Of a stretch of 64,000 bases of DNA, positions 1 to 64,000 are shown piece after piece; within the stretch, counting starts at the first letter, position 1, and every line of letters begins with the position of its first letter. Made by a program: the position numbers and the translations under genes. Origin of the DNA: a virus (taxonomy: Duplodnaviria > Heunggongvirae > Uroviricota > Caudoviricetes); IMG/VR virus record IMGVR_UViG_3300032241_002220, positions 25,376-89,375 of that record, one strand, 5' to 3'. A model generated the notes under the pieces. The model made no database searches. It was given only the letters and a program-made list of their open reading frames with translations, and had not been told where the DNA came from.

Positions 1-157
1 GGAGAAGAAGCAGGTTTTACAGGTGAAATGCAAGGTAAACGAGTTATGGAATCTTTCGATACTTTATTTGATACTTGGAAACCTAGAGAAAAATTTGAAC
101 TTATCAATACAAATGAAGTAAAAGAAAATGTTGTAAACCACAAATTAGTATATTAAA

Positions 158-889
158 ATGAAATTACTTGATTTATTATTGGAAGTTTATAAAGAAGAAT
201 ATGAATTGAATCTTAAAGAAGGCTTAACTAAAACTACAGAAATAGGTCAAGCAGTCAATATTCTAAAAAAACAATTCCCTGATTGGATATTTCAGTATTA
301 TAAAGGTGATAAGGATTTTACAATAGAAATTTTGAGAATAAAAAATGGTATTAACCTTGATTCTTTTGAAAAATTATTATCTTTATTAAATAATCTAGGT
401 TATTTTATTTCTTATATGGAGATATACGGTGATGATAGAGGCCGACGATTTGAAATTAAGGATAAATATGATGAAAAAATAGTTAAAAATAGTTTTCAAA
501 ATCAAGATATTTATTCCATATATTTAGAATGTGAAGCCAAATTTGATCAAACTGTTAATAAAATACCTGAATTTTTATATCATGTTGCTCCTTTAAAAAA
601 TTGGGAAAAAATCGAAAAAATAGGTTTGGTACCTAAATCAAGATCTAAAAAAGCTTTTCATCCTGATAGAGTATATTTAGGAAAAGATGAAAAAAATACA
701 TTATCTTTAGCTCCAAAATTTTATCAAATTACAGGAATAAAAGAATGGGTATTATTAAAAATAGATACAAAATCTATTCCTGGAGATTATTTTAAATTAT
801 ATTATGATCCTAATTTTAAGTATGGGTTTTATACATTAAACAATATTCCACCTTACGCTATAGAAAAAATAAAAAATATTAATATTTAA
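158..889 (+). CDS. hypothetical protein; C-terminal region weakly resembles KptA/Tpt1 RNA 2'-phosphotransferase motif
   Basis: 243 aa ORF. Segment LYHVAPLKNWEKIEKIGLVPKSRSKKAFHPDRVYL has the same spacing as KptA LYHGT..I..GL...R.YVHL, recalled from memory. Weak. Confidence 0.35.
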   Translation: MKLLDLLLEVYKEEYELNLKEGLTKTTEIGQAVNILKKQFPDWIFQYYKGDKDFTIEILRIKNGINLDSFEKLLSLLNNLGYFISYMEIYGDDRGRRFEIKDKYDEKIVKNSFQNQDIYSIYLECEAKFDQTVNKIPEFLYHVAPLKNWEKIEKIGLVPKSRSKKAFHPDRVYLGKDEKNTLSLAPKFYQITGIKEWVLLKIDTKSIPGDYFKLYYDPNFKYGFYTLNNIPPYAIEKIKNINI

Positions 890-901
890 TTAAAAAGTTA
901 T

Positions 902-2218
902 ATGAACAAACCATTATTTATAATCAGCTCACCTTTTGATACTTTTAGTGGCTATGGAGCTCGTAGTCGCGATATTATTAAGGCAATAATTAACCTAGAC
1001 AAATACGATGTTAAGTTAATCCCACAACGTTGGGGTCAAACACCTTGGGGATTCTGTGATAATAACCCAGAATGGGCATTTTTAAAAGAACACATTCTAA
1101 ATACACCTCAACTTCCAAAACAACCCGAGGTATGGATGCAAATTACAGTACCAAACGAATTTCAACCAATAGGAAAATATAACATTGGTGTTACAGCAGG
1201 TATCGAATCTACTGTTTGTTCTCCTGAATGGATTGAAGGTATCAATAAAATGAATTTAACTTTGGTATCATCAAATCACTCTAAAACAGTATTTGAAAAC
1301 AGTAAATTTGAAAAACGTAATCAACAAACTAATCAGGTTGAAGGAACAATACAACTTCAAAAACCAGTTGAAGTATTATTTGAAGGTGCAGATATTACAA
1401 CCTATTTCCCCTCGGATAATAGCAAAACCACTTATCCAGAACTATGGAATGATTTAAACGATATTAAAGAAGATTTCGCTTATCTTTTTGTAGGACATTG
1501 GATACAAGGTGATATAGGAGAGGACAGAAAAAACGTTGGATTGTTAATTAAAGCATTCTATGAGACATTTAAAAATAAAGCGAAGAAACCGGCCTTAATA
1601 TTGAAAACTGCGCTGGCTGGTTCATCATATGTTGATAGAGAAGAAATACTTAAACGTATTAAACAAATCAAGAAAACAGTTAATTCTAAAAATCTACCAA
1701 ACATTTATCTATTGATGGGTGAATTTTCAGATTCTGAAATGAATGGTTTATATAATCATCCTAAGGTAAAATCAATGGTATGTTTAACTAAAGGTGAAGG
1801 TTTTGGTCGCCCATTACTTGAATTTAGCTTGGTTAAAAAACCTATTATTACTACAAATTGGAGTGGACATACCGATTTCTTGGATAAGGAATTTTGTGTA
1901 ATGCTAGATGGTCAATTAACCAATGTTCATCCAAGTGCCGCTAACCAATTTTTACTTGCTGAAAGTCAATGGTTTTCACCTGATTTAGGACAAGTAGGGT
2001 TTTATTTAAGAGATGTATTTGAAAATTATAAAAAATATACTACTAAAGCCAAACGCCAGGCATATAAAAGCAAAACTGAATTTAGTTGGGATATGATGAA
2101 AGAAAAATTAGATTCAATATTTACACAATATATACCTGAATTTCCTAAAGAAATTGCTTTGAAATTACCTCAAATTAAAAAAATTGAATTACCAAAACTA
2201 AATAAAATAAATGGATAA
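902..2218 (+). CDS. glycosyltransferase family 1 (GT4-like)
   Basis: 438 aa. C-terminal GEGFGRPLLEFSLVKKPIITT matches the GT1 E-x7-E/EGFG motif. Confidence 0.6.
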   Translation: MNKPLFIISSPFDTFSGYGARSRDIIKAIINLDKYDVKLIPQRWGQTPWGFCDNNPEWAFLKEHILNTPQLPKQPEVWMQITVPNEFQPIGKYNIGVTAGIESTVCSPEWIEGINKMNLTLVSSNHSKTVFENSKFEKRNQQTNQVEGTIQLQKPVEVLFEGADITTYFPSDNSKTTYPELWNDLNDIKEDFAYLFVGHWIQGDIGEDRKNVGLLIKAFYETFKNKAKKPALILKTALAGSSYVDREEILKRIKQIKKTVNSKNLPNIYLLMGEFSDSEMNGLYNHPKVKSMVCLTKGEGFGRPLLEFSLVKKPIITTNWSGHTDFLDKEFCVMLDGQLTNVHPSAANQFLLAESQWFSPDLGQVGFYLRDVFENYKKYTTKAKRQAYKSKTEFSWDMMKEKLDSIFTQYIPEFPKEIALKLPQIKKIELPKLNKING

Positions 2219-2678
2219 CTTAACAATTTGTGATAGATGCGGCTCGGATGCTTGCTTTGTAAATGAAATTCCTTCAATAAATAGGGAAATGATCGAAACC
2301 CATCATTGTATGGGTTGTGGTTTTATTACAAACTCATTAATGAAAGAAGGAGAACAATTCCTTGAAGAACAAAAAACAGTTCTTCCTGATCTGTATAAAG
2401 CATTGTTTTACACCGATTCAGAAGGTAAAATATGGATGCCATCTGCTGTGAATCTTCCCCAACAAGGAATGATATTTGCTAATGGTAATAGTGCAGATAA
2501 TTGGAAATGGAGCGCTGTTAAGGCAGTACCCGTTACCGAAGAAGAAAAAACAAAATACCCAATCCCCGGTAAAAAGAACAAATACTACGAATTTAGAATG
2601 GACATGACAACCATGAAACATTTTGAAGAAAGAGAATACATAGACGCCCTAGAATTCATAGGTATTCTTCCAGAGTAG
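2211..2678 (+). CDS. hypothetical Cys-rich (zinc-ribbon-like) protein
   Basis: 155 aa. CDRCGSDAC...HHCMGCG cysteine pairs. Overlaps the previous stop by 8 nt. Confidence 0.5.
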   Translation: MDNLTICDRCGSDACFVNEIPSINREMIETHHCMGCGFITNSLMKEGEQFLEEQKTVLPDLYKALFYTDSEGKIWMPSAVNLPQQGMIFANGNSADNWKWSAVKAVPVTEEEKTKYPIPGKKNKYYEFRMDMTTMKHFEEREYIDALEFIGILPE

Positions 2679-2715
2679 ATTTGGAAATCCAAATACTCTG
2701 TCGTACATTTAATAC

Positions 2716-2979
2716 ATGGAAAAAATAACAAAAGAACAGTATTTAAATTATCTACGAAACGGAGCATTTGATGTTATTGTATTTTATGAATATTATAACG
2801 AATTTAATACTAAACCTGAATATAGTTTTAGTTTAGAAGACTTCAATAATATATTTAGCCATTATGTACAAACCGTAGGTTATAATAATGTTGTTAATAC
2901 TATTAGATCACATTATTCCCGTAAGTTTAATGTGTATGAAGTAACAGATAAAACAGGAAAAATTGTAGGTTATTACTAA
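2716..2979 (+). CDS. hypothetical protein
   Basis: 87 aa ORF, same-strand tight packing. Confidence 0.45.
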   Translation: MEKITKEQYLNYLRNGAFDVIVFYEYYNEFNTKPEYSFSLEDFNNIFSHYVQTVGYNNVVNTIRSHYSRKFNVYEVTDKTGKIVGYY

Positions 2980-2988
2980 AATACAAAT

Positions 2989-3618
2989 ATGAAAATAAGT
3001 TATACTGTAACGGTGTGTAATGAATTTGTAGAAATACAAAAATTATTACCCTACCTTCTAATAAATAAAAGACCACAAGACGAAATTGTAATTTTATATG
3101 ATTCAAAAAACGGTGATGAAGCCGTAGATGAATATTTAAGATCTCAATCAATAGCCAATCCGACTAATTTTTTGTGGGTATCTAGAGAATTCAACAACGA
3201 TTTTGGAGATTGGAAAAACCAATTAAGTGATTTATGTACTGGAGACTATATATTCCAAATAGATGCTGATGAAATACCTAATATATTTCTGATGAACTAT
3301 CTACATGAAGTAATAGAACTAAACCCAGAAATAGATATTTTATTGGTTCCCAGAGAAAATTATGTCAATGGTCTTACCCCAGAACATATTAAAAAATGGG
3401 GATGGAAAGTTGATGAAAATAAAAGAATAAATTGGCCTGATTTACAATGGCGTATTTATAAAAATATACCTGAAATTAAATGGGTAAATAAAGTACATGA
3501 ACGTTTAGAAGGTTTTAAAGTTTATACCCATTTACCTCTTATGTCTGAATGGAGTTTAAATCATACTAAAGACATTAAACGTCAAGAAAAACAAAATAAT
3601 TTTTATGATACTATATAA
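2989..3618 (+). CDS. putative glycosyltransferase family 2-like protein
   Basis: 209 aa. Rossmann-like N-terminus and an acidic DADE motif (FQIDADEIP) typical of GT-A DxD. Confidence 0.45.
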   Translation: MKISYTVTVCNEFVEIQKLLPYLLINKRPQDEIVILYDSKNGDEAVDEYLRSQSIANPTNFLWVSREFNNDFGDWKNQLSDLCTGDYIFQIDADEIPNIFLMNYLHEVIELNPEIDILLVPRENYVNGLTPEHIKKWGWKVDENKRINWPDLQWRIYKNIPEIKWVNKVHERLEGFKVYTHLPLMSEWSLNHTKDIKRQEKQNNFYDTI

Positions 3619-4531
3619 GGAAAAATTATCACATCAAACAAAATTAACGGTTGGAAGGATGTGGTATCAAAAAGGTAGAGAAGCATACTTTGGATTAAAA
3701 CACTTAACTGAATCTTTTCCTAATATAGAATTTGATATCCATCTTATAATTAATGATCATGAATATGTAGATGAATATACTAATAAAATAGATGATTTAA
3801 ATCTTAATATTACATTTTATAAAAAAGATTTCTTTAAAGAATATCTTCAAAAACATTATTTGTTAGATAAAGAAATAATAAATAATATTATTAATTTACC
3901 CCATTTTTATCATATAATAATAGGACATTATTTACGAAGAGTTCATTTAGTTGATTATATGTTAACTTATGAATATGACGTTGTATTTAAAGATACAGAC
4001 TTAAAAGAATTAAAATATTGTTTAGAAAATAAAATTCCTTTTGGTATAACTGAACCCCATAATATAGGATGTGATAAAGGATTATATCAACATTTATGTA
4101 ATTTATTTCAAACTGATTTAAAACAAGGAAACATTAATTCAGTTAACCCTGATTTTTTAGGAATAAATGCTGGATTTCAAGGTATTAATTTAGAATTATT
4201 TGATGAATTTTTATCGGTAAGTAATTTTACCTCTTTATTGAATATATTTGATTTTAAACCAATGATAAATGAAGATGGAACTAAACGACTAGAGGGGTGG
4301 AATCAAACAATGTATGAAACTCAAGAACAATCATTTTATTCTCTTTTAAATCAAGCATACTCTGAAAATTATATAATATTAAATCCGCAAGAATATTATT
4401 TTTGGCCATGTTGGGATGATATTCCTGAATTTGTAGAAAAATCATTACAATCAAAAGTATTACATTTTACAGGTCATAAAAAAAGTAAAGAATGGTATAA
4501 ATTCATGGATGAATACTTAAACGAAAAGTAA
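3605..4531 (+). CDS. hypothetical protein (glycan island)
   Basis: 308 aa ORF contiguous with glycosyltransferase genes. Confidence 0.5.
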   Translation: MILYKEKLSHQTKLTVGRMWYQKGREAYFGLKHLTESFPNIEFDIHLIINDHEYVDEYTNKIDDLNLNITFYKKDFFKEYLQKHYLLDKEIINNIINLPHFYHIIIGHYLRRVHLVDYMLTYEYDVVFKDTDLKELKYCLENKIPFGITEPHNIGCDKGLYQHLCNLFQTDLKQGNINSVNPDFLGINAGFQGINLELFDEFLSVSNFTSLLNIFDFKPMINEDGTKRLEGWNQTMYETQEQSFYSLLNQAYSENYIILNPQEYYFWPCWDDIPEFVEKSLQSKVLHFTGHKKSKEWYKFMDEYLNEK

Positions 4532-5484
4532 TGAAAAATATATATTTAACTACAAGTAATAATGTTATAACTGGAGGGGTAGAAGCTACTTATCAATTAT
4601 ACTATATTTTAAAACAACTAAGATATAATCCTAAACTACTACTCCTAAATCCAGGAATCCACCCTCAATTTCATCTTAATTGGTTGGATTTACATAAACA
4701 ATCTTTTATTAAAAATTATCCTGAAGTATATAAAAAATACAATATTGATGAAAATGATTTGGTTTGTGAAGTAGAAGATATTTCTGATAATTTTTTCTTA
4801 GTACCGGAAATATTTCCAGATATGTTATCTACTTTTAAATATATTCAAAAAGGTATATGGTGGTTGAGTGTAGATAATGGGTTAGGAACAGACCAAAGGA
4901 ATTTTATAATAGAAAGAAATACTCCGGATTTATGGCATTTTTACCAATCGGAATATGCTCATTGGTTTTTAATTAATAATGGAATAACAAAAATATCTAA
5001 ATTATCCGATTTTATATCCTCAGAATACAGAAATCTAAATATAAATTTATCTGAAAAAGAAAATACAATATTATATAATCCTAAAAAAGGAATTGAAATT
5101 ACTCAAAACTTAATTTCATCTAATCCTAATTTTACTTTTATTCCAATTCAAAACATGACTCCTGATCAAATAAAATCATTAATGTTGAGAAGTAAAATAT
5201 ATATTGATTTTGGAAACCATCCCGGTAAGGATAGAATACCACGAGAAGCAGCAATGTGTGGGTGTGTAGTAATAACAGGATTTAAAGGATCATCTATGTT
5301 TTTTGAAGACGTAAACATAAATAATGAGTATAAATTTGATAATATTGATGTATTTGAATTTAAATTATTAGTAGAAGATATATTTTTAAATTTTAAAAAT
5401 CACTATAATAATTTTAATTTTTATCGAAAACAAATTCAAATAGAAGAAGAACAATTTAAATTAGAAATTAAAAAAATATTTTAA
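4531..5484 (+). CDS. hypothetical protein (glycan island)
   Basis: 317 aa ORF; its start overlaps the previous stop. Confidence 0.5.
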   Translation: MKNIYLTTSNNVITGGVEATYQLYYILKQLRYNPKLLLLNPGIHPQFHLNWLDLHKQSFIKNYPEVYKKYNIDENDLVCEVEDISDNFFLVPEIFPDMLSTFKYIQKGIWWLSVDNGLGTDQRNFIIERNTPDLWHFYQSEYAHWFLINNGITKISKLSDFISSEYRNLNINLSEKENTILYNPKKGIEITQNLISSNPNFTFIPIQNMTPDQIKSLMLRSKIYIDFGNHPGKDRIPREAAMCGCVVITGFKGSSMFFEDVNINNEYKFDNIDVFEFKLLVEDIFLNFKNHYNNFNFYRKQIQIEEEQFKLEIKKIF

Positions 5485-5486
5485 TA

Positions 5487-6161
5487 ATGAAAAAAACAAT
5501 AAACGAATCTATTGAATTTTTAAAAACAATAGATTTTAAAAATATATCTCAAGAAGACCTAGAAACTATACTTCCAACATTAGGAATGAATGATGAATGT
5601 ACCCATCAAATGCCAGGAATATTATTAGATTATTTTGGATGGGGGTTAAAATTTTGGCAATACCCTAATCAATTAAGTAAATTAATTAAATTTATTTCTA
5701 CATTAAATATAGATTCTTATACAGAAATAGGATGTAGATGGGGAGGTACATTTGTTATTATTAATGAAGTATTAAAACAACAAAATCCTTATTTAAAATC
5801 TTGGGCCTGTGACTTAATAGATAAATCTGAAGTTCTTAATGAATATTCTAACTATTCTCCTTTTACTTATATCAAAAATAATTCTCATTCTGAAGATTTT
5901 GCATCAATATTTCCTAAAAATATAGATTTTATTTTTATTGATGGTGATCATTCATATGAAGGAGTAAAAGAAGATTATGAAATGATGTTAAAATTTAATC
6001 CTAGATATATGATGTTTCATGATATTTTATGTCCTGATATGGGTGTATATCAATTTTGGAATGAAATTAAAACACAATACAAGCATTACGAATTTACAGA
6101 TCAATATGATATTACAAACAATAAGGGTTTATTAGGAATTGGAGTTATAGAATTAAATTAA
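5487..6161 (+). CDS. class I SAM-dependent O-methyltransferase-like
   Basis: 224 aa. IGCRWGGT...FIFIDGDHSYEGVKEDYE resembles the Methyltransf_24/CmcI-type fold motif. Confidence 0.55.
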   Translation: MKKTINESIEFLKTIDFKNISQEDLETILPTLGMNDECTHQMPGILLDYFGWGLKFWQYPNQLSKLIKFISTLNIDSYTEIGCRWGGTFVIINEVLKQQNPYLKSWACDLIDKSEVLNEYSNYSPFTYIKNNSHSEDFASIFPKNIDFIFIDGDHSYEGVKEDYEMMLKFNPRYMMFHDILCPDMGVYQFWNEIKTQYKHYEFTDQYDITNNKGLLGIGVIELN

Positions 6162-6162
6162 A

Positions 6163-7257
6163 ATGATGTACGATTATATAATAATAGGATCTGGTTTTTA
6201 TGGTTCAATATGTGCTTATGAATTAAATAAAGCAGGATATAAATGTCTTGTTTTAGAAAAAAGAAACCATATTGGTGGAAATTGTTATACTGAAAATAGA
6301 GATGATATTAATATTCATATTTATGGGGCTCACATATTTCATACTTCAAATGAAGAAGTATGGAAATGGATTAATCAATTTGTTTCTTTTAATAATTATA
6401 TTAATTCACCTGTGGCTAATTATAATAATGAAATATATTCTTTACCATTTAATATGTGGACTTTCAGTAAACTATGGAATATTACTCATCCATATCAAGC
6501 TAAAGCAATTATAGAAGAACAAAGTAAAGAAATAAATGAACCAACTAATTTAGAAGAACAAGCAATTAAATTAGTAGGTAGAGACGTATATGAAAAATTA
6601 ATTAAAGGTTACACTGAAAAACAATGGAAAAAACCATGTGTTGATTTGCCTAAAGAAATTATTAAACGTTTACCCGTTAGATTTACGTACAACAATAATT
6701 ATTTTAATGATAAATATCAAGGTATTCCTATTGGTGGTTATACCCAAATATTTGGAAAATTATTAGCAGGTATTGAGGTTAAATTAAATACAGATTATTT
6801 ACAAGATAAAATATATTGGAATAACCAAGCCCGTAAAATAATTTATACTGGTCCTATTGATGCTTATTATAATTATCAATTCGGTGAGTTAGAATACAAA
6901 ACAACTTTTTTTGATCATAAAAAAATTATAACAGATAATTATCAAGGAAATGCAGTAATAAATTTCACAAATAAAGATATTCCTTACACCAGAATAATCG
7001 AACATAAACATTTTGAATTTGGAACTCAACCACATACATGGATATCATTTGAATATCCCGTTGATTACAAAATAGGAAAAACAGAACCATATTATCCGGT
7101 TAATGATAAAGAAAATAATTTAAAATATTCTCAATACAAAGAATTGTCTAATCAAGAAAAAAATATTATATTTGGGGGTCGTTTAGCTGAATATAAATAT
7201 TATGATATGCATCAAGTAATTGAATCTGCTTTAAATACAATTAAAACAATAATATGA
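6163..7257 (+). CDS. glf: UDP-galactopyranose mutase
   Basis: 364 aa. N-terminus YDYIIIGSGFYGSICAYELNKAGYKCLVLEKRNHIGGNCYTE...IHIYGAHIFHT matches the FAD-binding UGM signature closely. Confidence 0.85.
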   Translation: MMYDYIIIGSGFYGSICAYELNKAGYKCLVLEKRNHIGGNCYTENRDDINIHIYGAHIFHTSNEEVWKWINQFVSFNNYINSPVANYNNEIYSLPFNMWTFSKLWNITHPYQAKAIIEEQSKEINEPTNLEEQAIKLVGRDVYEKLIKGYTEKQWKKPCVDLPKEIIKRLPVRFTYNNNYFNDKYQGIPIGGYTQIFGKLLAGIEVKLNTDYLQDKIYWNNQARKIIYTGPIDAYYNYQFGELEYKTTFFDHKKIITDNYQGNAVINFTNKDIPYTRIIEHKHFEFGTQPHTWISFEYPVDYKIGKTEPYYPVNDKENNLKYSQYKELSNQEKNIIFGGRLAEYKYYDMHQVIESALNTIKTII

Positions 7258-7928
7258 AAATAATATACAGAATATCAGATGCTGGTTATAATAAAGTAAA
7301 ACCATATTACATAAACAATGAAAATTGTTTAGAGAATGCTAGTCAAGTATTTGATAAAGCTGATTGGTTAGTAATAGCAGACAATTGTTCCCAATCTACT
7401 TTAGATATTATATCCAAATATCAATCCAATATTATTAAAGTATCAGTAGGTCATGGTGCTGGAACATTTAATTTAGCATTAGATGAAGCACTAAAATATG
7501 ATGATGAAGAAATAATATATTTTGTAGAAAACGATTATTTACATAAACCAGGTTCTCAAGATATATTACTAGAAGGTTTTAACACAGGAGCAAATTATGT
7601 TGCTCTTTATGATCACCCCGATAAGTATATAGATGGAGCAAATCCGGAAGTAATAGATGGAGGAGAAATTACTAGAGTTGTATTAACTAATTCCTGTCAT
7701 TGGAAATTAACTAATTCAACAACAATGACTTTTGCTTCTGAAGTTAAAACATTAAAACAGGATGAAGAAATATTAAGACTTTATACAAAAGGTACTTATC
7801 CTAAAGATTTTGAAATGTTTCTTGCTTTAAGAGATAAAGGAAGAAGTCTTATAACTTCTATACCTGGATATTCTACACATGGTGAAACAGCTTGGTTAAC
7901 CCCTTTAACAAATTGGTCAAGAATATGA
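7254..7928 (+). CDS. hypothetical protein (glycan island)
   Basis: 224 aa ORF between glf and a GT2 gene. Confidence 0.5.
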   Translation: MKIIYRISDAGYNKVKPYYINNENCLENASQVFDKADWLVIADNCSQSTLDIISKYQSNIIKVSVGHGAGTFNLALDEALKYDDEEIIYFVENDYLHKPGSQDILLEGFNTGANYVALYDHPDKYIDGANPEVIDGGEITRVVLTNSCHWKLTNSTTMTFASEVKTLKQDEEILRLYTKGTYPKDFEMFLALRDKGRSLITSIPGYSTHGETAWLTPLTNWSRI

Positions 7929-8677
7929 TATCAGTAATTATTCCAACATATAAATCCCCCGATGCTCTTGATTTATGCCTTAAATCAGCAATTGAGGGAC
8001 AAATAAATAAAAATCAAATTATAGTTGTAGTTGATGGTTTTTATAATTTAAATAAAGATGTACTTGAAAAATATAAAGACAATATTGATATTCTTAATTT
8101 AGAAGAAAATGTTGGATTATGTCGAGGAACTAATTTAGGTGTTTACAATGCTCAATATAATAAAATATTAATTGTAAATGATGATAATGTATTTCCTAAT
8201 AAATGGGATATTACTTTAGAAAAAAATTATAGAGTAGAATGTGTAATATCTCCAAATCAAATAGAACCATATCCAAGTATGTTTAAACAATTTAAAATAC
8301 ATGACTTAGGAAGAGATCCTAAAACATTTGATTTAAAAGCATTTTGGGAAAGAGAAATAAAACTAAGCCAACCTAAGAATGATAATACAGGTTCAACACT
8401 CCCTATATTTATGTCTAAAATAGATTATTTAAGATTAGGTGGTTGGGATGAAAATTATGAGATGGGAATGGTTGCTGATTGGGATTTTTTATTAAAATGT
8501 CAATTATCTGGATTAAAAATGTTAAGAACATATGAATGTCATTTTTACCATTTTGCTTCAATCTCAGTAAATGGAGATAAAAGAAAACAAGCAGAACAAA
8601 ATGGTCACGAATATGCTAGATATAAATGGGGGAATTACATCAAACATAACCCTTATAATAATTTAAAATATTTATAA
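7925..8677 (+). CDS. glycosyltransferase family 2
   Basis: ISVIIPTYKSPDALDLC...VVDGF is the classic GT2 N-terminus. Start moved to the internal ATG at 7925 because the track ORF (7892) overlaps the upstream gene. Confidence 0.6.
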   Translation: MISVIIPTYKSPDALDLCLKSAIEGQINKNQIIVVVDGFYNLNKDVLEKYKDNIDILNLEENVGLCRGTNLGVYNAQYNKILIVNDDNVFPNKWDITLEKNYRVECVISPNQIEPYPSMFKQFKIHDLGRDPKTFDLKAFWEREIKLSQPKNDNTGSTLPIFMSKIDYLRLGGWDENYEMGMVADWDFLLKCQLSGLKMLRTYECHFYHFASISVNGDKRKQAEQNGHEYARYKWGNYIKHNPYNNLKYL

Positions 8678-8836
8678 TTATGAGATACGGCTTTTACTTT
8701 AGAAACGACCCCCACCAAGAAATAATAGATAAAACTATTGCTTTTTCAAGACTATCAGCAGCAAAATTATTTGCTAGTAGAAAAAAATTAGATTTAAAAT
8801 CATTTTTAAAAATATGTGGTGTAAAAAAATTATAAA

Positions 8837-9223
8837 ATGGATATAAGAAAATTTGGCCAACGATTAAAAGTTGAAGAAAATAAGGCCAATAAAACCCTTA
8901 AAGAAAAAGACATATTCATTGAAAATATTACTTTATTAGAGACCTGTATAGAACGTTCTGATAAATTGTTTAATGAAATGATGGTGGATTTTTATATGTA
9001 TGAAGAACCATTCTTGCAAATTATTGAAAATCTACTATTCATGAAATATGGAGAGATAATCAGTGAATTAATAGCATGGTATGTTTATGACCGAAAAGAA
9101 CAAGACGGAACAATTCATCCTTTAGTATTTGAAGAAGAAGGACAAGAACCAAAAGAAATAATAATCAAAACCCCAGAAGAACTGTGGAAATTTATAGATA
9201 AAAATTTAAAATTAAATAAATAA
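8837..9223 (+). CDS. hypothetical protein
   Basis: 128 aa ORF. Confidence 0.5.
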   Translation: MDIRKFGQRLKVEENKANKTLKEKDIFIENITLLETCIERSDKLFNEMMVDFYMYEEPFLQIIENLLFMKYGEIISELIAWYVYDRKEQDGTIHPLVFEEEGQEPKEIIIKTPEELWKFIDKNLKLNK

Positions 9224-9226
9224 GTT

Positions 9227-9544
9227 ATGGAAACAACACGTTATTGTAAATGCGGTGTTCAAATACCTACAGCAAGATTAAAAATTTTACCTAATACTCG
9301 AACTTGTGTTAATTGCTCAGATGCAAAAGCTAAAAAACCAGTTATAGTTCAACGAGGAGAAGGAGATCACACATATACTGAAACAGTAATATTGGAACAT
9401 GATGATTATGTTCATTATATGGAAGAAGAAACCAAGATGAGAAAACGTATGGGTATAGCCACTAAACCAGAATTGTTAGATTTTGAAAACGAATCAACAA
9501 TCCCCGCCAAAATTCCTGATGTAGACTCAGATAAAATAATCTAA
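9227..9544 (+). CDS. TraR/DksA-type C4 zinc-finger protein
   Basis: 105 aa. CKCG..x17..CVNCS C4 arrangement. Confidence 0.4.
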   Translation: METTRYCKCGVQIPTARLKILPNTRTCVNCSDAKAKKPVIVQRGEGDHTYTETVILEHDDYVHYMEEETKMRKRMGIATKPELLDFENESTIPAKIPDVDSDKII

Positions 9545-9545
9545 C

Positions 9546-10193
9546 ATGCCTAAAAGGAGAGATTTTAAAAAGGAAGAGGTCGTTGCGGCTATGGCTAAAA
9601 CCAAGTCTAACCGCGCTGCTGCTAGATACCTAAATTGCTCATATCAACATTATAAAAAATGGGCAAAATTCTATAAGGATGAAAATGGTGTAAGTTTATT
9701 TGATAAACATAAAAACCAATGCGGTAAAGGTATCCCTAAATTTTTAAGCAACTCCCCATTCGGCAGAAAAGAACCAGCACTACTGGACATAATAGAAGGT
9801 AGAATAGACGCGGCCCATTTTAGCCCTCAGAAAATCAAGTACAGGATGCTTGAACAGGGCTATTTAAAGGAAGAGTGTGGTAATTGTGGTTTTCACGAAC
9901 GTCGTGTACTCGATTATAAAGTGCCGTTAATTATGCATTTTAAGGACGGAAACAAACAACACTACAACTTAGGCAACGTCCAACTGTTATGTTACAATTG
10001 CTATTTTTTATACGTTGCTGATATATTTACTGATAAACAAGTAGACCATTTGGAAGATCATGTACCTCACATGGAAAAACAACCTACATGGGAAGTAGAT
10101 GAATATCACCTTAAACGTTTAGAAGAGTTGGGACTTAATGTTTTTGAAAAAGATGATGATGATCCATATAGTCTAGTTAGTAGGAAAAAATAA
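9546..10193 (+). CDS. HNH endonuclease-like protein
   Basis: 215 aa. CGNCGFHE...HFKDGNKQHYNLGNVQLLCYNC shows the His-Asn-His spacing between Cys pairs. Confidence 0.5.
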   Translation: MPKRRDFKKEEVVAAMAKTKSNRAAARYLNCSYQHYKKWAKFYKDENGVSLFDKHKNQCGKGIPKFLSNSPFGRKEPALLDIIEGRIDAAHFSPQKIKYRMLEQGYLKEECGNCGFHERRVLDYKVPLIMHFKDGNKQHYNLGNVQLLCYNCYFLYVADIFTDKQVDHLEDHVPHMEKQPTWEVDEYHLKRLEELGLNVFEKDDDDPYSLVSRKK

Positions 10194-10378
10194 ACAATAT
10201 TTATATGTGATGTCTAATCATAAAAAACATAAAAAATATGATGCTCTTATTCGTGATTATGAGGGACAGAAGGCTAAACATCTTGAAAAATTAGCAACTA
10301 AAATGTTGGAAAATGAAGAAAAGTTTAGTAAATTAAAAGAAAAAGAAACGAGTTTAAAATTTTTAAAGCTTTTTTAAA

Positions 10379-10714
10379 ATGGCTCTGGAACTAACGGTAA
10401 ACAACGCAGACGAATTTCAACACATGGTTGATGAAAAAGATTTCAAAATATCAGAGTCTATAGTAAACGCAATTTTAAAAAACATTAACGGGCGAAAACA
10501 ACATATCCATGTTCTTTCGGTTAATATATTAGAAGATGGTTCTGTAGTAGATATAACGCTTGAACGTAAATTTTTTGTAGAAACCTTGGAGGAAAATTTA
10601 AAATACTTTATTGAAAAGGAAAAATACGAAGAATGTCAACAGATGGTTGAAGCTATTGATAAATTAAAAAAGGTTAAAATAAAAAAAGATAATGGCAAAG
10701 TCAACAGCAAGTAG
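10379..10714 (+). CDS. hypothetical protein
   Basis: 111 aa ORF. Confidence 0.5.
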   Translation: MALELTVNNADEFQHMVDEKDFKISESIVNAILKNINGRKQHIHVLSVNILEDGSVVDITLERKFFVETLEENLKYFIEKEKYEECQQMVEAIDKLKKVKIKKDNGKVNSK

Positions 10715-11004
10715 CGATGCTCATAAAGTAACATTTGGTGTAAGAAAAAAAGGTCAAGCACAAAAAAGTTACAATAAGCATACACCCCGCCCTAAAGCTT
10801 ACAGAAGACAAGGTAGATAATTATGGAAAATATAAGAAAATTCACGGCTTTAGAAGTATTTATGTCTATGCCTGATGATTTACTGGTTGCTATGTTACAA
10901 AGAGACCCAGAAGGTATACAGATAATGTGCCTCGCTCTGGGGATCGAGCTAAGTAATGCCAAAAATGTAGAAAAAATTGAATTTTTTACACCTCTCGCGT
11001 GAGA

Positions 11005-11087
11005 AATGTAATCTCTCGCAAAAAAACGAAAAAGAACGTGGCTACCGTAAGGTAGCTTCGTATATTTACGTATAATAAAATTAAAAC
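11005..11087 (+). promoter_or_regulatory. compound promoter (two CTCTCGC boxes + GCTACC-GTAA-GGTAGC hairpin + -7 TATATTTACG)
   Basis: AATGTAATCTCTCGC box. GTAA-tetraloop hairpin immediately 5' of the -7 element. ATG 11088. Confidence 0.55.
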
Positions 11088-11372
11088 ATGACATTAGCAC
11101 AACAATTAAAAGTTACAGAATTTCCATTTATTGTTAAAGATTCAAAAGGTAACCAAATCTATTTTGAAACTTCAAATGGATATTGGTGCAAATATGAATA
11201 TGATTCAGAGGGCAATAATATATATGAGGAAAATTCAAATAAAGAATGGATGAAACGTGAATTTGATTCAAAACGTTTTGTGATATATTATGAAAATTCG
11301 TACGGATCTATTACAGATAAAAGATCAAAAAGTAATGTTTCTTCTACAAAAACAAAATTGGCTATTCAGTAA
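11088..11372 (+). CDS. hypothetical protein
   Basis: 94 aa ORF directly downstream of a conserved promoter. Confidence 0.55.
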   Translation: MTLAQQLKVTEFPFIVKDSKGNQIYFETSNGYWCKYEYDSEGNNIYEENSNKEWMKREFDSKRFVIYYENSYGSITDKRSKSNVSSTKTKLAIQ

Positions 11373-11408
11373 ATGGTTCGTATATTTACGTAAATAAAAA
11401 TAAAGGTT
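11355..11408 (+). promoter_or_regulatory. Bacteroidetes-type promoter (-33 TTGG, -7 TATATTTACGTAAATAAAAATAAA)
   Basis: Conserved motif TTCGTATATTTACGTAAATAAAAATAAA. ATG 11409. Confidence 0.6.
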
Positions 11409-11864
11409 ATGCCACTTATACAATTTTCAAACAAAAATAAATACGGTACATTACGAACTCGTATTTTATATACCGAATCAATGCCCTTTAGTATTAATCC
11501 TAAAGGATTTGGTGACACTATAATAGTTAAGGTATTTAAATACAAACATGAACATCATTTACCTCCTACCTTATTTATAGATACAAAAGGAAAAAAATAC
11601 ATTTTACCTACTTGGGTTGAAGTAGTACCGGAAACCACTTTATCTGATATAGAATGGACTCAACCTAAATTAAAAGGTGAGGTTAAACAAGTTAAAGTAG
11701 AATCTAATACTTACCGATTTGAATCTAAAAGTGAACCGGGTTCATTTTATACTGTTACTCAAAAAGGTGATAAATTAAAATGTGATTGCCCTGGAACGTG
11801 GAGAGCAAAAAATAGGGAATGTAAACATATTTTAGAAGTAAAATCAAAATTAAACATAAAATGA
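11409..11864 (+). CDS. hypothetical protein with SWIM-type zinc finger
   Basis: 151 aa. KCDCPGTWRAKNRECKH shows the CxCxnCxH pattern. Preceded by a conserved promoter. Confidence 0.5.
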   Translation: MPLIQFSNKNKYGTLRTRILYTESMPFSINPKGFGDTIIVKVFKYKHEHHLPPTLFIDTKGKKYILPTWVEVVPETTLSDIEWTQPKLKGEVKQVKVESNTYRFESKSEPGSFYTVTQKGDKLKCDCPGTWRAKNRECKHILEVKSKLNIK

Positions 11865-12592
11865 AAACAATAATATTAGGAGATACCCATGGTCGTAACT
11901 ATTGGAAAAAAATAATTGAACACGAAAATCCAAATAGAGTAATCTTTATAGGAGACTATTTTGATTCATTCGATATTCCCGGAGTAGACCAAATTCATAA
12001 TTTTAAAGAAATTATTGAATATAAACAAAATACAAAAACAGAAGTAATAATGTTAATTGGTAACCACGATTATCATTATTTCCCAGAAATTGGGGATTGT
12101 GGAACTAGTGGTTATCAAAGAGGTATTGCTCCAAATATTATTCAAGTAATAGATGAAAACAGACATCATCTTCAAATGGCTTACAATTTTGGTGATTTTG
12201 TATTTACTCATGCTGGTGTTAGTGAACAGTTCATGGATCAAACGTTTGGTAAAACAAATTGGAATGTAGAATCAATGGTGGTTGATTTAAACGAAATGTT
12301 TAAATATAAACCCTTAGCATTCATGTTTAATGGATTTAACGCGTATGGAGATGATCTATGGCAAACACCCATTTGGATTAGACCAAAATCATTAATAGAA
12401 GTAAACCGTGATTATTTAAGAAAAGAAATAATCCAAGTTGTTGGACACACCTCAATGAAACAAATAGATATTGAAGGTAAAGCAACAGGTGGTAGATATT
12501 ATTTTATAGATTGTTTGGATACCTCAGGAGAATATCTTATCATTACGGACGGAGAAGTAACTGTTAACTCGTATAAAAATTATGGAAAGTAA
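11861..12592 (+). CDS. calcineurin-like metallophosphoesterase
   Basis: 243 aa. GDTHG...GDYFD...GNHD motifs. Confidence 0.75.
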   Translation: MKTIILGDTHGRNYWKKIIEHENPNRVIFIGDYFDSFDIPGVDQIHNFKEIIEYKQNTKTEVIMLIGNHDYHYFPEIGDCGTSGYQRGIAPNIIQVIDENRHHLQMAYNFGDFVFTHAGVSEQFMDQTFGKTNWNVESMVVDLNEMFKYKPLAFMFNGFNAYGDDLWQTPIWIRPKSLIEVNRDYLRKEIIQVVGHTSMKQIDIEGKATGGRYYFIDCLDTSGEYLIITDGEVTVNSYKNYGK

Positions 12593-12800
12593 AGATTATA
12601 TTTTACGTAGAGATTTTTTAATCAAACAAATGAGAAAACAAAATTTCTATTTGGAAATGGGTCTTTATAACGAAGGTTCTAAGGGTAATAAGCGAGGTCG
12701 AAAACCTGCTCCTTCTAAAAGAATTGAACGTGAAGTTAACACTAAATTATATTCACCAAAAAAATTAACAAACCAGGAAATAGATGAATTTTGGGACTAA
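12582..12800 (+). CDS. hypothetical basic protein
   Basis: 72 aa ORF. Confidence 0.4.
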   Translation: MESKDYILRRDFLIKQMRKQNFYLEMGLYNEGSKGNKRGRKPAPSKRIEREVNTKLYSPKKLTNQEIDEFWD

Positions 12801-14430
12801 TAAATTAAACATTTTAGGTATTATAGGTGGTACCCACTCTTGTGGTGTTGCCTATGTACAACAGGGAGAAGTGATAGCTGTACTTGAAGAAGAACGCTTA
12901 TCAAGAGTTAAACCATGGAAAGATTTTGAATCAGATTTTTGGAGATATCCTCTTCAAGGTTTAATAACATTACATGACCGTTATAATGTTAATTTTGAAG
13001 ATATAGATTATTTTACTAGTTTTCTTGAATATGATGTTATAGCAAATATGTTGAAAGCAACAGTTAGTTATGATTTACCTAAAGAGAAATTTTTCAAAAC
13101 GGAACATCATGAAACACATTGTGCTTTAGCTTATTATCTATCTGGTTTTGAAGATGATACTCTAATTATAGCAATCGATGGTAGTGGAGAATATCACAGC
13201 GCTAAATATTATTTAGGCAGTAAAGGTGAAATGACTTATATTGATGGAATTGGTATTGATAGAAATTCACTAGGGATGTTTTATGCTGCTATAACGGAAC
13301 TATTAGGATTTAAGCGTTTAAAAGATGAAGGTAAAGTAGTTGGAATGGCTGCTCATGGAGTTTATTGGGAAGGTATTTACAAAGCATTCCATAATGTTCT
13401 TCAAATAGAAGATATTCAAACTAATAAATCAACATTCCCCGGAAATGATACAGCAGGTGGAGATGTTTATTTAAATACTTATAAAAATTTCTTTGAAGTA
13501 GTAGGTAGTAAATGTTGGAAAAATCCTCAAGCACTTAAAGATATAGCATATACTGGTCAGTTGGTGTTTGAAGAAAAAATACTTGAATTAATTGATAATC
13601 TTCACAAACGTTATCCTAATGTTAAAAAATTAGCATTATCTGGAGGTATATTTGCCAATGTTAAATTAAATAAACGAATAAATGAATTAAATTGGGTTGA
13701 TGAAGTATTCATTACCCCACCAATGGGCGATGAAGGATTAATGTTAGGTTCGGCCTTACTTGTAATAAAACATTTTAATCCTGAATTTAAACCTGTTCGT
13801 TTATCTGATGTTTATTTTGGTAATGAATACACTGAAGATGAAGTAAATAAAGCAGCTAAATCAATTTTAGGTACTTATAATTATGTTCCTTTTAATTTTG
13901 ATTTTATTATCAGCTTATTATTAAATAAGAAAATATTAGGTTTATATCAAGGTAAAAGTGAACATGGTCCCAGAGCATTAGGTAATAGAACTATTATGTG
14001 TGAGGCGACACATCCTGAAACATATGATATAATCAATGGTAAATTGCAGCGTAACGATTTTATGCCTTTTGCTCCTGCTGTATTGGATGAAGATGCAGAT
14101 CGTTTATTTGAAATTGATAAATCAAAATATACAGCCGAGTTTATGACTATGTTGTACGATACTAAAGATGAATGGGCTGATAAATTACCTACAGTAACTC
14201 ATCCTAAAGATAAAACAGCACGTATCCAAATAGTAAAACAAAATAGTAATCCATTATTTTATCAGATACTTAAGGAATATAAACAAAAAACAGGTGTTGG
14301 ATGTTTAGTAAATACATCTTTCAATATTCATAATGAACCTATTGTGGATAAACCTGAAGAAGCATTTACCCATTTGAAAAATGGAGTTATTGATTATTTA
14401 GTAACACCGTTTGGTGTTTATAGTATATAA
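12784..14430 (+). CDS. NodU/CmcH-family carbamoyltransferase
   Basis: 548 aa. N-terminal ILGIIGGTHSCGVAYV (ASKHA/Kae1-like) and C-terminal GGIFANVKLN...PMGDEGLMLGSAL are typical of carbamoyltransferases. Confidence 0.6.
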   Translation: MNFGTNKLNILGIIGGTHSCGVAYVQQGEVIAVLEEERLSRVKPWKDFESDFWRYPLQGLITLHDRYNVNFEDIDYFTSFLEYDVIANMLKATVSYDLPKEKFFKTEHHETHCALAYYLSGFEDDTLIIAIDGSGEYHSAKYYLGSKGEMTYIDGIGIDRNSLGMFYAAITELLGFKRLKDEGKVVGMAAHGVYWEGIYKAFHNVLQIEDIQTNKSTFPGNDTAGGDVYLNTYKNFFEVVGSKCWKNPQALKDIAYTGQLVFEEKILELIDNLHKRYPNVKKLALSGGIFANVKLNKRINELNWVDEVFITPPMGDEGLMLGSALLVIKHFNPEFKPVRLSDVYFGNEYTEDEVNKAAKSILGTYNYVPFNFDFIISLLLNKKILGLYQGKSEHGPRALGNRTIMCEATHPETYDIINGKLQRNDFMPFAPAVLDEDADRLFEIDKSKYTAEFMTMLYDTKDEWADKLPTVTHPKDKTARIQIVKQNSNPLFYQILKEYKQKTGVGCLVNTSFNIHNEPIVDKPEEAFTHLKNGVIDYLVTPFGVYSI

Positions 14431-14442
14431 AAATAAAAGGTT

Positions 14443-15021
14443 ATGAATAATACAAAATTAAGTTTTTTTAAAAAAATATACTTGTGGTGGAAATTTGAAG
14501 CAAGATATTACCACAAAGATTTTGCACACGGAGTAAAAAACCTAATCCGTTGGTTTCCAGTTATTTGGAAAGACAGGGATTGGGACGATCACTACATTTG
14601 GGAGATATGGAAGAAAAAACTAAGCTTCCAAGCCGAACACATTTACAAACACGGACACCACGTCGATAACGTTTACGATGCTGAAAGGATGAGAATATGC
14701 GTTCGTTTGATGGACGATATACAACACGAATTCTACTCAAGCGAATTCATGGATTATCACGAATCGAAGATGCACTTTATGCCTTCTGAAAAATATCCGG
14801 AATACAGCACGGTAGAAACCACCGAGCTGTGGGAGAAGTTCGATGACTATTTTGCAAAGTATCCCCATGCGTATCGTGAGGTTACAAAAACAAACAGGTA
14901 CATATTCGATAACGATTCGAAACAAAAGATAGCTATGAATATGGGTTACTATCTACACAAGAAAGCAAACAGGATATTATTTAAACTTTTAGAACGCCAC
15001 CTTGAATCTTGGTGGGATTAA
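14443..15021 (+). CDS. hypothetical protein
   Basis: 192 aa ORF, Trp/His-rich. Confidence 0.5.
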   Translation: MNNTKLSFFKKIYLWWKFEARYYHKDFAHGVKNLIRWFPVIWKDRDWDDHYIWEIWKKKLSFQAEHIYKHGHHVDNVYDAERMRICVRLMDDIQHEFYSSEFMDYHESKMHFMPSEKYPEYSTVETTELWEKFDDYFAKYPHAYREVTKTNRYIFDNDSKQKIAMNMGYYLHKKANRILFKLLERHLESWWD

Positions 15022-15025
15022 TATT

Positions 15026-15313
15026 ATGAAAAACATTATTTATATATTATTAGCATTGTTGGTTTTCTCTAGTTGTAGAACACCTAAACATGGTTGTATT
15101 TGTGATGCAAATGAATGGGATCATTTCCTTCATCATCATTCAACTTACAAGGAAAAAATATTTTATAAACCAACTAAAGTTTATAAGTACCATAAACCTG
15201 TTCCTCCTCCTGAACCTAAAATAAAGCAACCTAAAGTTAAAAAGGTAAAAGTTAAACATCACCGTCATCTTAATATAATGACTAAAGTTAAAGTATCATA
15301 TTCTAAAGACTAA
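15026..15313 (+). CDS. putative lipoprotein
   Basis: Signal peptide MKNIIYILLALLVFSSC with lipobox Cys. Start trimmed from the track ORF (15002). Confidence 0.45.
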   Translation: MKNIIYILLALLVFSSCRTPKHGCICDANEWDHFLHHHSTYKEKIFYKPTKVYKYHKPVPPPEPKIKQPKVKKVKVKHHRHLNIMTKVKVSYSKD

Positions 15314-15315
15314 TA

Positions 15316-15588
15316 ATGAATAAAATAGAACTGGTGGATAAATATAGAGACAAGAGGGGTATTAATTATATTGACGGGAAATTATGTTGTTTTATAAGTG
15401 CTGAAAGATATAATAAAGGGGGATATAGTTCTTTTCTTGATATATTTTGCAGTCATACATTTGATATTATCTTCATAGAGAGAGATGTGTATGGGAAGGT
15501 TAGGGAAGATGAACAACTTTGGCAACTGATAATGACTACGTTAGTTACTAAAGGTAAAGATATAAAAGATTGTATATTAGTTTTTTAA
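15316..15588 (+). CDS. hypothetical protein
   Basis: 90 aa ORF. Confidence 0.4.
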   Translation: MNKIELVDKYRDKRGINYIDGKLCCFISAERYNKGGYSSFLDIFCSHTFDIIFIERDVYGKVREDEQLWQLIMTTLVTKGKDIKDCILVF

Positions 15589-15598
15589 AATAAAAAAT

Positions 15599-16918
15599 AT
15601 GAATAAATTAGATAAACAATACCAAGCATTACTCCAAGACATCTTAGATAACGGAGTTAAAAAAACTGACCGCACAGGAACTGGTACTATATCAGTTTTT
15701 GGAAGACAAATACGTCACAAAATGAGTGATGGGTTTCCTTTACTTACAACAAAGAAAATGTACTTTAAAGGAATTGTAACTGAACTATTGTGGTTCTTGC
15801 AAGGTGATACAAATATTAGGTACCTTATAGATAATGGTAATACTATATGGGTAGGAGATGCTTATAAAAATTATTGTAAATTTGAACATTATAATCCTGG
15901 AACGATTATAAAATCTGATGAAAATGAGTTTGAAAGAGAAGTTATAAAGGTTGATTTAACTCAAGACGAATTTATCAACAAAATCAAAACCGATGATGAA
16001 TTTGCTAAAAAATGGGGTGAATTAGGTCCTATATATGGTGCACAATGGAGAAATTGGACTAAATTTAAAGAATATAAAGATGCTTTTGAAGTAGATATTT
16101 TAGAAGAAAATGAAGATTCAATTTCATTTTCAATGGGTACTAGTGGAATGGTTTATAAAATAGACCAAATCCAAAATCTTATTAATGACCTTAAAACAAA
16201 TCCAGATTCAAGAAGATTAATGGTTAATGCTTGGAATGTAGGTGAGTTAGACCAAATGGTTCTTCCACCATGTCATTATGGCTTTCAAGTTTATACAAGA
16301 GAGTTGAGTTTCGAAGAAAGGTGTGATTATGCCATAAAAGCAGGATGGATGTCTCCTTTGGGTGCGTTTGATTTTCCAGAAACACATTACGCATTGGATG
16401 CCTCAAAAACCCCTAAACGAGCAATCTCCCTCATGTGGAATCAACGTTCAGTAGATACATTCTTAGGTTTACCGTTCAACATCGCTTCGTACGGTTTGTT
16501 ACTTGAGATCATTGCTAAAATGGTTAACATGGTACCAGATGAACTCATAGGCAATCTCGGAGACACACACCTATATCTTAACCACATCGAACAGGCAAAG
16601 GAGCAAATCGGTAGAAAGATTTCAATAGATGAAAGAATATCTTTACTAATAAAAGCAATGGGTTATGAATCATATAAAGATGCTGTTTCAAATTTAATAC
16701 CATTTGGTGGTGGTATGAGCGAGTATTTCGAATCGTTTAAAATACCGTATTATACAAGAGAACCATATTCATTACCAAAATTGGTTCATGGTAAAACAGA
16801 TGCCTTTTATAAAACTTTATCTGAAGATTTATCTCTGTTTGGGCATTTAGATCCTGAAAATTTCACTGTGGAGAATTACCAGTCCCATCCAGCAATTAAA
16901 GCACCACTAAGTAATTAA
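15599..16918 (+). CDS. thyA: thymidylate synthase family protein with large insertions
   Basis: 439 aa. DRTGTGT, FPLLTTKK, ELLWFLQGDTN, PPCHYGFQ, LGLPFNIASYGLL and C-terminal HPAIKAPL are all present, but about 50, 30 and 45 aa insertions relative to canonical ThyA. Confidence 0.85.
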   Translation: MNKLDKQYQALLQDILDNGVKKTDRTGTGTISVFGRQIRHKMSDGFPLLTTKKMYFKGIVTELLWFLQGDTNIRYLIDNGNTIWVGDAYKNYCKFEHYNPGTIIKSDENEFEREVIKVDLTQDEFINKIKTDDEFAKKWGELGPIYGAQWRNWTKFKEYKDAFEVDILEENEDSISFSMGTSGMVYKIDQIQNLINDLKTNPDSRRLMVNAWNVGELDQMVLPPCHYGFQVYTRELSFEERCDYAIKAGWMSPLGAFDFPETHYALDASKTPKRAISLMWNQRSVDTFLGLPFNIASYGLLLEIIAKMVNMVPDELIGNLGDTHLYLNHIEQAKEQIGRKISIDERISLLIKAMGYESYKDAVSNLIPFGGGMSEYFESFKIPYYTREPYSLPKLVHGKTDAFYKTLSEDLSLFGHLDPENFTVENYQSHPAIKAPLSN

Positions 16919-16972
16919 AATAAATTTGGAGGAGCAAATAAATATTTATATCATAACCAAAAACATTAAATT

Positions 16973-17482
16973 ATGAAGAAATTAGTAATTTTACTGGGAG
17001 TTTTAGGTATTTGTTACCTGTTTGTAAACGGCAATACTATTGTATCAAGTTTGCGCGAACAGGCACCAAACAACGAAAATATTTACCTAGCATTAAAGAC
17101 ACTCAACGTTAAATATGCCGACGTTGTTTATGCCCAAATAATGCTAGAAAGCGCCAACTTACATAGTAAGTTATTCAAAACAAATAATAATCTAATGGGT
17201 ATGAAACATCCTAAAAGAAGAGAAACTACTTCATTGGGAAGCCGTAAAGGTTATGCTAGGTATGAAGATTGGTATTCATGTGTACAAGATTATTTATTAT
17301 ATCAAAATGATATATTAGAGGATAAACATATGTCTAAAAAACAATACATTGCTTATTTAGGTAAAAAATATGCTACTGATAAACATTATATTGCTAAGCT
17401 TAAAAATAAAATGAAAGAAAATAAAATTCTAGTAACAAAAATAGATTCAGTTTACTCAAATAATTACTTATGCCAAAATTAA
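16973..17482 (+). CDS. secreted glucosaminidase-domain peptidoglycan hydrolase (endolysin candidate)
   Basis: 169 aa. N-terminal signal peptide. AQIMLESANLHSKLFKTNNNLMGMK resembles the FlgJ/glucosaminidase motif (LESg...NNlFGiK). Confidence 0.55.
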   Translation: MKKLVILLGVLGICYLFVNGNTIVSSLREQAPNNENIYLALKTLNVKYADVVYAQIMLESANLHSKLFKTNNNLMGMKHPKRRETTSLGSRKGYARYEDWYSCVQDYLLYQNDILEDKHMSKKQYIAYLGKKYATDKHYIAKLKNKMKENKILVTKIDSVYSNNYLCQN

Positions 17483-17673
17483 AAATAGACATTTACTGCC
17501 ATACCTTATGGAGTAGTGAGTTTAAACAGGTTTATTTACCTAGTTTATGTTTTGTTTTAAACACAATGGATCCTGATGATTGGTTTTTTATAATTGGAGT
17601 TAATTTATTATGTTGGGATTTAGGTTTTGTAATAGGTAAAAGAAAAAACAAATGCGAGGAAGACCACCAGTAA
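17470..17673 (+). CDS. hypothetical small protein
   Basis: 67 aa ORF. Confidence 0.3.
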   Translation: MPKLKIDIYCHTLWSSEFKQVYLPSLCFVLNTMDPDDWFFIIGVNLLCWDLGFVIGKRKNKCEEDHQ

Positions 17674-17915
17674 CCGAAGATAATATTCGTCCAAATAAAT
17701 TTGAGATGCGTTATGAAAATAACGATTCAACAGAGGTATGGAAGTATGATTTGAATAAAAATCCTACTGGTCCTATTGAGGTGATAATCGAATATAAAAA
17801 AGATGTTGTTAAGAATTGGGGAAATAAACTAAAAGAAGCCAAAGCACAGAAAAAAGTGGCTAAGCAAATGAAACAAATTCAATCTAAATCAAAGAAAAAT
17901 GTCCGCAACAAGTAA
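17652..17915 (+). CDS. hypothetical small basic protein
   Basis: 87 aa ORF. Confidence 0.35.
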   Translation: MRGRPPVTEDNIRPNKFEMRYENNDSTEVWKYDLNKNPTGPIEVIIEYKKDVVKNWGNKLKEAKAQKKVAKQMKQIQSKSKKNVRNK

Positions 17916-18108
17916 ACATTATGGTGATGTAGGTATATGGATTGAAAAGATTATTGAATCTTGTAAAACTATAGAACAAGCAAATAATTGTTATACATTA
18001 GTCCATTCATTTTATAAAAAATATCACCAACATAGTGTATATAATCATTTGTATTTTTTAATGGAAAATAAATATAACGATTTATTACATCAAAAATACA
18101 AATTATAA
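17899..18108 (+). CDS. hypothetical small protein
   Basis: 69 aa ORF. Confidence 0.35.
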   Translation: MSATSKHYGDVGIWIEKIIESCKTIEQANNCYTLVHSFYKKYHQHSVYNHLYFLMENKYNDLLHQKYKL

Positions 18109-18128
18109 ATAGTTAACATTTATCGCGC

Positions 18129-18225
18129 GATAAATACAATCTCTCGCGGGTCTTTCGCAAATCTTCATAAAAAATGTGGAGAAGCGAAAGGCCCGTCGTA
18201 TATTTACGTAAATAAAAATAAAAAC
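18129..18225 (+). promoter_or_regulatory. compound promoter: conserved box ATAAATACAATCTCTCGCGG + 11-bp hairpin enclosing the -33 element + -7 TCGTATATTTACGTAAATAAAA
   Basis: GGGTCTTTCGC...GCGAAAGGCCC inverted repeat flanks AAAATGTGGAG. Core motif 20 nt before ATG 18226. Preceded by the 12-bp palindrome TATCGCGCGATA. Confidence 0.6.
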
Positions 18226-18459
18226 ATGACATTTAATTTCACATTTAAGACAGATGAAGAATATGAAGTAAAAAGAGACTCTACTACTTTTTTTGATTAT
18301 AATATAGTAAGAATGATAGTGCAACTAGAAGATGGTAGTACATTAGATTTCCCTTGCCATTCTCAAGAAGATTATGAAAATTGTTCCAAAAGATGGGAAG
18401 GTAGAATCATTGATGTATATGAAGCTGAACACTACTATGAAATGATGTTCGAATATTAA
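18226..18459 (+). CDS. hypothetical protein
   Basis: 77 aa ORF with a conserved promoter 20 nt upstream. Confidence 0.5.
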   Translation: MTFNFTFKTDEEYEVKRDSTTFFDYNIVRMIVQLEDGSTLDFPCHSQEDYENCSKRWEGRIIDVYEAEHYYEMMFEY

Positions 18460-18461
18460 AA

Positions 18462-18517
18462 ATAAGTTTGGTTACCTAAAAAACAGTTCGTATATTTACG
18501 TAAATAAAAATAAAAAC
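18462..18517 (+). promoter_or_regulatory. Bacteroidetes-type promoter (TTTGGTTACCTAAAAAAC-N-TTCGTATATTTACGTAAATAAAAATAAAAAC)
   Basis: -33 TTTGG, 19-nt spacer, -7 TATATTTAcg. ATG 18518. Confidence 0.65.
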
Positions 18518-18832
18518 ATGGCAAAATTATCAAACCAAAGTACAAACGGAACATCATTCCATAGCGACACAGTTACATGCTCTTTAAATGATTTGATAGC
18601 AATAATAGGTAAACCTGTACGTTGTTTCGATGATAAAGTAAATTTTGAATGGACATGCGAAACAGATAAAGGAGATGTATTTACAATTTATGATTGGAAA
18701 GAATATCGTAGTATTCCAGAAAATCAAAACATAGAATGGCATATCGGAGGACACAATTGGGGTGTTACATACCAAGCCAAAATTGAATTAAACGATATGC
18801 TTTATCTAGCTACTAAAGAAGGTAAAATCTAG
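18518..18832 (+). CDS. hypothetical protein
   Basis: 104 aa ORF with a conserved promoter upstream. Confidence 0.5.
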   Translation: MAKLSNQSTNGTSFHSDTVTCSLNDLIAIIGKPVRCFDDKVNFEWTCETDKGDVFTIYDWKEYRSIPENQNIEWHIGGHNWGVTYQAKIELNDMLYLATKEGKI

Positions 18833-19184
18833 ATAATGGATATAAAAGTAGGAGATAAAATCATATTCAAAAATTCTAAAAAAGATGAAGAATATGAAGT
18901 AGCAAAAATAGAAGGTGGATTGATTTGGTATAAAATTAAATACGGAATAGGTCAAACAATAGAATCAAGTATTGAAAAAGTTATTAAACCGAAAAAAAAG
19001 TTTATAAAATGAAAAAGTATAAAGTAGCTTTACTAAATTCATTAGGTGAAACGGTGTTAGAACATTATTTACTAGCAGCAAATGATGAATCAGCAAGAGT
19101 CAAATGTGAAATACTAGTAAAAGAAGCTAAAGATAATTCAGTTGTTGGATATAAATTGTTAAACTAAAAATAAAATTTTATAAA

Positions 19185-19529
19185 ATGGGATTAGATACAT
19201 CACACAATGCATGGCATGGACCTTATAGTTCATTTAATTCGTGGAGAACATTAATTTGTGAAAAAGCCGGATTAGGTTACCTTAGAAACTATATTGGTTT
19301 TGAAGGTGAAAAACAATGGGATGAAAATCATCCATTAGTACCACTATTAAACCATTCAGATTGTGACGGTGAAATTAAATGGGAAGATTGTAAAGGTATA
19401 GCCGTTGCTTTAACTGAAATACTACCTAAATTAGAACCAGAAGATTTGTATAATATTGGTAAAACAGAGGATTTTATTAATGGTTGTATAGATGCTTATA
19501 AGGCACAAGAAAACATTGACTTTCACTAA
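19185..19529 (+). CDS. hypothetical protein
   Basis: 114 aa ORF. Confidence 0.45.
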   Translation: MGLDTSHNAWHGPYSSFNSWRTLICEKAGLGYLRNYIGFEGEKQWDENHPLVPLLNHSDCDGEIKWEDCKGIAVALTEILPKLEPEDLYNIGKTEDFINGCIDAYKAQENIDFH

Positions 19530-19764
19530 AAACAAATATATGCTAAATTTTATTAAACGAAACAAGAAAAGTAACCCAATGCCACCAATGACATTTACAA
19601 CAGTTCATCCGGATACTACTCTAAATTTAGATGAATGGAAACAACATTTGAATGTTAGTGGTAAATTTACATATTTGGAAGATTCAGAATGGCTCCAAAA
19701 AGTAAGAAAAAGAGAAAATCTTTTTGCAAAAACTTGGAAACCCGAAGATGAGTTAGTATGTTGA
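19492..19764 (+). CDS. hypothetical protein
   Basis: 90 aa ORF; start uncertain. Confidence 0.35.
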   Translation: MLIRHKKTLTFTKNKYMLNFIKRNKKSNPMPPMTFTTVHPDTTLNLDEWKQHLNVSGKFTYLEDSEWLQKVRKRENLFAKTWKPEDELVC

Positions 19765-19803
19765 TAGGGTATTAAATAAGTAATCAAATAAAAAGTTATA
19801 GTT

Positions 19804-20037
19804 ATGAGTTATCAAACTAAGGTACGTGCGAATTACCTTAACCGCACAAGTAAATTGTCATTTTTTACAGCCCGCCAACGTCAAGGAGATGTTAATCGTA
19901 TTGCTGAAAACACTGGTTATTCAACCTCCCACATCAGCAATGTATTAGCTGGTCGTCGTTCAGTTCCAGCACCTATGGCTAATGAAATGTATAACATTAG
20001 CCGACGTAGAGAAAAAAATAGCGAAATTTTTGCTTAA
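19804..20037 (+). CDS. hypothetical protein, possible HTH DNA-binding
   Basis: 77 aa. Followed by a GC hairpin terminator. Confidence 0.4.
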   Translation: MSYQTKVRANYLNRTSKLSFFTARQRQGDVNRIAENTGYSTSHISNVLAGRRSVPAPMANEMYNISRRREKNSEIFA

Positions 20038-20052
20038 TTCTTTTCGAAAAAA

Positions 20053-20116
20053 TCGCTATTAGTATTTGGAGGAGCAAAAGCTCCTCCTTATTTTTACCTA
20101 AATAAAACATATAAAA
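20053..20116 (+). promoter_or_regulatory. terminator/promoter hybrid: TTTGG + GGAGGAGC-AAAA-GCTCCTCC hairpin + TTATTTTTACCTAAATAAAAC
   Basis: Perfect 8-bp GC hairpin followed by a T-run (terminator for the 19804 gene) overlapping a promoter-like motif for ATG 20117. Confidence 0.5.
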
Positions 20117-20302
20117 ATGTCAAACAATAACAGCACAAGTAACAGATTAGGATTAGGAACAATATTATTCCTCATATTCCTTATTTTAAAATTAACCAAT
20201 TTAATAACATGGAGTTGGTGGTGGGTATTTTCACCTATTTGGATACCTATTGTAGTATTAGGATTTATGGTATTATTATTACTAATAAAAAATCTACTAT
20301 AA
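20117..20302 (+). CDS. small membrane protein
   Basis: 61 aa with two hydrophobic helices (LGTILFLIFLIL...WIPIVVLGFMVLLLLI). Confidence 0.45.
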   Translation: MSNNNSTSNRLGLGTILFLIFLILKLTNLITWSWWWVFSPIWIPIVVLGFMVLLLLIKNLL

Positions 20303-20562
20303 TGAAGATATTGAGACCAGAGGTATTAAATTATATCTATACACAAACACCAGGTGGTTTGTTTCAGATATTTGATCAGATATATATGCAAGCCCTAAAC
20401 ATAACACCAGATGAATTAGATATTTTAGCCGAAAAAATGAATGATGATGAATTGGAAGATTGGTCACGGTTAACTCAAGAACATCTTCCATTCAGTAAAA
20501 GAAGACAAATAATCAAATTTAGAAACAAACACTTAAATTATTTCTATGAAAAAAGTATATGA
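20302..20562 (+). CDS. hypothetical protein
   Basis: MKILRPEVLNYIY... internal start of track ORF 20209..20562; chosen to avoid overlap. Confidence 0.35.
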   Translation: MKILRPEVLNYIYTQTPGGLFQIFDQIYMQALNITPDELDILAEKMNDDELEDWSRLTQEHLPFSKRRQIIKFRNKHLNYFYEKSI

Positions 20563-20731
20563 GTATTTAGCAGTGGCTTTGGCATTGTTTGGTATGTATA
20601 ATTTATTTACATTAACCGAAGGATGGATACATGGTAAACCAGTAGATGTAGCCAAAGTATGGATATGTGGCGGTTCTACTATTTTAGTATATATAATCAA
20701 TAAAATACTAGAAAAACAAAATAGAAAATAG
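20546..20731 (+). CDS. small membrane protein
   Basis: 61 aa, hydrophobic. Confidence 0.4.
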   Translation: MKKVYEYLAVALALFGMYNLFTLTEGWIHGKPVDVAKVWICGGSTILVYIINKILEKQNRK

Positions 20732-20744
20732 TTGGTTGTTTAAA

Positions 20745-20780
20745 ACAAGGGTTGTATATTTACAACACGGAAAAAATAAT
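20745..20780 (+). promoter_or_regulatory. promoter-like variant (GGTTGTATATTTACAACACGG)
   Basis: ATG 20781. Confidence 0.35.
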
Positions 20781-21464
20781 ATGAAACTAATACTAAATAA
20801 AGGACAACGACTCTGGTTTACGAGCGATACACACTACAACCATTCAAATATCTGTTCAGCTACTACAAAGTGGACTGATGCCGAAGATATGACTCGTGCT
20901 TTTAATTCATTGGAAGATATGAATAAAACATTAGTTGAAAATATAAATTCATGTGTTGAAGTAAATGATGTTTTGATTCATTTGGGCGATTGGTCTTTTG
21001 GTGGTTTTGATATGATTGAAGAATTTAGAAAACAAATCAAGTGCAAAAACATTCATTTGATACTAGGTAATCACGATAATCATATCCAAAACAACAAGAA
21101 TAACGTACAATCTCTGTTTAGTTCTATTCACGAATATTTGTATTTGGATTTGAGAATACCAGCTGGAAAAGAAGTAAACAAATTTAGAATGGTTTGTATG
21201 CATTATCCTCTAGCTAGTTGGAACGGAATGAATGATGGTGTTGTTCACCTTCACGGACACGTTCATCTTCCTAAAGATCTTAGAGTGGCTAAAGGTAAAG
21301 CAATGGATGTTGGTGTTGACGGAAACGATCTATACCCAATTGAATTGTTTCAAATATTGAATATTATGAAAACACAACCGGTTATGAGCTTGTCATTGCC
21401 AAAAGATCATCACGTTAAAAGAGTAGCACCAGTTGAAGAAAAAGGAGGACATTATGGATGTTAA
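20781..21464 (+). CDS. calcineurin-like metallophosphoesterase
   Basis: FTSDTHYNH...HLGDW...LGNHDNH motifs. Start set at MKLILNK after the promoter-like TGTATATTTACA. Confidence 0.6.
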   Translation: MKLILNKGQRLWFTSDTHYNHSNICSATTKWTDAEDMTRAFNSLEDMNKTLVENINSCVEVNDVLIHLGDWSFGGFDMIEEFRKQIKCKNIHLILGNHDNHIQNNKNNVQSLFSSIHEYLYLDLRIPAGKEVNKFRMVCMHYPLASWNGMNDGVVHLHGHVHLPKDLRVAKGKAMDVGVDGNDLYPIELFQILNIMKTQPVMSLSLPKDHHVKRVAPVEEKGGHYGC

Positions 21465-21846
21465 TAAATTAGAAGAATTCCTTAAAAGTGAAGAAGGACA
21501 ACGTTCTATGGATAAATGGGTTATGGATCTTGTAAATAAAAAAGAACATCTAAAACGTTGGGTTGAAAAGTTTAAAAAGTGGGCAGAACCAAATATAGAT
21601 GCTGCTTTAGAAATACTAATCACCAAATATGACTCTTCAGAATATGTTAAACGAGAATATAAAATCGGATATGAACCAAGAGAAGAATTTCTTTGGTTAG
21701 CTTTCGAGTATGCTAGAATATATTGTAAACCTTGTGAAGATGAAAAATATTTTAATATGTTTACAGGAGAGGCTTATTATATAGGTTCATATGTAATTCA
21801 ATCAATGCATGGTCAAGGTTCTGTTATAAGAATTGATAAAATATAA
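21433..21846 (+). CDS. hypothetical protein
   Basis: 137 aa ORF. Confidence 0.45.
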   Translation: MKKKEDIMDVNKLEEFLKSEEGQRSMDKWVMDLVNKKEHLKRWVEKFKKWAEPNIDAALEILITKYDSSEYVKREYKIGYEPREEFLWLAFEYARIYCKPCEDEKYFNMFTGEAYYIGSYVIQSMHGQGSVIRIDKI

Positions 21847-21856
21847 AATTAAAACA

Positions 21857-22279
21857 ATGGATAAAATATTATATCTTACAAGAGGTCTTCCAGGATCTGG
21901 AAAAACAACTCTGGCTCATCAATTAACAAATTCACATTCTATTTGTGAAGCAGATAAATTCTTCTATGATAAAGAAGGTAATTATAATTGGGATGGAGAT
22001 AAACTAAATGAGGCTCATAATTGGTGTGTAAGTGAAGTTAAAGTTCGAATGATGGATAATGCTAGAAATGAACAATTTTATCCTATAATAGTTGTTTCAA
22101 ATACTTTCACTATGGAAAGTGAAATGGAGCCTTACATAGAACTAGCTAAAAAATATGGTTATATAGTAATTTCATTAATATTGGAAAATAGACATGGCTC
22201 TGTATCAAAACATAACGTTCCTATTAAATCTTTGAACAAAATGGAACAAAGATTGCGACAAAATATAAAACTTCGTTAA
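21857..22279 (+). CDS. P-loop nucleoside/polynucleotide kinase-like protein
   Basis: Walker A LTRGLPGSGKTTLA at the N-terminus. Size and layout resemble Pnk-type kinase domains. Confidence 0.5.
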   Translation: MDKILYLTRGLPGSGKTTLAHQLTNSHSICEADKFFYDKEGNYNWDGDKLNEAHNWCVSEVKVRMMDNARNEQFYPIIVVSNTFTMESEMEPYIELAKKYGYIVISLILENRHGSVSKHNVPIKSLNKMEQRLRQNIKLR

Positions 22280-22282
22280 AAA

Positions 22283-22337
22283 AGTTTGGAGGGGCGAATA
22301 CCCCTTCGTACATTTATGTAAGTAAAAATAAAAACAT
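22283..22337 (+). promoter_or_regulatory. promoter: TTTGG + GGGGCGAATACCCC hairpin spacer + TACATTTATGTAAGTAAAAATAAAAAC
   Basis: The hairpin sits in the spacer between -33 and -7. ATG 22338. Confidence 0.6.
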
Positions 22338-23171
22338 ATGATATTAAACCTAGCATATCCTGAAGATTCTCAGGTAAATTTTCAAATATCTCAATTTCCA
22401 GATGGGCAACAATCTTTAACTATCCTTTCAGGTGTAGGACCTGAGGATTGTATTATTATAGGTTCCCATTTAAATTCATTTAAAGATTTAGAATTAATAA
22501 TCTGTGCCAATGTGGCTTTAAAAGAAATGGGAGTTAAAAATATTGAATTGTATGTTCCTTATTTTCTAGGTGCTCGTTCAGATAGGAAATTTGGTGAAGG
22601 TGGATTTAACTATTTAAAAACTGTTATTTGCCCTATAATCAATTCTCAAAATTTTAGTAAAGTAATAGTTTTAGACCCACATTCAGATGTACTTGAGGCT
22701 TGCTTAAATAATTTTGAAAAAAGAAGCAATATAGGAGTTGTATCTCATGCTCTTCAAGGCATTGATGCTGAAAAAGAAGATACAGTAATTATATCTCCTG
22801 ATGCCGGTGCATTAAAAAAGATATACGATATTGCTAAGGTATTTGACTTACCAAATGTAATTACAGCAGGTAAGGTTAGAGATATTCCAACAGGTAAAAT
22901 ATTAAAAACTGAATTGCCTAATATTACTCAATTTGAAGGTAAGAAATTCCTTATCATAGACGATATTTGCGATGGAGGTAGAACGTTTATTGAACTAGCG
23001 AAAGCAATTAAAGAACAACTCCCTGATGCTGAATGTTATTTATGTGTTACTCATGGTATTTTTAACCAGGGATTTGATGAATTATCAACTTATTTTAAAA
23101 AAATCTATTGTACAAATAGTGTAAAAGATTTTAATTGGAAACCTTTTATTAATCAACTAAATGTATTTTAA
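22338..23171 (+). CDS. ribose-phosphate pyrophosphokinase-like (PRPP synthetase family)
   Basis: 277 aa. YVPYFLGARSDRK resembles the Prs PYFGYARQDR motif. FLIIDDICDGGRT is a PRPP-binding loop. Confidence 0.6.
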   Translation: MILNLAYPEDSQVNFQISQFPDGQQSLTILSGVGPEDCIIIGSHLNSFKDLELIICANVALKEMGVKNIELYVPYFLGARSDRKFGEGGFNYLKTVICPIINSQNFSKVIVLDPHSDVLEACLNNFEKRSNIGVVSHALQGIDAEKEDTVIISPDAGALKKIYDIAKVFDLPNVITAGKVRDIPTGKILKTELPNITQFEGKKFLIIDDICDGGRTFIELAKAIKEQLPDAECYLCVTHGIFNQGFDELSTYFKKIYCTNSVKDFNWKPFINQLNVF

Positions 23172-23173
23172 TT

Positions 23174-23599
23174 ATGGACTTAACAAATAAATACGTTACC
23201 CGTCTTAGGAAAGAGTGGGAACAATATGGAAAAATTATAGTTGCAGTAGACTTTGATGACACTATTTCTCCTTGGAAATTTTCAAAAGAAGAACTTCAAG
23301 ACACAGTAGACTTAGTAAAAGAAGTACAACAAACCGGAGCTTATATTGTTATATTTACAGCCTGTTCTCCAGATAGATATGAAGAAATTTCATCTTATGT
23401 TAATTCTTTAGGTATTAAAGTAGATGCTATCAATCAAACACCAATAGAGATACCTTATGGTAATCATAATAAAATCTATGCCAATATCTTTTTAGATGAT
23501 CGCGCAGGACTTGAAGAAGCCAAAAAAATATTGCGAGAATGCATGTATCTTCAAAGAAGCTTTAAAAGATCGCAAATTACTTTGGACGAAGTTGGATAA
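23174..23599 (+). CDS. HAD-like hydrolase (DxDxT)
   Basis: IVAVDFDDTISP motif near the N-terminus. Confidence 0.35.
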   Translation: MDLTNKYVTRLRKEWEQYGKIIVAVDFDDTISPWKFSKEELQDTVDLVKEVQQTGAYIVIFTACSPDRYEEISSYVNSLGIKVDAINQTPIEIPYGNHNKIYANIFLDDRAGLEEAKKILRECMYLQRSFKRSQITLDEVG

Positions 23600-23657
23600 A
23601 AATTTGGCTACCTCAAACATTAGTCGTATATTTACGTAAATAAAAAATTAAAAAATT
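23600..23657 (+). promoter_or_regulatory. Bacteroidetes-type promoter (TTTGGCTACCTCAAACATTAGTCGTATATTTACGTAAATAAAAAATT)
   Basis: ATG 23658 (nadV). Confidence 0.65.
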
Positions 23658-25202
23658 ATGTTTAAACCAGTTAGTTTATTTTACACAGACGGATATAAGA
23701 TTGGCCACAAGAAAATGTTAGCCCCAGGAACTACAAAATTATATGGTACTTGGATTCCTCGTAGCACAAAATATGCTCCTACCGGTGTTACAAAAATAGT
23801 ATCGTTTGGTCAACAGCTTGTAGTTCGTTGGTTAAATGATGAGTTTACAGAACATTTTTTCAACCAACCAAAATCAGTAGCAACCCAATTTGGTAAAGAT
23901 ATGTCAATGTATCTTGGAATGGATTATGATGCTACCCATTTTGAAGCACTTCATGATTTAGGTTATTTACCTATTCGAATCAAAGCATTACCAGAAGGTA
24001 TTGAAACATTACCTAATGTTCCTCATATGACATTCATCAATACAGTAGATGGTTTTGCGTGGTTAACTTTATATTTGGAAACGATTATATCTTCATTAGC
24101 TTGGAAACCTTCAACATCAGCCACTATTGCTCTACAATATCGTAGGAATTTAGTTCAATGGGTTATGAAAACAGATCCGGCTAACGCGTGGTTGATTCCT
24201 TTCCTCGCACACGATTTCTCTGCTCGTGGTTTATCTCCTTGGGACATGTTATCAAGCGGTTTAGGACATGCTACTTCGTTTAGAGGTTCTGATACCATTA
24301 TTTGTATTCCTGGTGCTCGTTATTTTTATAATGAACCTGAAAATGAAGTTTGTATCAATTCGGTAAATGCTTCTGAACATAGCGTTTCAACAACTAAAAT
24401 CTTTACAGTTGGTGAACAACAAATGATTGCAGATTGGTTGGTTGATTTTCCTAAAGGAATATTATCAATTGTATCAGATACGTTTGATTTGTGGAAGTTG
24501 ATTACCGAATACTTACCTGCAAACAAAGAAGCAATCATGGCTCGTGATGGTAAGTTGGTTATCCGTCCTGACTCTGGTGATCCGGTTGATATTATTTGTG
24601 GGTTAAACACTAAAACTAAGGTTGAATATTTTCAAAATGCTGATGCTCCAGATGTTAAAGGTGTAATCGAATTACTTTGGGAAATCTTCGGTGGTACAAT
24701 CAACGAACAAGGTTACAAAGTTCTTGATCCACACATCGGAGCCATTTACGGTGACTCAATTACATTGGAACGTCAAATTCAGATTTATGAAAGGTTAGCG
24801 GCTAAAGGTTTTGCTTCAACTAATATTGTACTCGGTGTTGGTTCTTATACATACCAAATGAATACTCGTGATACTTTAGGTTTTGCTGCTAAAGGTGCCT
24901 GGTTTGAAGTTGAAGAAGAATACGATGCCACTCCAGAAGAACATGGAGAACCAGTTGTTGATTTTTATATACCTGGATTTAATAAAATAGGTTACGACAT
25001 CTACAAAGATCCAGTAACCGATTCAGGTAAAACAAAGAAATCTTTGAAAGGTCTTATCATGGTAGATGAAAATCTTGAAGTACACACCCAATGTACACCT
25101 CAACAAGAGGCTCAAGGTTTATTACAAACCATTTATATGGATGGTAAATTCTACAATCAAACAACATTAACTGAAATTCGCGCTAAACTTGAAAAGCTAT
25201 GA
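23658..25202 (+). CDS. nadV: nicotinamide phosphoribosyltransferase
   Basis: 514 aa. N-terminal LFYTDGYKIGHKKM...TKLYGTWIPRS matches the NAMPT/NadV signature. Size fits. Confidence 0.8.
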   Translation: MFKPVSLFYTDGYKIGHKKMLAPGTTKLYGTWIPRSTKYAPTGVTKIVSFGQQLVVRWLNDEFTEHFFNQPKSVATQFGKDMSMYLGMDYDATHFEALHDLGYLPIRIKALPEGIETLPNVPHMTFINTVDGFAWLTLYLETIISSLAWKPSTSATIALQYRRNLVQWVMKTDPANAWLIPFLAHDFSARGLSPWDMLSSGLGHATSFRGSDTIICIPGARYFYNEPENEVCINSVNASEHSVSTTKIFTVGEQQMIADWLVDFPKGILSIVSDTFDLWKLITEYLPANKEAIMARDGKLVIRPDSGDPVDIICGLNTKTKVEYFQNADAPDVKGVIELLWEIFGGTINEQGYKVLDPHIGAIYGDSITLERQIQIYERLAAKGFASTNIVLGVGSYTYQMNTRDTLGFAAKGAWFEVEEEYDATPEEHGEPVVDFYIPGFNKIGYDIYKDPVTDSGKTKKSLKGLIMVDENLEVHTQCTPQQEAQGLLQTIYMDGKFYNQTTLTEIRAKLEKL

Positions 25203-25597
25203 AAGAACAATTTGTTACATACGAAATAGCTATAATCTTAAAAGAAAAAGGGTTTAATGAAGATTGTTTAGGTGTATATATCGATAAAGAATTAACTATA
25301 GGTTTACCGGAAACTACATTAAATGTAATTACTAAATATTATGATATTCTTGAAAAAGAAGAATATTTATTAGCTCCATTATGGCAACAAGCAATTGATT
25401 GGTTTAGAGAAAAACATCGTTTTATTATAACTATAGATTTTTTAAACAAACAAGAATCATTACACCCTAACGATCCAGAATGGACATCAGAATTATATAA
25501 TATGGATAACTTTCATTATATCATAGCTGAATACGATAGATACTCATACGAAGACGCAAGACAAGTAACTATTGAACATGCCTTAACATTGATTTAA
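25199..25597 (+). CDS. hypothetical protein
   Basis: 132 aa ORF. Confidence 0.45.
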   Translation: MKEQFVTYEIAIILKEKGFNEDCLGVYIDKELTIGLPETTLNVITKYYDILEKEEYLLAPLWQQAIDWFREKHRFIITIDFLNKQESLHPNDPEWTSELYNMDNFHYIIAEYDRYSYEDARQVTIEHALTLI

Positions 25598-25662
25598 TAT
25601 GGTAATAAAAATCTTTATAGCAATAGTAGTAACACTTATACTTTTACCTAATTTTAAAAAAA

Positions 25663-26799
25663 ATGGAAAATAACAATAGCGTTTGCTTCATAGCAAAAAT
25701 AAACGAAATAAAAGAAATACCGGGAGCCGACAATATCGAACAGGCAATGGTAGGCAACTGGTCTTGCATCATCAAAAAAGGAGCTTATGCTGAAGGTGGT
25801 TTAGTGGTTTGTGCTACTACAGACGCTGTTATACCTGAAGACTTGGCCGAAAAGATGAACGTAACAAACTACTTACGTAAGGGCAACCGTGTGCGTACAG
25901 TAAAGCTTCGTGGTGTTTATTCCGAGTGTTTGGTTATACCTTTTGAAATCGGAGACGTTATGACTAAAGACGAGTTACACGAAGGTAAAGACATGATGGC
26001 TATATTGGGTATTATAAAGTTTGAACCTCCCGTAAAGCAAATTCAACTCGCTTCAGGTAAAAAGATACGCTATAGTGAAAATCCAAATTTTCATATATAT
26101 TATAAATTTCCAAATCTTAAAAACGTATCATGTATGTTTACAGAAGAGGACTCGGTTCAAATCACACGCAAGATACACGGCACTTCATCTAGGTATGGTA
26201 TAGTGAAAAAGAATAAATTATCTTTTTGGGATAAATTCAGAAAGTTCTTTAGGATAGCTAATGAATGGATTGATTACGAGTTTGTAGTAGGTTCACATAA
26301 CGTTGAAAAGGGATCCGATTCTCAAGGTTTCTATGATACAAATGTTTGGTATGAAATAGCCAACAAATATAAGATCAAAGAAAAGCTTTGGGATTATGTA
26401 AAAAAGTATATGTCTTTAGAAGAACTAGGTTCTGGTGTTGTAATATATGGTGAAATCTATGGAGCCGGTATTCAAAAGGGTTATGATTATGGTCTTAAGG
26501 ATATTCAATTTGCTGGATTTGATGTTATGGAAAATGGGCAATATTTGAGTGCATTTAATACTCTTCTTGTTTTAAAATGTATGATAGATTTACCTCATGT
26601 CCCTGTATTATACGATGGTCATTGGTCTCAAGAAATTCAAGATAAGTATGTATTTAATAACTTTATTGAAGGTACAAAAGTACCACACGAAGGTATTGTT
26701 ATCAAGCATACTTCAGGTAATCGTTTTAAAGTCGCAAAAGTGATTAATCCAGACTATTTAATTTATGGAGAAAAACATGATATAGGAGACTCACACTAA
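25663..26799 (+). CDS. Rnl2-family RNA ligase
   Basis: 378 aa. Nucleotidyltransferase motif I RKIHGTSSRYG (T4 Rnl2 has EKIHGTN). GEIYGAGIQKGYDYG parallels Rnl2 GEFAGPGIQKNVDY. Confidence 0.75.
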   Translation: MENNNSVCFIAKINEIKEIPGADNIEQAMVGNWSCIIKKGAYAEGGLVVCATTDAVIPEDLAEKMNVTNYLRKGNRVRTVKLRGVYSECLVIPFEIGDVMTKDELHEGKDMMAILGIIKFEPPVKQIQLASGKKIRYSENPNFHIYYKFPNLKNVSCMFTEEDSVQITRKIHGTSSRYGIVKKNKLSFWDKFRKFFRIANEWIDYEFVVGSHNVEKGSDSQGFYDTNVWYEIANKYKIKEKLWDYVKKYMSLEELGSGVVIYGEIYGAGIQKGYDYGLKDIQFAGFDVMENGQYLSAFNTLLVLKCMIDLPHVPVLYDGHWSQEIQDKYVFNNFIEGTKVPHEGIVIKHTSGNRFKVAKVINPDYLIYGEKHDIGDSH

Positions 26800-26809
26800 A
26801 ATTAAGGTT

Positions 26810-27148
26810 ATGTACAGAAAAGATGGTGAACGTGATATGCGTTTTAAAGAAAACAAGGATTGGGCTAGCGGTTTAACAATGCTAGCCTATATCCTTATAA
26901 TAGGGGTTGTATTATATTTAGGTTGGCAAGGTATATTTAAATTATTTTCAAATCGAAAAAATGATGATAGGCCTTTAATAGTAGCCGGTATTCATAGTTT
27001 GATTTTAATAATCATATTTGTGTGTGGATTTGTTACTGACGGAGATACACAAAAATGGTTTATCGGCGCTTTTGTATATTCTATTATGCATAGTATTATA
27101 TTTACGTTAATTGGGTTTGTACTTAATATGGTAATTAAAGATAAATAA
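26810..27148 (+). CDS. membrane protein
   Basis: 112 aa, three predicted TM helices. Confidence 0.45.
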   Translation: MYRKDGERDMRFKENKDWASGLTMLAYILIIGVVLYLGWQGIFKLFSNRKNDDRPLIVAGIHSLILIIIFVCGFVTDGDTQKWFIGAFVYSIMHSIIFTLIGFVLNMVIKDK

Positions 27149-27160
27149 CTACTATTGCGC

Positions 27161-27251
27161 AGATAAATACAATCTCTCGCGGATTTTTTTACAAAAAACG
27201 TGGAAAAGCGTAAAACCCGTCGTACATTTACGTCAATAAAGAATTAAGGTT
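27161..27251 (+). promoter_or_regulatory. compound promoter (box ATAAATACAATCTCTCGCGG + hairpin + -7 TACATTTACG)
   Basis: Same architecture as 18129. CGGATTTTT...AAAACCCG inverted repeat around ACGTGGAAAAG. ATG 27252. Confidence 0.6.
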
Positions 27252-27575
27252 ATGAAACAATATACAATAGAAGAAATCCGCAATTACATTAAATCTCAAG
27301 ACAGTTTAGGTGATGTATTATACAACTTAACAGAGGAAAAAATAGACGAAGCCAACAAAGTGATAGAAATAGTTGGCTGTTTAGAGACTGTAGATAATTG
27401 GGGTAGAGAAGAACAATATGACGCCCAAGAAACATATAAGTTACTAACTAACCCCGATGAATGGACTGATGATCAAAGATTTTATGATGAATGTAATAGA
27501 TGTTTCTTTATTGAAGAATTAATTGGTAAAAAAATTAAAGTAGGTCCATTTACCTTTACCTTAACCGAAGATTAA
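27252..27575 (+). CDS. hypothetical protein
   Basis: 107 aa. Conserved box + promoter upstream. Confidence 0.5.
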   Translation: MKQYTIEEIRNYIKSQDSLGDVLYNLTEEKIDEANKVIEIVGCLETVDNWGREEQYDAQETYKLLTNPDEWTDDQRFYDECNRCFFIEELIGKKIKVGPFTFTLTED

Positions 27576-27589
27576 TATAATATTATTTG

Positions 27590-27638
27590 GTTATTTAAAA
27601 ATAAATTCGTACATTTACGTAAATAAAAAATTAAGGTT
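27590..27638 (+). promoter_or_regulatory. promoter (TTCGTACATTTACGTAAATAAAAAATTAAGGTT)
   Basis: ATG 27639. Confidence 0.55.
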
Positions 27639-28046
27639 ATGAATAAAATTACACTACAACAACAACTCGAAGCATTTGATAAAGGAATCATTTTAGATTT
27701 TGATGGTAATGTAGATGAAAATTATAATTTTTATGATTGGTTTTGTAAAAGAACCTCACTAAAAGCAAAATCGGAAAAACTTTTTAAAATAGTAAAACGT
27801 TGGGCTAAAAATAAAAATATAGATACTACTAAGTTCTATTGTTTTTTTAAAAATAACTGCCCTCTTAACGGACCATTATACGATGATTTTAGAATATGTG
27901 ATATTGAAACAGGTGACGTTATGTGGACTGTAATTCCTAAAAGTGGATTTACAAATCAAGCAGAAATTTGGGGTTATCCAAACGATTTTAAAGGCCCTAT
28001 TGTTACAGGTAAAAATATGAACGAAATCTTTAAACAATCCTTTTAA
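27639..28046 (+). CDS. hypothetical protein
   Basis: 135 aa. Conserved promoter upstream. Confidence 0.5.
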   Translation: MNKITLQQQLEAFDKGIILDFDGNVDENYNFYDWFCKRTSLKAKSEKLFKIVKRWAKNKNIDTTKFYCFFKNNCPLNGPLYDDFRICDIETGDVMWTVIPKSGFTNQAEIWGYPNDFKGPIVTGKNMNEIFKQSF

Positions 28047-28047
28047 T

Positions 28048-28425
28048 ATGAAATTTGAATCAGGAAAAGAATACGCTAAAGCATTAGTTAATGGTATAGT
28101 ACAATCCGAATCAGAAACACCAGCCGAATCAAGGATTCCAGATGAATTGTTGGAATATTTTTTCAAAAATATTGAAGATTTATGTGATCAAAAATATTAT
28201 AATTACATAGTTGGTGCCGTTGAAAGTTATATTTTAACAGATACAGAATTGGAAGAAGCGTTTAATAGTGCTAACCAATCATATATTGAAGTAATATTAG
28301 ATGGTTTGGTTGATAAAAATATGCTTGAAGTTTCTGTTGGTGAAGGTGGAGATATACTTTATGGTTTAACTCCTCAAGGTGAACAAGTTGTTAAAAAACT
28401 AAATCAAAATCCTTTGGAAAATTAA
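28048..28425 (+). CDS. hypothetical acidic protein
   Basis: 125 aa ORF. Confidence 0.45.
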   Translation: MKFESGKEYAKALVNGIVQSESETPAESRIPDELLEYFFKNIEDLCDQKYYNYIVGAVESYILTDTELEEAFNSANQSYIEVILDGLVDKNMLEVSVGEGGDILYGLTPQGEQVVKKLNQNPLEN

Positions 28426-28464
28426 AATATTAGTCGTACATTTACGTTAATAAAAAAATAAAAC
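28420..28464 (+). promoter_or_regulatory. promoter (GTCGTACATTTACGTTAATAAAAAAATAAAAC)
   Basis: ATG 28465. Confidence 0.55.
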
Positions 28465-28692
28465 ATGCTCGAAGGTAAAAAAGTAAATTGGGGTAAAAAA
28501 CAAGAAATAGCTGTTGCTACTGCTGAAACAAAGAAATCAGGTACCACAGTTAAAGTATCTAAGCTAATAGATAAACTAGAGGAGTTTCTAGCACTATCTG
28601 AAATAGCTTATGAAAATAAACCAACATCGGAATTATATGGTGTTATTACCTCTACTAGAATTAATTTAGCAGAATTAAATAGATTAAACTAA
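28465..28692 (+). CDS. hypothetical protein
   Basis: 75 aa. Conserved promoter upstream. Confidence 0.45.
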   Translation: MLEGKKVNWGKKQEIAVATAETKKSGTTVKVSKLIDKLEEFLALSEIAYENKPTSELYGVITSTRINLAELNRLN

Positions 28693-28697
28693 ATCAT

Positions 28698-28976
28698 ATG
28701 ATAGTAATATTATTAATTGCCTTATACGTAGCATGCGTTTTGTATATGCGAAATTGGATTAAAATAGCTCATTCTAAAGATAGAAGATTTAAAATAGCTC
28801 ATTCTAAAGATGGAATATTTAGTAATTTAGATGTGGAGTTTATGGATTTCTTTTATACATTTATGCCTATAGCTAATACAGTATGTTCTTTTGTATTTTT
28901 CTTTATATCACCTTATGAAAATAAGCCATATAGAAAACCGATTAATTATAATAAAATTTTTGGAGTTAAAAAATAA
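28698..28976 (+). CDS. small membrane protein with internal tandem duplication
   Basis: 92 aa. KIAHSKDRRF/KIAHSKDGIF duplication encoded by a 26-bp tandem repeat. Confidence 0.4.
   Translation: MIVILLIALYVACVLYMRNWIKIAHSKDRRFKIAHSKDGIFSNLDVEFMDFFYTFMPIANTVCSFVFFFISPYENKPYRKPINYNKIFGVKK
28772..28823 (+). repeat. 26-bp direct tandem duplication
   Basis: AAAATAGCTCATTCTAAAGATAGAAGAT / TTAAAATAGCTCATTCTAAAGATGGAATAT inside the CDS at 28698. Confidence 0.6.
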
Positions 28977-28982
28977 AAGAAT

Positions 28983-29204
28983 ATGACAACACTATTAGTA
29001 ATCGTACTGTACGTTTTAAATGTACTATTGAATCGCTGGATGTATTTTGTACTGTGTAAACACGATGATGATTGGTATCCGAATCCGCCTTTTATATTTA
29101 CCCTGTTTCTCGGTCCTCTCGGAACAGTTGTAGTAGGCATGTTTTTATTAAATTATGCAAAAAATTCATTTTTTACACCACCTCACTTAAGAGATAAAAA
29201 ATAA
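28983..29204 (+). CDS. small membrane protein
   Basis: 73 aa, two TM helices. Confidence 0.4.
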   Translation: MTTLLVIVLYVLNVLLNRWMYFVLCKHDDDWYPNPPFIFTLFLGPLGTVVVGMFLLNYAKNSFFTPPHLRDKK

Positions 29205-29409
29205 AGTTATGAAAAATACCATTATATATTTATTATTGTTTTTTGTAATATTATATCTATTATTTGCTTTTGTGATTAATGATTTTAATTTTACAAAATG
29301 GAGTGAAGAAGCAAGGTTTGGTGTAGCAGCAATTTGGGCATGTTTTACTCCTCTTATAATTGTTTTTGTAAAAGACCATAATTTGTAAAAAACCATAAAA
29401 AATAAAGTT

Positions 29410-29646
29410 ATGAAAAAGATATTATCAATATTATTACTAACGAGTTTAGTAACATCGTGTGGACCAGGAACTTCACTTAGAGATACCTCAAACTATGAAA
29501 TATTAGTCGGCTCGGGAAATTCTATGGTGGTTTATTTTACAAATTCATATACCTTGGATTCAAACAAATGCATTTCGTTTAACGCTTTAGACGAAGGTGG
29601 GTTGGTTAAAATTTGTGGAAGTTATACCCTTTTAACGCTTAAATAA
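29410..29646 (+). CDS. putative lipoprotein
   Basis: MKKILSILLLTSLVTSC signal + lipobox. Confidence 0.45.
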   Translation: MKKILSILLLTSLVTSCGPGTSLRDTSNYEILVGSGNSMVVYFTNSYTLDSNKCISFNALDEGGLVKICGSYTLLTLK

Positions 29647-29663
29647 AATAAAACAATAAAGTT

Positions 29664-30704
29664 ATGTCGATTATTAAACAAGGTAGTCAATACACATTTG
29701 CTGATATCACTGCTAGTTATGAAGTACTGCCTAAGGGAGTGTATTTGATGAAACAGGATCAACAGGGAAACTTCTACCTAACACAGAAAGAGGATTTCGT
29801 TATGCCTAAAAAAATCTATGGCGATCATTCCATCACTAAACGTTGGTTGAAGTCATATAATGAGAACTCTGAAAAGAATATGGGTATTATCTTATCTGGT
29901 ATTAAAGGTTCGGGTAAAACCATTACTGCACAACAGTTTTGTATTCAATCAGGCTTACCAGTTGTTATTATTAATGAACCTTTCTCAGGACAGAATTTTG
30001 TTGATTTTTTAACAAACCCTAAACTTGGTAAATGCGTTATTTTCATTGATGAATTTGAAAAGATATATCCTGATAGTGGTAGGGATTCAACTAACGCAAA
30101 CGAGTTGTTGTCTTTGATGGACGGTAACTTCGCAACGCGCCTTATATTTTTACTTACTGTTAACGAGTTCAGGATAAACGAATACCTTGTAAACCGATTA
30201 AACCGTATCAAGTACCGTAAACACTACGAAGATTTAGATGAAAGCGTGGTTAGTGAAGTAATAGAGGATTTGCTTATAAACAAAGCACATACCGACTCCA
30301 TATACCAATTCTTTGATAGGATAAATATGTGTACTTTTGATTTGCTAGTTAATATAATCAAGGAAATGAACTTATTTGGTGAAGATGCTATATCATGTGG
30401 TAAACATCTAAACCTAAAAAGCGAAAATAAGTATTACGAGGTATTTGAAATATTTAAAGGTAAAGAATATCCATGCAATACTATAAATATGTGTGCTGGT
30501 GAAACTGAATTAGAAATTGAAAGAACAACAACTAATTATCTACCAGAACCTGATAAAGATTACCATTATATAACAATATCATTGATAGATTATCCACTTA
30601 AGAAATTATCAAATAAAACATCTATATTAAAAGCTAAAGATGTTGATGGTAAAGATGTGGAATTTAAATTAAAAGCACGTAGTTTTAATACTATGGTATT
30701 TTAA
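29664..30704 (+). CDS. AAA+ ATPase
   Basis: 346 aa. Walker A GIILSGIKGSGKT, Walker B VIFIDEFEK. Confidence 0.6.
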   Translation: MSIIKQGSQYTFADITASYEVLPKGVYLMKQDQQGNFYLTQKEDFVMPKKIYGDHSITKRWLKSYNENSEKNMGIILSGIKGSGKTITAQQFCIQSGLPVVIINEPFSGQNFVDFLTNPKLGKCVIFIDEFEKIYPDSGRDSTNANELLSLMDGNFATRLIFLLTVNEFRINEYLVNRLNRIKYRKHYEDLDESVVSEVIEDLLINKAHTDSIYQFFDRINMCTFDLLVNIIKEMNLFGEDAISCGKHLNLKSENKYYEVFEIFKGKEYPCNTINMCAGETELEIERTTTNYLPEPDKDYHYITISLIDYPLKKLSNKTSILKAKDVDGKDVEFKLKARSFNTMVF

Positions 30705-30711
30705 TAAGAAT

Positions 30712-30877
30712 AGTCAGGTGGCGGAATGTTAGACGCTATTAATCTTTGTTTTTAGTTCAGACGGATAGGCAAACGTAACATAAGACAGTGGAATATATTC
30801 TAGGATACGAAAGCCAAAGTTACTAGACAAACTGTTAAAAAAAATCTGAACGTGTGGGTTCAAGTCCCACCAGAATG
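30712..30877 (+). ncRNA. tRNA-like element (class II tRNA 5' acceptor/D-arm ... T-arm) with about 110-nt intervening sequence; not a foldable tRNA
   Basis: AGTCAGGTGGCGGAATGTTAGACGC is a canonical Leu/Ser-type acceptor + D-arm. GTGGGTTCAAGTCCCAC is a canonical T-arm 140 nt downstream. No 3' strand complementary to the acceptor. Confidence 0.3.
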
Positions 30878-30912
30878 GCATGAATTAAAAGCTAAAATAG
30901 AAAAATTAGAAA

Positions 30913-31356
30913 ATGAAAATGAAAACATATCAAGGTAAAATAAGGAATTTAGAACCAAACCAAGTATTTTGTTTTGGCTCTAATCCACTCGGAATTAACG
31001 GTTCGTTAAGAACTGGTAAGGGTGGATCAGCTTTATTTGCCTTAAAAAAAGGTTGGGTTAGACAAGGTGAAAGAATGAATAATTGTTTATCTTCTTGTGG
31101 TAAAGCATGGGGTATAGTCACCGTGACTGGACCTGGAAAGAAAAAATCTAAAACTCCGGAACAAATACAAGCGAATATATTAAAATTATATAGACATGCA
31201 GAAGCTAATTTTGGACAAGAGTTTTTAATTGCTTATACTGGAATTAACAATTATAATTTAAATGGGTATTCTAATAAAGAATTAGCAAAAATGTTTTCAA
31301 CTTTTCCAATACCTGATAATATAGTATTTGAAGAAGAATTCAGCACATTATTATGA
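30913..31356 (+). CDS. hypothetical protein
   Basis: 147 aa ORF. Confidence 0.45.
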   Translation: MKMKTYQGKIRNLEPNQVFCFGSNPLGINGSLRTGKGGSALFALKKGWVRQGERMNNCLSSCGKAWGIVTVTGPGKKKSKTPEQIQANILKLYRHAEANFGQEFLIAYTGINNYNLNGYSNKELAKMFSTFPIPDNIVFEEEFSTLL

Positions 31357-31445
31357 GCACCAAAATATACAATGCCGTTAGAATATCTAAAAAACTAGAT
31401 AAAGAAGCAAAAAGTGGGATGAATTAAAATTAAAAATACAACAAT

Positions 31446-31637
31446 ATGAGTGAAGTATTAACAGAATTACTAAAACAACGACAAGATGCTCAAAACAAAC
31501 TATACCAATTGGGTAAAGACGCAGTGCATCAACAACATGAAATAGCAGAAACTATCAAATCAATTGATAAAGCTATTACATCCATAAGCAATCATTCAGA
31601 GTACGATAAAGAATATGACGAAGATATTCACGATTAG
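31446..31637 (+). CDS. hypothetical coiled-coil protein
   Basis: 63 aa ORF. Confidence 0.35.
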   Translation: MSEVLTELLKQRQDAQNKLYQLGKDAVHQQHEIAETIKSIDKAITSISNHSEYDKEYDEDIHD

Positions 31638-31644
31638 TGAAATA

Positions 31645-31747
31645 GATATAATCTCTCGCGGGTTTTGTGTAAATCTCTATAAAAAGTTTGGAGAAACATA
31701 AAACCCGTCGTACATTTACGTCAATAAAGAAATAAAAAATAAACAAA
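31645..31747 (+). promoter_or_regulatory. compound promoter (box ATAATCTCTCGCGGG + hairpin + -7 TACATTTACG)
   Basis: CGGGTTTTGTG...CATAAAACCCG inverted repeat around AGTTTGGAG. ATG 31748. Confidence 0.6.
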
Positions 31748-32008
31748 ATGATACACGAATTAAAAACATTACCACAATATTTTCATCGAGTTTTCACAGG
31801 TGAAAAAACATTTGAAATACGTAAAAACGACAGAGATTTCCAAACAGGGGATGTATTACTTTTACAAGAATATCTACCAGAAGATGAAATATACAGTGGT
31901 CAAACAATCCGTGCTTCAGTAACCTATATCTTACAAGGTGGACAATTTGGAATTGAGCCGGGATATTGCGTTTTAGGAATCAAAGTATTTGGTGTAAATA
32001 AAAAATAA
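31748..32008 (+). CDS. ASCH/PUA-like small protein
   Basis: 86 aa. FEIRKNDRDFQTGD resembles the ASCH/DUF3850 motif. Conserved box + promoter upstream. Confidence 0.4.
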   Translation: MIHELKTLPQYFHRVFTGEKTFEIRKNDRDFQTGDVLLLQEYLPEDEIYSGQTIRASVTYILQGGQFGIEPGYCVLGIKVFGVNKK

Positions 32009-32049
32009 TTCCAAACCAACCGAAATCGGGGTAATTAAAATGATAAACT

Positions 32050-32268
32050 ATGTTTAAAAAGAAATACACAAAATGGATGCCATTAGGTAATTATAGTTGG
32101 GCTGGGGTAGATTTCATAGTCTTTGTACGAAGAAATATGAAAAATGGACTTTGCCAATTCAAAACAATACGAGTTCACACACGTTTTCGATTAGATTTAG
32201 TACCCAACGTATTGCCATCAACTTTAATAGACACTCGTAAAGCATGGAACGAATTAATTAACCAATAA
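32050..32268 (+). CDS. hypothetical protein
   Basis: 72 aa ORF. Confidence 0.35.
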   Translation: MFKKKYTKWMPLGNYSWAGVDFIVFVRRNMKNGLCQFKTIRVHTRFRLDLVPNVLPSTLIDTRKAWNELINQ

Positions 32269-32278
32269 AACATAAACT

Positions 32279-32587
32279 ATGCACAAAGAAATTGATATCG
32301 ATATAGTTGCTAAAGGCGAGGAATTGTACCCAATTGATATACACGGTGTGTCAGCTGATGTTTATGAAGGGCGTGAAGAAGAAATGGATTATAACTTTCA
32401 AGAACGCCAAGCCTACCAACAAGGCGCAATGGATGAACGCCAAAGAATAAATGAAGAAATATCCAAAATAGAAAGTTGGATAACAGAAAATAGACCACAC
32501 TTAACAGGCTTAGGCGCATTAACCGCTATGTTAAAACAAGTTAAGGCAGTTGAAACATTACCTTTACAAATCACTAAATCAAACTAA
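32279..32587 (+). CDS. hypothetical protein
   Basis: 102 aa ORF. Confidence 0.4.
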   Translation: MHKEIDIDIVAKGEELYPIDIHGVSADVYEGREEEMDYNFQERQAYQQGAMDERQRINEEISKIESWITENRPHLTGLGALTAMLKQVKAVETLPLQITKSN

Positions 32588-32597
32588 AATTAAACAT

Positions 32598-32843
32598 ATG
32601 GGATTCAATTACAATTTAGGAGACGACCAAATGCGAATGATTAATAAATTTGGTAAGGTAAGTAAAAATAATAATGATGAAACAGATCGTAACAGTCCAC
32701 GTTTTGATCCAACTACTTTACCTTTAAAAGAACAATTAGAATGGTTTGAGGAAAAGAAAGCAAAAGCCGCAGAAGCAAAATATAAAGCAGCTGCTGAAGC
32801 TAGATCAGCTAAACCAATTGTACGAACTACATTACGTAAATAA
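32598..32843 (+). CDS. hypothetical protein
   Basis: Internal ATG of track ORF 32550..32843 (MGFNYNLGDD...), chosen to avoid overlap. Confidence 0.35.
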   Translation: MGFNYNLGDDQMRMINKFGKVSKNNNDETDRNSPRFDPTTLPLKEQLEWFEEKKAKAAEAKYKAAAEARSAKPIVRTTLRK

Positions 32844-32884
32844 TTACATAATATGAAAGAAAAACTATCGGACAAATTAATGAT

Positions 32885-33091
32885 GTGTTGGATGAATATT
32901 TCCAATTAGATCAACTTAGATTTATTGACAAATGGGTGAGAGACCCTAACAATAAATGGAAACAAGAAAGGGTTGATAAAGCTATTAACCTATTAGACGA
33001 ATATAGAGAAAAACGTGCTAATCTAATCAAAGAAGATAAAGAAAAAAACGGAATGGCAATGGCGGGGCGACTACAAACAATACCACTATAA
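32885..33091 (+). CDS. hypothetical protein
   Basis: 68 aa ORF. Confidence 0.35.
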   Translation: MLDEYFQLDQLRFIDKWVRDPNNKWKQERVDKAINLLDEYREKRANLIKEDKEKNGMAMAGRLQTIPL

Positions 33092-33232
33092 TAAATCCAG
33101 ATACAACCAACGCCCATACACCAAACGAGATAGATAATAAAATAAATCAACTATATACACCGACGAGGAAAACACCCAATGATATAGATGATATAACACG
33201 AGTAAAACGCCCAACTAGTAGATAGATAGCAA

Positions 33233-33321
33233 TAACCGAATGGGTGAGGATCGACGTTGTTTTAGGCCTGTAATGTGTGACCAACGGTGGGGAAACGGGT
33301 GGGTGAATGGGTGGGTGAGGG
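33233..33321. repeat. G-rich short tandem repeats (AATGGGTGAGG, ACGGGTGGGTGA, ATGGGTGGGTGAGGG) with G-quadruplex potential
   Basis: GGTGGGG...GGGTGGGTGAATGGGTGGGTGAGGG: at least 5 GGG runs within 35 nt, inside a 380-bp ORF-free segment. Confidence 0.6.
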
Positions 33322-33399
33322 TATAGTATGTGGAAGTTATATGGCGGAACGTGGAGATGGTGATTTTCGCGGAGATAACCCTTTTTCCTCGCGCATCCA

Positions 33400-33486
33400 A
33401 CCACCTCCGATCGATAAAGTATATACGAGAATCGCGTGGAAATGCGATTTTCTTGTCGTATATTTACGTCAAATAATAAAAAACAT
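33400..33486 (+). promoter_or_regulatory. promoter with AATCGC-GTGGAAAT-GCGATT hairpin over the -33 region + -7 TATATTTACG
   Basis: Same hairpin-over--33 architecture. ATG 33487. Confidence 0.5.
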
Positions 33487-33589
33487 GAAAAAATTAACTG
33501 GATTAGAAATGATTATGTTGGCCTCTATGGTGATAGTTGGAACAGGAGTGCTATGGTTTATAATGTTTCTAATAGCTTTGGTGGGATAA
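33487..33589 (+). CDS. very small membrane protein
   Basis: MKKLTGLEMIMLASMVIVGTGVLWFIMFLIALVG. ATG 20 nt after a conserved promoter. The track ORF 33287 extends upstream into a non-coding G-rich repeat. Confidence 0.4.
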
Positions 33590-33894
33590 TTGCGATTTTC
33601 CCATATCTTCCCATATGTATAACCGATAAGCGAATTCGACTTTGGGATAACGCTGGTTTCCCCAACAAAGTAGCACGGCCTAGGCACGCAAAATGTTATA
33701 GCTTAATATTATCATGAGGTCGGACGGATAAATCCTCACAATAACGTTCAAAGAGAATAGGCAGCTCAACATAATGTCTCAGGAATAGATACCTGGTCAA
33801 ATGCTCTAACGGTAAAAAATTTAAAACTTGCATATAAATGCAGGCTATCATACTGCTCGGCACGATAAATAAACCTTATCACAGAAATATTTGG

Positions 33895-33944
33895 TAAATC
33901 GAAACACCGGTCGTATATTTACGTCAATAAAGAAATAAAGCGAT
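33895..33944 (+). promoter_or_regulatory. promoter (GTCGTATATTTACGTCAATAAAGAAATAAAG)
   Basis: ATG 33945. Confidence 0.55.
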
Positions 33945-34139
33945 ATGAATATACAAGAATTAAAAGAAAAAGTGGTATTAACAGCCGAAGAGCGTGATTT
34001 GGTAAATTCAGTAAACCCGGAATGGGTTGAAGAGTTTTTGTTTCACCATTCATGGAATAACACTTATCTAAATTTATCTGTATATTCAGAAGTTGAACAT
34101 GACCGACGTCAGTTTGAAATGGAAACGGGTATTTTTTAA
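33945..34139 (+). CDS. hypothetical protein
   Basis: 64 aa. Conserved promoter upstream. Confidence 0.45.
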   Translation: MNIQELKEKVVLTAEERDLVNSVNPEWVEEFLFHHSWNNTYLNLSVYSEVEHDRRQFEMETGIF

Positions 34140-34213
34140 AAATAGTTTGGTTACCTGAAGAAATGGTCGTAGATTTAACACATAATAATAATAACAATAA
34201 AAATAAAACAGTT

Positions 34214-34468
34214 ATGAAAAACACAGAAACACAATCAGTAAAACGCGGTCGTCCAGTTAGCACAAATAGTGCTCGTCAAGCAAGATTAGCAGCATGGGAA
34301 GCTAAACGTGCTAGCGGAATGGAAGTAAAACGCGGTCGTCCGGCTAAAGCAAAAACAACAAACGATGCTCCTAAAACACCGGAAATGCCTGTTGCTCGTA
34401 GGAAATCAGCAGTAAACAAAAACACAGATGTGGTAGTGATAGATAATATCAACCCAGAAAATAATTAA
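34214..34468 (+). CDS. AT-hook-like DNA-binding protein
   Basis: Two KRGRP motifs. Start set at the internal ATG after a promoter-like variant. Confidence 0.35.
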   Translation: MKNTETQSVKRGRPVSTNSARQARLAAWEAKRASGMEVKRGRPAKAKTTNDAPKTPEMPVARRKSAVNKNTDVVVIDNINPENN

Positions 34469-34523
34469 AGATACATTCAGTAAGCAGGGGCAAAGTCTGA
34501 ATTAAAACAAAATGTTGCCCATA

Positions 34524-34605
34524 TAGTCAGGTGGTGGAATTGGATAGACACAACCTCGCTCGGAGGTATAAGCGCAAACTTACAGGTTCGAATCCTGTCC
34601 TGACT
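34524..34605 (+). ncRNA. tRNA-like gene (class II architecture) with defective anticodon arm
   Basis: Acceptor AGTCAGG/CCTGACT is perfect. D-arm GTG..CAC. Variable hairpin TAAGCGCAAACTTA. T-arm ACAGGTTCGAATCCTGT. The anticodon stem ACCTC/GAGGT encloses only 5 nt (GCTCG). Confidence 0.4.
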
Positions 34606-34714
34606 ACAGATACTCTAACAGGCGCCAACCTGTCCCTATGGCGGGGCTAAGTAGAGTCAGTATTTTAAAACATAAAAATCAAAAAATAGGGCCTTTGTTT
34701 TTTATTATAATACG

Positions 34715-34870
34715 TTCCGGGCCGGTGCCGGGGTAAGATCTGGTGCCGGCCGTACGGCGTATATATTATGATAGTATTAGGATACCACGCGCGCTGATGT
34801 CCATCGATACGGCGGGCGGTGGAGAAAAGGATTAGATTAAAAGACAGAGCCTCTACAAATCCTCCACCAC
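34715..34870. repeat. GC-rich palindromic island (CCGGGCCGGTGCCGGGG / GGTGCCGGCCG, CGCGCGC, GGTGGAG...CTCCACC long hairpin)
   Basis: About 60% GC over 150 bp in a roughly 30% GC genome. Repeated GGTGCCGG. Non-coding. Confidence 0.55.
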
Positions 34871-34973
34871 CGATTGTATATACCTATATACTACCCCCAT
34901 TCATGGATTGGTTTTTCGAAATGGCAAACTTTTCTAAAATCCACAAAAAACAAAAAGAAAGATCTTTATAAAA

Positions 34974-35025
34974 AATTTGGAAACCACAAAATATATACGT
35001 ATATTTAAGTATAAATTAAAACAAT
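34974..35025 (+). promoter_or_regulatory. promoter variant (TTTGGAAACCACAAAATATATACGTATATTTAAGTATAAATTAAAAC)
   Basis: ATG 35026. Shares the TATATTTAAGTATAA form with the tRNA-array promoters. Confidence 0.5.
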
Positions 35026-35412
35026 ATGAAAAAATTCGATTTACAAACAGCATTAAATCATCCCGAAAAAGTAACAGATAGTTGTAACAATAAATTTGTA
35101 AAATTCTATCTTATTAAAGAATTAAAAAAACAAACCCAATTAATAGGAATACAAGAGGATGGTTGTGGGATGTGGTATACTGAAAAAGGAAATGTATATC
35201 ATAATTCTATATCAAATTTTGATTTATGTATGCGCCCAGAAGAAAAAGTGAGTTATGTAAATGTTTATGAAAATGGTGATACGGGACCAGCCCATGATTC
35301 TATAGAATTAGTTAAAAAAAATATGGCTACGGGAGAGGTTGTGTTATGTATTTTAAAGATCACTATCACAGATGGTAAGGATGTAACTACAGAAATCGTT
35401 CACAAATATTAA
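35026..35412 (+). CDS. hypothetical protein
   Basis: 128 aa. Promoter variant upstream. Confidence 0.5.
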   Translation: MKKFDLQTALNHPEKVTDSCNNKFVKFYLIKELKKQTQLIGIQEDGCGMWYTEKGNVYHNSISNFDLCMRPEEKVSYVNVYENGDTGPAHDSIELVKKNMATGEVVLCILKITITDGKDVTTEIVHKY

Positions 35413-35413
35413 T

Positions 35414-35737
35414 ATGAAAAAACTTATACTAATACCGTTATTGGCTTTATATTCCAGTATTCAAGCCCAGTGTGTGGTTGCTTTACCAACGGCTTTTACG
35501 CCAAATAAAGATGGTTTAAATGATACTTTTAAAGCCATTGGAAGTGGTTATATAGTTCACGATTTTATTATCTTTAACCGTTGGGGAAACAAGGTGTTTG
35601 AATCAACAAACAATATGGGTTGGAATGGTGTAACCAATGGAATAGAACAAGATCCGGGTGTATATATGTACTATCTAGTGTATGATTGTAATGGTGAGGA
35701 AAAATATATAAAGTCAACAGTAAATCTAATTCGATAA
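35414..35737 (+). CDS. secreted protein with T9SS/gliding-motility C-terminal sorting domain
   Basis: 107 aa. Signal peptide. FTPNKDGLNDTF...IFNRWGNKVFEST...WNG matches the Bacteroidetes type-B CTD motif. Confidence 0.55.
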   Translation: MKKLILIPLLALYSSIQAQCVVALPTAFTPNKDGLNDTFKAIGSGYIVHDFIIFNRWGNKVFESTNNMGWNGVTNGIEQDPGVYMYYLVYDCNGEEKYIKSTVNLIR

Positions 35738-35741
35738 AATT

Positions 35742-36191
35742 ATGAACATAGTAGAAACACCAGGGCAATATGGCACTGTTAAAAAATCATACGCAAATGT
35801 TGATTTAAAATATAAAAACTTCGCCAAACAAGTAAGAGTGTTACCAGCACCTTACTTTGACCAGCCCCACGTTTATTTCACCTTAAAAGCGATTCATGAG
35901 CCGGGTGAAAAAGGATGGCCAAAAGGAGGAATTGAGGTTTACAGTGATGGAGGAGGAGTTTATAACTATGAATTAGATCAAGTTATAGTACATCCGTATG
36001 TTTTGGGTGTTAAAAAGTTTGGTCCCGAAAAAGAACCAAAACCGGAAAATACAACAAGCAAATATGTTGCAACCGGTGGTAAAAGAGGTCGTAAACCGTT
36101 GGATCCGGAAACCAAAGCTCAACGCGAAGCCGATAAAGCTCAACGAGCAGCAAAAAGTGGAGGAAAACGCGGTCGTCCTAAAAAGAAATAG
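35742..36191 (+). CDS. hypothetical protein with C-terminal AT-hook-like basic tail
   Basis: GGKRGRKP...GGKRGRPKKK. Confidence 0.45.
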   Translation: MNIVETPGQYGTVKKSYANVDLKYKNFAKQVRVLPAPYFDQPHVYFTLKAIHEPGEKGWPKGGIEVYSDGGGVYNYELDQVIVHPYVLGVKKFGPEKEPKPENTTSKYVATGGKRGRKPLDPETKAQREADKAQRAAKSGGKRGRPKKK

Positions 36192-36213
36192 TAGTCATGT
36201 TTTGTTTTTGAAG

Positions 36214-36235
36214 AGGTCTTTTCTAAGACCTTTTC
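36214..36235 (+). terminator. rho-independent terminator
   Basis: AGGTCTT-ttct-AAGACCT + TTTCG. Confidence 0.5.
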
Positions 36236-36317
36236 GCATCTACCCAATATATACGTATATCTTGCTGTTAGATCAAAATTATTAAAATATTTATATAAGT
36301 AATAAATTAAACCCAGA

Positions 36318-36719
36318 ATGCTTCGTTTATCTAAAACAAAGTTTAGACGCATATCCAATCAAATATTGGATTTATGCCCTCACTATATGGGTTACCCTCA
36401 TATGTCTAAATCTGTGTTTATTTTACCGAAATTAAGCATTCATTATAGTGATGTTCCGTGGTGTGGTGTGTTTCATAATTATGATTTGATTATTAGAATA
36501 TATCCTCGTCGTATCAAATCTAAAATGGATTTGGTTCGAACTATAATACATGAATATACTCATTATGTTCAGATGTATAATTCTCCGAGAATGGATCATA
36601 GATATACAAAATTAAATGATTTGCTGGGATATAAGGATAATCCGTTTGAAATTGAGGCTAGGGAAAATGAGATTAAACATATGCGCAAGGTATATGCAAG
36701 AGTGGCTCATATATTTTAG
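36318..36719 (+). CDS. putative zinc metallopeptidase (HExxH)
   Basis: TIIHEYTHYVQ motif. Confidence 0.35.
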   Translation: MLRLSKTKFRRISNQILDLCPHYMGYPHMSKSVFILPKLSIHYSDVPWCGVFHNYDLIIRIYPRRIKSKMDLVRTIIHEYTHYVQMYNSPRMDHRYTKLNDLLGYKDNPFEIEARENEIKHMRKVYARVAHIF

Positions 36720-36804
36720 TATATACGTATTTAAGTGGAGGGGAGTATGTAATGCAGCATTGCGGGGTTGAAAATATATAATATTTATAATAAAAGAAAA
36801 AATT

Positions 36805-37062
36805 ATGGATTACCCTAAAATTGTAAACGGCGCCCTTACTGTGGTTGCTGAATTTGAAGAAGGATGTTTAGATCCTCTTAGTCTTTATTCTATTGCTTTC
36901 ATTAATGGTGAAGGTGGAATTTCTTTCTATGGTGCAGAAACTGATGCTGAATTTGTAGCTTTGGCTAATCATTTAGGTGGTTCATGTACTGATGTTGCTA
37001 GTGCTACTGCTTATGTACATAGTTTAGGACATAAACCGTTTTTCAACGGTACAGCACTGTAA
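36805..37062 (+). CDS. hypothetical protein
   Basis: 85 aa ORF. Confidence 0.4.
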   Translation: MDYPKIVNGALTVVAEFEEGCLDPLSLYSIAFINGEGGISFYGAETDAEFVALANHLGGSCTDVASATAYVHSLGHKPFFNGTAL

Positions 37063-37083
37063 AGGCTTTTGAAATTTATGGAA

Positions 37084-37136
37084 AAATGTGTGGAGGAGCG
37101 AAAGCTCCTTCGTATATTTACATAAATAAAAAGCTT
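37084..37136 (+). promoter_or_regulatory. promoter: TGTGG + GGAGGAGC-GAAA-GCTCCTTC hairpin + TATATTTACATAAATAAAAAGCTT
   Basis: GNRA-loop hairpin in the spacer. ATG 37137. Confidence 0.55.
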
Positions 37137-37919
37137 ATGAAAAATTTAAATTTTATTCCACTTAACAACGATGTGAACAAATTAATTGCTTTTACACCTT
37201 CATTAGATGGTGGATGGCGGAAAAACCAAAGGATTGAATCTAAACCTTTTTATACTGAAACATTGGATGTTGTAAAAATGTTACAAAAGGAAGGATGGAG
37301 AGTAGATGGTTCGTATGAAAATAGAAATAAAGCATCTCGTAAAATAGGTAAACATTGTGTTCGTTTATCTCATCCTGATTTAGGAATAAAAATTCAGGGT
37401 AAAAATGAAGGTTTTGCTAGTATGTACTTAACTAATAGCTGTAATGGTTCATCTCCATTAAATATGGATTTTGGAATGTATCGCCAAGTTTGTTCAAATG
37501 GTTTAGTTGTTAAAGATATTTATGCTGATTCAAAAATCAAACATACTGAAAAAGATTATAATCGTTTACCTCAAATTATTGCAGGTTTGGAATCTAAGAT
37601 TCAACCTATGTTTCGAAAATTTGAACATTTAAAAAATGTTACTTTAACAGATAAACAAATGAGAGATCTTGCTAAAGAAGCATCACTTATTCGTTTTGAA
37701 CAAGATCATAAAATCAATACAGATCAATTGCTTAGTGTTCGTCGTGTTGAAGATGAAGGAAACAATCTATGGGCTGTTTATAATCGCATACAAGAAAATT
37801 TAACACAGCCTAATATGTTAATAGATGAAAAAGGTAATTTAATTAGTGATATATCTAATCCGTTAGTTGACATTAGTATTAATCAAGGTTTATACGATCT
37901 TGTTGAAGCTTATGCATAG
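37137..37919 (+). CDS. hypothetical protein, paralog A (DUF932-like?)
   Basis: Start placed after the conserved promoter (track ORF 37086 runs through it). Shares LTNSxxG...F..VC.NGLV with the next gene. Confidence 0.5.
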   Translation: MKNLNFIPLNNDVNKLIAFTPSLDGGWRKNQRIESKPFYTETLDVVKMLQKEGWRVDGSYENRNKASRKIGKHCVRLSHPDLGIKIQGKNEGFASMYLTNSCNGSSPLNMDFGMYRQVCSNGLVVKDIYADSKIKHTEKDYNRLPQIIAGLESKIQPMFRKFEHLKNVTLTDKQMRDLAKEASLIRFEQDHKINTDQLLSVRRVEDEGNNLWAVYNRIQENLTQPNMLIDEKGNLISDISNPLVDISINQGLYDLVEAYA

Positions 37920-37937
37920 TTAAAAAACTATGTACAG

Positions 37938-38003
37938 GAAATTTGGTTATCTAAAAAATCGTTCGTATATTTACGTATATTAAAAAATTAAAAAATCAAG
38001 GTT
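37938..38003 (+). promoter_or_regulatory. Bacteroidetes-type promoter (TTTGGTTATCTAAAAAATCGTTCGTATATTTACGTATATTAAAAAATTAAAAAATC)
   Basis: ATG 38004. Confidence 0.6.
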
Positions 38004-38804
38004 ATGTTAAACTTAAACAATTCAGAATTCTTAAATCAAGAACAAATCCGCAAAATCGCTCCAAGCGTATTTACAAAACAAGGTTCAGATACTACCTCAG
38101 AAAAGTATGCTCATATTCCCACTAATCGTATTATCGAAGATATGGAAACCTTGGGTTGGGGTGTTGTTGATGCTAAAGAGGTTAAAGCTCGTAGGCAAAT
38201 AGGATACCAAAAACATTTGGTTGTATTTCGCAATAACGATATTGTTATCGAAGGTTCAGATAATGATACTGTTTATCCTCAAATCTTGTTAACCAATAGC
38301 CATGATGGTAAAAATGCTTTTACTTTCACAGCTGGTTTGTTTCGTATGGTTTGTGAAAATGGTTTGGTTATATCCAGCCAAGAATTCAACGATATGAAGA
38401 TTCGTCACTATGGTTATGATTTTGAAACTCTTCAAAACACAATCAAAGAAATGGTTGAAAAATTGCCTTTGACAGTTGAATCGATGAACAAATTTAAGCA
38501 AACTGAGCTTGATCAAGAAGCTGCTTTGGATTTTGCTAAACGAGCTGTTGGATGTCGTTTTAGTGAAGAAGAAATTGAAAATGTTAAAATCAATTGGGAA
38601 GATTTGTTAACACCAACCCGCGTTGAAGATAAAGGAAACGATCTTTGGAGTGTGTTTAATGTAGTTCAAGAAAAATTAGTTCACGGTATGTTCAATTATA
38701 CCTACGGTAATAAACACCGTAAAGCTCGTAAAATCAAAAACTTCAAACAAGATATGGTTTTGAACGAGAAATTGTATGATTTGGCTTTAGAATACGCTAA
38801 CTAA
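38004..38804 (+). CDS. hypothetical protein, paralog B (DUF932-like?)
   Basis: 266 aa. LLTNSHDGKNAFTFTAGLFRMVCENGLV parallels paralog A. Promoter upstream, terminator downstream. Confidence 0.5.
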   Translation: MLNLNNSEFLNQEQIRKIAPSVFTKQGSDTTSEKYAHIPTNRIIEDMETLGWGVVDAKEVKARRQIGYQKHLVVFRNNDIVIEGSDNDTVYPQILLTNSHDGKNAFTFTAGLFRMVCENGLVISSQEFNDMKIRHYGYDFETLQNTIKEMVEKLPLTVESMNKFKQTELDQEAALDFAKRAVGCRFSEEEIENVKINWEDLLTPTRVEDKGNDLWSVFNVVQEKLVHGMFNYTYGNKHRKARKIKNFKQDMVLNEKLYDLALEYAN

Positions 38805-38812
38805 ACAAACAA

Positions 38813-38841
38813 GGGGCGGTTAACGCCGCCCCACAATTTTT
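38813..38841 (+). terminator. rho-independent terminator
   Basis: GGGGCGG-ttaacg-CCGCCCC + ACAATTTTT. Confidence 0.6.
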
Positions 38842-38846
38842 ATAAT

Positions 38847-39311
38847 ATGAACATTCAAAGAATTACACCCGAAGAAGCTCAACAATATATTAGTTGCAAA
38901 GACGATTTGTTAGGTTACCCTTCAGAATTTTATACTTTGACTCCTTCAATCGAACTGGGTTGGGAAGATGTTACATATTATACCGCTAGAAAGAAAAATA
39001 TGGTTAATCGTGAAGGAGAAGGTAAATATTGGATTTACGTTTTATCTAACGATTCCGTGCCTAATATGATTAAAATTGGATACACGAAGCAATCGCCCGA
39101 AGAACGCGCAAATCAATTATCTGCTGCCACAGGTGTTGCTACTCCATTTAAAGTTGAATATGTTTTTAAATGCCATGAAGGTGAATTTTTAGAATCTGAG
39201 GTGCATAAACATTTAGATGCGTATCGTGTTAGTAACAATAGGGAGTTTTTTACTATTAGTGTAAAAGAAGCACAAGAAATTATTGAAGAACTTGGAAAAA
39301 AATACATTTAA
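38847..39311 (+). CDS. GIY-YIG-like (T5orf172/MUG113-type) domain protein
   Basis: WIYVLSN...IKIGYT...ERANQL...PFKV pattern. Confidence 0.45.
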   Translation: MNIQRITPEEAQQYISCKDDLLGYPSEFYTLTPSIELGWEDVTYYTARKKNMVNREGEGKYWIYVLSNDSVPNMIKIGYTKQSPEERANQLSAATGVATPFKVEYVFKCHEGEFLESEVHKHLDAYRVSNNREFFTISVKEAQEIIEELGKKYI

Positions 39312-39363
39312 AATTTGGAAAATTAAAAAATCGTTCGTATATTTACGTAAATAAAATGATAAA
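39312..39363 (+). promoter_or_regulatory. Bacteroidetes-type promoter (TTTGGAAAATTAAAAAATCGTTCGTATATTTACGTAAATAAAATGATAAA)
   Basis: ATG 39364. Confidence 0.6.
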
Positions 39364-39564
39364 ATGAAAAATATAACATTAAAAATAATACTTCTTTTAC
39401 TAGACATATCATTAATATTGGTTGGTATCAATATTGGGTTTTGGATGATGAATCAAGCAAATACTATATTGTTTATTTTAGGTATAGCTGTAACAGTATT
39501 ATCTATATTAGGGCCTATTGAAATAGCTTATCGTCGTTGGATTTCTAAAAAAATAAAAAAATAA
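39364..39564 (+). CDS. small membrane protein
   Basis: 66 aa, two TM helices. Promoter upstream. Confidence 0.4.
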   Translation: MKNITLKIILLLLDISLILVGINIGFWMMNQANTILFILGIAVTVLSILGPIEIAYRRWISKKIKK

Positions 39565-39568
39565 AAAT

Positions 39569-39808
39569 ATGATTTACTTTTTAATCTTTTACGTTCTACC
39601 TGCTTTCCTTATGTGGAGGTACATTCACGTCAATTTCTCAAAAGGGGGAAGAGAGGAGGGTAAAGAAATACTACCTGTACTTTTGCTTTTTGTTTTCCTA
39701 CCTGTAATTAATTTTTTTGGTAGTGTCTTTTTTTGGTTAACAGAATATCCAAAAAAACGTGCAGGTAGAAACATTGGAGTAGATAAATTCTTTAGAATCA
39801 AAAAATAA
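39569..39808 (+). CDS. small membrane protein
   Basis: 79 aa hydrophobic. Confidence 0.4.
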   Translation: MIYFLIFYVLPAFLMWRYIHVNFSKGGREEGKEILPVLLLFVFLPVINFFGSVFFWLTEYPKKRAGRNIGVDKFFRIKK

Positions 39809-39814
39809 AATATT

Positions 39815-40042
39815 ATGTCTAATACAAAAATGAGATTACTTAGAGCATTATCTGTACCGGCTATTATATTCTTACCTTACTTTGCAGGACAGTTTGTATG
39901 CTCACCAGGTGTACCTAAAATCATAGTGTGGATTGGGGGAGTATTTGTAGTAAGTGTTTCTGCGGGAGTTTTAGCTCTTGTAGTTGCAGTTTTGCATGAT
40001 TTTTTTGAATGGATTTGGTATGGATCAAAAAAAAGATATTGA
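39815..40042 (+). CDS. small membrane protein
   Basis: 75 aa hydrophobic. Confidence 0.4.
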   Translation: MSNTKMRLLRALSVPAIIFLPYFAGQFVCSPGVPKIIVWIGGVFVVSVSAGVLALVVAVLHDFFEWIWYGSKKRY

Positions 40043-40075
40043 TTATTAAAATTAAAAAATAAATAAAAATCAAAA

Positions 40076-40945
40076 ATGAAAAGGTTTACGTATGTGCTAG
40101 CTCTCGCACTTTCTTTGAGCACTATTTTTTCAATGCAATCTTGTGAACGAATTAGTCCTACTGAGGCTGGTTTTAAGATTAGCAATTCAGGAAATTATCG
40201 CGGTATTGATAGTTTACCACTTTTAACAGGTTGGCAATTTTACACTCCCGGTTTTAATTACATTGTAACCATTCCTACAGTAATGCAACATGAAGTTTGG
40301 ACTGATTCCAAAGAGGGTCAAGAGGGTATGAATGCAATTACAATCGCTTGTATGGGTGGTGCCGGTTTTAGGGTTGATGTTGGTCTAAACTACCACGTTG
40401 ATGCAAATAAAGCTTCCCATATTTACCTTAAATGGAGGAATGATGATCTAAACCAGATTACAAACCAGTATATTAAGAATATTGTTCGTGGTTGTATGCA
40501 AGATGTTTCCGGTCATATTACAGTTGATAGTATTCTAACAAATCTACCGGCTTATGAACATGAAGTTGCATCTAATATAACTAAGAAACTAGGTGCTGAT
40601 GGGTTTATTGTAGACGGTTTTAACATTACATCTCAACCACGTCCTACAGATGCTAACTTGGCTGCTTCAATCAACGCTAAGGTAAAAGCAAAACAGGATG
40701 CCGAAACCTCGGTTATGGAACTACAAAAATCAATTGCTGAAGCAAACAAGAAAATTGCTGATGCTCGTGGTGATAGCGCCTCTAAGGTAATCGAATCAGC
40801 TGGTGAAGCCGCAGCTATACGTTTGAAACAACAAGTGGTTACACCAACATATGTTGAGTATATCAAAGCTAGTTCTTGGGACGGTAAATTACCAAGTGTT
40901 ATGACTGGTTCTGGTGGTACAATGTTGAATATAAGTACAAAATAA
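40076..40945 (+). CDS. lipoprotein with SPFH/band-7-like domain
   Basis: 289 aa. Lipobox FSMQSC. Central region resembles prohibitin/stomatin. Ala/Lys-rich coiled-coil C-terminus. Confidence 0.4.
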   Translation: MKRFTYVLALALSLSTIFSMQSCERISPTEAGFKISNSGNYRGIDSLPLLTGWQFYTPGFNYIVTIPTVMQHEVWTDSKEGQEGMNAITIACMGGAGFRVDVGLNYHVDANKASHIYLKWRNDDLNQITNQYIKNIVRGCMQDVSGHITVDSILTNLPAYEHEVASNITKKLGADGFIVDGFNITSQPRPTDANLAASINAKVKAKQDAETSVMELQKSIAEANKKIADARGDSASKVIESAGEAAAIRLKQQVVTPTYVEYIKASSWDGKLPSVMTGSGGTMLNISTK

Positions 40946-40947
40946 TT

Positions 40948-40993
40948 GAATCGACTGGGTTAAAGGGCGGGTTCGACTCCCGCCCCGATTCCA
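40948..40993 (+). ncRNA. tRNA-like minihelix (acceptor + T-arm only) resembling the tmRNA 3' domain
   Basis: GAATCG-ACTGGGTTAAAG-GGGCGGG TTCGACT CCCGCCC-CGATTC-CA. Same T-loop TTCGACT as the tmRNA at 48426. 13 bp coaxial stem. Sits between two genes. Confidence 0.4.
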
Positions 40994-41006
40994 AAAAACA
41001 AATATT

Positions 41007-41327
41007 ATGAAAAAAATATATCATTTAGTAGACTCAAAACTCAAAATTAACGAATATGATTTTGAAGTAGAATCAATAAATTCAGATAGAACAATCTATA
41101 GGTTAAAAAGATCTGAAGTAAAAGAACAATGGACATTACCTGGAGAATTGTTATTAGAGATTGAAGATAATGGAAATGGTTTTGAACTTATAGTTTTTCA
41201 ATTCCCTAATCAATACGATACATTTGCCGAATTATCAGTGTTAATGAATTGTATTAGAGCATTAGATACAGGTATTACTAATACTTTTGAACTTATTGAA
41301 TCAAATCCAATAGCAACAAATTTATAA
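41007..41327 (+). CDS. hypothetical protein
   Basis: 106 aa ORF. Confidence 0.45.
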   Translation: MKKIYHLVDSKLKINEYDFEVESINSDRTIYRLKRSEVKEQWTLPGELLLEIEDNGNGFELIVFQFPNQYDTFAELSVLMNCIRALDTGITNTFELIESNPIATNL

Positions 41328-41348
41328 ACTTTAAAAAATACAAATACA

Positions 41349-41573
41349 ATGGGATTCTTATTATTTTTATTATTTTGGATTAGCGGAATGTGCGTTCAAT
41401 ATGTTAGGGTACACACTACCCATAAAGATTGGTTAGAACAAAGAAAAGAGATAGCTGATGATATAGAGCAACCTTTATTCCTGCCTTATATGGCTATTGC
41501 CCTTTCTTGGTTTGCTTTTCTAGCAATGACAATCAAACGCTTTTTAGACAAAACATTTATAAACAAAAAATAA
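41349..41573 (+). CDS. small membrane protein
   Basis: 74 aa. Confidence 0.4.
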   Translation: MGFLLFLLFWISGMCVQYVRVHTTHKDWLEQRKEIADDIEQPLFLPYMAIALSWFAFLAMTIKRFLDKTFINKK

Positions 41574-41582
41574 ACACATATT

Positions 41583-41771
41583 ATGGCCGACACAATCAAT
41601 GTTCAGAAATCAGATTTGATAAATCAACTTTTCTTTTTAAACGAAATAAAACAAGATCTTTGGGTATTTCATCCAAACAATCCCGAACAAATTAATGTTG
41701 TTCAAGAATATGAAGCTATAGTGGAAGAAATGAAATCTATAGAAGAAAAAATAGAAAGTTTGGAAAATTAA
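41583..41771 (+). CDS. hypothetical protein
   Basis: 62 aa. Confidence 0.35.
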   Translation: MADTINVQKSDLINQLFFLNEIKQDLWVFHPNNPEQINVVQEYEAIVEEMKSIEEKIESLEN

Positions 41772-41990
41772 AAAAACATTTGTATATTTATCGCGGAAAC
41801 AAGAAATTATATATATTTATATTAAACAATTAAAAATGCAATTAATATCATTACATACAAGCTGGCCTATAGAACGTAGAGATACGTTATCGCTAGGGTA
41901 TTGCTTTAGTGCGAATATTAATGTGCAAGGCAAACCAATACCAAACCAGGATACAATGGAAAAAGGGTAAGATATAAATACCAAAACATT

Positions 41991-42022
41991 AGCTCCTGGT
42001 TCAAAAGATCAGGAGCTTTTTT
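41991..42022 (+). terminator. rho-independent terminator
   Basis: AGCTCCTG-gttcaaaagat-CAGGAGCT + TTTTT, just upstream of the tRNA array. Confidence 0.65.
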
Positions 42023-42029
42023 AATTTAC

Positions 42030-42102
42030 GGTGCCTAAGCTAATCTGGTGAAAGCGCTAGACTGAAAATCTAGAGAGATAGGGTCGAAACCTATAGGTAC
42101 CA
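42030..42102 (+). tRNA. tRNA-Phe (GAA)
   Basis: Acceptor GGTGCCT/AGGTACC. Anticodon stem CTAGA/TCTAG with loop CTGAAAA. Confidence 0.75.
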
Positions 42103-42172
42103 CAAAAACATAAAAATGAAACGAAAACAGTAACGCCGCTCTGAAATACGAGTGGCATAATAGAAATAAAAT

Positions 42173-42245
42173 GCGCTCGTAGCTCAATTGGTAGAGTAGC
42201 TGGCTTTTAACCAGCGGGTTGTAGGTTCGAACCCTACCGGGCGCA
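42173..42245 (+). tRNA. tRNA-Lys (TTT)
   Basis: GCGCTCG...TAGCTCAATTGGTAGAG. Anticodon stem GCTGG/CCAGC, loop CTTTTAA. T-arm GTAGGTTCGAACCCTAC. Confidence 0.85.
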
Positions 42246-42263
42246 CTTAAAAATATAACACAG

Positions 42264-42338
42264 ACGCGTGTGTAGCTCAATTTGGTAGAGTGTCGGTCTC
42301 CAAAACCGAAGATGAGGGTTCGAGTCCCTACATGCGTG
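42264..42338 (+). tRNA. tRNA-Trp (CCA)
   Basis: Anticodon stem TCGGT/ACCGA, loop CTCCAAA. T-loop TTCGAGT. Confidence 0.8.
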
Positions 42339-42345
42339 CAAGATT

Positions 42346-42418
42346 GCCTTCATAGTTCAATGGATTAGAACACTTGGCTACGGACCAAGAAATAGGAGTT
42401 CGAATCTCTTTGAAGGTA
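42346..42418 (+). tRNA. tRNA-Arg (ACG)
   Basis: Acceptor GCCTTCA/TGAAGGT. Anticodon stem CTTGG/CCAAG, loop CTACGGA. Confidence 0.8.
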
Positions 42419-42423
42419 CAAAA

Positions 42424-42496
42424 GGTCAAATGGCCGAGATGGCGTAGGCGTATGTCTGCAAAACATACCACAACAGTTCGAATCTGTTTTTGACCT
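42424..42496 (+). tRNA. tRNA-Cys (GCA)
   Basis: Acceptor GGTCAAA/TTTGACC. Anticodon stem TATGT/ACATA, loop CTGCAAA. T-arm AACAGTTCGAATCTGTT. Confidence 0.8.
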
Positions 42497-42506
42497 CTTA
42501 AAAAAA

Positions 42507-42560
42507 ATGTTTGGCTACCTAAAAAAACAGTCGTACATTTAAGTATAAGAAGATCTTTGA
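42507..42560 (+). promoter_or_regulatory. tRNA-array internal promoter (TTTGGCTACCTAAAAAAACAGTCGTACATTTAAGTATAAGAAG)
   Basis: Same -33/-7 architecture, 20 nt 5' of tRNA-Pro. Confidence 0.55.
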
Positions 42561-42579
42561 CATATTGGGATTAATTCAA

Positions 42580-42656
42580 TCGAGAGGTCGGGCAGATGGT
42601 TATACCCGCGTGCTTTGGGAGCACGATATCGCTGGTTCGAATCCAGTTCTCTCGAC
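42580..42656 (+). tRNA. tRNA-Pro (TGG)
   Basis: Acceptor TCGAGAG/CTCTCGA. Anticodon stem CGTGC/GCACG, loop TTTGGGA. T-loop TTCGAAT. Has its own promoter-like motif upstream. Confidence 0.75.
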
Positions 42657-42663
42657 ATAAAAT

Positions 42664-42738
42664 GGGCTGGCATGTTCCAAGGCTTGGCGATTCTCCTTTG
42701 CACGGAGAGTGTGAAGAGTTCGATTCTCTTCTGGTCCA
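42664..42738 (+). tRNA. tRNA-Ala (TGC), atypical D region
   Basis: Anticodon stem TCTCC/GGAGA, loop TTTGCAC. T-arm AAGAGTTCGATTCTCTT. The acceptor needs 3 G-U pairs. Confidence 0.5.
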
Positions 42739-42743
42739 CATTC

Positions 42744-42814
42744 AGTCCCTTAGCTCAACGGAAGAGCGCTTGTTTTACATGCAAGAGGCTGTGATATCGT
42801 AATTCACAGGGACT
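42744..42814 (+). tRNA. tRNA-Val (TAC)
   Basis: Acceptor AGTCCCT/AGGGACT. D-arm GCTC..GAGC. Anticodon loop TTTACAT. T-loop ATCGTAA. Confidence 0.7.
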
Positions 42815-42891
42815 ACTCATGGTTTATTAGTATACAATGTCAATCATAGGAACTAATATTGGAGTTATACCAATTAAAAAATATAACAAAC

Positions 42892-42963
42892 GCAGATATC
42901 GTATAGCGGTTATTACTCTGGTCTTCCAAACCGGAGACGTCGGTTCGATTCCGACTATCTGCT
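42892..42963 (+). tRNA. tRNA-Gly (TCC)
   Basis: Acceptor GCAGATA/TATCTGC. Anticodon loop CTTCCAA. T-arm GTCGGTTCGATTCCGAC. Confidence 0.85.
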
Positions 42964-42968
42964 CTTAT

Positions 42969-43041
42969 AGTCCAATGATGTAACTGGCAACATGGCGTGT
43001 TTTGAGCTCGCTCTTCTAGGTTCGAATCCTGGTTGGACTAC
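42969..43041 (+). tRNA. tRNA-Gln (TTG)
   Basis: Acceptor AGTCCAA/TTGGACT. D-stem ATGT/ACAT. Anticodon loop TTTTGAG. T-arm CTAGGTTCGAATCCTGG. Confidence 0.75.
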
Positions 43042-43045
43042 ATTT

Positions 43046-43135
43046 GGAAGCATAGCCTAATTGGTAAGACAGCAGTCTTGAAAACTGCCGTGTCGGTGAT
43101 GAATCGGCTTATAGGTTCGAGTCCTATTGCTTCCG
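43046..43135 (+). tRNA. tRNA-Ser (TGA), class II
   Basis: Acceptor GGAAGCA/TGCTTCC. Anticodon stem GCAGT/ACTGC, loop CTTGAAA. About 22-nt variable arm. T-arm ATAGGTTCGAGTCCTAT. Confidence 0.85.
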
Positions 43136-43488
43136 CTAAAATAAACTAGACACTGTAAAAACCAGTGGTTGACTTAATAACTATAGGAGTAATTACCTAT
43201 GTATGCGAACAGCAATTAATCCTGACAGCAATGTTTATTTTAATATGGGTCTTTAAGCTTTAAGGTGAAGCGCATGTTTGTGGAGCATGAGAACTCGGTT
43301 CAATACCGTGATGGACCCCAACAAGGAAAGTAAAGCAACGAGGTTGTTGCCACCACCTGCTAAGTGAGTGGATCATTAAATTGATTGTGTTTCGACTACA
43401 CTGCTTTCCGCGAAATCCAATGTGTGCTGCTGCTAGCCGGAGACACAAAACAGAAGTGAAGGAACTGTTCCACATTTGGATTTTTATT

Positions 43489-43561
43489 GGAGATATAGTA
43501 GAATGGTTCAGCACACCTGTCTGATACGCAGGTAATCCAAGTTCGAGTCTTGGTATCTCCA
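43489..43561 (+). tRNA. tRNA-Ile (GAT)
   Basis: Acceptor GGAGATA/TATCTCC. Anticodon loop CTGATAC. T-arm CCAAGTTCGAGTCTTGG. Confidence 0.8.
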
Positions 43562-43571
43562 CTTATAAATT

Positions 43572-43644
43572 GGACTTGTAGCTCAGAGGCAGAGCAGGCG
43601 GCTGTTAACCGTCAGGTCGGTGATTTCGAAATTCCCCAAGTCCG
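43572..43644 (+). tRNA. tRNA-Asn (GTT), degenerate T-arm
   Basis: Acceptor GGACTTG/CAAGTCC is perfect. D-arm GCTC..GAGC. Anticodon loop CTGTTAA. T-stem pairs poorly (GGTGA TTTCGAA ATTCC). Confidence 0.55.
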
Positions 43645-43651
43645 CAAAATT

Positions 43652-43740
43652 GAGAGTAAGGTAACTATTGGTTGGTTATCAACGGCTGTAACCCGTCAGG
43701 CCCAGAAAGGGGGTAGGTTCGATTCCTACTACTCTCACCA
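43652..43740 (+). tRNA. tRNA-Tyr (GTA), class II, CCA encoded
   Basis: Acceptor GAGAGTA/TACTCTC followed by A-CCA. Anticodon loop CTGTAAC. Variable arm CCCAGAAAGGG. T-arm GTAGGTTCGATTCCTAC. Confidence 0.75.
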
Positions 43741-43761
43741 AAATAAAAAAACTTCTTAAAA

Positions 43762-43820
43762 AGAGGTTGGCTTATAGAAATCTTGTTCGTATATTTAGGT
43801 ATAAGAAAAAAGATAAGAAG
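43762..43820 (+). promoter_or_regulatory. tRNA-array internal promoter (TTGGCTTATAGAAATCTTGTTCGTATATTTAGGTATAAGAAAAAAGATAAGAAG)
   Basis: After tRNA-Tyr, before the second tRNA sub-cluster. Confidence 0.5.
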
Positions 43821-43835
43821 CTCTTTGAAAATATT

Positions 43836-43910
43836 GAAACTGTGGTAATAAGTTGAGTTACTTCGTATGGCTTATATAAAATGAACTCACTTAAGCATTC
43901 CCGGTTAAAA
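43836..43910 (+). repeat. conserved hairpin element copy 1 (GTAATAAGTTGAGTTACTTCGT ... AACTCACTTAAGC)
   Basis: A near-identical 22-nt arm recurs at 44622. Stem AAGTTGAGTT/AACTCACTT. Confidence 0.5.
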
Positions 43911-43941
43911 TCATTTAGGTGGTTAATTAGAAAGTTACTTC

Positions 43942-44015
43942 GCACGAATAGTTCAATGGTTGAACATTTTCATATCCAGAAAAAGTAACGGGTTCAATTC
44001 CCGTTTCATGCCCCA
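43942..44015 (+). tRNA. tRNA-like gene with non-standard anticodon loop ATATCCA (anticodon ATC?), CCA encoded
   Basis: Acceptor GCACGAA/TTCATGC (one C-A mismatch) + C-CCA. Canonical D-arm TAGTTCAATGGTTGAAC. Anticodon stem TTTTC/GAAAA. T-arm ACGGGTTCAATTCCCGT. Confidence 0.45.
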
Positions 44016-44067
44016 AAAAAACTTTCTTAAACATTCCCCTAAACTTATTTGATGAATAGTAAGGACC

Positions 44068-44145
44068 AGCGTTACTTCGCGTGCAAGGTGCACATTTAAA
44101 TTTGGCTTTTAAAAATCGCGGTTCAATTCCGCCTGAAACGCTACC
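44068..44145 (+). ncRNA. degenerate tRNA-like element ending in ACCA
   Basis: T-arm GCGGTTCAATTCCGC and a terminal ...GAAACGCTACCA. 5' AGCGTTA pairs with AAACGCT, but the D/anticodon region (GTGCAAGGTGCAC hairpin) does not fold as a tRNA. Confidence 0.3.
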
Positions 44146-44168
44146 AATGTTCTTTCATCATTTTTTAT

Positions 44169-44241
44169 GTTCCTGAGGACAAAATGGTTGAGTCGTCACC
44201 CTTTCAAGGTGAAGGAGCGGGATCGTTACCCGTCAGGAATA
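44169..44241 (+). tRNA. tRNA-Glu (TTC)
   Basis: Acceptor GTTCCTG/CAGGAAT (one G-U). Anticodon stem TCACC/GGTGA, loop CTTTCAA. T-arm GCGGGATCGTTACCCGT. Confidence 0.7.
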
Positions 44242-44247
44242 CAACAA

Positions 44248-44318
44248 GGTCTATTAGTGAATTGGTATCATATCTCACTGTCTATGAGAAGTGCTCGGAT
44301 CGTAACCGTGATAGACCG
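44248..44318 (+). tRNA. tRNA-Asp (GTC)
   Basis: Acceptor GGTCTAT/ATAGACC. Anticodon stem TCTCA/TGAGA, loop CTGTCTA. T-loop ATCGTAA. Confidence 0.7.
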
Positions 44319-44327
44319 CCAACAAAT

Positions 44328-44400
44328 GCTTCTATAGCTCAATGGTCAGAGCAGGACGCTTATATCGTCAAGGCTACAGGTTCGAGTCCTGTTAGAAGTA
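44328..44400 (+). tRNA. tRNA-Ile (TAT) (AUA-reading, UAU anticodon)
   Basis: Acceptor GCTTCTA/TAGAAGT. D-arm GCTC AATGGTCA GAGC. Anticodon loop CTTATAT with U33 and A37. T-arm ACAGGTTCGAGTCCTGT. Confidence 0.65.
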
Positions 44401-44417
44401 CTAAAAACAAAAATAAA

Positions 44418-44609
44418 ATGAAAAAAATAGTAATCTACAAAGATGTAGAAAATGTAAACGGTAAAAAAGAACGTCATATTCTTCGTTCAATCCAGCCTAG
44501 TTATGATTGGCAAGGATATGCGAAAAATAAAAACAGTATGATAGATTCTGAAGTTAGGAATTTAGCACGTGCTTTAGAACCTAGTTTTACAGGATTCTAT
44601 GTAGCATAA
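44418..44609 (+). CDS. hypothetical small protein
   Basis: MKKIVIYKDVENVNGKK... The track ORF 44184..44609 starts inside tRNA genes, so it is trimmed to the first ATG after tRNA-Ile(TAT). Confidence 0.4.
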   Translation: MKKIVIYKDVENVNGKKERHILRSIQPSYDWQGYAKNKNSMIDSEVRNLARALEPSFTGFYVA

Positions 44610-44621
44610 AGATATTTGCTG

Positions 44622-44690
44622 TAGTAATAAGTTGAGTTACTTCGTCTGACTTTTTAATTCATAAATGAAAAAACAACTCACTTAAACTTT
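44622..44690 (+). repeat. conserved hairpin element copy 2 (GTAATAAGTTGAGTTACTTCGT ... AACTCACTTAAAC)
   Basis: Second copy, upstream of the tRNA-Met/Thr/Arg/Leu sub-cluster. Confidence 0.5.
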
Positions 44691-44712
44691 CTCAGTAAAC
44701 TTATTTTAAAAT

Positions 44713-44787
44713 TGTGGGATGCGTAGAAAATGGTTATCTCGTCAGTCTCATAAGCTGAAGTTCCCGGTTCAAGTCCGGGTCCCGCAA
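44713..44787 (+). tRNA. tRNA-Met (CAT)
   Basis: Acceptor TGTGGGA/TCCCGCA (one G-U). Anticodon stem TCAGT/GCTGA, loop CTCATAA. T-arm CCCGGTTCAAGTCCGGG. Confidence 0.7.
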
Positions 44788-44911
44788 CATAAGTCCTTGA
44801 TCAGGAACCGAAGATATGGTCGGCCTCTTGTGTAAACAATGCACACTGCTACCATCTAAACCGTAGGTTAGCACAGTTCACAACTCTGGGGATATTTTAA
44901 AAGTTGTATTT

Positions 44912-44986
44912 GGACGCATAGTTTAGTTGGAAAAACACTTGCCTTGTAAGCATGAGTTCTCGGGTCGGTTCCGGGTGTGTCCTCCA
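44912..44986 (+). tRNA. tRNA-Thr (TGT), CCA encoded, unusual T-loop
   Basis: Acceptor GGACGCA/TGTGTCC + T-CCA. Anticodon loop CTTGTAA (stem has one U-U). T-arm CTCGG GTCGGTT CCGGG. Confidence 0.6.
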
Positions 44987-44991
44987 CGCAT

Positions 44992-45064
44992 GGTTCTATC
45001 GTTCAATGGATTAGGACAATTGCCTTCTAAGCAATTTATGCTGGTTCGAATCCAGCTAGAACTA
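44992..45064 (+). tRNA. tRNA-Arg (TCT)
   Basis: Acceptor GGTTCTA/TAGAACT. Anticodon stem ATTGC/GCAAT, loop CTTCTAA. T-arm GCTGGTTCGAATCCAGC. Confidence 0.85.
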
Positions 45065-45070
45065 CAACCC

Positions 45071-45152
45071 GCTCCGATGGTGTAATTGGCAGCCACGCTA
45101 GACTTAGGATCTAGTGTCGTAAGACGTAAGGGTTCGAGTCCCTTTTGGAGCA
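45071..45152 (+). tRNA. tRNA-Leu (TAG), class II
   Basis: Acceptor GCTCCGA/TTGGAGC. Anticodon stem CTAGA/TCTAG, loop CTTAGGA. Variable hairpin GTCGTAAGACG. T-arm AAGGGTTCGAGTCCCTT. Confidence 0.8.
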
Positions 45153-45162
45153 CTTAACAAAA

Positions 45163-45248
45163 TATTTGGCTAAGCAAAAAATTGGTCTTATATTTACGAC
45201 ATAATAAAGCAATTAAAAATTCTCTAACAATAAAAAATTAGTAGTAAA
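45163..45248 (+). promoter_or_regulatory. promoter for the Ro60-like gene (TTTGGCTAAGCAAAAAATTGGTCTTATATTTACGACATAATAAAG)
   Basis: ATG 45249. Confidence 0.5.
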
Positions 45249-46790
45249 ATGGCACGTTACAATTCAAAAGCAACAACAGTTACTCCAACAGTAACAAACC
45301 ACCAAGGTGGAACAGGGTACAAATACGACCCAAAAACAGAATTAATCTCAATATTAGCAACAGGCTTGGATAACAAGTATTATGAAAAAGTAGGTGAACG
45401 TGAACAACGTTTGGCCAAAGTCATAGAAGAAGTAGCTAAAAAAGACAAACTATTTGCTGCAAAAGCTCTAGTGTATGCTCGTACCGTAATGGGACAAAGA
45501 ACAGTAACACACTTTGGTGCTGTAGAATTAGCTAAAGTATTAGGAGGTGATTCTCTAGGTTCTCGTTTCTTTTCAAAGCGTGAACGTAAACAAAACAAAG
45601 GTGGTATTATCTTCCGTTTGGATGATATGCTTGAAATTGCTGCTTGTTATCAAGCACGTAATGAAGGTAAACCATTTTCAAATGCAATCAAGAAAGGTTT
45701 TAAATCCGCTCTTGAATCAGCAGATGAATATGAATTAGCTAAATATCAAGCTAAAAATCGCGATTTATCTTTAGTTGACATCGTTAACTTAGTACACCCA
45801 AAACCATCACCAAGAATGGCTCCAGTGTTTGCTAAATTGATGAAAGGTGAACTTAAACAGTTTAATACTGTAGAAGATAAAAATACTAAAGCTGGTCAAG
45901 AAGTTGCTGCTAAAGTAAAAGAAGGTAAAATTACTAAAGAAGAAGCAGCAGTTGAATTAGCGCAAGCTAAAGAAGACAACTATGCCGAATTGATTAAAAC
46001 ACGTAAAATCGGTTATTTAGCTTTATTACGTAATTTACGCAATATTCTAAAAACAGGTGCCGATAAAGAAATTATAAACGGTGCTTGTGAACTATTAACT
46101 GATCAAAAGTTAATTAAACAATCTTTAGTGTTTCCACACCAAATAGATTTAGCATTAGAAATAATGTTGGATGAATTTGGTTCAAGTAAAGTTAAACCAT
46201 TTGTTAAAGCATTAAACACCGCTTACGAACTAGCGATACCAAACCTAACAGAATTATTTCCAAATGGCCGCACAGCGGTTGTATTTGACAGTTCAGGTTC
46301 AATGTCAACATCTATTAGTTTAGCTAATAAAAATAATGGTTCAGAATCAGCCATTTCAAAAGCAGCATTAATTGCCGCTACTTTAGCTAAAGGTATTGAA
46401 GCCGATGTTTATCACTTTGCTGATCGTTGTGATGAAATCAAGTTTAACCCACTTGATACAGTTAACACACTTAAGAATCAATTTTTAAATAAACAAGGTT
46501 CAGTTGGTTATGGTACTGCCTTTGCCAGTATTATGAAAAAATTAGGTGATCAATATGACCGTGTGTTTGTAATATCGGATATGCAAGGTAGTGATTATCT
46601 TGAAAGAGCTAATTACAAAAATCTTCACATATATTCAATCGATATTGCCGGTTATGGTACAACAATGTTCAAACCAGGAAACAAAGTTTATTCATTGTTT
46701 GGTTATTCTGCCGATATTTATGAATTGATAAAGAAAGTGGAAATCGATCCAAAAGCGTTAATCGCCGAAATCGAAGCAATAGAAATTTAA
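45249..46790 (+). CDS. rsr: Ro60-like TROVE domain + vWA domain RNA-binding protein
   Basis: 513 aa. N-terminal QGGTGYKYDPKTELISILATGLDNKYYE resembles the TROVE signature. C-terminal TAVVFDSSGSMS is a vWA MIDAS DxSxS. Domain order as in Ro60/Rsr. Confidence 0.6.
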   Translation: MARYNSKATTVTPTVTNHQGGTGYKYDPKTELISILATGLDNKYYEKVGEREQRLAKVIEEVAKKDKLFAAKALVYARTVMGQRTVTHFGAVELAKVLGGDSLGSRFFSKRERKQNKGGIIFRLDDMLEIAACYQARNEGKPFSNAIKKGFKSALESADEYELAKYQAKNRDLSLVDIVNLVHPKPSPRMAPVFAKLMKGELKQFNTVEDKNTKAGQEVAAKVKEGKITKEEAAVELAQAKEDNYAELIKTRKIGYLALLRNLRNILKTGADKEIINGACELLTDQKLIKQSLVFPHQIDLALEIMLDEFGSSKVKPFVKALNTAYELAIPNLTELFPNGRTAVVFDSSGSMSTSISLANKNNGSESAISKAALIAATLAKGIEADVYHFADRCDEIKFNPLDTVNTLKNQFLNKQGSVGYGTAFASIMKKLGDQYDRVFVISDMQGSDYLERANYKNLHIYSIDIAGYGTTMFKPGNKVYSLFGYSADIYELIKKVEIDPKALIAEIEAIEI

Positions 46791-46813
46791 AATTTTCCAA
46801 TAAAGTAAAATGA

Positions 46814-46838
46814 CTGGGTGTTTCTACACCCGGTTTTT
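46814..46838 (+). terminator. rho-independent terminator after the Ro60-like gene
   Basis: CTGGGTG-tttcta-CACCCGG + TTTTT. Confidence 0.65.
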
Positions 46839-47035
46839 ATTTAAAGTTCTTTGAAATATTATACTATAGTAAGGGTTTGTGAGGTACTTCGTATTTATAA
46901 ACTAGCTTAGAAATAAGCATTTTAATTATACACATATCAGATAAAAACCTCGTACTAGGTGCCTCTTGAAAATAACCAACAACAAGAGCAAATAAGTACA
47001 AACTCACCCCAGTAATCTTAGTATATTTTTTTTTT

Positions 47036-47120
47036 GCCTGGGTGTCGTAAAGGTAGCCGAGGTGGACTTAAAATCCACTGAACTGTAAGGTTCGTGCGGG
47101 TTCGATTCCCGCTCCAGGTA
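47036..47120 (+). tRNA. tRNA-Leu (TAA), class II
   Basis: Anticodon stem GTGGA/TCCAC, loop CTTAAAA. Variable hairpin GAACTGTAAGGTTC. T-arm GCGGGTTCGATTCCCGC. Acceptor GCCTGGG/TCCAGGT has G-U at both ends. Confidence 0.75.
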
Positions 47121-47122
47121 CT

Positions 47123-47584
47123 ATGAAAAAAGCAATTTATCTAGACGACGTCAGAACACCAATCAATGGTGATGTTGAATGGATTGTGGTTAGAAATTAT
47201 AATGAATTTGTATCTAAAGTTCAAGAAATTGGATTGGAAAATATTGATGTAATTTCTTTAGATCATGATCTTGGGGATAGTGCTATGAATGAATATTTTA
47301 AAAATGTTGCTCCTAATTATACTTTGGATTACAATAATATTACCGAAAAAACGGGATATGATTGTGCAAAATGGTTAGTTGAATATTTTTATATAAAAAA
47401 TCCTAATTGGAAATATAAAAGTAGAGATGTTAAACAAGGAAGTCTATTTCGATTTCCAAAAGTATTTACCCATTCAGCTAATCCTATAGGTTCAGCTAAT
47501 ATTATGGGTTATATAAATAATTTTTTAATGAATGAAGTTCAAAGCCAAACCTGTGTAAGAGTTCAAATTCAACACACAATTTAA
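47123..47584 (+). CDS. hypothetical protein
   Basis: 153 aa. ATG 3 nt after tRNA-Leu(TAA). Confidence 0.5.
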   Translation: MKKAIYLDDVRTPINGDVEWIVVRNYNEFVSKVQEIGLENIDVISLDHDLGDSAMNEYFKNVAPNYTLDYNNITEKTGYDCAKWLVEYFYIKNPNWKYKSRDVKQGSLFRFPKVFTHSANPIGSANIMGYINNFLMNEVQSQTCVRVQIQHTI

Positions 47585-47595
47585 AAATTTATGAA

Positions 47596-48051
47596 ATGAA
47601 ACAGTTTAAAACATTAAGCGCTCATAGAAAAGTCGACTTAATACCATACATAAGAGAATATGTTGCTAATCATCCAGAAACAGAAGTTTTAATTGGTTGT
47701 GACTCTCAAAACAGAAAAAAAGAAACTGTTTATGCTATTGTGGTAGGTTTATATACACCTGGAAAAGGCGCTCACGTTTTGTATTCTAAATTTTTTATTC
47801 AACGTGAACGAGATAACGTAGTTCGTTTATTAAACGAAGTATGGAATTCTGTTGAAACCGCAGAACAAATTAAAAATGAAATAGGAATAAAAGCAACTTG
47901 GATTGATATTGACTTAAACCCAGATCCAAAATATCGTTCAAACCAAGCACTGGCGAGTGCAGTTGGTGTTGTAACAGGTATGGGTTATAATGTAAGACAT
48001 AAAGGTAATTCACCTGTTATGACTTATGCAGCAGATCATCTTGTTAAATAA
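47596..48051 (+). CDS. hypothetical protein
   Basis: 151 aa. Stop 2 nt before the tmRNA 5' end. Confidence 0.5.
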   Translation: MKQFKTLSAHRKVDLIPYIREYVANHPETEVLIGCDSQNRKKETVYAIVVGLYTPGKGAHVLYSKFFIQRERDNVVRLLNEVWNSVETAEQIKNEIGIKATWIDIDLNPDPKYRSNQALASAVGVVTGMGYNVRHKGNSPVMTYAADHLVK

Positions 48052-48052
48052 C

Positions 48053-48448
48053 GGGGTCGACCGGTTTTGACAGCAATTGAAGTAGAGAAAGATGATGCAG
48101 GCAGTGTTAGTATTGGAAACACTTAAATAACCTATACAAACAATAAACGCAAACGTAGAATTATCTACTTGGACAATCGAAGATGCTTTGGCATTTGTAG
48201 ATGGTGAATTCGCACTAGCTGCCTAGTTCACCCAGGGGCTTCACACACGCGCCTTGCAACAGAAGTGTATTTAAAAAGGAACTAAGAGGCTTACCTTTTC
48301 AAAAAAGAGTACTCGGTAGGTTTTCAGTCCCAATCGTCCGAGAAGCGGAACTGGTATTTTGTCTAGTTAGAAAACGAGACTAAGCCTGTGAATGAGTCGA
48401 TTTAGACTTATTGTTTGGACGGGAGTTCGACTCTCCCCGACTCCACAA
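48053..48448 (+). ncRNA. ssrA: tmRNA (ssrA)
   Basis: 5' GGGGTCG pairs with 3' CGACTCC-A. The 3' tRNA-like domain GGACGGGAGTTCGACTCTCCCCGACTCCAC matches the tmRNA TLD consensus. Internal reading frame 48149-48226 encodes ANVELSTWTIEDALAFVDGEFALAA then TAG, the characteristic ...ALAA-stop tag. No overlapping CDS on either strand. Confidence 0.8.
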
Positions 48449-48452
48449 ATTA

Positions 48453-48481
48453 ACACCAACATTTCTGTTGGTGTTTTTTTA
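48453..48481 (+). terminator. rho-independent terminator after tmRNA
   Basis: ACACCAACA-tttc-TGTTGGTGT + TTTTTTT. Confidence 0.8.
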
Positions 48482-48504
48482 TCTTTATTATATATTTATA
48501 TATA

Positions 48505-48932
48505 TGGACATCAATAAAATTTTCAATTTATTTGACGAAAACAACGATTTAAAAAATGAGGACATACAGATCATTAACTTGTATGAGCAGCCGTTGTTTT
48601 GGGTTGGTATGTTTGAAAAATTGATAAGAAATAATGGTATATTCAAAAAACAACTTTCAAGTTTTTTACAAGAATATGATCCTGAATACAGTAATGAGGT
48701 TATGAAAGAAACAGGTGATCATTTAGTATTCAACAGAGCCTGGATATTTATTAAGCAAATAAATTTAGAAGAAGAATTACATCAAACCGCAATTAAAGCC
48801 AGGGCAAAACACCCTTATTTATCCTCAGCATTAGAAAAAGCATTGGAACATTTTATAATGCTTGAAGAATATGAAAAATGTGCTCATCTTAAAAAAATAC
48901 AAGAATTTATAAAAACAAATTTGGAAGCCTAA
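48505..48932 (+). CDS. hypothetical protein
   Basis: MDINKIFNLFDEN... The track ORF 48411 starts inside the tmRNA/terminator, so it is trimmed. Confidence 0.45.
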
Positions 48933-49049
48933 AATACCTTTATTAACTTCGGAGACGGGGGTTAAGGGGAAAAGGGGGGAATGAGAGATGGGGGATGAGA
49001 CGGGTGATGAGACCGTGGGTATAACAGTTAAAACAATAAAATATATAAT

Positions 49050-49253
49050 ATGGTAAATCGTGAAATTATTAGACGTAAATTAGAGAAAGTTGAGTCTAAT
49101 TTAACAAAATTAGATTTCATTTTGAAACGTACAGGTAATTTAGAAGAATTCCTTAATACAACCTCTGAAATGAAAGAATTAGTGAAAGAATTAAAAGCAT
49201 ATATTGAGTATGAACCTCGTAGTGCTAATGAAATAAATTCATCTGCTCGATAA
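49050..49253 (+). CDS. hypothetical protein
   Basis: 67 aa. Confidence 0.35.
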   Translation: MVNREIIRRKLEKVESNLTKLDFILKRTGNLEEFLNTTSEMKELVKELKAYIEYEPRSANEINSSAR

Positions 49254-49269
49254 AATCAAAATAAAAGTT

Positions 49270-50058
49270 ATGAATATTACTGCTGAACAAATTCAAGAAA
49301 ATTGGGAAAAGTTAATGTTGATGATTGATCAATTTATTACATTCCCACGTAAAGAAAATCTGGTTGCTTTCTATGAAAAATACCAAAGTCGTTTAATGAT
49401 GATGCCTGCATCACATAAAAAGGAATACCATAATGCTTTCCCTGGAGGGTATGTTGATCATGTTCTGAGAGTAATGGAATGTGCTATTCGTTTACATAAA
49501 GTATGGGAAGATATGGGTGTTGATACTAGTACCTATACATTTGAAGAATTGATATTTTCCGCTTTAAATCATGATCTGGGTAAATTAGGTAGTGAAACAG
49601 AAGATGCTTTCATACCTCAGACCGACCAATGGAGAAAGGATAAATTAGGTGAAGATTATATGTTTAATAATAGTATCCCTTTTGCATCTGTTCCCGATCG
49701 TGGTTTATTTTTCCTTCATTCTAATAACATCCAGTACACATTTAATGAAATGGTTGCTATTCAGACTCATGATGGTTTATATGATGAAGCCAATAAGAAA
49801 TATCTTATGGGTTACCTCCCAGAACAAAAACCACGTACAGCCCTACCTCTTATATTACACCAAGCTGATTTAATGGCTGCTCGAATTGAATTTGAAAAAG
49901 AATGGTTACCTAAATTCCAGAAAAATTTGGAAGAACCAAAGAAGAATTTTACCTTGTCAGGAAATAAACCCAACACTAAATCTCCCAATGCTCAAAAAAA
50001 TAAAGCATTAAGTAATATTAAGTCGGAGGGATTAAAAAATCTATTAAATAATATATGA
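49270..50058 (+). CDS. HD-domain phosphohydrolase
   Basis: 262 aa. H...ALNHDLGK...D HD motif. Confidence 0.5.
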   Translation: MNITAEQIQENWEKLMLMIDQFITFPRKENLVAFYEKYQSRLMMMPASHKKEYHNAFPGGYVDHVLRVMECAIRLHKVWEDMGVDTSTYTFEELIFSALNHDLGKLGSETEDAFIPQTDQWRKDKLGEDYMFNNSIPFASVPDRGLFFLHSNNIQYTFNEMVAIQTHDGLYDEANKKYLMGYLPEQKPRTALPLILHQADLMAARIEFEKEWLPKFQKNLEEPKKNFTLSGNKPNTKSPNAQKNKALSNIKSEGLKNLLNNI

Positions 50059-50333
50059 CAACAGTAATAATTGTAATTTTATCGATAATGGTTGTTGTAC
50101 TTGGGTACACAACCTTTAATCTTCTACGAAAAAACGAAAAACAAGAAGACATCTTGATGGGTTATATGACCTATCTAAACAAATTCTCAGAAATAATAGC
50201 ATATTCAGATAAGAAACTAAAAGAAATAGATGCTAAAGGTTCATTTGAAAGCGATGATGAGGTTGGTTTCTTCTTCCAATCGTTGAAAGCTATACAAGAA
50301 ATATTAAATACTTTCAACGTTAAGAATTTATAG
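50055..50333 (+). CDS. hypothetical protein with N-terminal TM helix
   Basis: 92 aa. Confidence 0.4.
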   Translation: MTTVIIVILSIMVVVLGYTTFNLLRKNEKQEDILMGYMTYLNKFSEIIAYSDKKLKEIDAKGSFESDDEVGFFFQSLKAIQEILNTFNVKNL

Positions 50334-50334
50334 A

Positions 50335-51054
50335 ATGGATACAAAAGTAAAGAAAAGAAAGAAAAAAAATTCTAATGTGTATTTTACACAGGAAACAGAA
50401 AATGCTATTGTAGCCTATAATTCTACAAATGATCCTATTGAACGTAATAGATTATATAATGATGAAATACATCATGCCTTTTTCAAATTAACCGAAAATA
50501 TTATTCATACCTTTAAATTTTATTATACTGAGGTAGATAATATTGAGGATTTACAACATGAGGTAATTACGTTTTTACTATCAAAGATACATTTGTTTGA
50601 TCCAAGCAAAGGAGCCAAAGCATTTTCATATTTTGGAACAATAGCAAAACGCTATTTAATTCTATCAAACCAGAAAAACTATAAAAAACGTGTTGAAACA
50701 TCATCTATTACCTCAATTGAAGAAGATGAAAAATTTTCATATCAATTAGATGATTCAAAATCTACATTTGAAACAAATTTATCACGTTTTGTAGACGAAT
50801 ATGTAAATCATTGTACTAATAATATATTTGATTTATTTCCAAAAGAATCAGATGCTCAAGTAGCCGACGCTATTTTGGAATTATTTCGCAAAAGGGAAAG
50901 TCTAGATGTATTTAACAAAAAAGCACTTTATATATACATTCGTGAAATGATAGATGTTAAAACACCTAAAATTACCAAAGTAGCCGATAAATTATATGGT
51001 ATATTTAAAGAAAAATATGTTTTTTATTTAGAACAAGGATATACAAATTTTTAG
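50335..51054 (+). CDS. putative late-transcription sigma factor-like protein
   Basis: 239 aa. Region AFSYFGTIAKRYLI resembles sigma region 2. Sits immediately upstream of the structural module. Confidence 0.35.
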   Translation: MDTKVKKRKKKNSNVYFTQETENAIVAYNSTNDPIERNRLYNDEIHHAFFKLTENIIHTFKFYYTEVDNIEDLQHEVITFLLSKIHLFDPSKGAKAFSYFGTIAKRYLILSNQKNYKKRVETSSITSIEEDEKFSYQLDDSKSTFETNLSRFVDEYVNHCTNNIFDLFPKESDAQVADAILELFRKRESLDVFNKKALYIYIREMIDVKTPKITKVADKLYGIFKEKYVFYLEQGYTNF

Positions 51055-51084
51055 GTACAATATTTATAGTCAAAAATAAAACGT

Positions 51085-51438
51085 ATGAATTCGTTAGAAA
51101 ACGTAGTTTTTGGCAAGAAAACATTTAGTTCTATATTAGAAGAGATATATGACAATCAAAAGAAAAAAGATAAACAAATATCTGCTTTAATATCTGAACT
51201 TAAACCGTTGATTGAAAGTATAGGTGACGCCACTTTAATAGTTCCGCTTATCAAAGAATACTTAGAAATAAGTGTTAAAAATGACGAGCAACTTATTAAA
51301 ATGGCCACCATTATCCAACGTGCTTTAAACTCCTCATCATCTTCGGAAGATGGTGGTTTAGGCATATCGGATGAAGAAAAAGCTCAATTACTTGCTGAAA
51401 TAGATAAAATACACGAGGAGAATAAAAATGGCAACTAA
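51085..51438 (+). CDS. hypothetical protein
   Basis: 117 aa. Confidence 0.45.
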   Translation: MNSLENVVFGKKTFSSILEEIYDNQKKKDKQISALISELKPLIESIGDATLIVPLIKEYLEISVKNDEQLIKMATIIQRALNSSSSSEDGGLGISDEEKAQLLAEIDKIHEENKNGN

Positions 51439-52654
51439 ATACGGGTTTGAAGCCTTTAATAACATAATACAGAACCAAGAAATAACATCTCAGGTATTGG
51501 CTGGTTTTCAACCAACAATAACATCTGTTCGTGTTAAAAGTATTGTATTAGATGCTTCCCATCCTAGATTTAAAGAATTAGGTGAATGGAATGCTTTGGG
51601 TGTTATTGAATATCAATCTATAATAAATCCCCAAGAGTCTACTACCTATCCTATAGCTTATTCCCTTATTCCTAATAATAAAACATTACCCTTAGTAAAC
51701 GAGATTGTTTTTTTATTAGTTTTACCTGATACTAGTATAGGAGAATTACCATCGCCCACAAAATCATATTATTTTACCTCAATTTCATTATGGAATCATC
51801 CCCACCATAATGCCTATCCTTTTGATTCAAATAAATTACCTTCTCCTCAACAAAAAGATTATACCCAAACTCAATTAGGTAGTGTTAGACGTGTAACTGA
51901 TGGTTCTACTGAAATTTATTTAGGTTATACTTTTAAAGAACGTTCAAATATTCATCCACTTTTACCTTTTGAAGGTGATGTTATTCAAGAAGGTAGATGG
52001 GGTAACAGTATAAGATTTGGTTCAACGGTTCAAAATACTCCAAACAACTGGTCAAGTACTGGAACCAATGGTGATCCTATCACTATTATAAGAAATGGTC
52101 AACGTGTAGATGCAAATAGTGAAGGTTGGGTACCTATTACTGAAGATATAAATCAAGACTTATCTTCAATATATGCTACCTCAACTCAACAAATACCATT
52201 AAATGCGGCTTCTACAAATTATACTAGTTATAAAACAGCACCTACTACCCCAAACCAATATTCAGGAAATCAAGTAATTATAAATTCTGGTCGTTTAGTA
52301 TTTAACAGTAGTGCAGATCATATTTTACTTAGTTCAACTAAAACCATTAACTTAAACGCTGTATCTTCTGTAAATATTGATACTCCTACCACTATAATTC
52401 AATCAAATGAGGTATATTTGGGATCAAAAGATGCTACTGAACCTGTATTATTAGGTGATTCAACTGTTAACTTATTACATACTTTAGTTCAAAATTTAAA
52501 AGCATTTACTGATATTTGCAGTACAGTTGTAGGAACAGCTCCTGGAGTACCATTAGGTCCTTTAAACGCTGCTGCCTCTCAATTATCAGTTACATTAGCT
52601 CAATTAGATATAAATTTAGATAGTACAAAATCAAAATACGTTAAAACAGCATAA
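51428..52654 (+). CDS. virion structural protein (baseplate/tail module)
   Basis: 408 aa. Ser/Thr/Asn-rich. First gene of a co-linear structural block. Confidence 0.5.
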   Translation: MATKYGFEAFNNIIQNQEITSQVLAGFQPTITSVRVKSIVLDASHPRFKELGEWNALGVIEYQSIINPQESTTYPIAYSLIPNNKTLPLVNEIVFLLVLPDTSIGELPSPTKSYYFTSISLWNHPHHNAYPFDSNKLPSPQQKDYTQTQLGSVRRVTDGSTEIYLGYTFKERSNIHPLLPFEGDVIQEGRWGNSIRFGSTVQNTPNNWSSTGTNGDPITIIRNGQRVDANSEGWVPITEDINQDLSSIYATSTQQIPLNAASTNYTSYKTAPTTPNQYSGNQVIINSGRLVFNSSADHILLSSTKTINLNAVSSVNIDTPTTIIQSNEVYLGSKDATEPVLLGDSTVNLLHTLVQNLKAFTDICSTVVGTAPGVPLGPLNAAASQLSVTLAQLDINLDSTKSKYVKTA

Positions 52655-53889
52655 TGGCAACACCTCAACAAATAGATGCTCAACGAGCTCAAGAAACAGC
52701 TCAACGTTTATCATCCCAATTAAGAATTGTGGGTGTTAACGCTACAGCTATTCAAAATGCAACTCCGGGAGAACAACAACCTCAAGGAAGTGCTAAGTTA
52801 AGTGTTACTATAACTAATTTAGGTAAAAAAATTATAGTTGGACTTATACCTATCGCTATTGATATGGTCAAACAATTTATTACGGAAATAGTAGAAAATG
52901 AAATAACTAAAGCAAAAGAAAAAGCAATAGCAGAACAACAAAAAATTCAAGACCAAATTAATACTTTAGAGGCTAAACGAAAAAGTGGTACTAAAGGATT
53001 AGATGTACAAATAGGTACATTAATTGCTAAAAAAGAAGCAATACCTGTAGCTACACAAGCTATCGAAGATAATTTACGTGCTCAAATAATAAATTTTGGA
53101 TCTTTTTCATTTGCTGAACTTCCTAAACAAATACCTCCTATATTAAAAACAGTATTTGCTAGTGGTTGTCCTAATCCAAATAGTCCTACTATTAAAAAAA
53201 TTATTACAATTAGGAATGGTTTAGTAGTATCATTAAATTCAATAGGTAATCAATTAAATACTTTAACTATAGCTATTACTGGTTTATCTTCATTTTTAGC
53301 TATATCTGAAACTGTTATATCAGCTTTAGATATTGCTAAAGCACTAATATCAGCAGGATCGAAACTAATACCCTCACCCCCGGGTGTTCCTGGAGCTGTT
53401 ACTTCTAAATTGGCTGATTTAGAAGATACCATAATTAAACTATTATTTGATGATTTAGGACAGCCTAGATTACCTATAATAGCCGGTTCTATTGCTTCTT
53501 CAGCTTTATCCATTTCTATAGTAAATGGGTATATACAACAAATAGTAGCTATACTTGAAGCAATAGATTTAAAATTACAACAATGTGCTCCTGATTTAAC
53601 TAGTCCTACATCTTTACCTGGATTAGTATCTATAAGTTCCGATTTAGTACAAATAGCATTATTACAAACCAAAGCACAACAAACACAAAATCAAGTAACA
53701 TATAAAGGATTTGTAATTGAAATCGAAACAGTACCATATACTCCAACCGTAAATCGTCATAGAGCTGTAGGTAAAAATCAAAGTGGTATAGTTTTAGTTG
53801 AAACCGAATTATCTTTTACAACAGAATTTCAATTACTTATAAATGAACTTAAACTAATTATTGACGCAAACAATTTAAAAGCTTATTAA
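52654..53889 (+). CDS. virion structural protein
   Basis: 411 aa. Ala/Ile/Leu-rich, possible coiled coil. Confidence 0.5.
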   Translation: MATPQQIDAQRAQETAQRLSSQLRIVGVNATAIQNATPGEQQPQGSAKLSVTITNLGKKIIVGLIPIAIDMVKQFITEIVENEITKAKEKAIAEQQKIQDQINTLEAKRKSGTKGLDVQIGTLIAKKEAIPVATQAIEDNLRAQIINFGSFSFAELPKQIPPILKTVFASGCPNPNSPTIKKIITIRNGLVVSLNSIGNQLNTLTIAITGLSSFLAISETVISALDIAKALISAGSKLIPSPPGVPGAVTSKLADLEDTIIKLLFDDLGQPRLPIIAGSIASSALSISIVNGYIQQIVAILEAIDLKLQQCAPDLTSPTSLPGLVSISSDLVQIALLQTKAQQTQNQVTYKGFVIEIETVPYTPTVNRHRAVGKNQSGIVLVETELSFTTEFQLLINELKLIIDANNLKAY

Positions 53890-53908
53890 TTTTAATATTT
53901 ATAATACG

Positions 53909-54268
53909 ATGGACACAAAACAATTTAAAAAAATCATCAAAGAAGCGGTAAAAGAAGTATTTCAAGAAGAAATGCGTGAAATATTGCTAGAAGCTGTAAA
54001 AGCACCTAAAGCAACTATTGTTACTGAAAGTACTAACACCAGTGGTAATAATAGTATGTTACAAACAGGTACATCAACCAAAACATTAACCGCGGCTGAA
54101 CGTAAAGCAATGTTTGGTGGAATGCTTGAAGAAATGCAAAATGGAACTTTATCAGCAACAAGCAACAATATACCTTTTAGACCCGTACCTGGTAGAGACA
54201 CCACAAGTGGCGCTTTACCTCCAGGCGAAGTTGATTTTAGTCAAATAATGGGATTAATGAGTAAATAA
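53909..54268 (+). CDS. hypothetical structural-module protein
   Basis: 119 aa. Confidence 0.45.
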   Translation: MDTKQFKKIIKEAVKEVFQEEMREILLEAVKAPKATIVTESTNTSGNNSMLQTGTSTKTLTAAERKAMFGGMLEEMQNGTLSATSNNIPFRPVPGRDTTSGALPPGEVDFSQIMGLMSK

Positions 54269-54675
54269 TGGCATTCGGAGCGAAAAAAATATTTCCAATA
54301 GATACTAAACCGGGAACTGCGGTTGGAGTATCTATTCCTTTTAATGCCCCTGCTGTATTTTATTCAACATATTTTACTAAGGATGCTATTAGAAATAATT
54401 TATTGAATTTTTTTCTAACTAATCAACCTGAAAGATATTTAAATCCAACATTTGGTGCTAATTTAAGAGCATTCATATTCCAACAAATTACTGATGGTAA
54501 TTTAGAGGGATTAAAAGAAAATGTACAATCGCAACTAGCAACTTATTTTCCAAATGTTATAGTAGCATCCTTGGATATTTTACAAGACCCTGATGATAAT
54601 ACTATTACTATGGTTTTAAAATATAATATAGCAGATACCGGTATAACAGATCAATTACAAATTTCATTTCAATAA
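54268..54675 (+). CDS. baseplate wedge protein, gp25/GPW-like
   Basis: 135 aa. PERYLNPTFGANLRAFIFQ matches the gp25-family ERxxxPxFGxxL..LIFEP motif. Confidence 0.7.
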   Translation: MAFGAKKIFPIDTKPGTAVGVSIPFNAPAVFYSTYFTKDAIRNNLLNFFLTNQPERYLNPTFGANLRAFIFQQITDGNLEGLKENVQSQLATYFPNVIVASLDILQDPDDNTITMVLKYNIADTGITDQLQISFQ

Positions 54676-56540
54676 TGGCTACTACTAATACAGCAAAAAA
54701 CATAACCTATATAAATAAAGACTTTACCGAGTTAAGGGCAAGTTTGATAGATTATGCTAAAACATATTTTCCAACAACTTACAATGACTTTACACCAGCT
54801 TCACCTGGTATGATGTTTATTGAAATGGCAGCTTATGTAGGTGATATCTTATCATTTTATTTAGATAATCAATTCCAGGAAAACTATTTACAATATGCTC
54901 GCCAAACAAATAATTTATTTGAATTGGCTTATATGTTTGGTTATAGACCAAATGTAACTCAAGTAGCGACTACTGAAATTACTTTTTATCAACAAGTACC
55001 TGCTATTTTATCGGGCTCAGTTTATGTTCCCGATTATAGTTATGCTTTATTTATCCCAGCAAATACAACTGTAAGTTCAACTTTAACTAATATACCAACA
55101 TTTTTAGTAGAAGATCCTGTTGATTTTACTGTTTCATCTTCACAAGATCCTACAGTAGCAACAGTATATACTGTATCTGGTGGTAATCCCACATATTATT
55201 TATTAACTAAAACTAGAAAATCAATATCGGCTACTATTAATACTACAACATTTAGTTTTGGAGCTCCGGTTCAATTTTCGACAGTTAATATAAATTCTCC
55301 TCAAATCATTGATATATTAGATATATTCGATTCTAATGGTAACCAATGGTATGAAGTAGATTATTTAGGACAAGAAATGGTTTATACACCTATTAAAAAC
55401 ACAAATCCTAATGATCCTAATTATTATAAAGACCAAGGTAATGCCCCTTATCTTTTAAAATTAGAAAAACAACAACGCAGATTTGCAACTAAATTTATAA
55501 ACTCAGGATCACTACAAATCCAGTTTGGTGCTGGTATAGCAAATGATACTGATGAAAATATAACCCCTAATCCAAATAATGTTGGTATAGGTTTACCTTT
55601 TGAAAAAACAAAATTAACTACAGCTTATTCACCTTCAAATTTCCTATTTACAGGAACTTATGGTATTGCTCCTTCAAATACAACTTTAACAGTTAGATAT
55701 TTGACAGGAGGTGGTGTTGCCTCAAATGTTCAATCTAATGTTTTAAATACATTAAATACTAATCCTACATTTTTAAACGCCAATTTAAATCTAACTACAG
55801 CCAACGCTGTTTTTAATTCATTAGCCGTTACAAATTTAATAGCTGCTGATGGTGGTGGTGATGGAGATACAGTAGACGAAATTAGACAAAATGCAATGGC
55901 TAATTTTGCCTCTCAATTACGTAATGTAACCCAAGACGATTATTTAGTAAGAGCATTATCTATGCCAGCCAAATATGGTGTTGTAGCTAAAGCATATATT
56001 GAATCTACAAAACGCACTTTAGTATCTGAAGGTGAATCTAATTCAGTTTTAGATTTATATATCTTAAGTTATGATGCTAATAAAAATTTACAAACAGCAT
56101 CTAATGCTTTAAAACAAAACCTAACAACATATTTAAGCCAATACAGAATGATTGGTGATGCTGTTAATATTAAAGATGGTTTTGTTATTAATATTGGTGT
56201 AAATTTTGAAATAATAGTATTACCTAATTACAACAATAATGACGTTTTAATTAGATGTATAGCGGCTTTACAAACATATTTTTCAATAGATCAATGGTCT
56301 ATTAATCAACCTATTTTATTGAGAGATTTATATGTTTTATTAGATCAAATACAAGGAGTTCAAACAGTAAAAAACATAACAATAACAAATTTAGTTGGAA
56401 CTAATTTAGGATATAGCCCATATGCTTATGATATTAACGCGGCTACTTCAAACGAGGTAATCTATCCTTCACTTGATCCTTCTATCTTTGAAGTTAAATA
56501 TTTAAATCAAGATATTCAAGGTAAAGTAGTACCATTATAA
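54675..56540 (+). CDS. baseplate J-like (gp6-like) protein
   Basis: 621 aa. Immediately follows the gp25-like gene, as in T4-like baseplate cassettes. Confidence 0.5.
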   Translation: MATTNTAKNITYINKDFTELRASLIDYAKTYFPTTYNDFTPASPGMMFIEMAAYVGDILSFYLDNQFQENYLQYARQTNNLFELAYMFGYRPNVTQVATTEITFYQQVPAILSGSVYVPDYSYALFIPANTTVSSTLTNIPTFLVEDPVDFTVSSSQDPTVATVYTVSGGNPTYYLLTKTRKSISATINTTTFSFGAPVQFSTVNINSPQIIDILDIFDSNGNQWYEVDYLGQEMVYTPIKNTNPNDPNYYKDQGNAPYLLKLEKQQRRFATKFINSGSLQIQFGAGIANDTDENITPNPNNVGIGLPFEKTKLTTAYSPSNFLFTGTYGIAPSNTTLTVRYLTGGGVASNVQSNVLNTLNTNPTFLNANLNLTTANAVFNSLAVTNLIAADGGGDGDTVDEIRQNAMANFASQLRNVTQDDYLVRALSMPAKYGVVAKAYIESTKRTLVSEGESNSVLDLYILSYDANKNLQTASNALKQNLTTYLSQYRMIGDAVNIKDGFVINIGVNFEIIVLPNYNNNDVLIRCIAALQTYFSIDQWSINQPILLRDLYVLLDQIQGVQTVKNITITNLVGTNLGYSPYAYDINAATSNEVIYPSLDPSIFEVKYLNQDIQGKVVPL

Positions 56541-56549
56541 TATTAACCC

Positions 56550-57725
56550 ATGGCAGTATATAAAATATTCCCTACCAAAGACGCAACAATATATTCTCTA
56601 TTTCCTAACATGAATACGGGATTAGATGAAATAATTGAATCAACCCAAACCCAAATTAGCACAGCTAATGATGGTAATCCTCAAGTTAGTCGTTTTTTAG
56701 TACAATTTGATCAAAGTGAAATAGATGATGTTCTACATAATAAAATAGGAATTAGTAGTTCTGCTCAATTATTGAATACATCTTCATGGACAGCTAATCT
56801 ACAATGCTTTGTTGCTACAGCCACTGGTTTAGCACTAAACACAACTTTATACCTATACCCAGCTTATGGTAATTGGGGAATGGGAACAGGACACTATTTA
56901 GATGAACCTGAAATAACAGATGGTACTAGTTGGATTTGGTTAGATTATTCTGGTTCTACAGCATGGTTAACTAATAGTTATCCTACTTGTGTAACTGGTT
57001 CTTATAATACAAATTTTGCTTATGCGGGTGGAGGTAATTGGTGGACAGGTTCAACAGTTTCTTGGTTTAATTCTGATACTTATCCTATTACTCAATCTCA
57101 AACATTTGATTATTTTAGCGATAAGGATATAAATATGGATATATCCAATATTGTTAGAGCATGGTATACTGGTTCTATTTCATCAGATGGTGTTATAATA
57201 AAATTATCAGATGCAACTGAGTGGGTTAACAATATTAATGTTCAACCTGAATTAAAATTCTTTAGTAGAGATACTCACACTATTTATCCTCCTCAACTTC
57301 AATTTAGTTGGATAGATTATTCATATAATACTGGTTCACTTACCGTTTTAAATCAACTACCTGCAACAGTAGTATTGGCTGAAAACCCTGGTTTCTTTTA
57401 TTCTAGTAGTATTAATCAATTTAGAGTAAATGCTAGACCTCAATATCCTGCTCAAACATGGCAAACAGCTTCTGTTTATACTCAAAATTATGCTTTACCT
57501 TCTACTTCATATTATGCTATCAAAGATTTAGATACTAATGAGTATGTAATTAATTTTGATACTAAATTTACACAATTAAGTTGTGATGCTACAGGTAGTT
57601 ATTTTACTTTATATATGAATGGTTTAGAACCTGAAAGATATTATACAATATTAATTCAAACAACTATAGCAGGAACAACAATAGTATATAACGATCAATA
57701 TTCATTTAAAGTCATTAACGGATAA
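56550..57725 (+). CDS. baseplate/tail structural protein
   Basis: 391 aa, Ser/Thr/Tyr-rich. Confidence 0.45.
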   Translation: MAVYKIFPTKDATIYSLFPNMNTGLDEIIESTQTQISTANDGNPQVSRFLVQFDQSEIDDVLHNKIGISSSAQLLNTSSWTANLQCFVATATGLALNTTLYLYPAYGNWGMGTGHYLDEPEITDGTSWIWLDYSGSTAWLTNSYPTCVTGSYNTNFAYAGGGNWWTGSTVSWFNSDTYPITQSQTFDYFSDKDINMDISNIVRAWYTGSISSDGVIIKLSDATEWVNNINVQPELKFFSRDTHTIYPPQLQFSWIDYSYNTGSLTVLNQLPATVVLAENPGFFYSSSINQFRVNARPQYPAQTWQTASVYTQNYALPSTSYYAIKDLDTNEYVINFDTKFTQLSCDATGSYFTLYMNGLEPERYYTILIQTTIAGTTIVYNDQYSFKVING

Positions 57726-58081
57726 TGTCAGACCAAATAGTATTAGTAAAACCTTCGTTTAATAAAAACTCTTACGAGCAAGTAATTAACACTCAATTTA
57801 CACAATTAGTACAACCTGTTACTTCTAGTGTAGTGACCCCTACTATTTCTGTTCAACAATTTTTTGAATATTATCAACAATTGTTTTATATCATCCCTAA
57901 ACTTGGAGATATTAATTCTCATCAGTACCTTGCTCAGACAAGTTTGGATTATATAGGAGCAAACACAACAACCGATGACCTAACACAATCTTTACTTACA
58001 GAAATAAATGATTTAAGACAAGAAAATTTAGGTTTACAACAACAAATATTAAACATCACAACCTCATCTTCAATCGCTTAA
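57725..58081 (+). CDS. structural-module small protein
   Basis: 118 aa. Confidence 0.4.
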   Translation: MSDQIVLVKPSFNKNSYEQVINTQFTQLVQPVTSSVVTPTISVQQFFEYYQQLFYIIPKLGDINSHQYLAQTSLDYIGANTTTDDLTQSLLTEINDLRQENLGLQQQILNITTSSSIA

Positions 58082-58086
58082 TATAG

Positions 58087-61000
58087 ATGGCAGAAATAGT
58101 AAACATACAACAACTAAATCCTACTACTTTTGAATTACAAGAGTATTCTGTCCAAGATATTAGTCTTATTCCTATAACTGATACTTTTGATACTTTTGAC
58201 CCTACTGTAGATCATATCGAATATTTTATATTTGATTTAAATGGTAATACTTTATATTCAAATGTAGTTGGTTATCCTAATTTTAGTTTAATTAACAACA
58301 ATGTTGTAATTGATCCTGAAAATGATTTAAAATCTCAAGGATATACTGAAGGTAATTATAATACATTATATAATTTCCTGAAAAATAGAGTATCATCTTC
58401 TCCTACATTTAAATATTATATACAACAAATTAGCACTGATAGAACTGAGGTTAGATTAAATACTACTTCTATTTCTAATGCTAATGTTATAGCTGGTGCT
58501 ACTGATTTTATAAACTATAGAGCTAGTAGTAGTGTATTTATAGATTTTTATCTTGATTTTGGAAACAACAATTTAGTAATAGCTAATAACATTTTACTAG
58601 ATACTACTAATCCAGACAATGCTACTGTATTAATTAAATTATATGAACCTTTACCTGCTCAATTTGATACAAATTCTCAATGTTGGGTAGTAGAAACAAT
58701 CGCTGTACCTCGCGCGTATAATATTAATATAACTCAAACATTCGATGTTTTAAGCAACAATATACCTTTAAAAGGGCCTAATTTAAATATAGCCGTTAAA
58801 GATCAAATTAACAATTCAACTCCTTTTTACAGTTACAATCAATTAACATCAAATAATTCTTCTTTAGGTACAGGAAGTTTACAATACCAAATTAACAGTA
58901 TATTGGCTGAAAAAGGTATTGAAATTAACATTGACTATTCTGACTATTCTCAATTTGTGTTTTTTGCTTCCTCACAAACACAATTAGAAAATTTCTATTA
59001 TAAATTATCTTTACTTGAACAATACCAATACAGTGCAAGTATAGCAGGTCCAAGCACCATAAATCCCTATATTTCATCAAGTAATAACGTTTGGTTAGAT
59101 CAAATAAATGCTATTATGACTGGATTTAGTGGATATGAATATTACCTATACTACAATTCAGGTAGTACATCTTGGCCTAAAACAAACTCAACTTATCCCT
59201 ATACCAATGCTGGATCTAATTCAGTTGCTGGTTTAGCATTTTTAACTTCTCAATCTATTGTTGCTGAAAATTATGATTCTCAAAACAATAATCGTTTAAT
59301 AAATGCTATTCCTTCATATTTAACCTCTGATCCTTCAAACGACCAATATATGTTGTTTGTGGATATGGTTGGTCAAAATTTTGATAGTGTATGGGTTTAT
59401 TTGAAAGATGTTACAAATAAATTTGATGCAGACAACCGTTTAAATTATGGTGTATCTAAAGATTTAATAGCCGAAATTTTAAGAGATTTAGGTGTTAAAA
59501 TTTACCAAAATAATTTTTCAGTAAACGATTTATACTCTGCTTTCTTAGGTATTACACCTTCAGGTAGTTTATATAATTTACCTTATACAACAGGTTCTTT
59601 ACCTACTCCTCAAGGTTATGAATACATAAACAATTATGTAACAGCTTCTGCAACAGGCTCTTTAATGCCTACCTATGACATTAATGCTGAAACATACAAA
59701 CGTATTTACAACAATTTACCTTACCTACTTAAGAAAAAAGGTACAGTTGAAGGTTTAAGAGCATTGATTACTTTATATGGTGTTCCTGATACTATTTTAC
59801 GTATAAACGAATTTGGTGGTAAAGATAAAAATCCAAATACATGGGATAATTGGCAATACGAATACAATTATGCTTTAGTAAACAATAACCCAAGTTATAG
59901 TAATTCAGCTGTTGTAACTCCATGGCAATTAGATCCCAATTGGAATACTAGTGCTATATATAATAGACCTCAAACCATAGAATTTAGATTTAAACCTACA
60001 AGTTTACAATATGGTATTTCTAATCCAAGTCAAAGCCTATGGGTTCTAGATAATGGAAATAGTCCTGAAGCTCTATTAGCTATACTTTATACAGGTTCAG
60101 GATACACAAGTGGTTCCTATAATGGTTCTATTCCTGATCCTTATAATCAATATGCAAATTTAGTTTTTTATATTGATAATACAACCACAAACACAGCAAG
60201 TGTTTATTTACCATTTTATAATGGTGATTGGTGGTCTGTTGCTGTAACTACAACAGATGGTATTACCTATAATCTATATGCTGGTAATAGCCAATATGAT
60301 GGATTTGATGGAAATATTTTAGGATATTTTGCTTCATCTTCCGTTACATTAGGTGGTATAGCTTCCTCTTGGACTACAGCAACAACATCATCTTTTCTTC
60401 CAGGAAATGGATATGTTGCTCGTGGATATTCATATAGTGGATTTTCTGGTTCTTTACAAGAAATCAGATATTACAACACAGCTTTAAATCCCTTATCTTT
60501 CCAAGACTATATAATGAATTCAGATTCAATAGAGGGAAATGGAATAGATGGGGGTGCAAGTCAAATTGCTTTTAGAGCTGCTTTAGGTGGTGAATTATAT
60601 ACTGGTTCAAAATCAATTCATCCTTATATAACTGGATCTTGGGTTCCAACCCAATCTTTTAGTAATGGTAATAGCAATTTTACTGTTACAAATAGTATAT
60701 TTGTTCCAAATGTAGAAACTCATTTTTATACCCAAGTACCAGCAGGCATTCAAAATGCTATATCTGATAAAATTCAAAACAAAAATATAGTATTACCTTT
60801 TACAAGCAGTAATACAAATTATACAAATATTCCTAACAATAATGTTTTATCTCCATTTATCTCAATACAACAAAATGTAGTAGCAAGTAGTTCTTATACC
60901 GCTAATGTTGATTATGTTGAGGTAGCTTTTTCACCACAAAATGAAATAAATGAAGATATAAACGATTCACTTGGATATTTTAATATAGGTGAATTTATAG

Positions 61001-61857
61001 GTGATCCTAGAGAAATACCTTCACGTAATACTCACTATCCAGAACTAGATGCTCTAAGAGATTATTATTTTGAAAAATACACAAGTAATTATAATATCTG
61101 GGATTATATAAGACTTATCAAATATTTTGATAACTCTTTATTTAAAATGATCCAAGATTGGGTTCCTGCTCACACTGACCTAGCATCCGGTGTTGTTATA
61201 AAACAACATTTACTTGAAAGAAATAGATACCCTTCACCTTTAGTTAACATTCAAACTACCCAATCATATTATGGTAGTGGTAGCAATCCTGGAATATATT
61301 GGGATTCACCAAATACTTTTGAAGATATTACAATTACTGCCTCTATTAGAACCATTCCTGGTATTTTAGATGGACAAAGAATATTTACTTCATCTACTCA
61401 ATACGAATCTTTTCCAATAGAATTAGTAAGTGGTAGTTCTGGAGGTGTAATGCCTGAATTTAATGGTACAGCTTCAACCAATTTATATTCTAATATAGTA
61501 CAGGTTTGGACAGGTTCTACTCCAAGTTTACTTGGACCTGTAGGATTTGTTGAATCATACCAATATGAATTTTTCAATGGTGAATTAAGTGGTTCTATAA
61601 TAACTGTAGATAATGGAAATTTAACAGACCCAGCAAATAGAATTTATTTAAACGCTAGTACAGCTGAAACACCTTATGAAATTATATTTTACAAATCTAC
61701 CAACTTAGGTGGATCAGGAAACGCACAAGCAATATTTTTAAATGCAAATACAGCACCAGGAAATGGTGAAATGTATATTTATTGGGATTCAGGCAGTTAT
61801 TACAGTCCAATACCTTATTATAATCCTGCTAATGTTGCTAATGCTTATCACCCTTAA
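58087..61857 (+). CDS. large tail fibre / baseplate-associated protein
   Basis: 1256 aa. Asn/Ser/Thr/Tyr/Gly-rich, typical of fibre proteins. Confidence 0.55.
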   Translation: MAEIVNIQQLNPTTFELQEYSVQDISLIPITDTFDTFDPTVDHIEYFIFDLNGNTLYSNVVGYPNFSLINNNVVIDPENDLKSQGYTEGNYNTLYNFLKNRVSSSPTFKYYIQQISTDRTEVRLNTTSISNANVIAGATDFINYRASSSVFIDFYLDFGNNNLVIANNILLDTTNPDNATVLIKLYEPLPAQFDTNSQCWVVETIAVPRAYNINITQTFDVLSNNIPLKGPNLNIAVKDQINNSTPFYSYNQLTSNNSSLGTGSLQYQINSILAEKGIEINIDYSDYSQFVFFASSQTQLENFYYKLSLLEQYQYSASIAGPSTINPYISSSNNVWLDQINAIMTGFSGYEYYLYYNSGSTSWPKTNSTYPYTNAGSNSVAGLAFLTSQSIVAENYDSQNNNRLINAIPSYLTSDPSNDQYMLFVDMVGQNFDSVWVYLKDVTNKFDADNRLNYGVSKDLIAEILRDLGVKIYQNNFSVNDLYSAFLGITPSGSLYNLPYTTGSLPTPQGYEYINNYVTASATGSLMPTYDINAETYKRIYNNLPYLLKKKGTVEGLRALITLYGVPDTILRINEFGGKDKNPNTWDNWQYEYNYALVNNNPSYSNSAVVTPWQLDPNWNTSAIYNRPQTIEFRFKPTSLQYGISNPSQSLWVLDNGNSPEALLAILYTGSGYTSGSYNGSIPDPYNQYANLVFYIDNTTTNTASVYLPFYNGDWWSVAVTTTDGITYNLYAGNSQYDGFDGNILGYFASSSVTLGGIASSWTTATTSSFLPGNGYVARGYSYSGFSGSLQEIRYYNTALNPLSFQDYIMNSDSIEGNGIDGGASQIAFRAALGGELYTGSKSIHPYITGSWVPTQSFSNGNSNFTVTNSIFVPNVETHFYTQVPAGIQNAISDKIQNKNIVLPFTSSNTNYTNIPNNNVLSPFISIQQNVVASSSYTANVDYVEVAFSPQNEINEDINDSLGYFNIGEFIGDPREIPSRNTHYPELDALRDYYFEKYTSNYNIWDYIRLIKYFDNSLFKMIQDWVPAHTDLASGVVIKQHLLERNRYPSPLVNIQTTQSYYGSGSNPGIYWDSPNTFEDITITASIRTIPGILDGQRIFTSSTQYESFPIELVSGSSGGVMPEFNGTASTNLYSNIVQVWTGSTPSLLGPVGFVESYQYEFFNGELSGSIITVDNGNLTDPANRIYLNASTAETPYEIIFYKSTNLGGSGNAQAIFLNANTAPGNGEMYIYWDSGSYYSPIPYYNPANVANAYHP

Positions 61858-61867
61858 AATTTAAAAA

Positions 61868-63952
61868 ATGGCAAATACACCATCATATACACAAGGAATT
61901 AAATACATTAAAATATCTAAAAAAGATGCTAATGGAAATGATCAAACAAATGAATTACAAAATTTAAATGATATTAGAGTATTATTTGGTGATATAATTT
62001 CTCCTGTTGATTATTTTGTAGCTTCGATAAATGAATATCCATCCTATTATTTATATGTTATTGCTCCAACAAATGTTACTTCATCTGTTGATGATGAAAT
62101 TTTAAATTATCAAGTTTCTGCTAGTTCAAATACTTTAGATTCTTCTACTGGAAATATTATATCTTATTCTGTAGTATCTAATCCTACAAATTATTTTACA
62201 GCATCTTCGGGTTATTGGACTTTAGGAAATACACCAAATATTTCTCCTTTAAATATAACTTGTTCTATAAGCTTTAGTGTAATTCCTACAGGTTTTGGAA
62301 ATTCATTTTTAGGAGGAGCTATTCTTGCTTCTCTTAATTTACACCAAATATCAAATGGAGTAGACACTATAATAAATTCTTCAACAGTAGGTATATCTTT
62401 AAACCCTTATCCTGGAGCAACTGCTGGACCTTATACTCTAAGTTTAAATTCAGCTTTATATCCTGTTGAAAATTCATCATATTATTTATCTTTTACTCCT
62501 ACTCCTACTGGTTTAAATACATTTACTAGTTATTGTTACATATATAGTGTAAATAATTCCCAATTTCAAGTAACACAATCTATTGCTCCATATACCTCAC
62601 CAGGCAATAACTTGGTAGTATTAGAACCTTATATTGATGGTCAATTTGAAGGAAGTGATGCTAATGTTTTACAAAACAATGTAATAACTAACCAAATAGA
62701 TCCACTATACATGATGGTGGATTATAATAATAATTCTATAATTGCTGAAAACCAAGCCGCTATTTTAAATGGTTCAGCAACAAGAGCTCAAGTTCAGCCA
62801 TGGAATTATACATACGCTTCTCAAATAAGTGGTAGATATATTGGTAGAGAACAAAACGCAATAGCTTACAACACATATACAAGTGCAAGTCAATTTGCAA
62901 CTTCTTCTGCTTTTGGATTCTCTGGTTCTTGGCCTGGTGATACAACATCTCCCTCAGTAAATGGTAGTGTTGTTATTGAACAATTAGACAGTTGTATTTA
63001 CGAAATAAATTGGGGAGGTGGAGGTTATCCTGAAAATTCAAATGGTGGTGGATTTAGTTTAAACAATATTCTTTTAGTAGGATCTAATAAAGATGATGTT
63101 ACTGTAATATCACCGGATAATCCTTTATATTATGATACTATAACTAAAAATCTTCCTTATCTTTCTCAACTTTTAGTTAGACAATATAACCCAACTTCAA
63201 ATTCTACATTAATTGCTACTTCACTTTATCCTGGTATTAGTTTAAATGATGCTGTTTATTGGATACCTTCTGATTATTCTGAAAATTCAGCATATACAGG
63301 CTATTTTTACCCAACAGGGTCTGGATCAATTGTTAATCAACCTCTTATCCAATTATATTCTACAGGAAGTACTGGAAATTATAATTTTATACCTCCCGGA
63401 ACTAGAATTAATGGAGTACAACAAATAGTTCGTCCATATTATCCTATGGATCAAGCTATGATTACTATAAGTAGTAGTTTATCCCCTAGTAATCCGTGGT
63501 TTGCTAGTTTATATTATGGAAGCGGAATTATAGGAGCTTCAGGAAGTATACCTGGATTAGGAGAAATAGCTAGTGGAAGTTCTACATATCAGATAGGTTA
63601 TCCTTTTGAAATAACTTCTATCTATTATGATCCTACTGTTATAGGTCCTAGTAGTCAATCAAAGGCATGGAATATTTTTATAAAAAATGCAAATCCTAAT
63701 TTATTTACTAATTTATCATCTATTAATCCTATAGGAACTAATGGTACTACTGTTTATCAACTTGGTTTAATACTTACTAATGGGAATAACCCAAATACTT
63801 CTATTGTAGTTTATATACCTTCACCTCAAGGTGCATGGAATCAATTTAGTGGTATAGGAACAGGTTACATAACAACCCAATACCCAACAGAAACAATTCA
63901 ACAGAACATAAATTATATTACTAAAAAATATGGTAATAATCCAAACCCTTAA
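61868..63952 (+). CDS. tail fibre protein
   Basis: 694 aa. Ser/Thr/Asn/Gly-rich repetitive composition. Confidence 0.5.
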   Translation: MANTPSYTQGIKYIKISKKDANGNDQTNELQNLNDIRVLFGDIISPVDYFVASINEYPSYYLYVIAPTNVTSSVDDEILNYQVSASSNTLDSSTGNIISYSVVSNPTNYFTASSGYWTLGNTPNISPLNITCSISFSVIPTGFGNSFLGGAILASLNLHQISNGVDTIINSSTVGISLNPYPGATAGPYTLSLNSALYPVENSSYYLSFTPTPTGLNTFTSYCYIYSVNNSQFQVTQSIAPYTSPGNNLVVLEPYIDGQFEGSDANVLQNNVITNQIDPLYMMVDYNNNSIIAENQAAILNGSATRAQVQPWNYTYASQISGRYIGREQNAIAYNTYTSASQFATSSAFGFSGSWPGDTTSPSVNGSVVIEQLDSCIYEINWGGGGYPENSNGGGFSLNNILLVGSNKDDVTVISPDNPLYYDTITKNLPYLSQLLVRQYNPTSNSTLIATSLYPGISLNDAVYWIPSDYSENSAYTGYFYPTGSGSIVNQPLIQLYSTGSTGNYNFIPPGTRINGVQQIVRPYYPMDQAMITISSSLSPSNPWFASLYYGSGIIGASGSIPGLGEIASGSSTYQIGYPFEITSIYYDPTVIGPSSQSKAWNIFIKNANPNLFTNLSSINPIGTNGTTVYQLGLILTNGNNPNTSIVVYIPSPQGAWNQFSGIGTGYITTQYPTETIQQNINYITKKYGNNPNP

Positions 63953-64000
63953 TTAAAAAATTAAATTCTTTATATATTTATAATAAAAATACACTAAAAA

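What the first reader, a model, noticed from the sequence alone, without database searches (positions are those of the whole stretch)
42030..47120. Dense phage tRNA array: about 22 canonical tRNAs plus non-canonical members, split into promoter-driven sub-clusters
Hand folding finds Phe, Lys, Trp, Arg(ACG), Cys, Pro, Ala, Val, Gly, Gln, Ser, Ile(GAT), Asn, Tyr, Glu, Asp, Ile(TAT), Met, Thr, Arg(TCT), Leu(TAG) and Leu(TAA). That is nearly a full decoding set biased to A/U-ending codons, which fits an AT-rich phage compensating for host tRNA supply. Sub-clusters are separated by the same promoter motif used for protein genes (42507, 43762) and are bounded by a terminator at 41991.
Basis: seen in the sequence. 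Interest (0 to 1): 0.7.

Follow-up and report, generated by a model that had tools for sequence, protein, structure and literature searches.

The report
Phage tRNA array with Y-RNA mimics
This stretch of a large AT-rich phage genome holds a complete minimal set of 24 tRNA genes, which is ordinary for big phages, but several "odd tRNAs" in it look like Y-RNA-type partner RNAs of a phage Ro60 protein encoded inside the same array.

Summary
ARAGORN and Rfam at default thresholds tRNA-type loci on the + strand in 42030-47120, against one in the other 59 kb. Ala is recovered only at a relaxed threshold. His(GTG) and a Ser(GCU) gene were missed. There are 24 decoding-type tRNAs, one per codon box, covering all 20 amino acids. 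Only CGG is unread, and it makes up 2 of 456 Arg codons. The promoter motif and the terminator at 41991 are real sequence features.

The "non-canonical members" are something else. Five elements share a covariation-supported scaffold: E1 43833-43916, A 43917-44040, B 44047-44168, E2 44612-44707 and F 46861-47024. The scaffold is an outer helix, an internal loop (UAGUAA / UUUCUC), an inner helix and an invariant GUUACUUCG, enclosing a variable cargo. In A and B the cargo is a tRNA-like cloverleaf. The elements flank a full-length Ro60/TROVE gene (45249-46790). The same scaffold lies beside TROVE genes in 23 of 27 related phage loci, including a crAss-like phage where the cargos are annotated tRNA-Tyr and tRNA-Lys. 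Relatives with permuted cargo give sub-threshold YrlA matches.

Best reading: an ordinary phage tRNA array fused to a Ro60/Y-RNA, cREC, RNase-H-like and tmRNA module for RNA maintenance. The Y-RNA variant is new. Ro60 binding is untested.

The parts
41760..41790 (+). Promoter-like motif copy (TTGG-N21-TATATTTA) upstream of a 44-aa ORF and the terminator
41991..42027 (+). Intrinsic-terminator-like hairpin (11 bp) plus T-run, 5 nt before tRNA-Phe
42030..42102 (+). tRNA-Phe(GAA)
   Evidence: Rfam 57.6 bits; ARAGORN at -ps80 only
42173..42245 (+). tRNA-Lys(UUU)
   Evidence: 71.4 bits
42264..42339 (+). tRNA-Trp(CCA)
   Evidence: 58.1 bits
42346..42418 (+). tRNA-Arg(ACG)
   Evidence: 65.3 bits
42424..42496 (+). 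tRNA-Cys(GCA)
   Evidence: 57.3 bits
42511..42541 (+). Promoter-like motif TTGGCT-N17-TACATTTA
42581..42655 (+). tRNA-Pro(UGG)
   Evidence: 46.3 bits
42664..42739 (+). Probable tRNA-Ala(UGC) with aberrant D-arm; G3:U70 present
   Evidence: ARAGORN -ps80 only; no Rfam hit; same position as Ala(tgc) in L006 and L008
42744..42815 (+). tRNA-Val(UAC), T-loop ATCGTAA (A54/U58)
   Evidence: (50.3 bits)
42892..42963 (+). tRNA-Gly(UCC)
   Evidence: 63.3 bits
42969..43040 (+). tRNA-Gln(UUG)
   Evidence: 47.8 bits
43046..43135 (+). tRNA-Ser(UGA), type II
   Evidence: 54 bits
   Evidence: (40.7 bits)
   Evidence: ARAGORN -ps80 calls it 'Val(cac)'; loop CTGCTAA invariant in orthologs, which ARAGORN calls Ser(gct); compensatory G-C to A-U change
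43489..43561 (+). tRNA-Ile(GAU)
   Evidence: 59 bits
43572..43644 (+). tRNA-Asn(GUU)
   Evidence: 44.4 bits
43652..43740 (+). tRNA-Tyr(GUA), type II, CCA encoded
   Evidence: ARAGORN default; in Rfam only the tRNA-Sec model matches, at 30.2 bits
43767..43797 (+). Promoter-like motif TTGGCT-N17-TATATTTA
43833..43916 (+). Y-RNA-like scaffold E1 (short cargo); an insertion relative to L004
   Evidence: 76.5 bits; in the model's seed
43917..44040 (+). Y-RNA-like scaffold A. Outer helix TTTAGG/CCTAAA, inner helix AGAAAGTT/AACTTTCT. The cargo 43942-44015 is a tRNA-like cloverleaf that tools call 'tRNA-Asp(atc)': loop AUAUCCA, C37, CCA encoded.
   Evidence: 49 bits RF00005; 19.4 bits, E 0.13; the minimum-energy fold recovers scaffold plus cloverleaf; the anticodon differs in orthologs
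44047..44168 (+). Y-RNA-like scaffold B. Outer helix TGATGAA/TTCATCA. The cargo 44068-44145 is a tRNA-like domain with a T-loop UUCAAUU, a GG-containing D-like hairpin and an ACCA end. It is conserved directly upstream of tRNA-Glu in relatives.
   Evidence: 29.6 bits, E 4.6e-4, not in the seed; 32 pairs, 95.1% paired, 10 compensatory pairs
44169..44241 (+). tRNA-Glu(UUC), T-loop ATCGTTA
   Evidence: Rfam 45.6 bits; ARAGORN -ps80
44248..44321 (+). tRNA-Asp(GUC), CCA encoded, T-loop ATCGTAA
   Evidence: (42.4 bits)
44328..44400 (+). tRNA-Ile(UAU)
   Evidence: 68.1 bits
44418..44609 (+). Small ORF (63 aa) of unknown function inside the array, conserved in L004 and L009
   Evidence: (no Pfam family)
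44612..44707 (+). Y-RNA-like scaffold E2 (short cargo); 94% identical to the L004 copy while its flanks are about 76% identical
   Evidence: 79.8 bits; in the seed
44713..44788 (+). tRNA-Met(CAU), irregular D-arm (bulged stem)
   Evidence: Rfam 33.7 bits; loop CTCATAA
44912..44986 (+). tRNA-Thr(UGU), CCA encoded
   Evidence: 52.1 bits
44992..45064 (+). tRNA-Arg(UCU)
   Evidence: 64.1 bits
45071..45152 (+). tRNA-Leu(UAG)
   Evidence: 51.9 bits
45166..45196 (+). Promoter-like motif before the TROVE gene
45249..46790 (+). Ro60/TROVE protein gene (513 aa)
   Evidence: Pfam TROVE 44.3 bits; full-length match to Thermus phage phiLo Ro60 9KOP/9L5Y, E 4.4e-18, and to Xenopus Ro60 1YVP; 96 phage records with homologs
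46812..46835 (+). Terminator-like hairpin after the TROVE gene
46861..47024 (+). Y-RNA-like scaffold F. It has GGUACUUCG, outer helix ATACTA/TAGTAT and a structured cargo of about 110 nt, followed by a T10 run. The same position right after the TROVE gene is occupied in relatives.
47036..47120 (+). tRNA-Leu(UAA)
   Evidence: 47.8 bits
47123..47584 (+). cREC_REC (cyclic-phosphate processing receiver) domain protein
   Evidence: Pfam 70.8 bits
47596..48051 (+). RNase H-like (PF04308, YkuK-type) protein
   Evidence: Pfam 65.3 bits
48053..48448 (+). tmRNA; tag probably ANVELSTWTIEDALAFVDGEFALAA
   Evidence: Rfam 100.1 bits; ARAGORN; tag extended by comparison with L004
48452..48475 (+). Terminator-like hairpin after the tmRNA

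Best explanation
The region is an RNA island of a large AT-rich tailed phage. It combines two things.

(1) An ordinary phage tRNA array. It holds 24 decoding-type tRNA genes, one per codon box, covering all 20 amino acids. They are probably transcribed as polycistronic precursors from phage promoters of the form TTTGG-N19-21-GTAYATTTA and matured by host enzymes; only five loci encode CCA. This would let the phage translate its A/U-ending codons even if host tRNAs become limiting or are cleaved (inferred).

(2) An RNA surveillance and repair module built around a phage Ro60 (TROVE) protein. Five RNAs around that gene share a Y-RNA architecture. The 5' and 3' ends pair into an outer and an inner helix. 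These are separated by a conserved internal loop (5' U-AG-UAA, 3' UUU-CU-C). The invariant GUUACUUCG follows; its UUAC aligns with the YUAY motif of YrlA. The helices enclose a variable module. In elements A and B the module is a normal-order tRNA-like cloverleaf with a canonical elbow and an encoded CCA, but its anticodon loop is non-functional or not conserved. In E1 and E2 it is a short loop. In F it is a larger structured domain.

I propose that these RNAs are the Y-RNA partners of the phage Ro60. As in bacteria, they would gate or tether the Ro60 ring to RNA-processing enzymes, with the tRNA-shaped modules recruiting tRNA-recognising factors. The neighbouring cREC, RNase-H-like, tmRNA and distant RNA ligase genes would act in the same task of keeping tRNA and translation working.

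Shown: the tRNA calls, the scaffold structure and its covariation, the linkage to TROVE genes, and the Ro60 homology. Inferred: expression, processing, Ro60 binding and biological role.
For: tRNA set. Fit to codon usage.

Promoter family and terminators.

Ro60 gene.

Clustering of the motif: the exact 9-mer GTTACTTCG occurs 4 times in the 64-kb window, all on the + strand within 0.8 kb. A fifth copy, GGTACTTCG, lies right after the TROVE gene.

Linkage to TROVE: the 9-mer is present on the TROVE-coding strand in 23 of 27 TROVE loci. These include lineages with only 27-30% TROVE identity.

Helices: nearly every copy has an inner helix, and the copies I inspected by eye also have an outer helix with different sequences but maintained pairing.

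Covariation of the scaffold: an alignment of 13 short-cargo copies gives 16 pairs, 14 of them with compensatory changes. 93.7% of cells are paired, against 65.8% when shuffled. The covariation score is 0.76 against 0.25 (0 of 500 shuffles reach it), and slid controls give 0.08-0.25.

Independent detection of A and B: a covariance model built only from short-cargo copies finds scaffold B (29.6 bits, E 4.6e-4) and scaffold A (19.4 bits, E 0.13), and nothing else in 64 kb above 15.3 bits.

Scaffold B with its cloverleaf: 32 pairs, 95.1% paired, 10 compensatory pairs, 0 of 500 shuffles.

Cargo A is not a stable decoder: the anticodon is ATC here, TTC in L004 and L009, and TCC in L006, with C37 in the window and L004/L009 copies (A37 in L006).

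Link to YrlA: relatives carrying the same scaffold with T-AS-D permuted cargo match Rfam YrlA below threshold. L005 2275-2384 scores 35.3 bits and L022 12460-12571 scores 33.3 bits. In the L022 alignment, UUAC lies on YrlA's CUAc and the UAGUAG loop lies on the GNCGAA region.

crAss-like phage csAssE-Sib: the annotated tRNA-Tyr and tRNA-Lys just upstream of the 'Ro sixty-related protein' lie in the same scaffold.

Literature: Y RNAs are encoded next to Ro60, have a stem-loop-stem with a CGAA motif, and mimic tRNA (PMC4201824). Thermus phage phiLo Ro60 binds two Y-like RNAs encoded upstream of its gene (PMC12135203). The Ro60-like gp130 of phage Bas63 sits next to a tRNA stretch, and its authors suspected that some of those 'tRNAs' are Y RNAs (PMC11482910). 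Ro/TROVE and cREC are placed in phage RNA-repair systems (PMC7824862).
Against: No window element reaches any score against Rfam YrlA. The relatives reach only half of the gathering score.

The experimentally important CGAA motif is absent from the five window copies, which read CUUCGU, CUUCGC and similar. It is present as CUUCGAA in more distant relatives.

The tRNA-like cargo is in normal order rather than permuted, and some relatives carry cargo that scores as an excellent tRNA (L012 2767-2839, 72.8 bits). The scaffold could therefore be a pre-tRNA leader-trailer structure.

All 27 loci were collected through their TROVE gene, so the reverse association is weak. Of 120 pattern hits in IMG/VR, most of them chance matches, only 10 had a TROVE gene in the short stretch retrieved.

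There are no expression, processing or binding data. The host, and so its tRNA pool, is unknown.
Confidence: 0.68

Rival explanations
1. The scaffolds are pre-tRNA processing structures. Leader-trailer helices, like those flanking rRNAs, would direct RNase III, E or P to excise the enclosed tRNA or tRNA-like RNA. Ro60 would be unrelated, or would only chaperone these precursors.
For: Some cargos in relatives are high-scoring tRNAs: L012 Leu(tag) at 72.8 bits, and L019/L020 Lys(ttt) at 53 bits. In A the 9-mer ends exactly at the tRNA-like 5' end. A and B encode CCA.
Against: E1, E2 and many relatives keep the complete scaffold with only a 15-35 nt loop as cargo, so there is nothing to excise. 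F carries a non-tRNA domain. The other 22 or so tRNAs of the array lack the scaffold. The internal loops and the 9-mer are conserved in sequence across very distant phages, which suggests a protein-binding site rather than a generic double-stranded RNA.
Confidence: 0.15
2. The tRNA-shaped cargos A and B are decoys or baits for host tRNA-targeting defence nucleases, or for tRNA-modifying enzymes. They would act independently of Ro60, and the scaffold would only stabilise them.
For: A and B keep the tRNA elbow and acceptor end but have non-functional anticodon loops with C37 and a drifting anticodon. Phage tRNAs are known to counter anticodon nucleases (PMC10264068, PMC11555353).
Against: This does not explain the scaffold copies without tRNA cargo. 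It also does not explain the tight, strand-specific linkage of the GUUACUUCG scaffold to TROVE genes across distant phages.
Confidence: 0.1
3. The repeated elements are small mobile DNA elements of MITE type with terminal inverted repeats, or recombination scars that shuffle cassettes inside tRNA arrays. They would have no RNA-level function.
For: E1 is an insertion of about 77 nt relative to L004. The tmRNA gene sits at different places in nearly identical phages. Several copies occur per genome.
Against: Between copies the helices differ in sequence but stay complementary, while the loops stay constant. This is the opposite of what copies of a transposable element show. G-U pairs occur only when the + strand is read. 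All copies lie on the transcribed strand.
Confidence: 0.04
4. All non-canonical loci are simply decaying tRNA pseudogenes in a fast-evolving array.
For: Ala, Met and Ser(GCU) have irregular arms. Relaxed ARAGORN calls are common by chance.
Against: B is conserved with compensatory changes over lineages that are about 80% identical in TROVE protein sequence. E2 is more conserved than its flanks. The scaffold flanks are conserved across distant phages.
Confidence: 0.03

Closest known systems
YrlA-type bacterial and phage Y RNAs (Rfam RF02553; Chen et al. 2014, PMC4201824)
   Same: They are encoded next to a Ro60/TROVE gene, often with several per locus. The 5' and 3' ends form an outer and an inner helix around an internal loop. 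A YUAY motif (here UUAC) follows the inner helix. A tRNA-like module with T- and D-arm features is present. Relatives of this phage with the same scaffold give YrlA matches of 31-35 bits.
   Different: No window copy matches the YrlA model. The tRNA-like module is in normal 5'-D-AC-T-3' order with an open acceptor end and encoded CCA, not the permuted T-AS-D order. The GNCGAAN0-1G motif is replaced by UAGUAA/UGGUGA at its position, and CGAA appears only as CUUCGAA in distant relatives. The cargo can be absent or can be a full-scoring tRNA.
Thermus phage phiLo Ro60 with Yrl1 and Yrl2 (PMC12135203; PDB 9KOP, 9L5Y)
   Same: It is a phage-encoded full-length Ro60 homolog, and the best solved-structure match to the window protein (E 4.4e-18, residues 16-502). 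Two or more Y-like RNAs are encoded beside the gene, with a stem-bulge-stem architecture.
   Different: The phiLo RNAs were defined by a CGAA motif and have no tRNA-like cargo described. phiLo's Ro60 locus has no tRNA array in the 3 kb either side. The only TTACTTCG there lies in what reads as a coding sequence.
tRNA arrays of large phages: T4-like, KVP40, mycobacteriophage cluster C (Bxz1, with about 30 tRNAs, a tmRNA and a Ro homolog) and huge phages (from my own knowledge; also PMC6409571, PMC10264068)
   Same: Dense, same-strand clusters of 20-30 tRNAs, dominated by U34 and G34 anticodons and matched to phage codon usage. In Bxz1-like phages they are accompanied by a tmRNA and a Ro60 homolog.
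   Different: Here the set is an exact one-per-codon-box minimal set that includes Ile(UAU). The Ro60 gene and its RNAs are interleaved with the tRNAs.
Escherichia phage Bas63 gp130, a Ro60-like protein that counters the Ppl defence (preprint PMC11482910)
   Same: A Ro60-like gene lies directly beside a stretch of annotated tRNA genes. The authors speculated that some of those tRNAs are Y RNAs.
   Different: No sequence analysis of the RNAs was given there. I did not examine the Bas63 sequence.
GOLLD RNA (RF02032) in phage tRNA islands (PMC12286853)
   Same: It is found in relatives of this phage directly beside the TROVE gene and the scaffolds: L005, L011, L012 and L013 at 239-288 bits.
   Different: It is absent from this window at the gathering score. 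It is a large multimeric RNA unrelated in structure to the scaffolds.

Membership tests
tRNA (Rfam RF00005 / ARAGORN) | Cloverleaf scoring at or above the curated threshold (29 bits) or called by ARAGORN at default settings | tested here: met
   23 loci in 42030-47120. Ala 42664 and Ser(GCU) 43325 are called only at a relaxed threshold.
tRNA (decoding function) | 7-nt anticodon loop with U33 and a purine at 37, and an anticodon conserved among orthologs | tested here: not met
   This row refers to elements A (43942-44015) and B (44069-44145) only. Both have C37. A's anticodon is ATC, TTC or TCC in different orthologs, and B's loop changes length. By my reading of the structures and alignments, the loop criterion is met for the other 24 genes; anticodon conservation was checked only for Ser(GCU) and Met(CAU).
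tRNA (decoding function) | Aminoacylation and use on the ribosome | not testable with these tools
   Needs acylation assays or tRNA-seq.
Y RNA / YrlA (RF02553) | Encoded adjacent to a Ro60/TROVE gene | tested here: met
   Five copies lie within 1.4 kb upstream and 0.1-0.25 kb downstream of the TROVE gene 45249-46790. The 9-mer is present in 23 of 27 TROVE loci, always on the coding strand.
Y RNA / YrlA (RF02553) | 5' and 3' ends pair into a stem interrupted by a conserved internal loop or bulge | tested here: met
   16 pairs, 14 with compensatory changes, 0 of 500 shuffles. Scaffold B gives 32 pairs.
Y RNA / YrlA (RF02553) | GNCGAAN0-1G / CGAA Ro-binding motif near the 5' end | tested here: inconclusive
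   The window copies have UAGUAA/UGGUAA at the equivalent loop and CUUCG(U/C) after the inner helix. CUUCGAA appears in L011-L027. There is no exact GNCGAA.
Y RNA / YrlA (RF02553) | Permuted tRNA-like domain (T arm, closed 'acceptor' stem-loop, D arm) | tested here: not met
   The window cargos are in normal order (A, B) or not tRNA-like (E1, E2, F). Permuted cargo occurs in relatives: L005 2265, L022 12477 and 12701, L012 2940.
Y RNA / YrlA (RF02553) | Score at or above the Rfam gathering threshold (69 bits) | tested here: not met
   There is no genuine YrlA hit in the window; the only match (22 bits, 42217-42291) spans the Lys-Trp junction and looks spurious. Relatives score 28.5-35.5 bits.
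Y RNA / YrlA (RF02553) | Physical binding to Ro60 | not testable with these tools
   Needs EMSA or co-immunoprecipitation.
Ro60 / TROVE protein | TROVE domain above the Pfam cut-off, and full-length similarity to solved Ro60 rings | tested here: met
   PF05731 at 44.3 bits against a cut-off of 23. 9KOP/9L5Y match over residues 16-502, E 4.4e-18; 1YVP E 2e-4.
tmRNA (RF00023) | Covariance-model score at or above 47 bits, and a tag reading frame ending in ALAA | tested here: met
   100.1 bits at 48053-48448. The ARAGORN tag ends ...EFALAA.
GOLLD RNA (RF02032) | Match at or above 150 bits | tested here: not met
   No match in the window. It is present in relatives L005 and L011-L013.

The most novel reading that the evidence does not exclude
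The GUUACUUCG scaffold may define a previously unrecognised Y-RNA subfamily in phages with TROVE genes. It is seen here in freshwater phages, possibly of Cytophagales, and in a gut crAss-like phage. In this subfamily Ro60 would be tethered to whole, normal-order tRNA cloverleaves. Some of these are currently annotated as ordinary tRNA genes, for example tRNA-Tyr and tRNA-Lys of csAssE-Sib and 'tRNA-Asp(atc)' here. The phage Ro60 ribonucleoprotein would then work directly on the tRNA pool. It could act as a chaperone or repair platform for phage tRNAs, or as a tRNA-shaped decoy against host tRNA-targeting defences.
Probability: 0.3. Interest if true: 0.75.

Novelty: new variant of a known kind. 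Interest (0 to 1): 0.52.

Why it matters
The tRNA array itself adds one more example to a well-known class. It is a clean one: a one-per-codon-box set in which the only codon left unread is one the phage hardly uses.

The Y-RNA-like scaffolds matter for three reasons.

1. Annotation. They show that some loci tRNA finders call in phage arrays are probably not tRNAs. This affects tRNA counts and codon-compensation analyses. A public crAss-like genome carries two such annotations.

2. Testability. They give a concrete, sequence-defined candidate ligand for phage Ro60 proteins. The role of these proteins is largely open, although one was recently reported to counter a defence system.

3. Context. 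They link Ro60, tRNA mimics, tmRNA, cREC and, in relatives, GOLLD RNA into one recurring phage RNA island. This may help explain what these orphan RNAs do.

Tried and rejected
- No close cultured relative. A megablast of 42000-48500 against 50,697 phage records found only a 66-nt tRNA match.
- Rfam YrlA found no genuine match in the window, even in a 1-kb search at E up to 10.
- I first read the promoter as a Bacteroidota -33/-7 type. The canonical TTTG-N18-21-TAnnTTTG is not enriched (2 found against 3.4 expected, both on the wrong strand). Only the phage's own TAYATTTA variant is enriched. It also fits a sigma-70-like TTGGCT-N17-TATATT. No host inference is drawn from it.
- tRNA-Ile(UAU) is not a C-to-T point mutant of the CAU tRNA at the same position in L004. 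The two sequences are too different.
- The TTACTTCGG upstream of phiLo Ro60 is not a homologous scaffold. It lies in what reads as an NYN-like coding sequence (MERIIAYVDGFNLYFGL...).
- An own-versus-cross duplex-energy control on 133 motif instances from the IMG/VR pattern scan was uninformative. Most pattern hits are chance matches in coding DNA (inner helix p = 0.001, outer helix p = 0.36).
- The spacers 44789-44911 and 43412-43488 show no fold better than shuffles (z +0.45 and -0.64). They are conserved only in the near-identical L001-L003.
- ARAGORN -ps80 calls 'Arg(tcg)' on the - strand at 43673 and 'Thr(ggt)' at 47134. I rejected both: one is antisense to tRNA-Tyr and the other is inside the cREC ORF. 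The background rate is 0.46 calls per kb.
- A search for relatives of ORF 35026-35412 found nothing.
A comparison with the host tRNA set was not possible.

Full report

Yes. ARAGORN at default settings tRNA genes between 42173 and 47121, all on the + strand. Rfam's tRNA model at its gathering score in 42030-47120, and 22 in a focused search. The union is 23 loci in 5.1 kb. The remaining 59 kb holds a single odd tRNA-like locus at 34525.

- Phe(GAA) and Glu(TTC) come from Rfam (57.6 and 45.6 bits) and from ARAGORN at a relaxed threshold.
- Met(CAT) at 44713-44788 scores 33.7 bits and has a CTCATAA loop and an irregular D-arm.
- Ala(TGC) at 42664-42739 is the weakest. It appears only in ARAGORN at -ps80 and has no Rfam hit. 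It does have the G3:U70 pair, a normal anticodon loop and T-arm, and it sits where relatives have a canonical Ala(tgc).

ARAGORN at -ps80 makes 27 calls in the 58.8 kb outside the array. I therefore accepted relaxed calls only with independent support.

- His(GTG) at 43247-43318, with an encoded G-1 opposite C73.
- A type-II Ser(GCU) at 43325-43411. Relaxed ARAGORN mislabels it 'Val(cac)'. Its CTGCTAA loop is invariant across orthologs that ARAGORN calls Ser(gct). Compared with L005 and L006, the window copy carries a compensatory G-C to A-U change in the anticodon stem.

**2. The decoding set**

There are 24 decoding-type genes: Phe GAA, Lys UUU, Trp CCA, Arg ACG, Cys GCA, Pro UGG, Ala UGC, Val UAC, Gly UCC, Gln UUG, Ser UGA, His GUG, Ser GCU, Ile GAU, Asn GUU, Tyr GUA, Glu UUC, Asp GUC, Ile UAU, Met CAU, Thr UGU, Arg UCU, Leu UAG and Leu UAA. 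This is exactly one tRNA per codon box and covers all 20 amino acids.

By standard wobble rules (established knowledge) only CGG is left unread. This assumes that U34 reads whole four-codon boxes and that A34 of Arg is deaminated to inosine.

I counted 15,757 codons in 64 ORFs of at least 100 aa. 82.5% end in A or T. ATA makes up 45% of Ile codons (591 of 1315), which fits the high-scoring tRNA-Ile(UAU) at 68.1 bits. CGG is used 2 times in 456 Arg codons. The set therefore fits the phage's own usage.

Only Tyr, Asp(GUC), Thr and the two mimics A and B encode CCA. Whether the set compensates for the host's tRNA pool cannot be judged, because the host is unknown. The only hint is that the phage's UDP-galactopyranose mutase is 66-70% identical to genes of freshwater Aquirufa and Cytophagaceae.

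**3. Transcription signals**

TTGGCT-N17-TAnATTTA occurs five times in the window against 0.47 expected, always on the + strand. The copies lie at 11358, 23604, 42511, 43767 and 45166.

The relaxed form TTGG-N19-21-TA[TCG]ATTTA has 19 copies on the + strand and none on the - strand. The core GTA[TCG]ATTTA has 26 copies on the + strand and 1 on the - strand. Most copies lie 19-24 nt before an ATG. The same element thus precedes protein genes, two tRNA blocks and the TROVE gene.

Terminator-like hairpins lie at 41991-42017, at 46812-46835 (after the TROVE gene) and at 48452-48475 (after the tmRNA). The first lies 5 nt before tRNA-Phe and downstream of a promoter copy at 41760. The Phe-Cys block therefore has no motif of its own. 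All of this is sequence evidence only.

**4.

The ORF 45249-46790 (513 aa) has a TROVE domain (44.3 bits). It aligns over residues 16-502 with the solved Ro60 of Thermus phage phiLo (9KOP/9L5Y, E 4.4e-18) and more weakly with Xenopus Ro60. Homologs occur in 96 phage records.

Downstream lie tRNA-Leu(UAA), a cREC_REC protein (70.8 bits), a YkuK-type RNase-H-like protein (65.3 bits) and a tmRNA (100.1 bits). An RNA ligase lies at 25663-26799. Comparative genomic work places Ro/TROVE and cREC in phage RNA-repair systems (PMC7824862).

**5. The non-canonical members**

The exact 9-mer GTTACTTCG occurs four times in the window, at 43857, 43934, 44071 and 44636. All copies are on the + strand within 0.8 kb. 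GGTACTTCG follows at 46883, just after the TROVE gene.

I fetched 27 loci encoding TROVE relatives from IMG/VR, at 99% down to 27% identity. The close relatives carry similar arrays. The 9-mer is present on the TROVE-coding strand in 23 of the 27, including the most distant lineages.

The copies I inspected have the same anatomy, in this order:
- an outer helix;
- a bulged U and a 2-bp step (AG:CU, or GG:CC in other copies);
- a 5' loop UAA or UGA;
- an inner helix of 9-10 bp;
- (G)UUACUUCG;
- a cargo;
- the 3' strand of the inner helix;
- a 3' loop NNNUUU;
- the 3' strand of the outer helix.

The helices differ in sequence between copies but stay complementary. G-U pairs appear only when the + strand is read.

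The covariation evidence is as follows.
- An alignment of 13 short-cargo copies from seven phage lineages gives 16 consensus pairs, 14 of them with compensatory double changes.
- 93.7% of cells are paired, against 65.8% after shuffling. The covariation score is 0.76 against 0.25, with 0 of 500 shuffles reaching it. Slid controls give 0.08-0.25.
- A covariance model built from those 13 copies was run without filters over the whole window. It returns its two seed members (E2 at 79.8 bits and E1 at 76.5 bits).
- It also returns two non-seed elements, placing a long insertion where their cargo sits: B at 44047-44168 (29.6 bits, E 4.6e-4) and A at 43917-44040 (19.4 bits, E 0.13). Nothing else in the window exceeds 15.3 bits.
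- F at 46861-47024 has the same outer and inner helices and loops around a structured cargo of about 110 nt. The same position right after the TROVE stop codon is occupied in L004-L010 and L014.

**6. The tRNA-shaped cargos**

Cargo A (43942-44015) is what ARAGORN calls 'tRNA-Asp(atc)' and what Rfam scores at 49 bits. It has a normal elbow (GG in the D-loop, T-loop UUCAAUU) and an encoded CCA. Its anticodon loop is AUAUCCA, with a pyrimidine at position 37. The 'anticodon' is ATC here, TTC in L004 and L009, and TCC in L006. The minimum-energy fold of 43917-44040 recovers both scaffold helices around the cloverleaf.

Cargo B (44068-44145) has an 8-bp acceptor-like stem containing the conserved A-A mismatch, a GG-containing hairpin, an A/U-rich arm whose loop changes length between relatives, a T-arm and an ACCA end. 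It is conserved directly upstream of tRNA-Glu in five lineages. On that alignment the scaffold plus cloverleaf comprises 32 pairs. 95.1% of cells are paired, 10 pairs show compensatory changes, 0 of 500 shuffles reach this, and slid controls score at most 0.042.

These two are therefore conserved, structured RNAs, but not plausible decoders.

**7. Relation to known Y RNAs**

Bacterial Y RNAs are encoded beside Ro60. Their ends pair into a stem with an internal loop that carries the Ro-binding GNCGAAN0-1G motif. YrlA RNAs carry a YUAY motif followed by a permuted tRNA-like domain (PMC4201824). Thermus phage phiLo Ro60 binds two such RNAs encoded upstream of its gene, and their CGAA motif matters for binding (PMC12135203).

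Relatives of this phage have the GUUACUUCG scaffold around a permuted T-AS-D cargo, and these give sub-threshold matches to Rfam YrlA (gathering score 69 bits):
- L005 2275-2384, 35.3 bits;
- L022 12460-12571, 33.3 bits (E 1.6e-5 in a 501-nt search);
- L019, 35.5 bits;
- L027, 31.8 bits.

In the L022 alignment our UUAC falls on YrlA's conserved CUAc, and our 5' loop falls on the CGAAUG region. The topology and one motif therefore correspond.

Three things do not fit. No window copy matches the YrlA model. The window copies lack CGAA; distant relatives read CUUCGAA. The window cargos are in normal order or are absent. On these grounds I file the elements as Y-RNA-like, meaning a new variant, and not as YrlA members.

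The crAss-like phage csAssE-Sib shows the practical consequence. Its annotated tRNA-Tyr and tRNA-Lys, immediately upstream of a 'Ro sixty-related protein', both sit in this scaffold. A preprint on phage Bas63 independently suspected that some tRNAs next to its Ro60-like anti-defence gene are Y RNAs (PMC11482910).

**8. Mechanism, and what is inferred**

Shown:
- gene content;
- RNA structure and covariation;
- linkage to TROVE genes;
- Ro60 homology.

Inferred:
- The array supplies a self-sufficient decoding set during infection.
- The five scaffold RNAs bind the phage Ro60 through the conserved loop and/or the GUUACUUCG.
- Their variable modules, including tRNA-shaped ones, recruit other factors, as Y RNAs do with PNPase in bacteria.
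- The module works with cREC, the RNase-H-like protein, RNA ligase and tmRNA to keep tRNAs and ribosomes functional. This may be directed against host tRNA-targeting defences (PMC10264068, PMC11555353).

The main rival is that the helices are pre-tRNA leader-trailer processing stems. Some relatives do carry excellent tRNAs as cargo (L012, 72.8 bits). However, the cargo-less copies and the sequence-conserved loops argue against this. A mobile-element reading is contradicted by covarying helices combined with constant loops.

One weakness remains. The loci were collected through TROVE, so the reverse association is barely tested. Of 120 IMG/VR stretches matching TAGTAA-N9-11-GTTACTTCG, most of them chance hits, 10 contained a TROVE gene. 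For comparison, TROVE homologs occur in about 0.2% of phage records.

**9. Verdict**

The dense tRNA array is real and is an ordinary member of a well-known class. The added value is that the 'non-canonical members' belong to a Ro60-linked, Y-RNA-like scaffold family that can carry whole tRNA-shaped modules and is mis-annotated as tRNA in public genomes. That is a new variant of a known kind. It is moderately interesting and directly testable.

Noticed in passing
window 34525-34607 (context 34469-35025); also L005 about 3112, L006 about 5293 and 5680, L007 about 5680, L014 about 2979: This is an odd tRNA-like element (ARAGORN 'Glu(ctc)', 83 nt; Rfam tRNA 36.8 bits only in a small search). Some loci hold up to 7 copies. 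The 130 unique elements are 51-160 nt long. They share an invariant acceptor stem (GTCAGGT/CCTGAC), an invariant T-arm and a covarying D-arm. Where the anticodon and variable arms should be there is a hypervariable stretch of 13-90 nt. The 3' tail is TAC(A/T), with no CCA. ARAGORN at default settings calls only 19 of 129, with scattered anticodons. In the window's relatives the element sits inside the tRNA array. No literature match was found.
   Followed up: partly
window 34470-34900: A 557-nt, GC-richer intergenic stretch around that tRNA-like element folds better than shuffles (dG -134.9 against -113.1 kcal/mol, z = -3.9). It includes a long-range pairing of GGTGGTGGA with TCCACCACC about 330 nt apart. 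No Rfam family matches. It may be a large structured RNA.
   Followed up: partly
window 48053-48448 compared with L003 4095-4493 (also L001, L002): The phage tmRNA (100 bits; likely 25-aa tag ANVELSTWTIEDALAFVDGEFALAA) lies after the RNase-H-like gene in the window. In phages with 99% identical TROVE it lies between tRNA-Tyr and scaffold E1. The junction coincides with about 30 nt shared by the 3' ends of tRNA-Tyr and the tmRNA, which suggests relocation by recombination between tRNA-like ends.
   Followed up: partly
L005 5491-5917, L011 3519-3933, L012 3913-4328, L013 4489-4905: GOLLD RNA (239-288 bits) lies directly beside the TROVE gene and the GUUACUUCG scaffolds in four related phage lineages. 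It is absent from this window. I did not find a Ro60-GOLLD neighbourhood described: the GOLLD structure paper does not mention Ro60 or TROVE.
   Followed up: partly
window 42744-42815 (Val), 44169-44241 (Glu), 44248-44321 (Asp): Three tRNAs have T-loops reading AUCGUAA or AUCGUUA instead of UUCGAAU. Positions 54 and 58 are swapped (A54/U58), which would keep a 54-58 pair but remove the usual T54. Orthologs of Glu in L005 and L006 have the canonical loop.
   Followed up: no
L230 (csAssE-Sib, OR575929) 4666-4738 and 4811-4884: The annotated tRNA-Tyr and tRNA-Lys of this crAss-like phage lie directly upstream of its 'Ro sixty-related protein'. Each is embedded in the GUUACUUCG scaffold, with inner and outer helices, and they lack encoded CCA. 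They are probably Y-RNA modules rather than ordinary tRNAs.
   Followed up: partly
window, whole length (for example 2681, 18468, 22286, 27587, 33891, 37943, 39315): A phage promoter-like family (T)TTGG-N19-21-(C)GTAYATTTA has 19-26 copies on the + strand and 0-1 on the - strand. Most copies lie 19-24 nt upstream of an ATG. A second short box, TTTGA(A/C)A(A/T)ATT, or AAANNATT, precedes the outer helix of the scaffolds.
   Followed up: partly
window 44418-44609: A 63-aa ORF sits inside the tRNA array between tRNA-Ile(UAU) and scaffold E2. It is conserved at about 76% DNA identity in L004 and L009 and has no Pfam or NCBIfam family.
   Followed up: no
window 42135-42156: A stable hairpin (GCCGCUC...GAGUGGC, dG -12.5, z = -4.2) lies in the spacer between tRNA-Phe and tRNA-Lys, with no T-run. 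It may be a processing or protein-binding site.
   Followed up: no
L005 4387-4586: A group I intron (60.7 bits) lies in the tRNA array region of a relative with 81% TROVE identity.
   Followed up: no
window 6163-7257: The phage UDP-galactopyranose mutase gene is 66-70% identical to genes in freshwater Aquirufa, Cytophagaceae and Sandaracinomonas genomes. This is a weak hint that the host is a freshwater member of the Cytophagales.
   Followed up: partly

What the first reader, a model, noticed from the sequence alone, without database searches (positions are those of the whole stretch)
43942..44145. Two non-canonical tRNA-like genes with genomically encoded CCA and a shared TTACTTCGC leader
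The element at 43942-44015 has a perfect D-arm, T-arm and C-CCA end. Its 7-nt anticodon loop reads ATATCCA, giving anticodon ATC with A34, which is essentially unknown outside tRNA-Arg. The element at 44068-44145 has a T-arm and ACCA end but no foldable anticodon arm. Both start right after GTTACTTCGC. They could be Y-RNA-like decoys, suppressor or recoding tRNAs, or anti-defence tRNA mimics rather than decoding tRNAs. tRNA-Tyr and tRNA-Thr also carry encoded CCA while most others do not.
Basis: seen in the sequence. Interest (0 to 1): 0.7.

Follow-up and report, generated by a model that had tools for sequence, protein, structure and literature searches.

The report
Phage Ro60-linked tRNA-mimic Y RNAs
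The two odd "tRNA genes" are real, conserved RNAs that most likely act as tRNA-shaped partner RNAs (Y RNAs) of a Ro60-type RNA-binding protein encoded 1.1-1.3 kb downstream in the same phage, not as decoding tRNAs; this kind of RNA is known, but this version has an unusual layout.

Summary
Both elements exist. Element 1 (43942-44015) is a cloverleaf with anticodon ATC and an encoded CCA (ARAGORN; Rfam tRNA, 49 bits). Element 2 (44068-46) fails every tRNA detector. It still folds as a cloverleaf-like RNA, and its anticodon-like arm does fold.

Each element sits at the tip of a conserved scaffold: a helix with a bulged U, a U-R-G-U-R-A motif, a second helix, then GUUACUUCG. Two insert-less copies lie at 43838-43906 and 44615-44699. 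Compensatory changes in related phages support all helices.

"Anticodon" and discriminator differ between close orthologues (ATC/TTC/TCC; C/U/A). Scaffold-embedded tRNA-likes have 18% GC anticodon stems, against 56% for neighbouring tRNAs.

A full-length Ro60/Rsr (TROVE) gene lies at 45249-46790 on the same strand. The motif recurs next to very divergent phage Rsr genes, nearly always on the Rsr strand. TROVE is the commonest non-mobile gene family near motif-selected loci. Permuted family members and Bacillus phage G give sub-threshold Rfam YrlA matches.

Verdict: a divergent phage branch of YrlA-like Y RNAs with non-permuted, CCA-bearing tRNA modules. Rsr binding and function are inferred, not shown. 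This is a new variant of a known kind, of moderate interest.

The parts
43838..43906 (+). Unit A: scaffold copy without a tRNA module. Layout: P1a AACUG, bulged U43843, P1b GG, internal loop UAAUAAG.., P2 UGAGUU, GUUACUUCG at 43857-43865, an 18-nt apical loop, then the 3' strands AACUCA ... CC-CGGUU.
   Evidence: The repeat family with 44619-44652 is 91% identical. There is an exact motif copy. The unconstrained MFE fold gives the common architecture.
43916..44041 (+). Unit B: scaffold carrying element 1. Layout: P1 UAGG-U-GG (43916-43922) with CC-CCUA (44036-44041); P2 AGAAAGUU (43929-43936) with AACUUUCU (44020-44027); motif GUUACUUCG at 43934-43942.
   Evidence: MFE fold, z = -2.3. In alignment A2, 97% of cells are paired and 6 of 35 pairs have compensatory changes, including in P1 and P2. 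Slid controls give 46-62% paired and 0-1 compensatory.
43942..44015 (+). Element 1: a complete tRNA-like cloverleaf inside unit B. It has a 7-bp acceptor with a C4.A69 mismatch, a D arm, an A-U-rich anticodon stem UUUUC/GAAAA, the loop AUAUCCA, a T arm, C73 and an encoded CCA.
   Evidence: ARAGORN calls tRNA-Asp(atc). Rfam tRNA scores 49 bits. Orthologues read TTC (L004, L009) and TCC (L007), with discriminators U and A.
44050..44160 (+). Unit C: scaffold carrying element 2. Layout: P1 UGAUGAA-U-AG (44050-44059) with CU-UUCAUCA (44152-44160); P2, the acceptor-like helix, AGCGUU (44068-44073) with AACGCU (44137-44142); motif at 44071-44079.
   Evidence: In alignment A1 of 5 distinct sequences, 98% of cells are paired and 10 of 30 pairs have compensatory changes, with 0 of 500 shuffles reaching this. 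Slid controls give 41-50% paired and 0-1 compensatory.
44068..44146 (+). Element 2: cloverleaf-like tRNA mimic. Layout: 6-bp acceptor-like helix, 7-nt linker ACUUCGC, hairpin GUGCA-AGG-UGCAC in the D-arm position (GG in the loop), A-U stem UUUAAA/UUUAAA with loop UUUGGCU, T arm GCGG-UUCAAUU-CCGC, 4-nt linker, A73, CCA.
   Evidence: The MFE equals the centroid cloverleaf. There is covariation in every helix. The loop size and sequence vary in relatives (7, 7 and 9 nt). No Rfam or ARAGORN hit.
44615..44699 (+). Unit D: scaffold copy without a tRNA module (CUG-U-AG ... CU-CAG; P2 UGAGUU/AACUCA; motif at 44636-44644; 30-nt apical loop). The weak tRNA-Met-like gene at 44720-44787 follows it.
   Evidence: It is conserved in L004/L009 (94%) and L007 (76%).
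46867..46965 (+). Possible degenerate fifth copy (UAGUAAG ... GGUACUUCG at 46883-46891; GAGGU/ACCUC). The membership is doubtful.
   Evidence: It is a 1-mismatch motif hit. The MFE fold does not reproduce the family architecture, and the descriptor score is weak.
45249..46790 (+). Rsr / Ro60 orthologue (513 aa, TROVE domain). It is the inferred protein partner of units A-D.
   Evidence: Pfam TROVE, E 1.8e-11. It matches Thermus phage phiLo Ro60 over its full length (9KOP/9L5Y, residues 16-502, E 4e-18) and X. laevis Ro60 1YVP. No terminator-like site lies between the units and the gene, apart from a terminator-like match at 44081-44093 that is hairpin 1 of element 2 itself. The first true one downstream is at 46812-46835.

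Best explanation
Elements 1 and 2 are the tRNA-mimic modules of two Y-RNA-like non-coding RNAs. These belong to a divergent, phage-borne branch of the YrlA/Yrn1 kind. Their partner is the phage Ro60 orthologue (Rsr) encoded 1.1-1.3 kb downstream on the same strand.

Each RNA has two parts. The first is a conserved scaffold: a basal helix with a bulged U, a 5' U-R-G-U-R-A motif, a second helix ending in GUU/AAC, and a junction ACUUCG. The second is an apical module, which can be nothing (units A and D), a cloverleaf-like mimic that uses the scaffold helix as its acceptor (element 2), or a full cloverleaf with its own acceptor and CCA (element 1).

Shown computationally:
- the structures and their compensatory evolution;
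- the lack of constraint on anticodon and discriminator;
- the genomic coupling of the motif to Rsr genes;
- the weak similarity of permuted family members to the Rfam YrlA model.

Inferred by analogy with Ro60-Y RNA complexes:
- Rsr binds the scaffold, through the bulged helix and the conserved 5'-strand motif.
- The tRNA-shaped end is handled by tRNA enzymes: RNase P at G43942 of element 1, with the CCA ends kept or repaired. This parallels M. smegmatis YrlA.
- The tRNA-shaped end tethers Rsr to an effector or substrate.

Speculative: the role is tRNA or RNA quality control or repair during infection, or decoying host tRNA-targeting nucleases. The phage also carries an RNA ligase, a cRec phosphoesterase-type domain protein, about 25 tRNAs and a tmRNA.
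For: 1. A TROVE/Ro60 gene lies at 45249-46790 on the same strand. The Y-RNA criterion of Chen et al. 2014 (PMC4201824) is location within 4 kb of rsr on the same strand.

2. All helices of both units, including the flanking scaffold helices, keep pairing through compensatory changes. This rules out decay.

3. The 'anticodon' of element 1 is ATC, TTC or TCC in orthologues, and its discriminator is C, U or A. The loop of element 2 is 7, 7 or 9 nt, and its discriminator is A or C. The same switching occurs in other orthologue pairs: L012 Leu-tag versus L013 Pro-tgg, and L024 Ile-gat versus L026 Arg-tct.

4. I compared 33 scaffold-embedded tRNA calls with 707 other tRNAs from the same loci. Anticodon-stem GC is 18% versus 56%. 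Purine-37 is 85% versus 98%. U33 is 88% versus 96%.

5. The exact 9-mer GTTACTTCG is present in 25 of 29 Rsr-selected loci (redundant fetches included), always on the Rsr strand. This includes loci whose Rsr is only 27-29% identical. The 7-mer TACTTCG occurs 103 times on the Rsr strand and 11 times on the opposite strand. 18 of 24 non-redundant Rsr loci have a copy, often within 500 nt upstream.

6. In the reverse test, 25 of 119 loci picked only by the RNA motif contain a TROVE gene within the partial stretch held, and all 25 are on the same strand. TROVE is the top non-mobile protein cluster there. The base rate of TROVE is 96 of 50,697 phage records.

7. In gut phage csAssE-Sib, three units plus Rsr form an isolated module between structural genes.

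8. Unconstrained folds of units from distant phages give the same architecture. 34% of 59 Rsr-locus instances reach at least 15 perfectly stacked scaffold pairs, against 3.9% of shuffles.

9. There are sub-threshold links to Rfam YrlA. Full-length hits fall on motif units: L022 at 33.3 bits and L149 at 28.5 bits. In Bacillus phage G, named as a Y-RNA phage in the literature, UUACUUCG lies directly 5' of a T-AS-D core that matches YrlA (36.2 bits), upstream of its Rsr.
Against: - There is no binding, expression or processing data. The Rsr partnership rests on genomic association and analogy.
- The literal YrlA motif GNCGAAN0-1G is absent from the units.
- The Rfam YrlA model does not hit any window unit, even at E<=10 with lax filters.
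- 94 of 119 motif-selected loci show no TROVE gene in the stretch held. Those stretches are truncated and some motif matches must be chance, but the scaffold might also work without Rsr.
- Some Rsr phages lack the motif: crAss001, cr111_1, L015, L016 and L021 have no copy at all; Vibrio phiKT1024 has only copies several kb away with no recognisable scaffold context.
- Some embedded modules elsewhere have canonical-looking loops, for example Lys CUUUUAA, and could still decode.
- In L009 element 2 is disrupted by an HNH endonuclease insertion, so it is dispensable in at least one lineage.
Confidence: 0.7

Rival explanations
1. They are genuine decoding tRNAs with unusual anticodons. Element 1 would be a tRNA-Asp(AUC) reading GAU in an AT-rich genome, or a suppressor or recoding tRNA. 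Element 2 would be a structurally odd tRNA-Pro(UGG).
For: Element 1 scores 49 bits with the Rfam tRNA model and has canonical D and T loops, U33 and an encoded CCA. The L007 orthologue has a fully canonical Gly loop, CUUCCAA. ARAGORN calls the L004 orthologue of element 2 tRNA-Pro.
Against: - The anticodon and discriminator change between orthologues whose Rsr is 80-87% identical.
- C37 is present in both elements.
- Element 2 has a 6-bp acceptor with 7-nt and 4-nt linkers, no D-loop consensus, and no tRNA-model hit at E<=10.
- The phage already has canonical Asp(GTC), Glu(TTC), Gly(TCC) and Pro(TGG) genes and a full 20-amino-acid set.
- The anticodon stems are A-U only, as in the whole scaffold-embedded class.
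- The conserved flanking helices are unexplained by this reading.
Confidence: 0.07
2. They are decaying tRNA pseudogenes, duplicates left in a fast-evolving tRNA cluster.
For: The anticodon loops are odd, the specificities are redundant, there is an acceptor mismatch in element 1, and element 2 is disrupted in L009.
Against: Compensatory double substitutions keep 97-98% of cells paired in every helix, with 10 of 30 and 6 of 35 pairs covarying. The leader motif and scaffold are conserved in phages whose Rsr is under 30% identical.
Confidence: 0.04
3. The repeats are cis-acting transcription or processing signals of the tRNA cluster, such as promoters or RNase III/E sites flanking pre-tRNAs, with no link to Rsr.
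For: Unit A contains a sigma-70-like match, TTGAGT-18-TAAAAT, at 43853-43882. Units A and D precede tRNA-like genes by about 85 nt. Leader-trailer helices are typical processing sites (established knowledge). Most motif-selected loci show no TROVE gene in the stretch held.
Against: - The promoter scan is at background level: 24 found versus 21 expected.
- Helices covary, which promoters do not need.
- In the window the scaffold flanks only the two non-canonical elements, not the roughly 25 canonical tRNAs.
- In csAssE-Sib the units form an isolated module with Rsr.
- The motif is strand-locked to Rsr.
Confidence: 0.12
4. They are stand-alone anti-defence decoys for host tRNA-cleaving nucleases, or nuclease-resistant tRNA variants, and act without Rsr.
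For: The anticodon loops evolve rapidly while the fold is kept. Embedded modules in gut phages mimic Lys and Tyr, which I recall to be known targets of anticodon nucleases; this was not tested here. The phage carries RNA-repair genes.
Against: This does not explain the conserved scaffold or its coupling to Rsr. No nuclease target motif was identified. It overlaps with the main explanation as a possible function and is not a full alternative.
Confidence: 0.1

Closest known systems
YrlA (Rfam RF02553), the tRNA-like bacterial/phage Y RNA bound by Rsr (Chen et al. 2014, PMC4201824; structure preprint 10.1101/312249)
   Same: It is encoded near rsr and on the same strand. The 5' and 3' ends pair into a stem with bulges. 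A conserved purine-rich motif sits in the 5' strand, followed by a YUAY element. The tRNA-like module has a canonical T arm. Several Y RNAs occur per locus, some of them plain hairpins (YrlB-like). The Rfam alignment places YrlA's GNCGAA opposite U-AG-UR-A, and its CUAC opposite the UUAC of GUUACUUCG.
   Different: YrlA is a circularly permuted tRNA (V-T-AS-D) with a closed acceptor loop, no anticodon loop and no CCA. Elements 1 and 2 have the normal order with an anticodon-like arm and an encoded CCA. The GNCGAA motif is replaced by U-R-G-U-R-A. The extended GUUACUUCG junction is invariant. There is no Rfam hit for the window units.
Deinococcus radiodurans Yrn1
   Same: The T and D elements are in the tRNA-like (non-permuted) orientation. 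The 5'/3' stem takes the acceptor position. There is an 'anticodon arm' with a non-standard loop. This is the topology of element 2.
   Different: Yrn1 keeps both strands of the metazoan-type Ro-binding helix (GGUCCGA-like). It has no full D arm and no encoded CCA after an acceptor-like helix. No sequence similarity was detected.
Mycobacterium smegmatis YrlA (RNase P-cleaved, CCA-added halves that stay bound to Rsr)
   Same: It is a Y RNA whose tRNA module has a 7-bp acceptor, is a substrate for RNase P and carries a CCA end. This is the best precedent for what element 1, with its 7-bp acceptor and CCA, would undergo.
   Different: In M. smegmatis the module is permuted and the CCA is added after cleavage. 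In the window a whole tRNA-like molecule with genomic CCA is nested between the scaffold strands, so processing would release it.
Thermus phage phiLo Ro60 with Yrl1/Yrl2 (PMC12135203; PDB 9KOP, 9L5Y)
   Same: It is a phage-encoded Ro60 with two Y-RNA-like genes immediately upstream, and binding was shown in vitro. The window's Rsr aligns with phiLo Ro60 over its full length.
   Different: Yrl1 and Yrl2 were identified by a CGAA motif in a large internal bulge and are not described as tRNA cloverleaves. The window units lack CGAA.
Canonical phage-encoded tRNAs (Rfam RF00005)
   Same: They share the cloverleaf, the T and D loop consensus, and the location in a tRNA cluster.
   Different: In the window elements the anticodon and discriminator are unconstrained, position 37 is C, the anticodon stems are A-U only, and a conserved leader-trailer scaffold is present. 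Element 2 is not recognised by the model.

Membership tests
YrlA-type Y RNA (RF02553) | Encoded within about 4 kb of an rsr/TROVE gene on the same strand | tested here: met
   Element 1 lies 1.3 kb and element 2 1.1 kb upstream of the TROVE ORF 45249-46790, all on the + strand.
YrlA-type Y RNA (RF02553) | The 5' and 3' ends pair into a long stem with a bulge or internal loop (the Ro-binding stem) | tested here: met
   P1 (with bulged U) and P2 flank both elements. They are supported by compensatory changes and recur in distant phages.
YrlA-type Y RNA (RF02553) | GNCGAAN0-1G motif near the 5' end | tested here: not met
   There is no + strand GNCGAA within units A-D (43838-44699); the nearest + strand matches are 42083, in a tRNA T arm, and 45984, inside the Rsr ORF. 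The aligned position carries U-R-G-U-R-A: UGGUUA in unit B and UAGUAA in units C and D.
YrlA-type Y RNA (RF02553) | tRNA-like T arm and D arm with conserved loop nucleotides | tested here: met
   Element 1 has both (49 bits to the tRNA model). Element 2 has a canonical T loop, UUCAAUU, but only a 5-bp hairpin with GG in the loop at the D position.
YrlA-type Y RNA (RF02553) | Circularly permuted order (T - closed acceptor-like stem-loop - D), with no anticodon loop and no free CCA | tested here: not met
   Both elements have the standard order with an anticodon-like arm and an encoded CCA. Permuted members do exist in the same scaffold family, namely L022, L149 and phage G.
YrlA-type Y RNA (RF02553) | Score at or above the Rfam gathering threshold (69 bits) | tested here: not met
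   There is no YrlA hit on units A-D at E<=10. Related units score 28-36 bits. Phage G also stays below threshold.
YrlA-type Y RNA (RF02553) | Bound and stabilised by Rsr in vivo | not testable with these tools
   This needs RIP, EMSA or northern blots.
Elongator tRNA (RF00005) | Cloverleaf matching the covariance model | tested here: inconclusive
   Element 1 meets it (49 bits). Element 2 does not (no hit at E<=10).
Elongator tRNA (RF00005) | Anticodon and discriminator conserved among orthologues; U33 and purine 37 | tested here: not met
   The anticodon is ATC, TTC or TCC and the discriminator C, U or A. C37 is present in both elements. The loop of element 2 is 7-9 nt in relatives.
Elongator tRNA (RF00005) | Aminoacylation and use on the ribosome | not testable with these tools
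   From general knowledge of E. coli identity elements, element 1 lacks G73 (Asp) and U73 (Gly). This is inference only.
tRNA pseudogene | Neutral decay: substitutions break helices and there is no compensatory change | tested here: not met
   97-98% of cells are paired, and 10 of 30 and 6 of 35 pairs have changes on both sides.
Yrn1-type Y RNA (D. radiodurans) | Metazoan-like Ro-binding helix (GGUCCGA-type, both strands) plus a non-permuted T/AC arrangement | tested here: inconclusive
   The topology is met by element 2 (description). The Ro-binding sequence is not present. No model of Yrn1 was available to score.

The most novel reading that the evidence does not exclude
The window shows a widespread, so far undescribed phage class of Ro60-associated RNAs. 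It occurs in freshwater-type large phages, a 634-kb huge phage and the gut phage csAssE-Sib, whose Rsr is 52% identical to that of crAss-like phage cr111_1. In this class a complete, CCA-bearing tRNA-like molecule is caged between the strands of a Ro-binding scaffold.

RNase P and 3' processing would release or expose the tRNA mimic while Rsr holds the scaffold. The resulting RNP would intercept host tRNA-targeting nucleases, or present damaged tRNAs to the phage RNA-repair enzymes. Its fast-changing anticodon loops would then be the signature of an arms race.
Probability: 0.2. Interest if true: 0.8.

Novelty: new variant of a known kind. Interest (0 to 1): 0.58.

Why it matters
- **Annotation.** The result changes how such genes should be annotated. 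ARAGORN, and GenBank records such as OR575929 (tRNA-Tyr and tRNA-Lys next to 'Ro sixty-related protein'), call these modules ordinary tRNAs. Their evolution says they are structural mimics.

- **Reach of the family.** It extends the Ro60/Y-RNA system in phages well beyond what the Rfam YrlA model can see. It also supplies a simple, strand-locked signature: U-R-G-U-R-A, then 8-9 nt, then GUUACUUCG. This gives a family-wide set of natural variants: no module, T arm only, permuted tRNA or full tRNA. These can be used to test what the tRNA-like end of bacterial Y RNAs is for, which is still an open question.

- **Biology.** The link to RNA ligase, a cRec domain protein, tmRNA and large tRNA sets suggests a role in RNA quality control or anti-defence during infection.

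Tried and rejected
- **GenBank phages.** A DNA search of the region found no relative, only a 55-nt tRNA match.
- **Rfam.** I searched at gathering, at E<=10 and on a 900-nt sub-window. Nothing hit element 2 and there was no YrlA hit in the window.
- **GNCGAA.** The literal motif search was at background, with none in the units.
- **RNAduplex.** Comparing the 5' arm against 290 nt downstream and against upstream control sequence was uninformative in this AT-rich DNA (-18.6 versus -17.1 kcal/mol). I replaced it with an explicit descriptor and shuffles.
- **Exact-protein lookup of Rsr.** Not on record.
- **Candidate unit at 30108-30177.** A generic descriptor found it, but I rejected it. It lies inside the AAA-ATPase ORF and lacks the 5' consensus.
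- **Copy at 46883.** I kept it only as 'possible', because its fold does not match the family.
- **Promoter reading of units A and D.** The scan is at background.
- **Cultured phages with the motif.** Bacillus phage G has it, and so does csAssE-Sib (a genome from the human gut, no host recorded). crAss001 and cr111_1 have no copy. Vibrio phiKT1024 has only copies several kb from Rsr with no scaffold context.
- **Reviews.** Two reviews on bacterial Ro60 were not held.
- **Literature.** Searches found no prior description of the GUUACUUCG scaffold. This is absence in the held library only.
- **Not done.** I did not build a covariance model of the scaffold.
Full report
**Setting**

The window is AT-rich (about 30% GC) and phage-like. 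It carries a baseplate gene, thymidylate synthase, NAD-salvage genes and an RNA ligase. A dense + strand cluster of about 25 tRNA genes spans 42030-47121, followed by a tmRNA at 48053-48448.

Near-identical (99%) and graded relatives exist only among uncultured IMG/VR contigs.

**Checking the observation**

Element 1 (43942-44015) is called tRNA-Asp(atc) by ARAGORN and scores 49 bits with the Rfam tRNA model. The sequence and fold show:
- a 7-bp acceptor with one C4.A69 mismatch;
- a normal D arm and T arm;
- an all-but-one A-U anticodon stem;
- the loop AUAUCCA (U33, A34, C37);
- C73 and a genomic CCA.

Element 2 is missed by ARAGORN and by every Rfam family, even at E<=10 on a 900-nt sub-window. 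Folded from 44068 to 44146, its minimum-energy and centroid structures are both a cloverleaf-like shape:
- helix AGCGUU/AACGCU followed by A-CCA;
- a 7-nt linker (ACUUCGC);
- hairpin GUGCA-AGG-UGCAC;
- stem UUUAAA/UUUAAA with loop UUUGGCU;
- T arm GCGG-UUCAAUU-CCGC;
- a 4-nt linker.

The leader's GUU is part of its acceptor-like helix.

The shared 9-mer GTTACTTCG is real. There are four exact copies, all on the + strand, within 800 nt, plus one 1-mismatch copy at 46883. There are no other exact copies in the 64 kb.

Encoded CCA is present in Tyr and Thr as stated, and also in Asp(GTC).

**A repeated scaffold**

The other two exact copies of the motif lie in a 34-nt repeat: 43840-43873 and 44619-44652, 91% identical. 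Unconstrained folds of the four regions give one architecture:
- a basal helix P1a;
- a bulged U;
- a 2-bp P1b;
- an asymmetric internal loop that starts U(A/G)A on the 5' side and ends UU on the 3' side;
- a second helix P2 that ends GUU on the 5' strand and starts AAC on the 3' strand;
- single-stranded ACUUCG;
- an apical insert.

The insert is 18 nt in unit A (43838-43906) and 30 nt in unit D (44615-44699). In unit B (43916-44041) it is the whole of element 1. In unit C (44050-44160) it is three hairpins; there P2 itself, followed by ACCA, plays the acceptor.

**Comparative evidence for structure, and against decoding**

Element 2 is conserved in relatives whose Rsr is 80-87% identical. 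Over five distinct sequences, 98% of cells are paired and 10 of 30 pairs carry changes on both sides. This covers all five helices, including P1 and P2. No shuffle out of 500 reaches this, and slid controls fall to 41-50% paired with 0-1 compensatory pairs.

Element 1, with its scaffold, gives 97% paired and 6 of 35 compensatory pairs, including in P1 and P2.

The parts that define a decoding tRNA are not conserved:
- The anticodon of element 1 reads ATC in the window, TTC in L004/L009 and TCC in L007. Its discriminator is C, U or A.
- The loop of element 2 is UUUGGCU, UUUUGGU or the 9-nt AAUUAGGAC. Its discriminator is A or C.
- The same switching is seen in other orthologous pairs of scaffold-embedded modules: L012 Leu-tag versus L013 Pro-tgg, and L024 Ile-gat versus L026 Arg-tct.

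As a class, 33 scaffold-embedded tRNA calls differ from 707 other tRNAs of the same loci:

| Measure | Scaffold-embedded | Other tRNAs |
|---|---|---|
| Anticodon-stem GC | 18% | 56% |
| Purine at position 37 | 85% | 98% |
| U33 | 88% | 96% |

The phage already has canonical Asp, Glu, Gly and Pro tRNAs and a complete 20-amino-acid set. The elements are therefore selected for shape, not for an anticodon. They are neither pseudogenes nor ordinary decoders.

The ORF at 45249-46790, on the same strand and 1.1-1.3 kb downstream, has a TROVE domain. It aligns over its full length with the Ro60 of Thermus phage phiLo (9KOP/9L5Y, E 4e-18) and with X. laevis Ro60.

No real terminator-like site separates it from the units. 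The one match in between, at 44081-44093, is hairpin 1 of element 2 itself, and the first true terminator-like site lies after the gene, at 46812-46835.

Directly downstream are a cRec (cyclic-phosphate-processing receiver) protein, an RNase H-like protein and the tmRNA.

Ro60 orthologues (Rsr) bind Y RNAs. In bacteria and in 22 phages the Y RNA YrlA is encoded within 4 kb of rsr on the same strand. It has a Ro-binding stem formed by its ends and a tRNA-like domain (PMC4201824).

**Coupling of the scaffold motif to Rsr**

Starting from the protein, the exact 9-mer occurs in 25 of 29 Rsr-selected loci (redundant fetches included) and always on the Rsr strand. This includes loci whose Rsr is only 27-29% identical. 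The 7-mer TACTTCG is found 103 times on the Rsr strand and 11 times on the other.

18 of 24 non-redundant Rsr loci have a copy, often within 500 nt upstream. An extended 5' consensus emerges: U-R-G-U-R-A, 8-9 nt, GUUACUUCG.

Starting from the RNA, I scanned IMG/VR with TAGTRA-N8-9-GTTACTTCG. 25 of them contain a TROVE gene in the partial stretch held, and all 25 are on the motif strand, many within a few hundred bases.

TROVE is the commonest non-mobile protein family in these loci. The only comparably frequent families are GIY-YIG and HNH homing endonucleases. For scale, only 96 of 50,697 GenBank phage records have any match to this protein.

In the gut phage csAssE-Sib, three units and the 'Ro sixty-related protein' form an isolated module between a muzzle protein and a tail lysozyme. 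Two of the units are annotated tRNA-Tyr and tRNA-Lys.

A 634-kb uncultured phage has two units, with GAUACUUCG, 350-440 nt upstream of its Rsr.

Unconstrained folds of units from these distant phages reproduce the P1/bulge/P2 architecture. A strict descriptor with no mismatches allowed finds at least 15 stacked scaffold pairs in 34% of 59 Rsr-locus instances, against 3.9% of shuffles.

**Relation to known Y RNAs**

YrlA is a circularly permuted tRNA: V, T, closed acceptor-like stem-loop, D. It has no anticodon loop and no CCA, and it has a GNCGAAN0-1G motif near its 5' end. The window units do not contain GNCGAA and get no YrlA hit.

However, members of the same scaffold family whose apical module is permuted give full-length sub-threshold YrlA matches: L022 12460-12571 at 33.3 bits and L149 5511-5615 at 28.5 bits. 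The alignment places YrlA's GNCGAA opposite U-AG-UR-A, and YrlA's conserved CUAC opposite the UUAC of GUUACUUCG.

Bacillus phage G is named in the literature as a phage with Y-RNA-like RNAs. It has UUACUUCG directly 5' of a T-AS-D core that matches YrlA (36.2 bits, below the 69-bit gathering score). It also has a second CUACUUCG copy. Both lie upstream of its Rsr, in a tRNA-tmRNA cluster much like the window's.

The scaffold is therefore best seen as a divergent phage branch of the YrlA kind that the Rfam model cannot reach.

Elements 1 and 2 differ from YrlA in having the normal tRNA order, an anticodon-like arm and a genomic CCA. Element 2 has the topology described for D. radiodurans Yrn1. 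Element 1 recalls M. smegmatis YrlA, which RNase P cleaves and which carries CCA. The difference is that here a whole tRNA-like molecule is nested in the scaffold.

**How it most likely works**

- Shown computationally: the folds, their compensatory evolution, the unconstrained anticodons, and the coupling to Rsr.
- Inferred: the units are transcribed with the tRNA cluster and Rsr. Rsr binds the bulged helix and 5'-strand motif, as Ro60 does on Y RNAs. The tRNA-shaped end is recognised by tRNA enzymes (RNase P at G43942 in unit B; CCA maintenance) and tethers Rsr to an effector or substrate.
- Speculative: a role in tRNA or RNA surveillance or repair, or in decoying host tRNA nucleases. This fits the phage's RNA ligase (25663-26799), phosphoesterase, cRec protein, tmRNA and large tRNA set.

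**Caveats**

- There are no experimental data.
- Most motif-selected loci show no TROVE gene in the truncated stretch held, and some of those matches must be chance.
- Some Rsr phages have no copy of the motif (crAss001, cr111_1); Vibrio phiKT1024 has only distant copies with no scaffold context.
- Some embedded modules elsewhere look like usable tRNAs.
- Element 2 is interrupted by an HNH endonuclease gene in L009.
- I found no earlier description of this scaffold in the held literature. That library is incomplete.

**Verdict**

The finding is real and conserved. It is best explained as Ro60-partner tRNA mimics, a new variant of a known kind. Confidence is about 0.7 for the Y-RNA reading and higher, about 0.85, for 'not ordinary decoding tRNAs or pseudogenes'.

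Noticed in passing
window 45249-48448 and 25663-26799: An RNA quality-control and repair gene set surrounds the tRNA cluster: Ro60/Rsr (TROVE), a cRec (cyclic-phosphate-processing receiver) protein at 47123-47584, an RNase H-like PF04308 protein at 47596-48051, a tmRNA at 48053-48448, and an RNA ligase with a PHA02142 OB fold at 25663-26799. There is also a metallophosphoesterase (20736-21464) and NAD-salvage genes.
   Followed up: partly
L009 ~829-1560 (relative of the window): An HNH homing-endonuclease ORF of about 735 bp is inserted where the GTTACTTCG motif should be. It removes the 5' part of element 2 and duplicates the start of the next tRNA-Glu. GIY-YIG (25 loci) and HNH (10 loci) endonucleases are the other families enriched near the motif. 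The invariant motif may serve as a homing target.
   Followed up: partly
L011 3519-3933, L012 3913-4328, L013 4489-4905: GOLLD RNAs (Rfam, 277-288 bits) lie 1-2 kb upstream of Rsr in the phages whose Rsr is 58% identical. Scaffold units and odd tRNA-like calls with 2-base 'anticodons' follow them directly.
   Followed up: no
window 43320-43488: A 169-nt gap between tRNA-His and tRNA-Ile folds very stably (MFE -42 kcal/mol). It is partly conserved in L007 and L014 (about 75% over 70-90 nt). No Rfam family matches it.
   Followed up: partly
window 42030-42102, 42663-42739, 44169-44241, 44720-44787: Several tRNA genes are missed by one or both detectors. Phe(GAA), Glu(UUC) and a weak Met-like CAU gene (33.7 bits, poor acceptor and D arm) are found only by Rfam. 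A tRNA-Ala(UGC)-like cloverleaf with an odd D arm at about 42663-42739 is found by neither, but is 88% conserved in L004.
   Followed up: partly
L149 (GenBank OR575929.1) 5666-5738 and 5811-5884: The annotated tRNA-Tyr and tRNA-Lys next to the 'Ro sixty-related protein' are scaffold-embedded modules. The 'Tyr' is 73 nt with no long variable arm and has the loop AGGUAAA (G at position 33), so it is unlikely to be a working bacterial-type tRNA-Tyr.
   Followed up: partly
window 44328-44401: There is a high-scoring tRNA-Ile with anticodon UAU (68 bits), a rare way of reading AUA, next to a canonical Ile(GAU) gene.
   Followed up: no
window 44418-44609: A 63-aa ORF with no Pfam match sits inside the tRNA cluster, between tRNA-Ile(UAU) and unit D. 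It is conserved at 75% nucleotide identity in L004.
   Followed up: no
window 34525-34607: An isolated 83-nt tRNA-Glu(ctc) is called by ARAGORN only. It lies 7.5 kb from the cluster and is not supported by Rfam at gathering.
   Followed up: no
window 40076-40945 and 23658-25202; L152, L153: Rsr-encoding phages share some neighbours. An SPFH/Band-7 protein is found in the window and as crAss001 Gp91. A nicotinate/nicotinamide phosphoribosyltransferase is found in the window and in cr111_1. Bacillus phage G, like the window, places Rsr inside a tRNA-tmRNA cluster.
   Followed up: no
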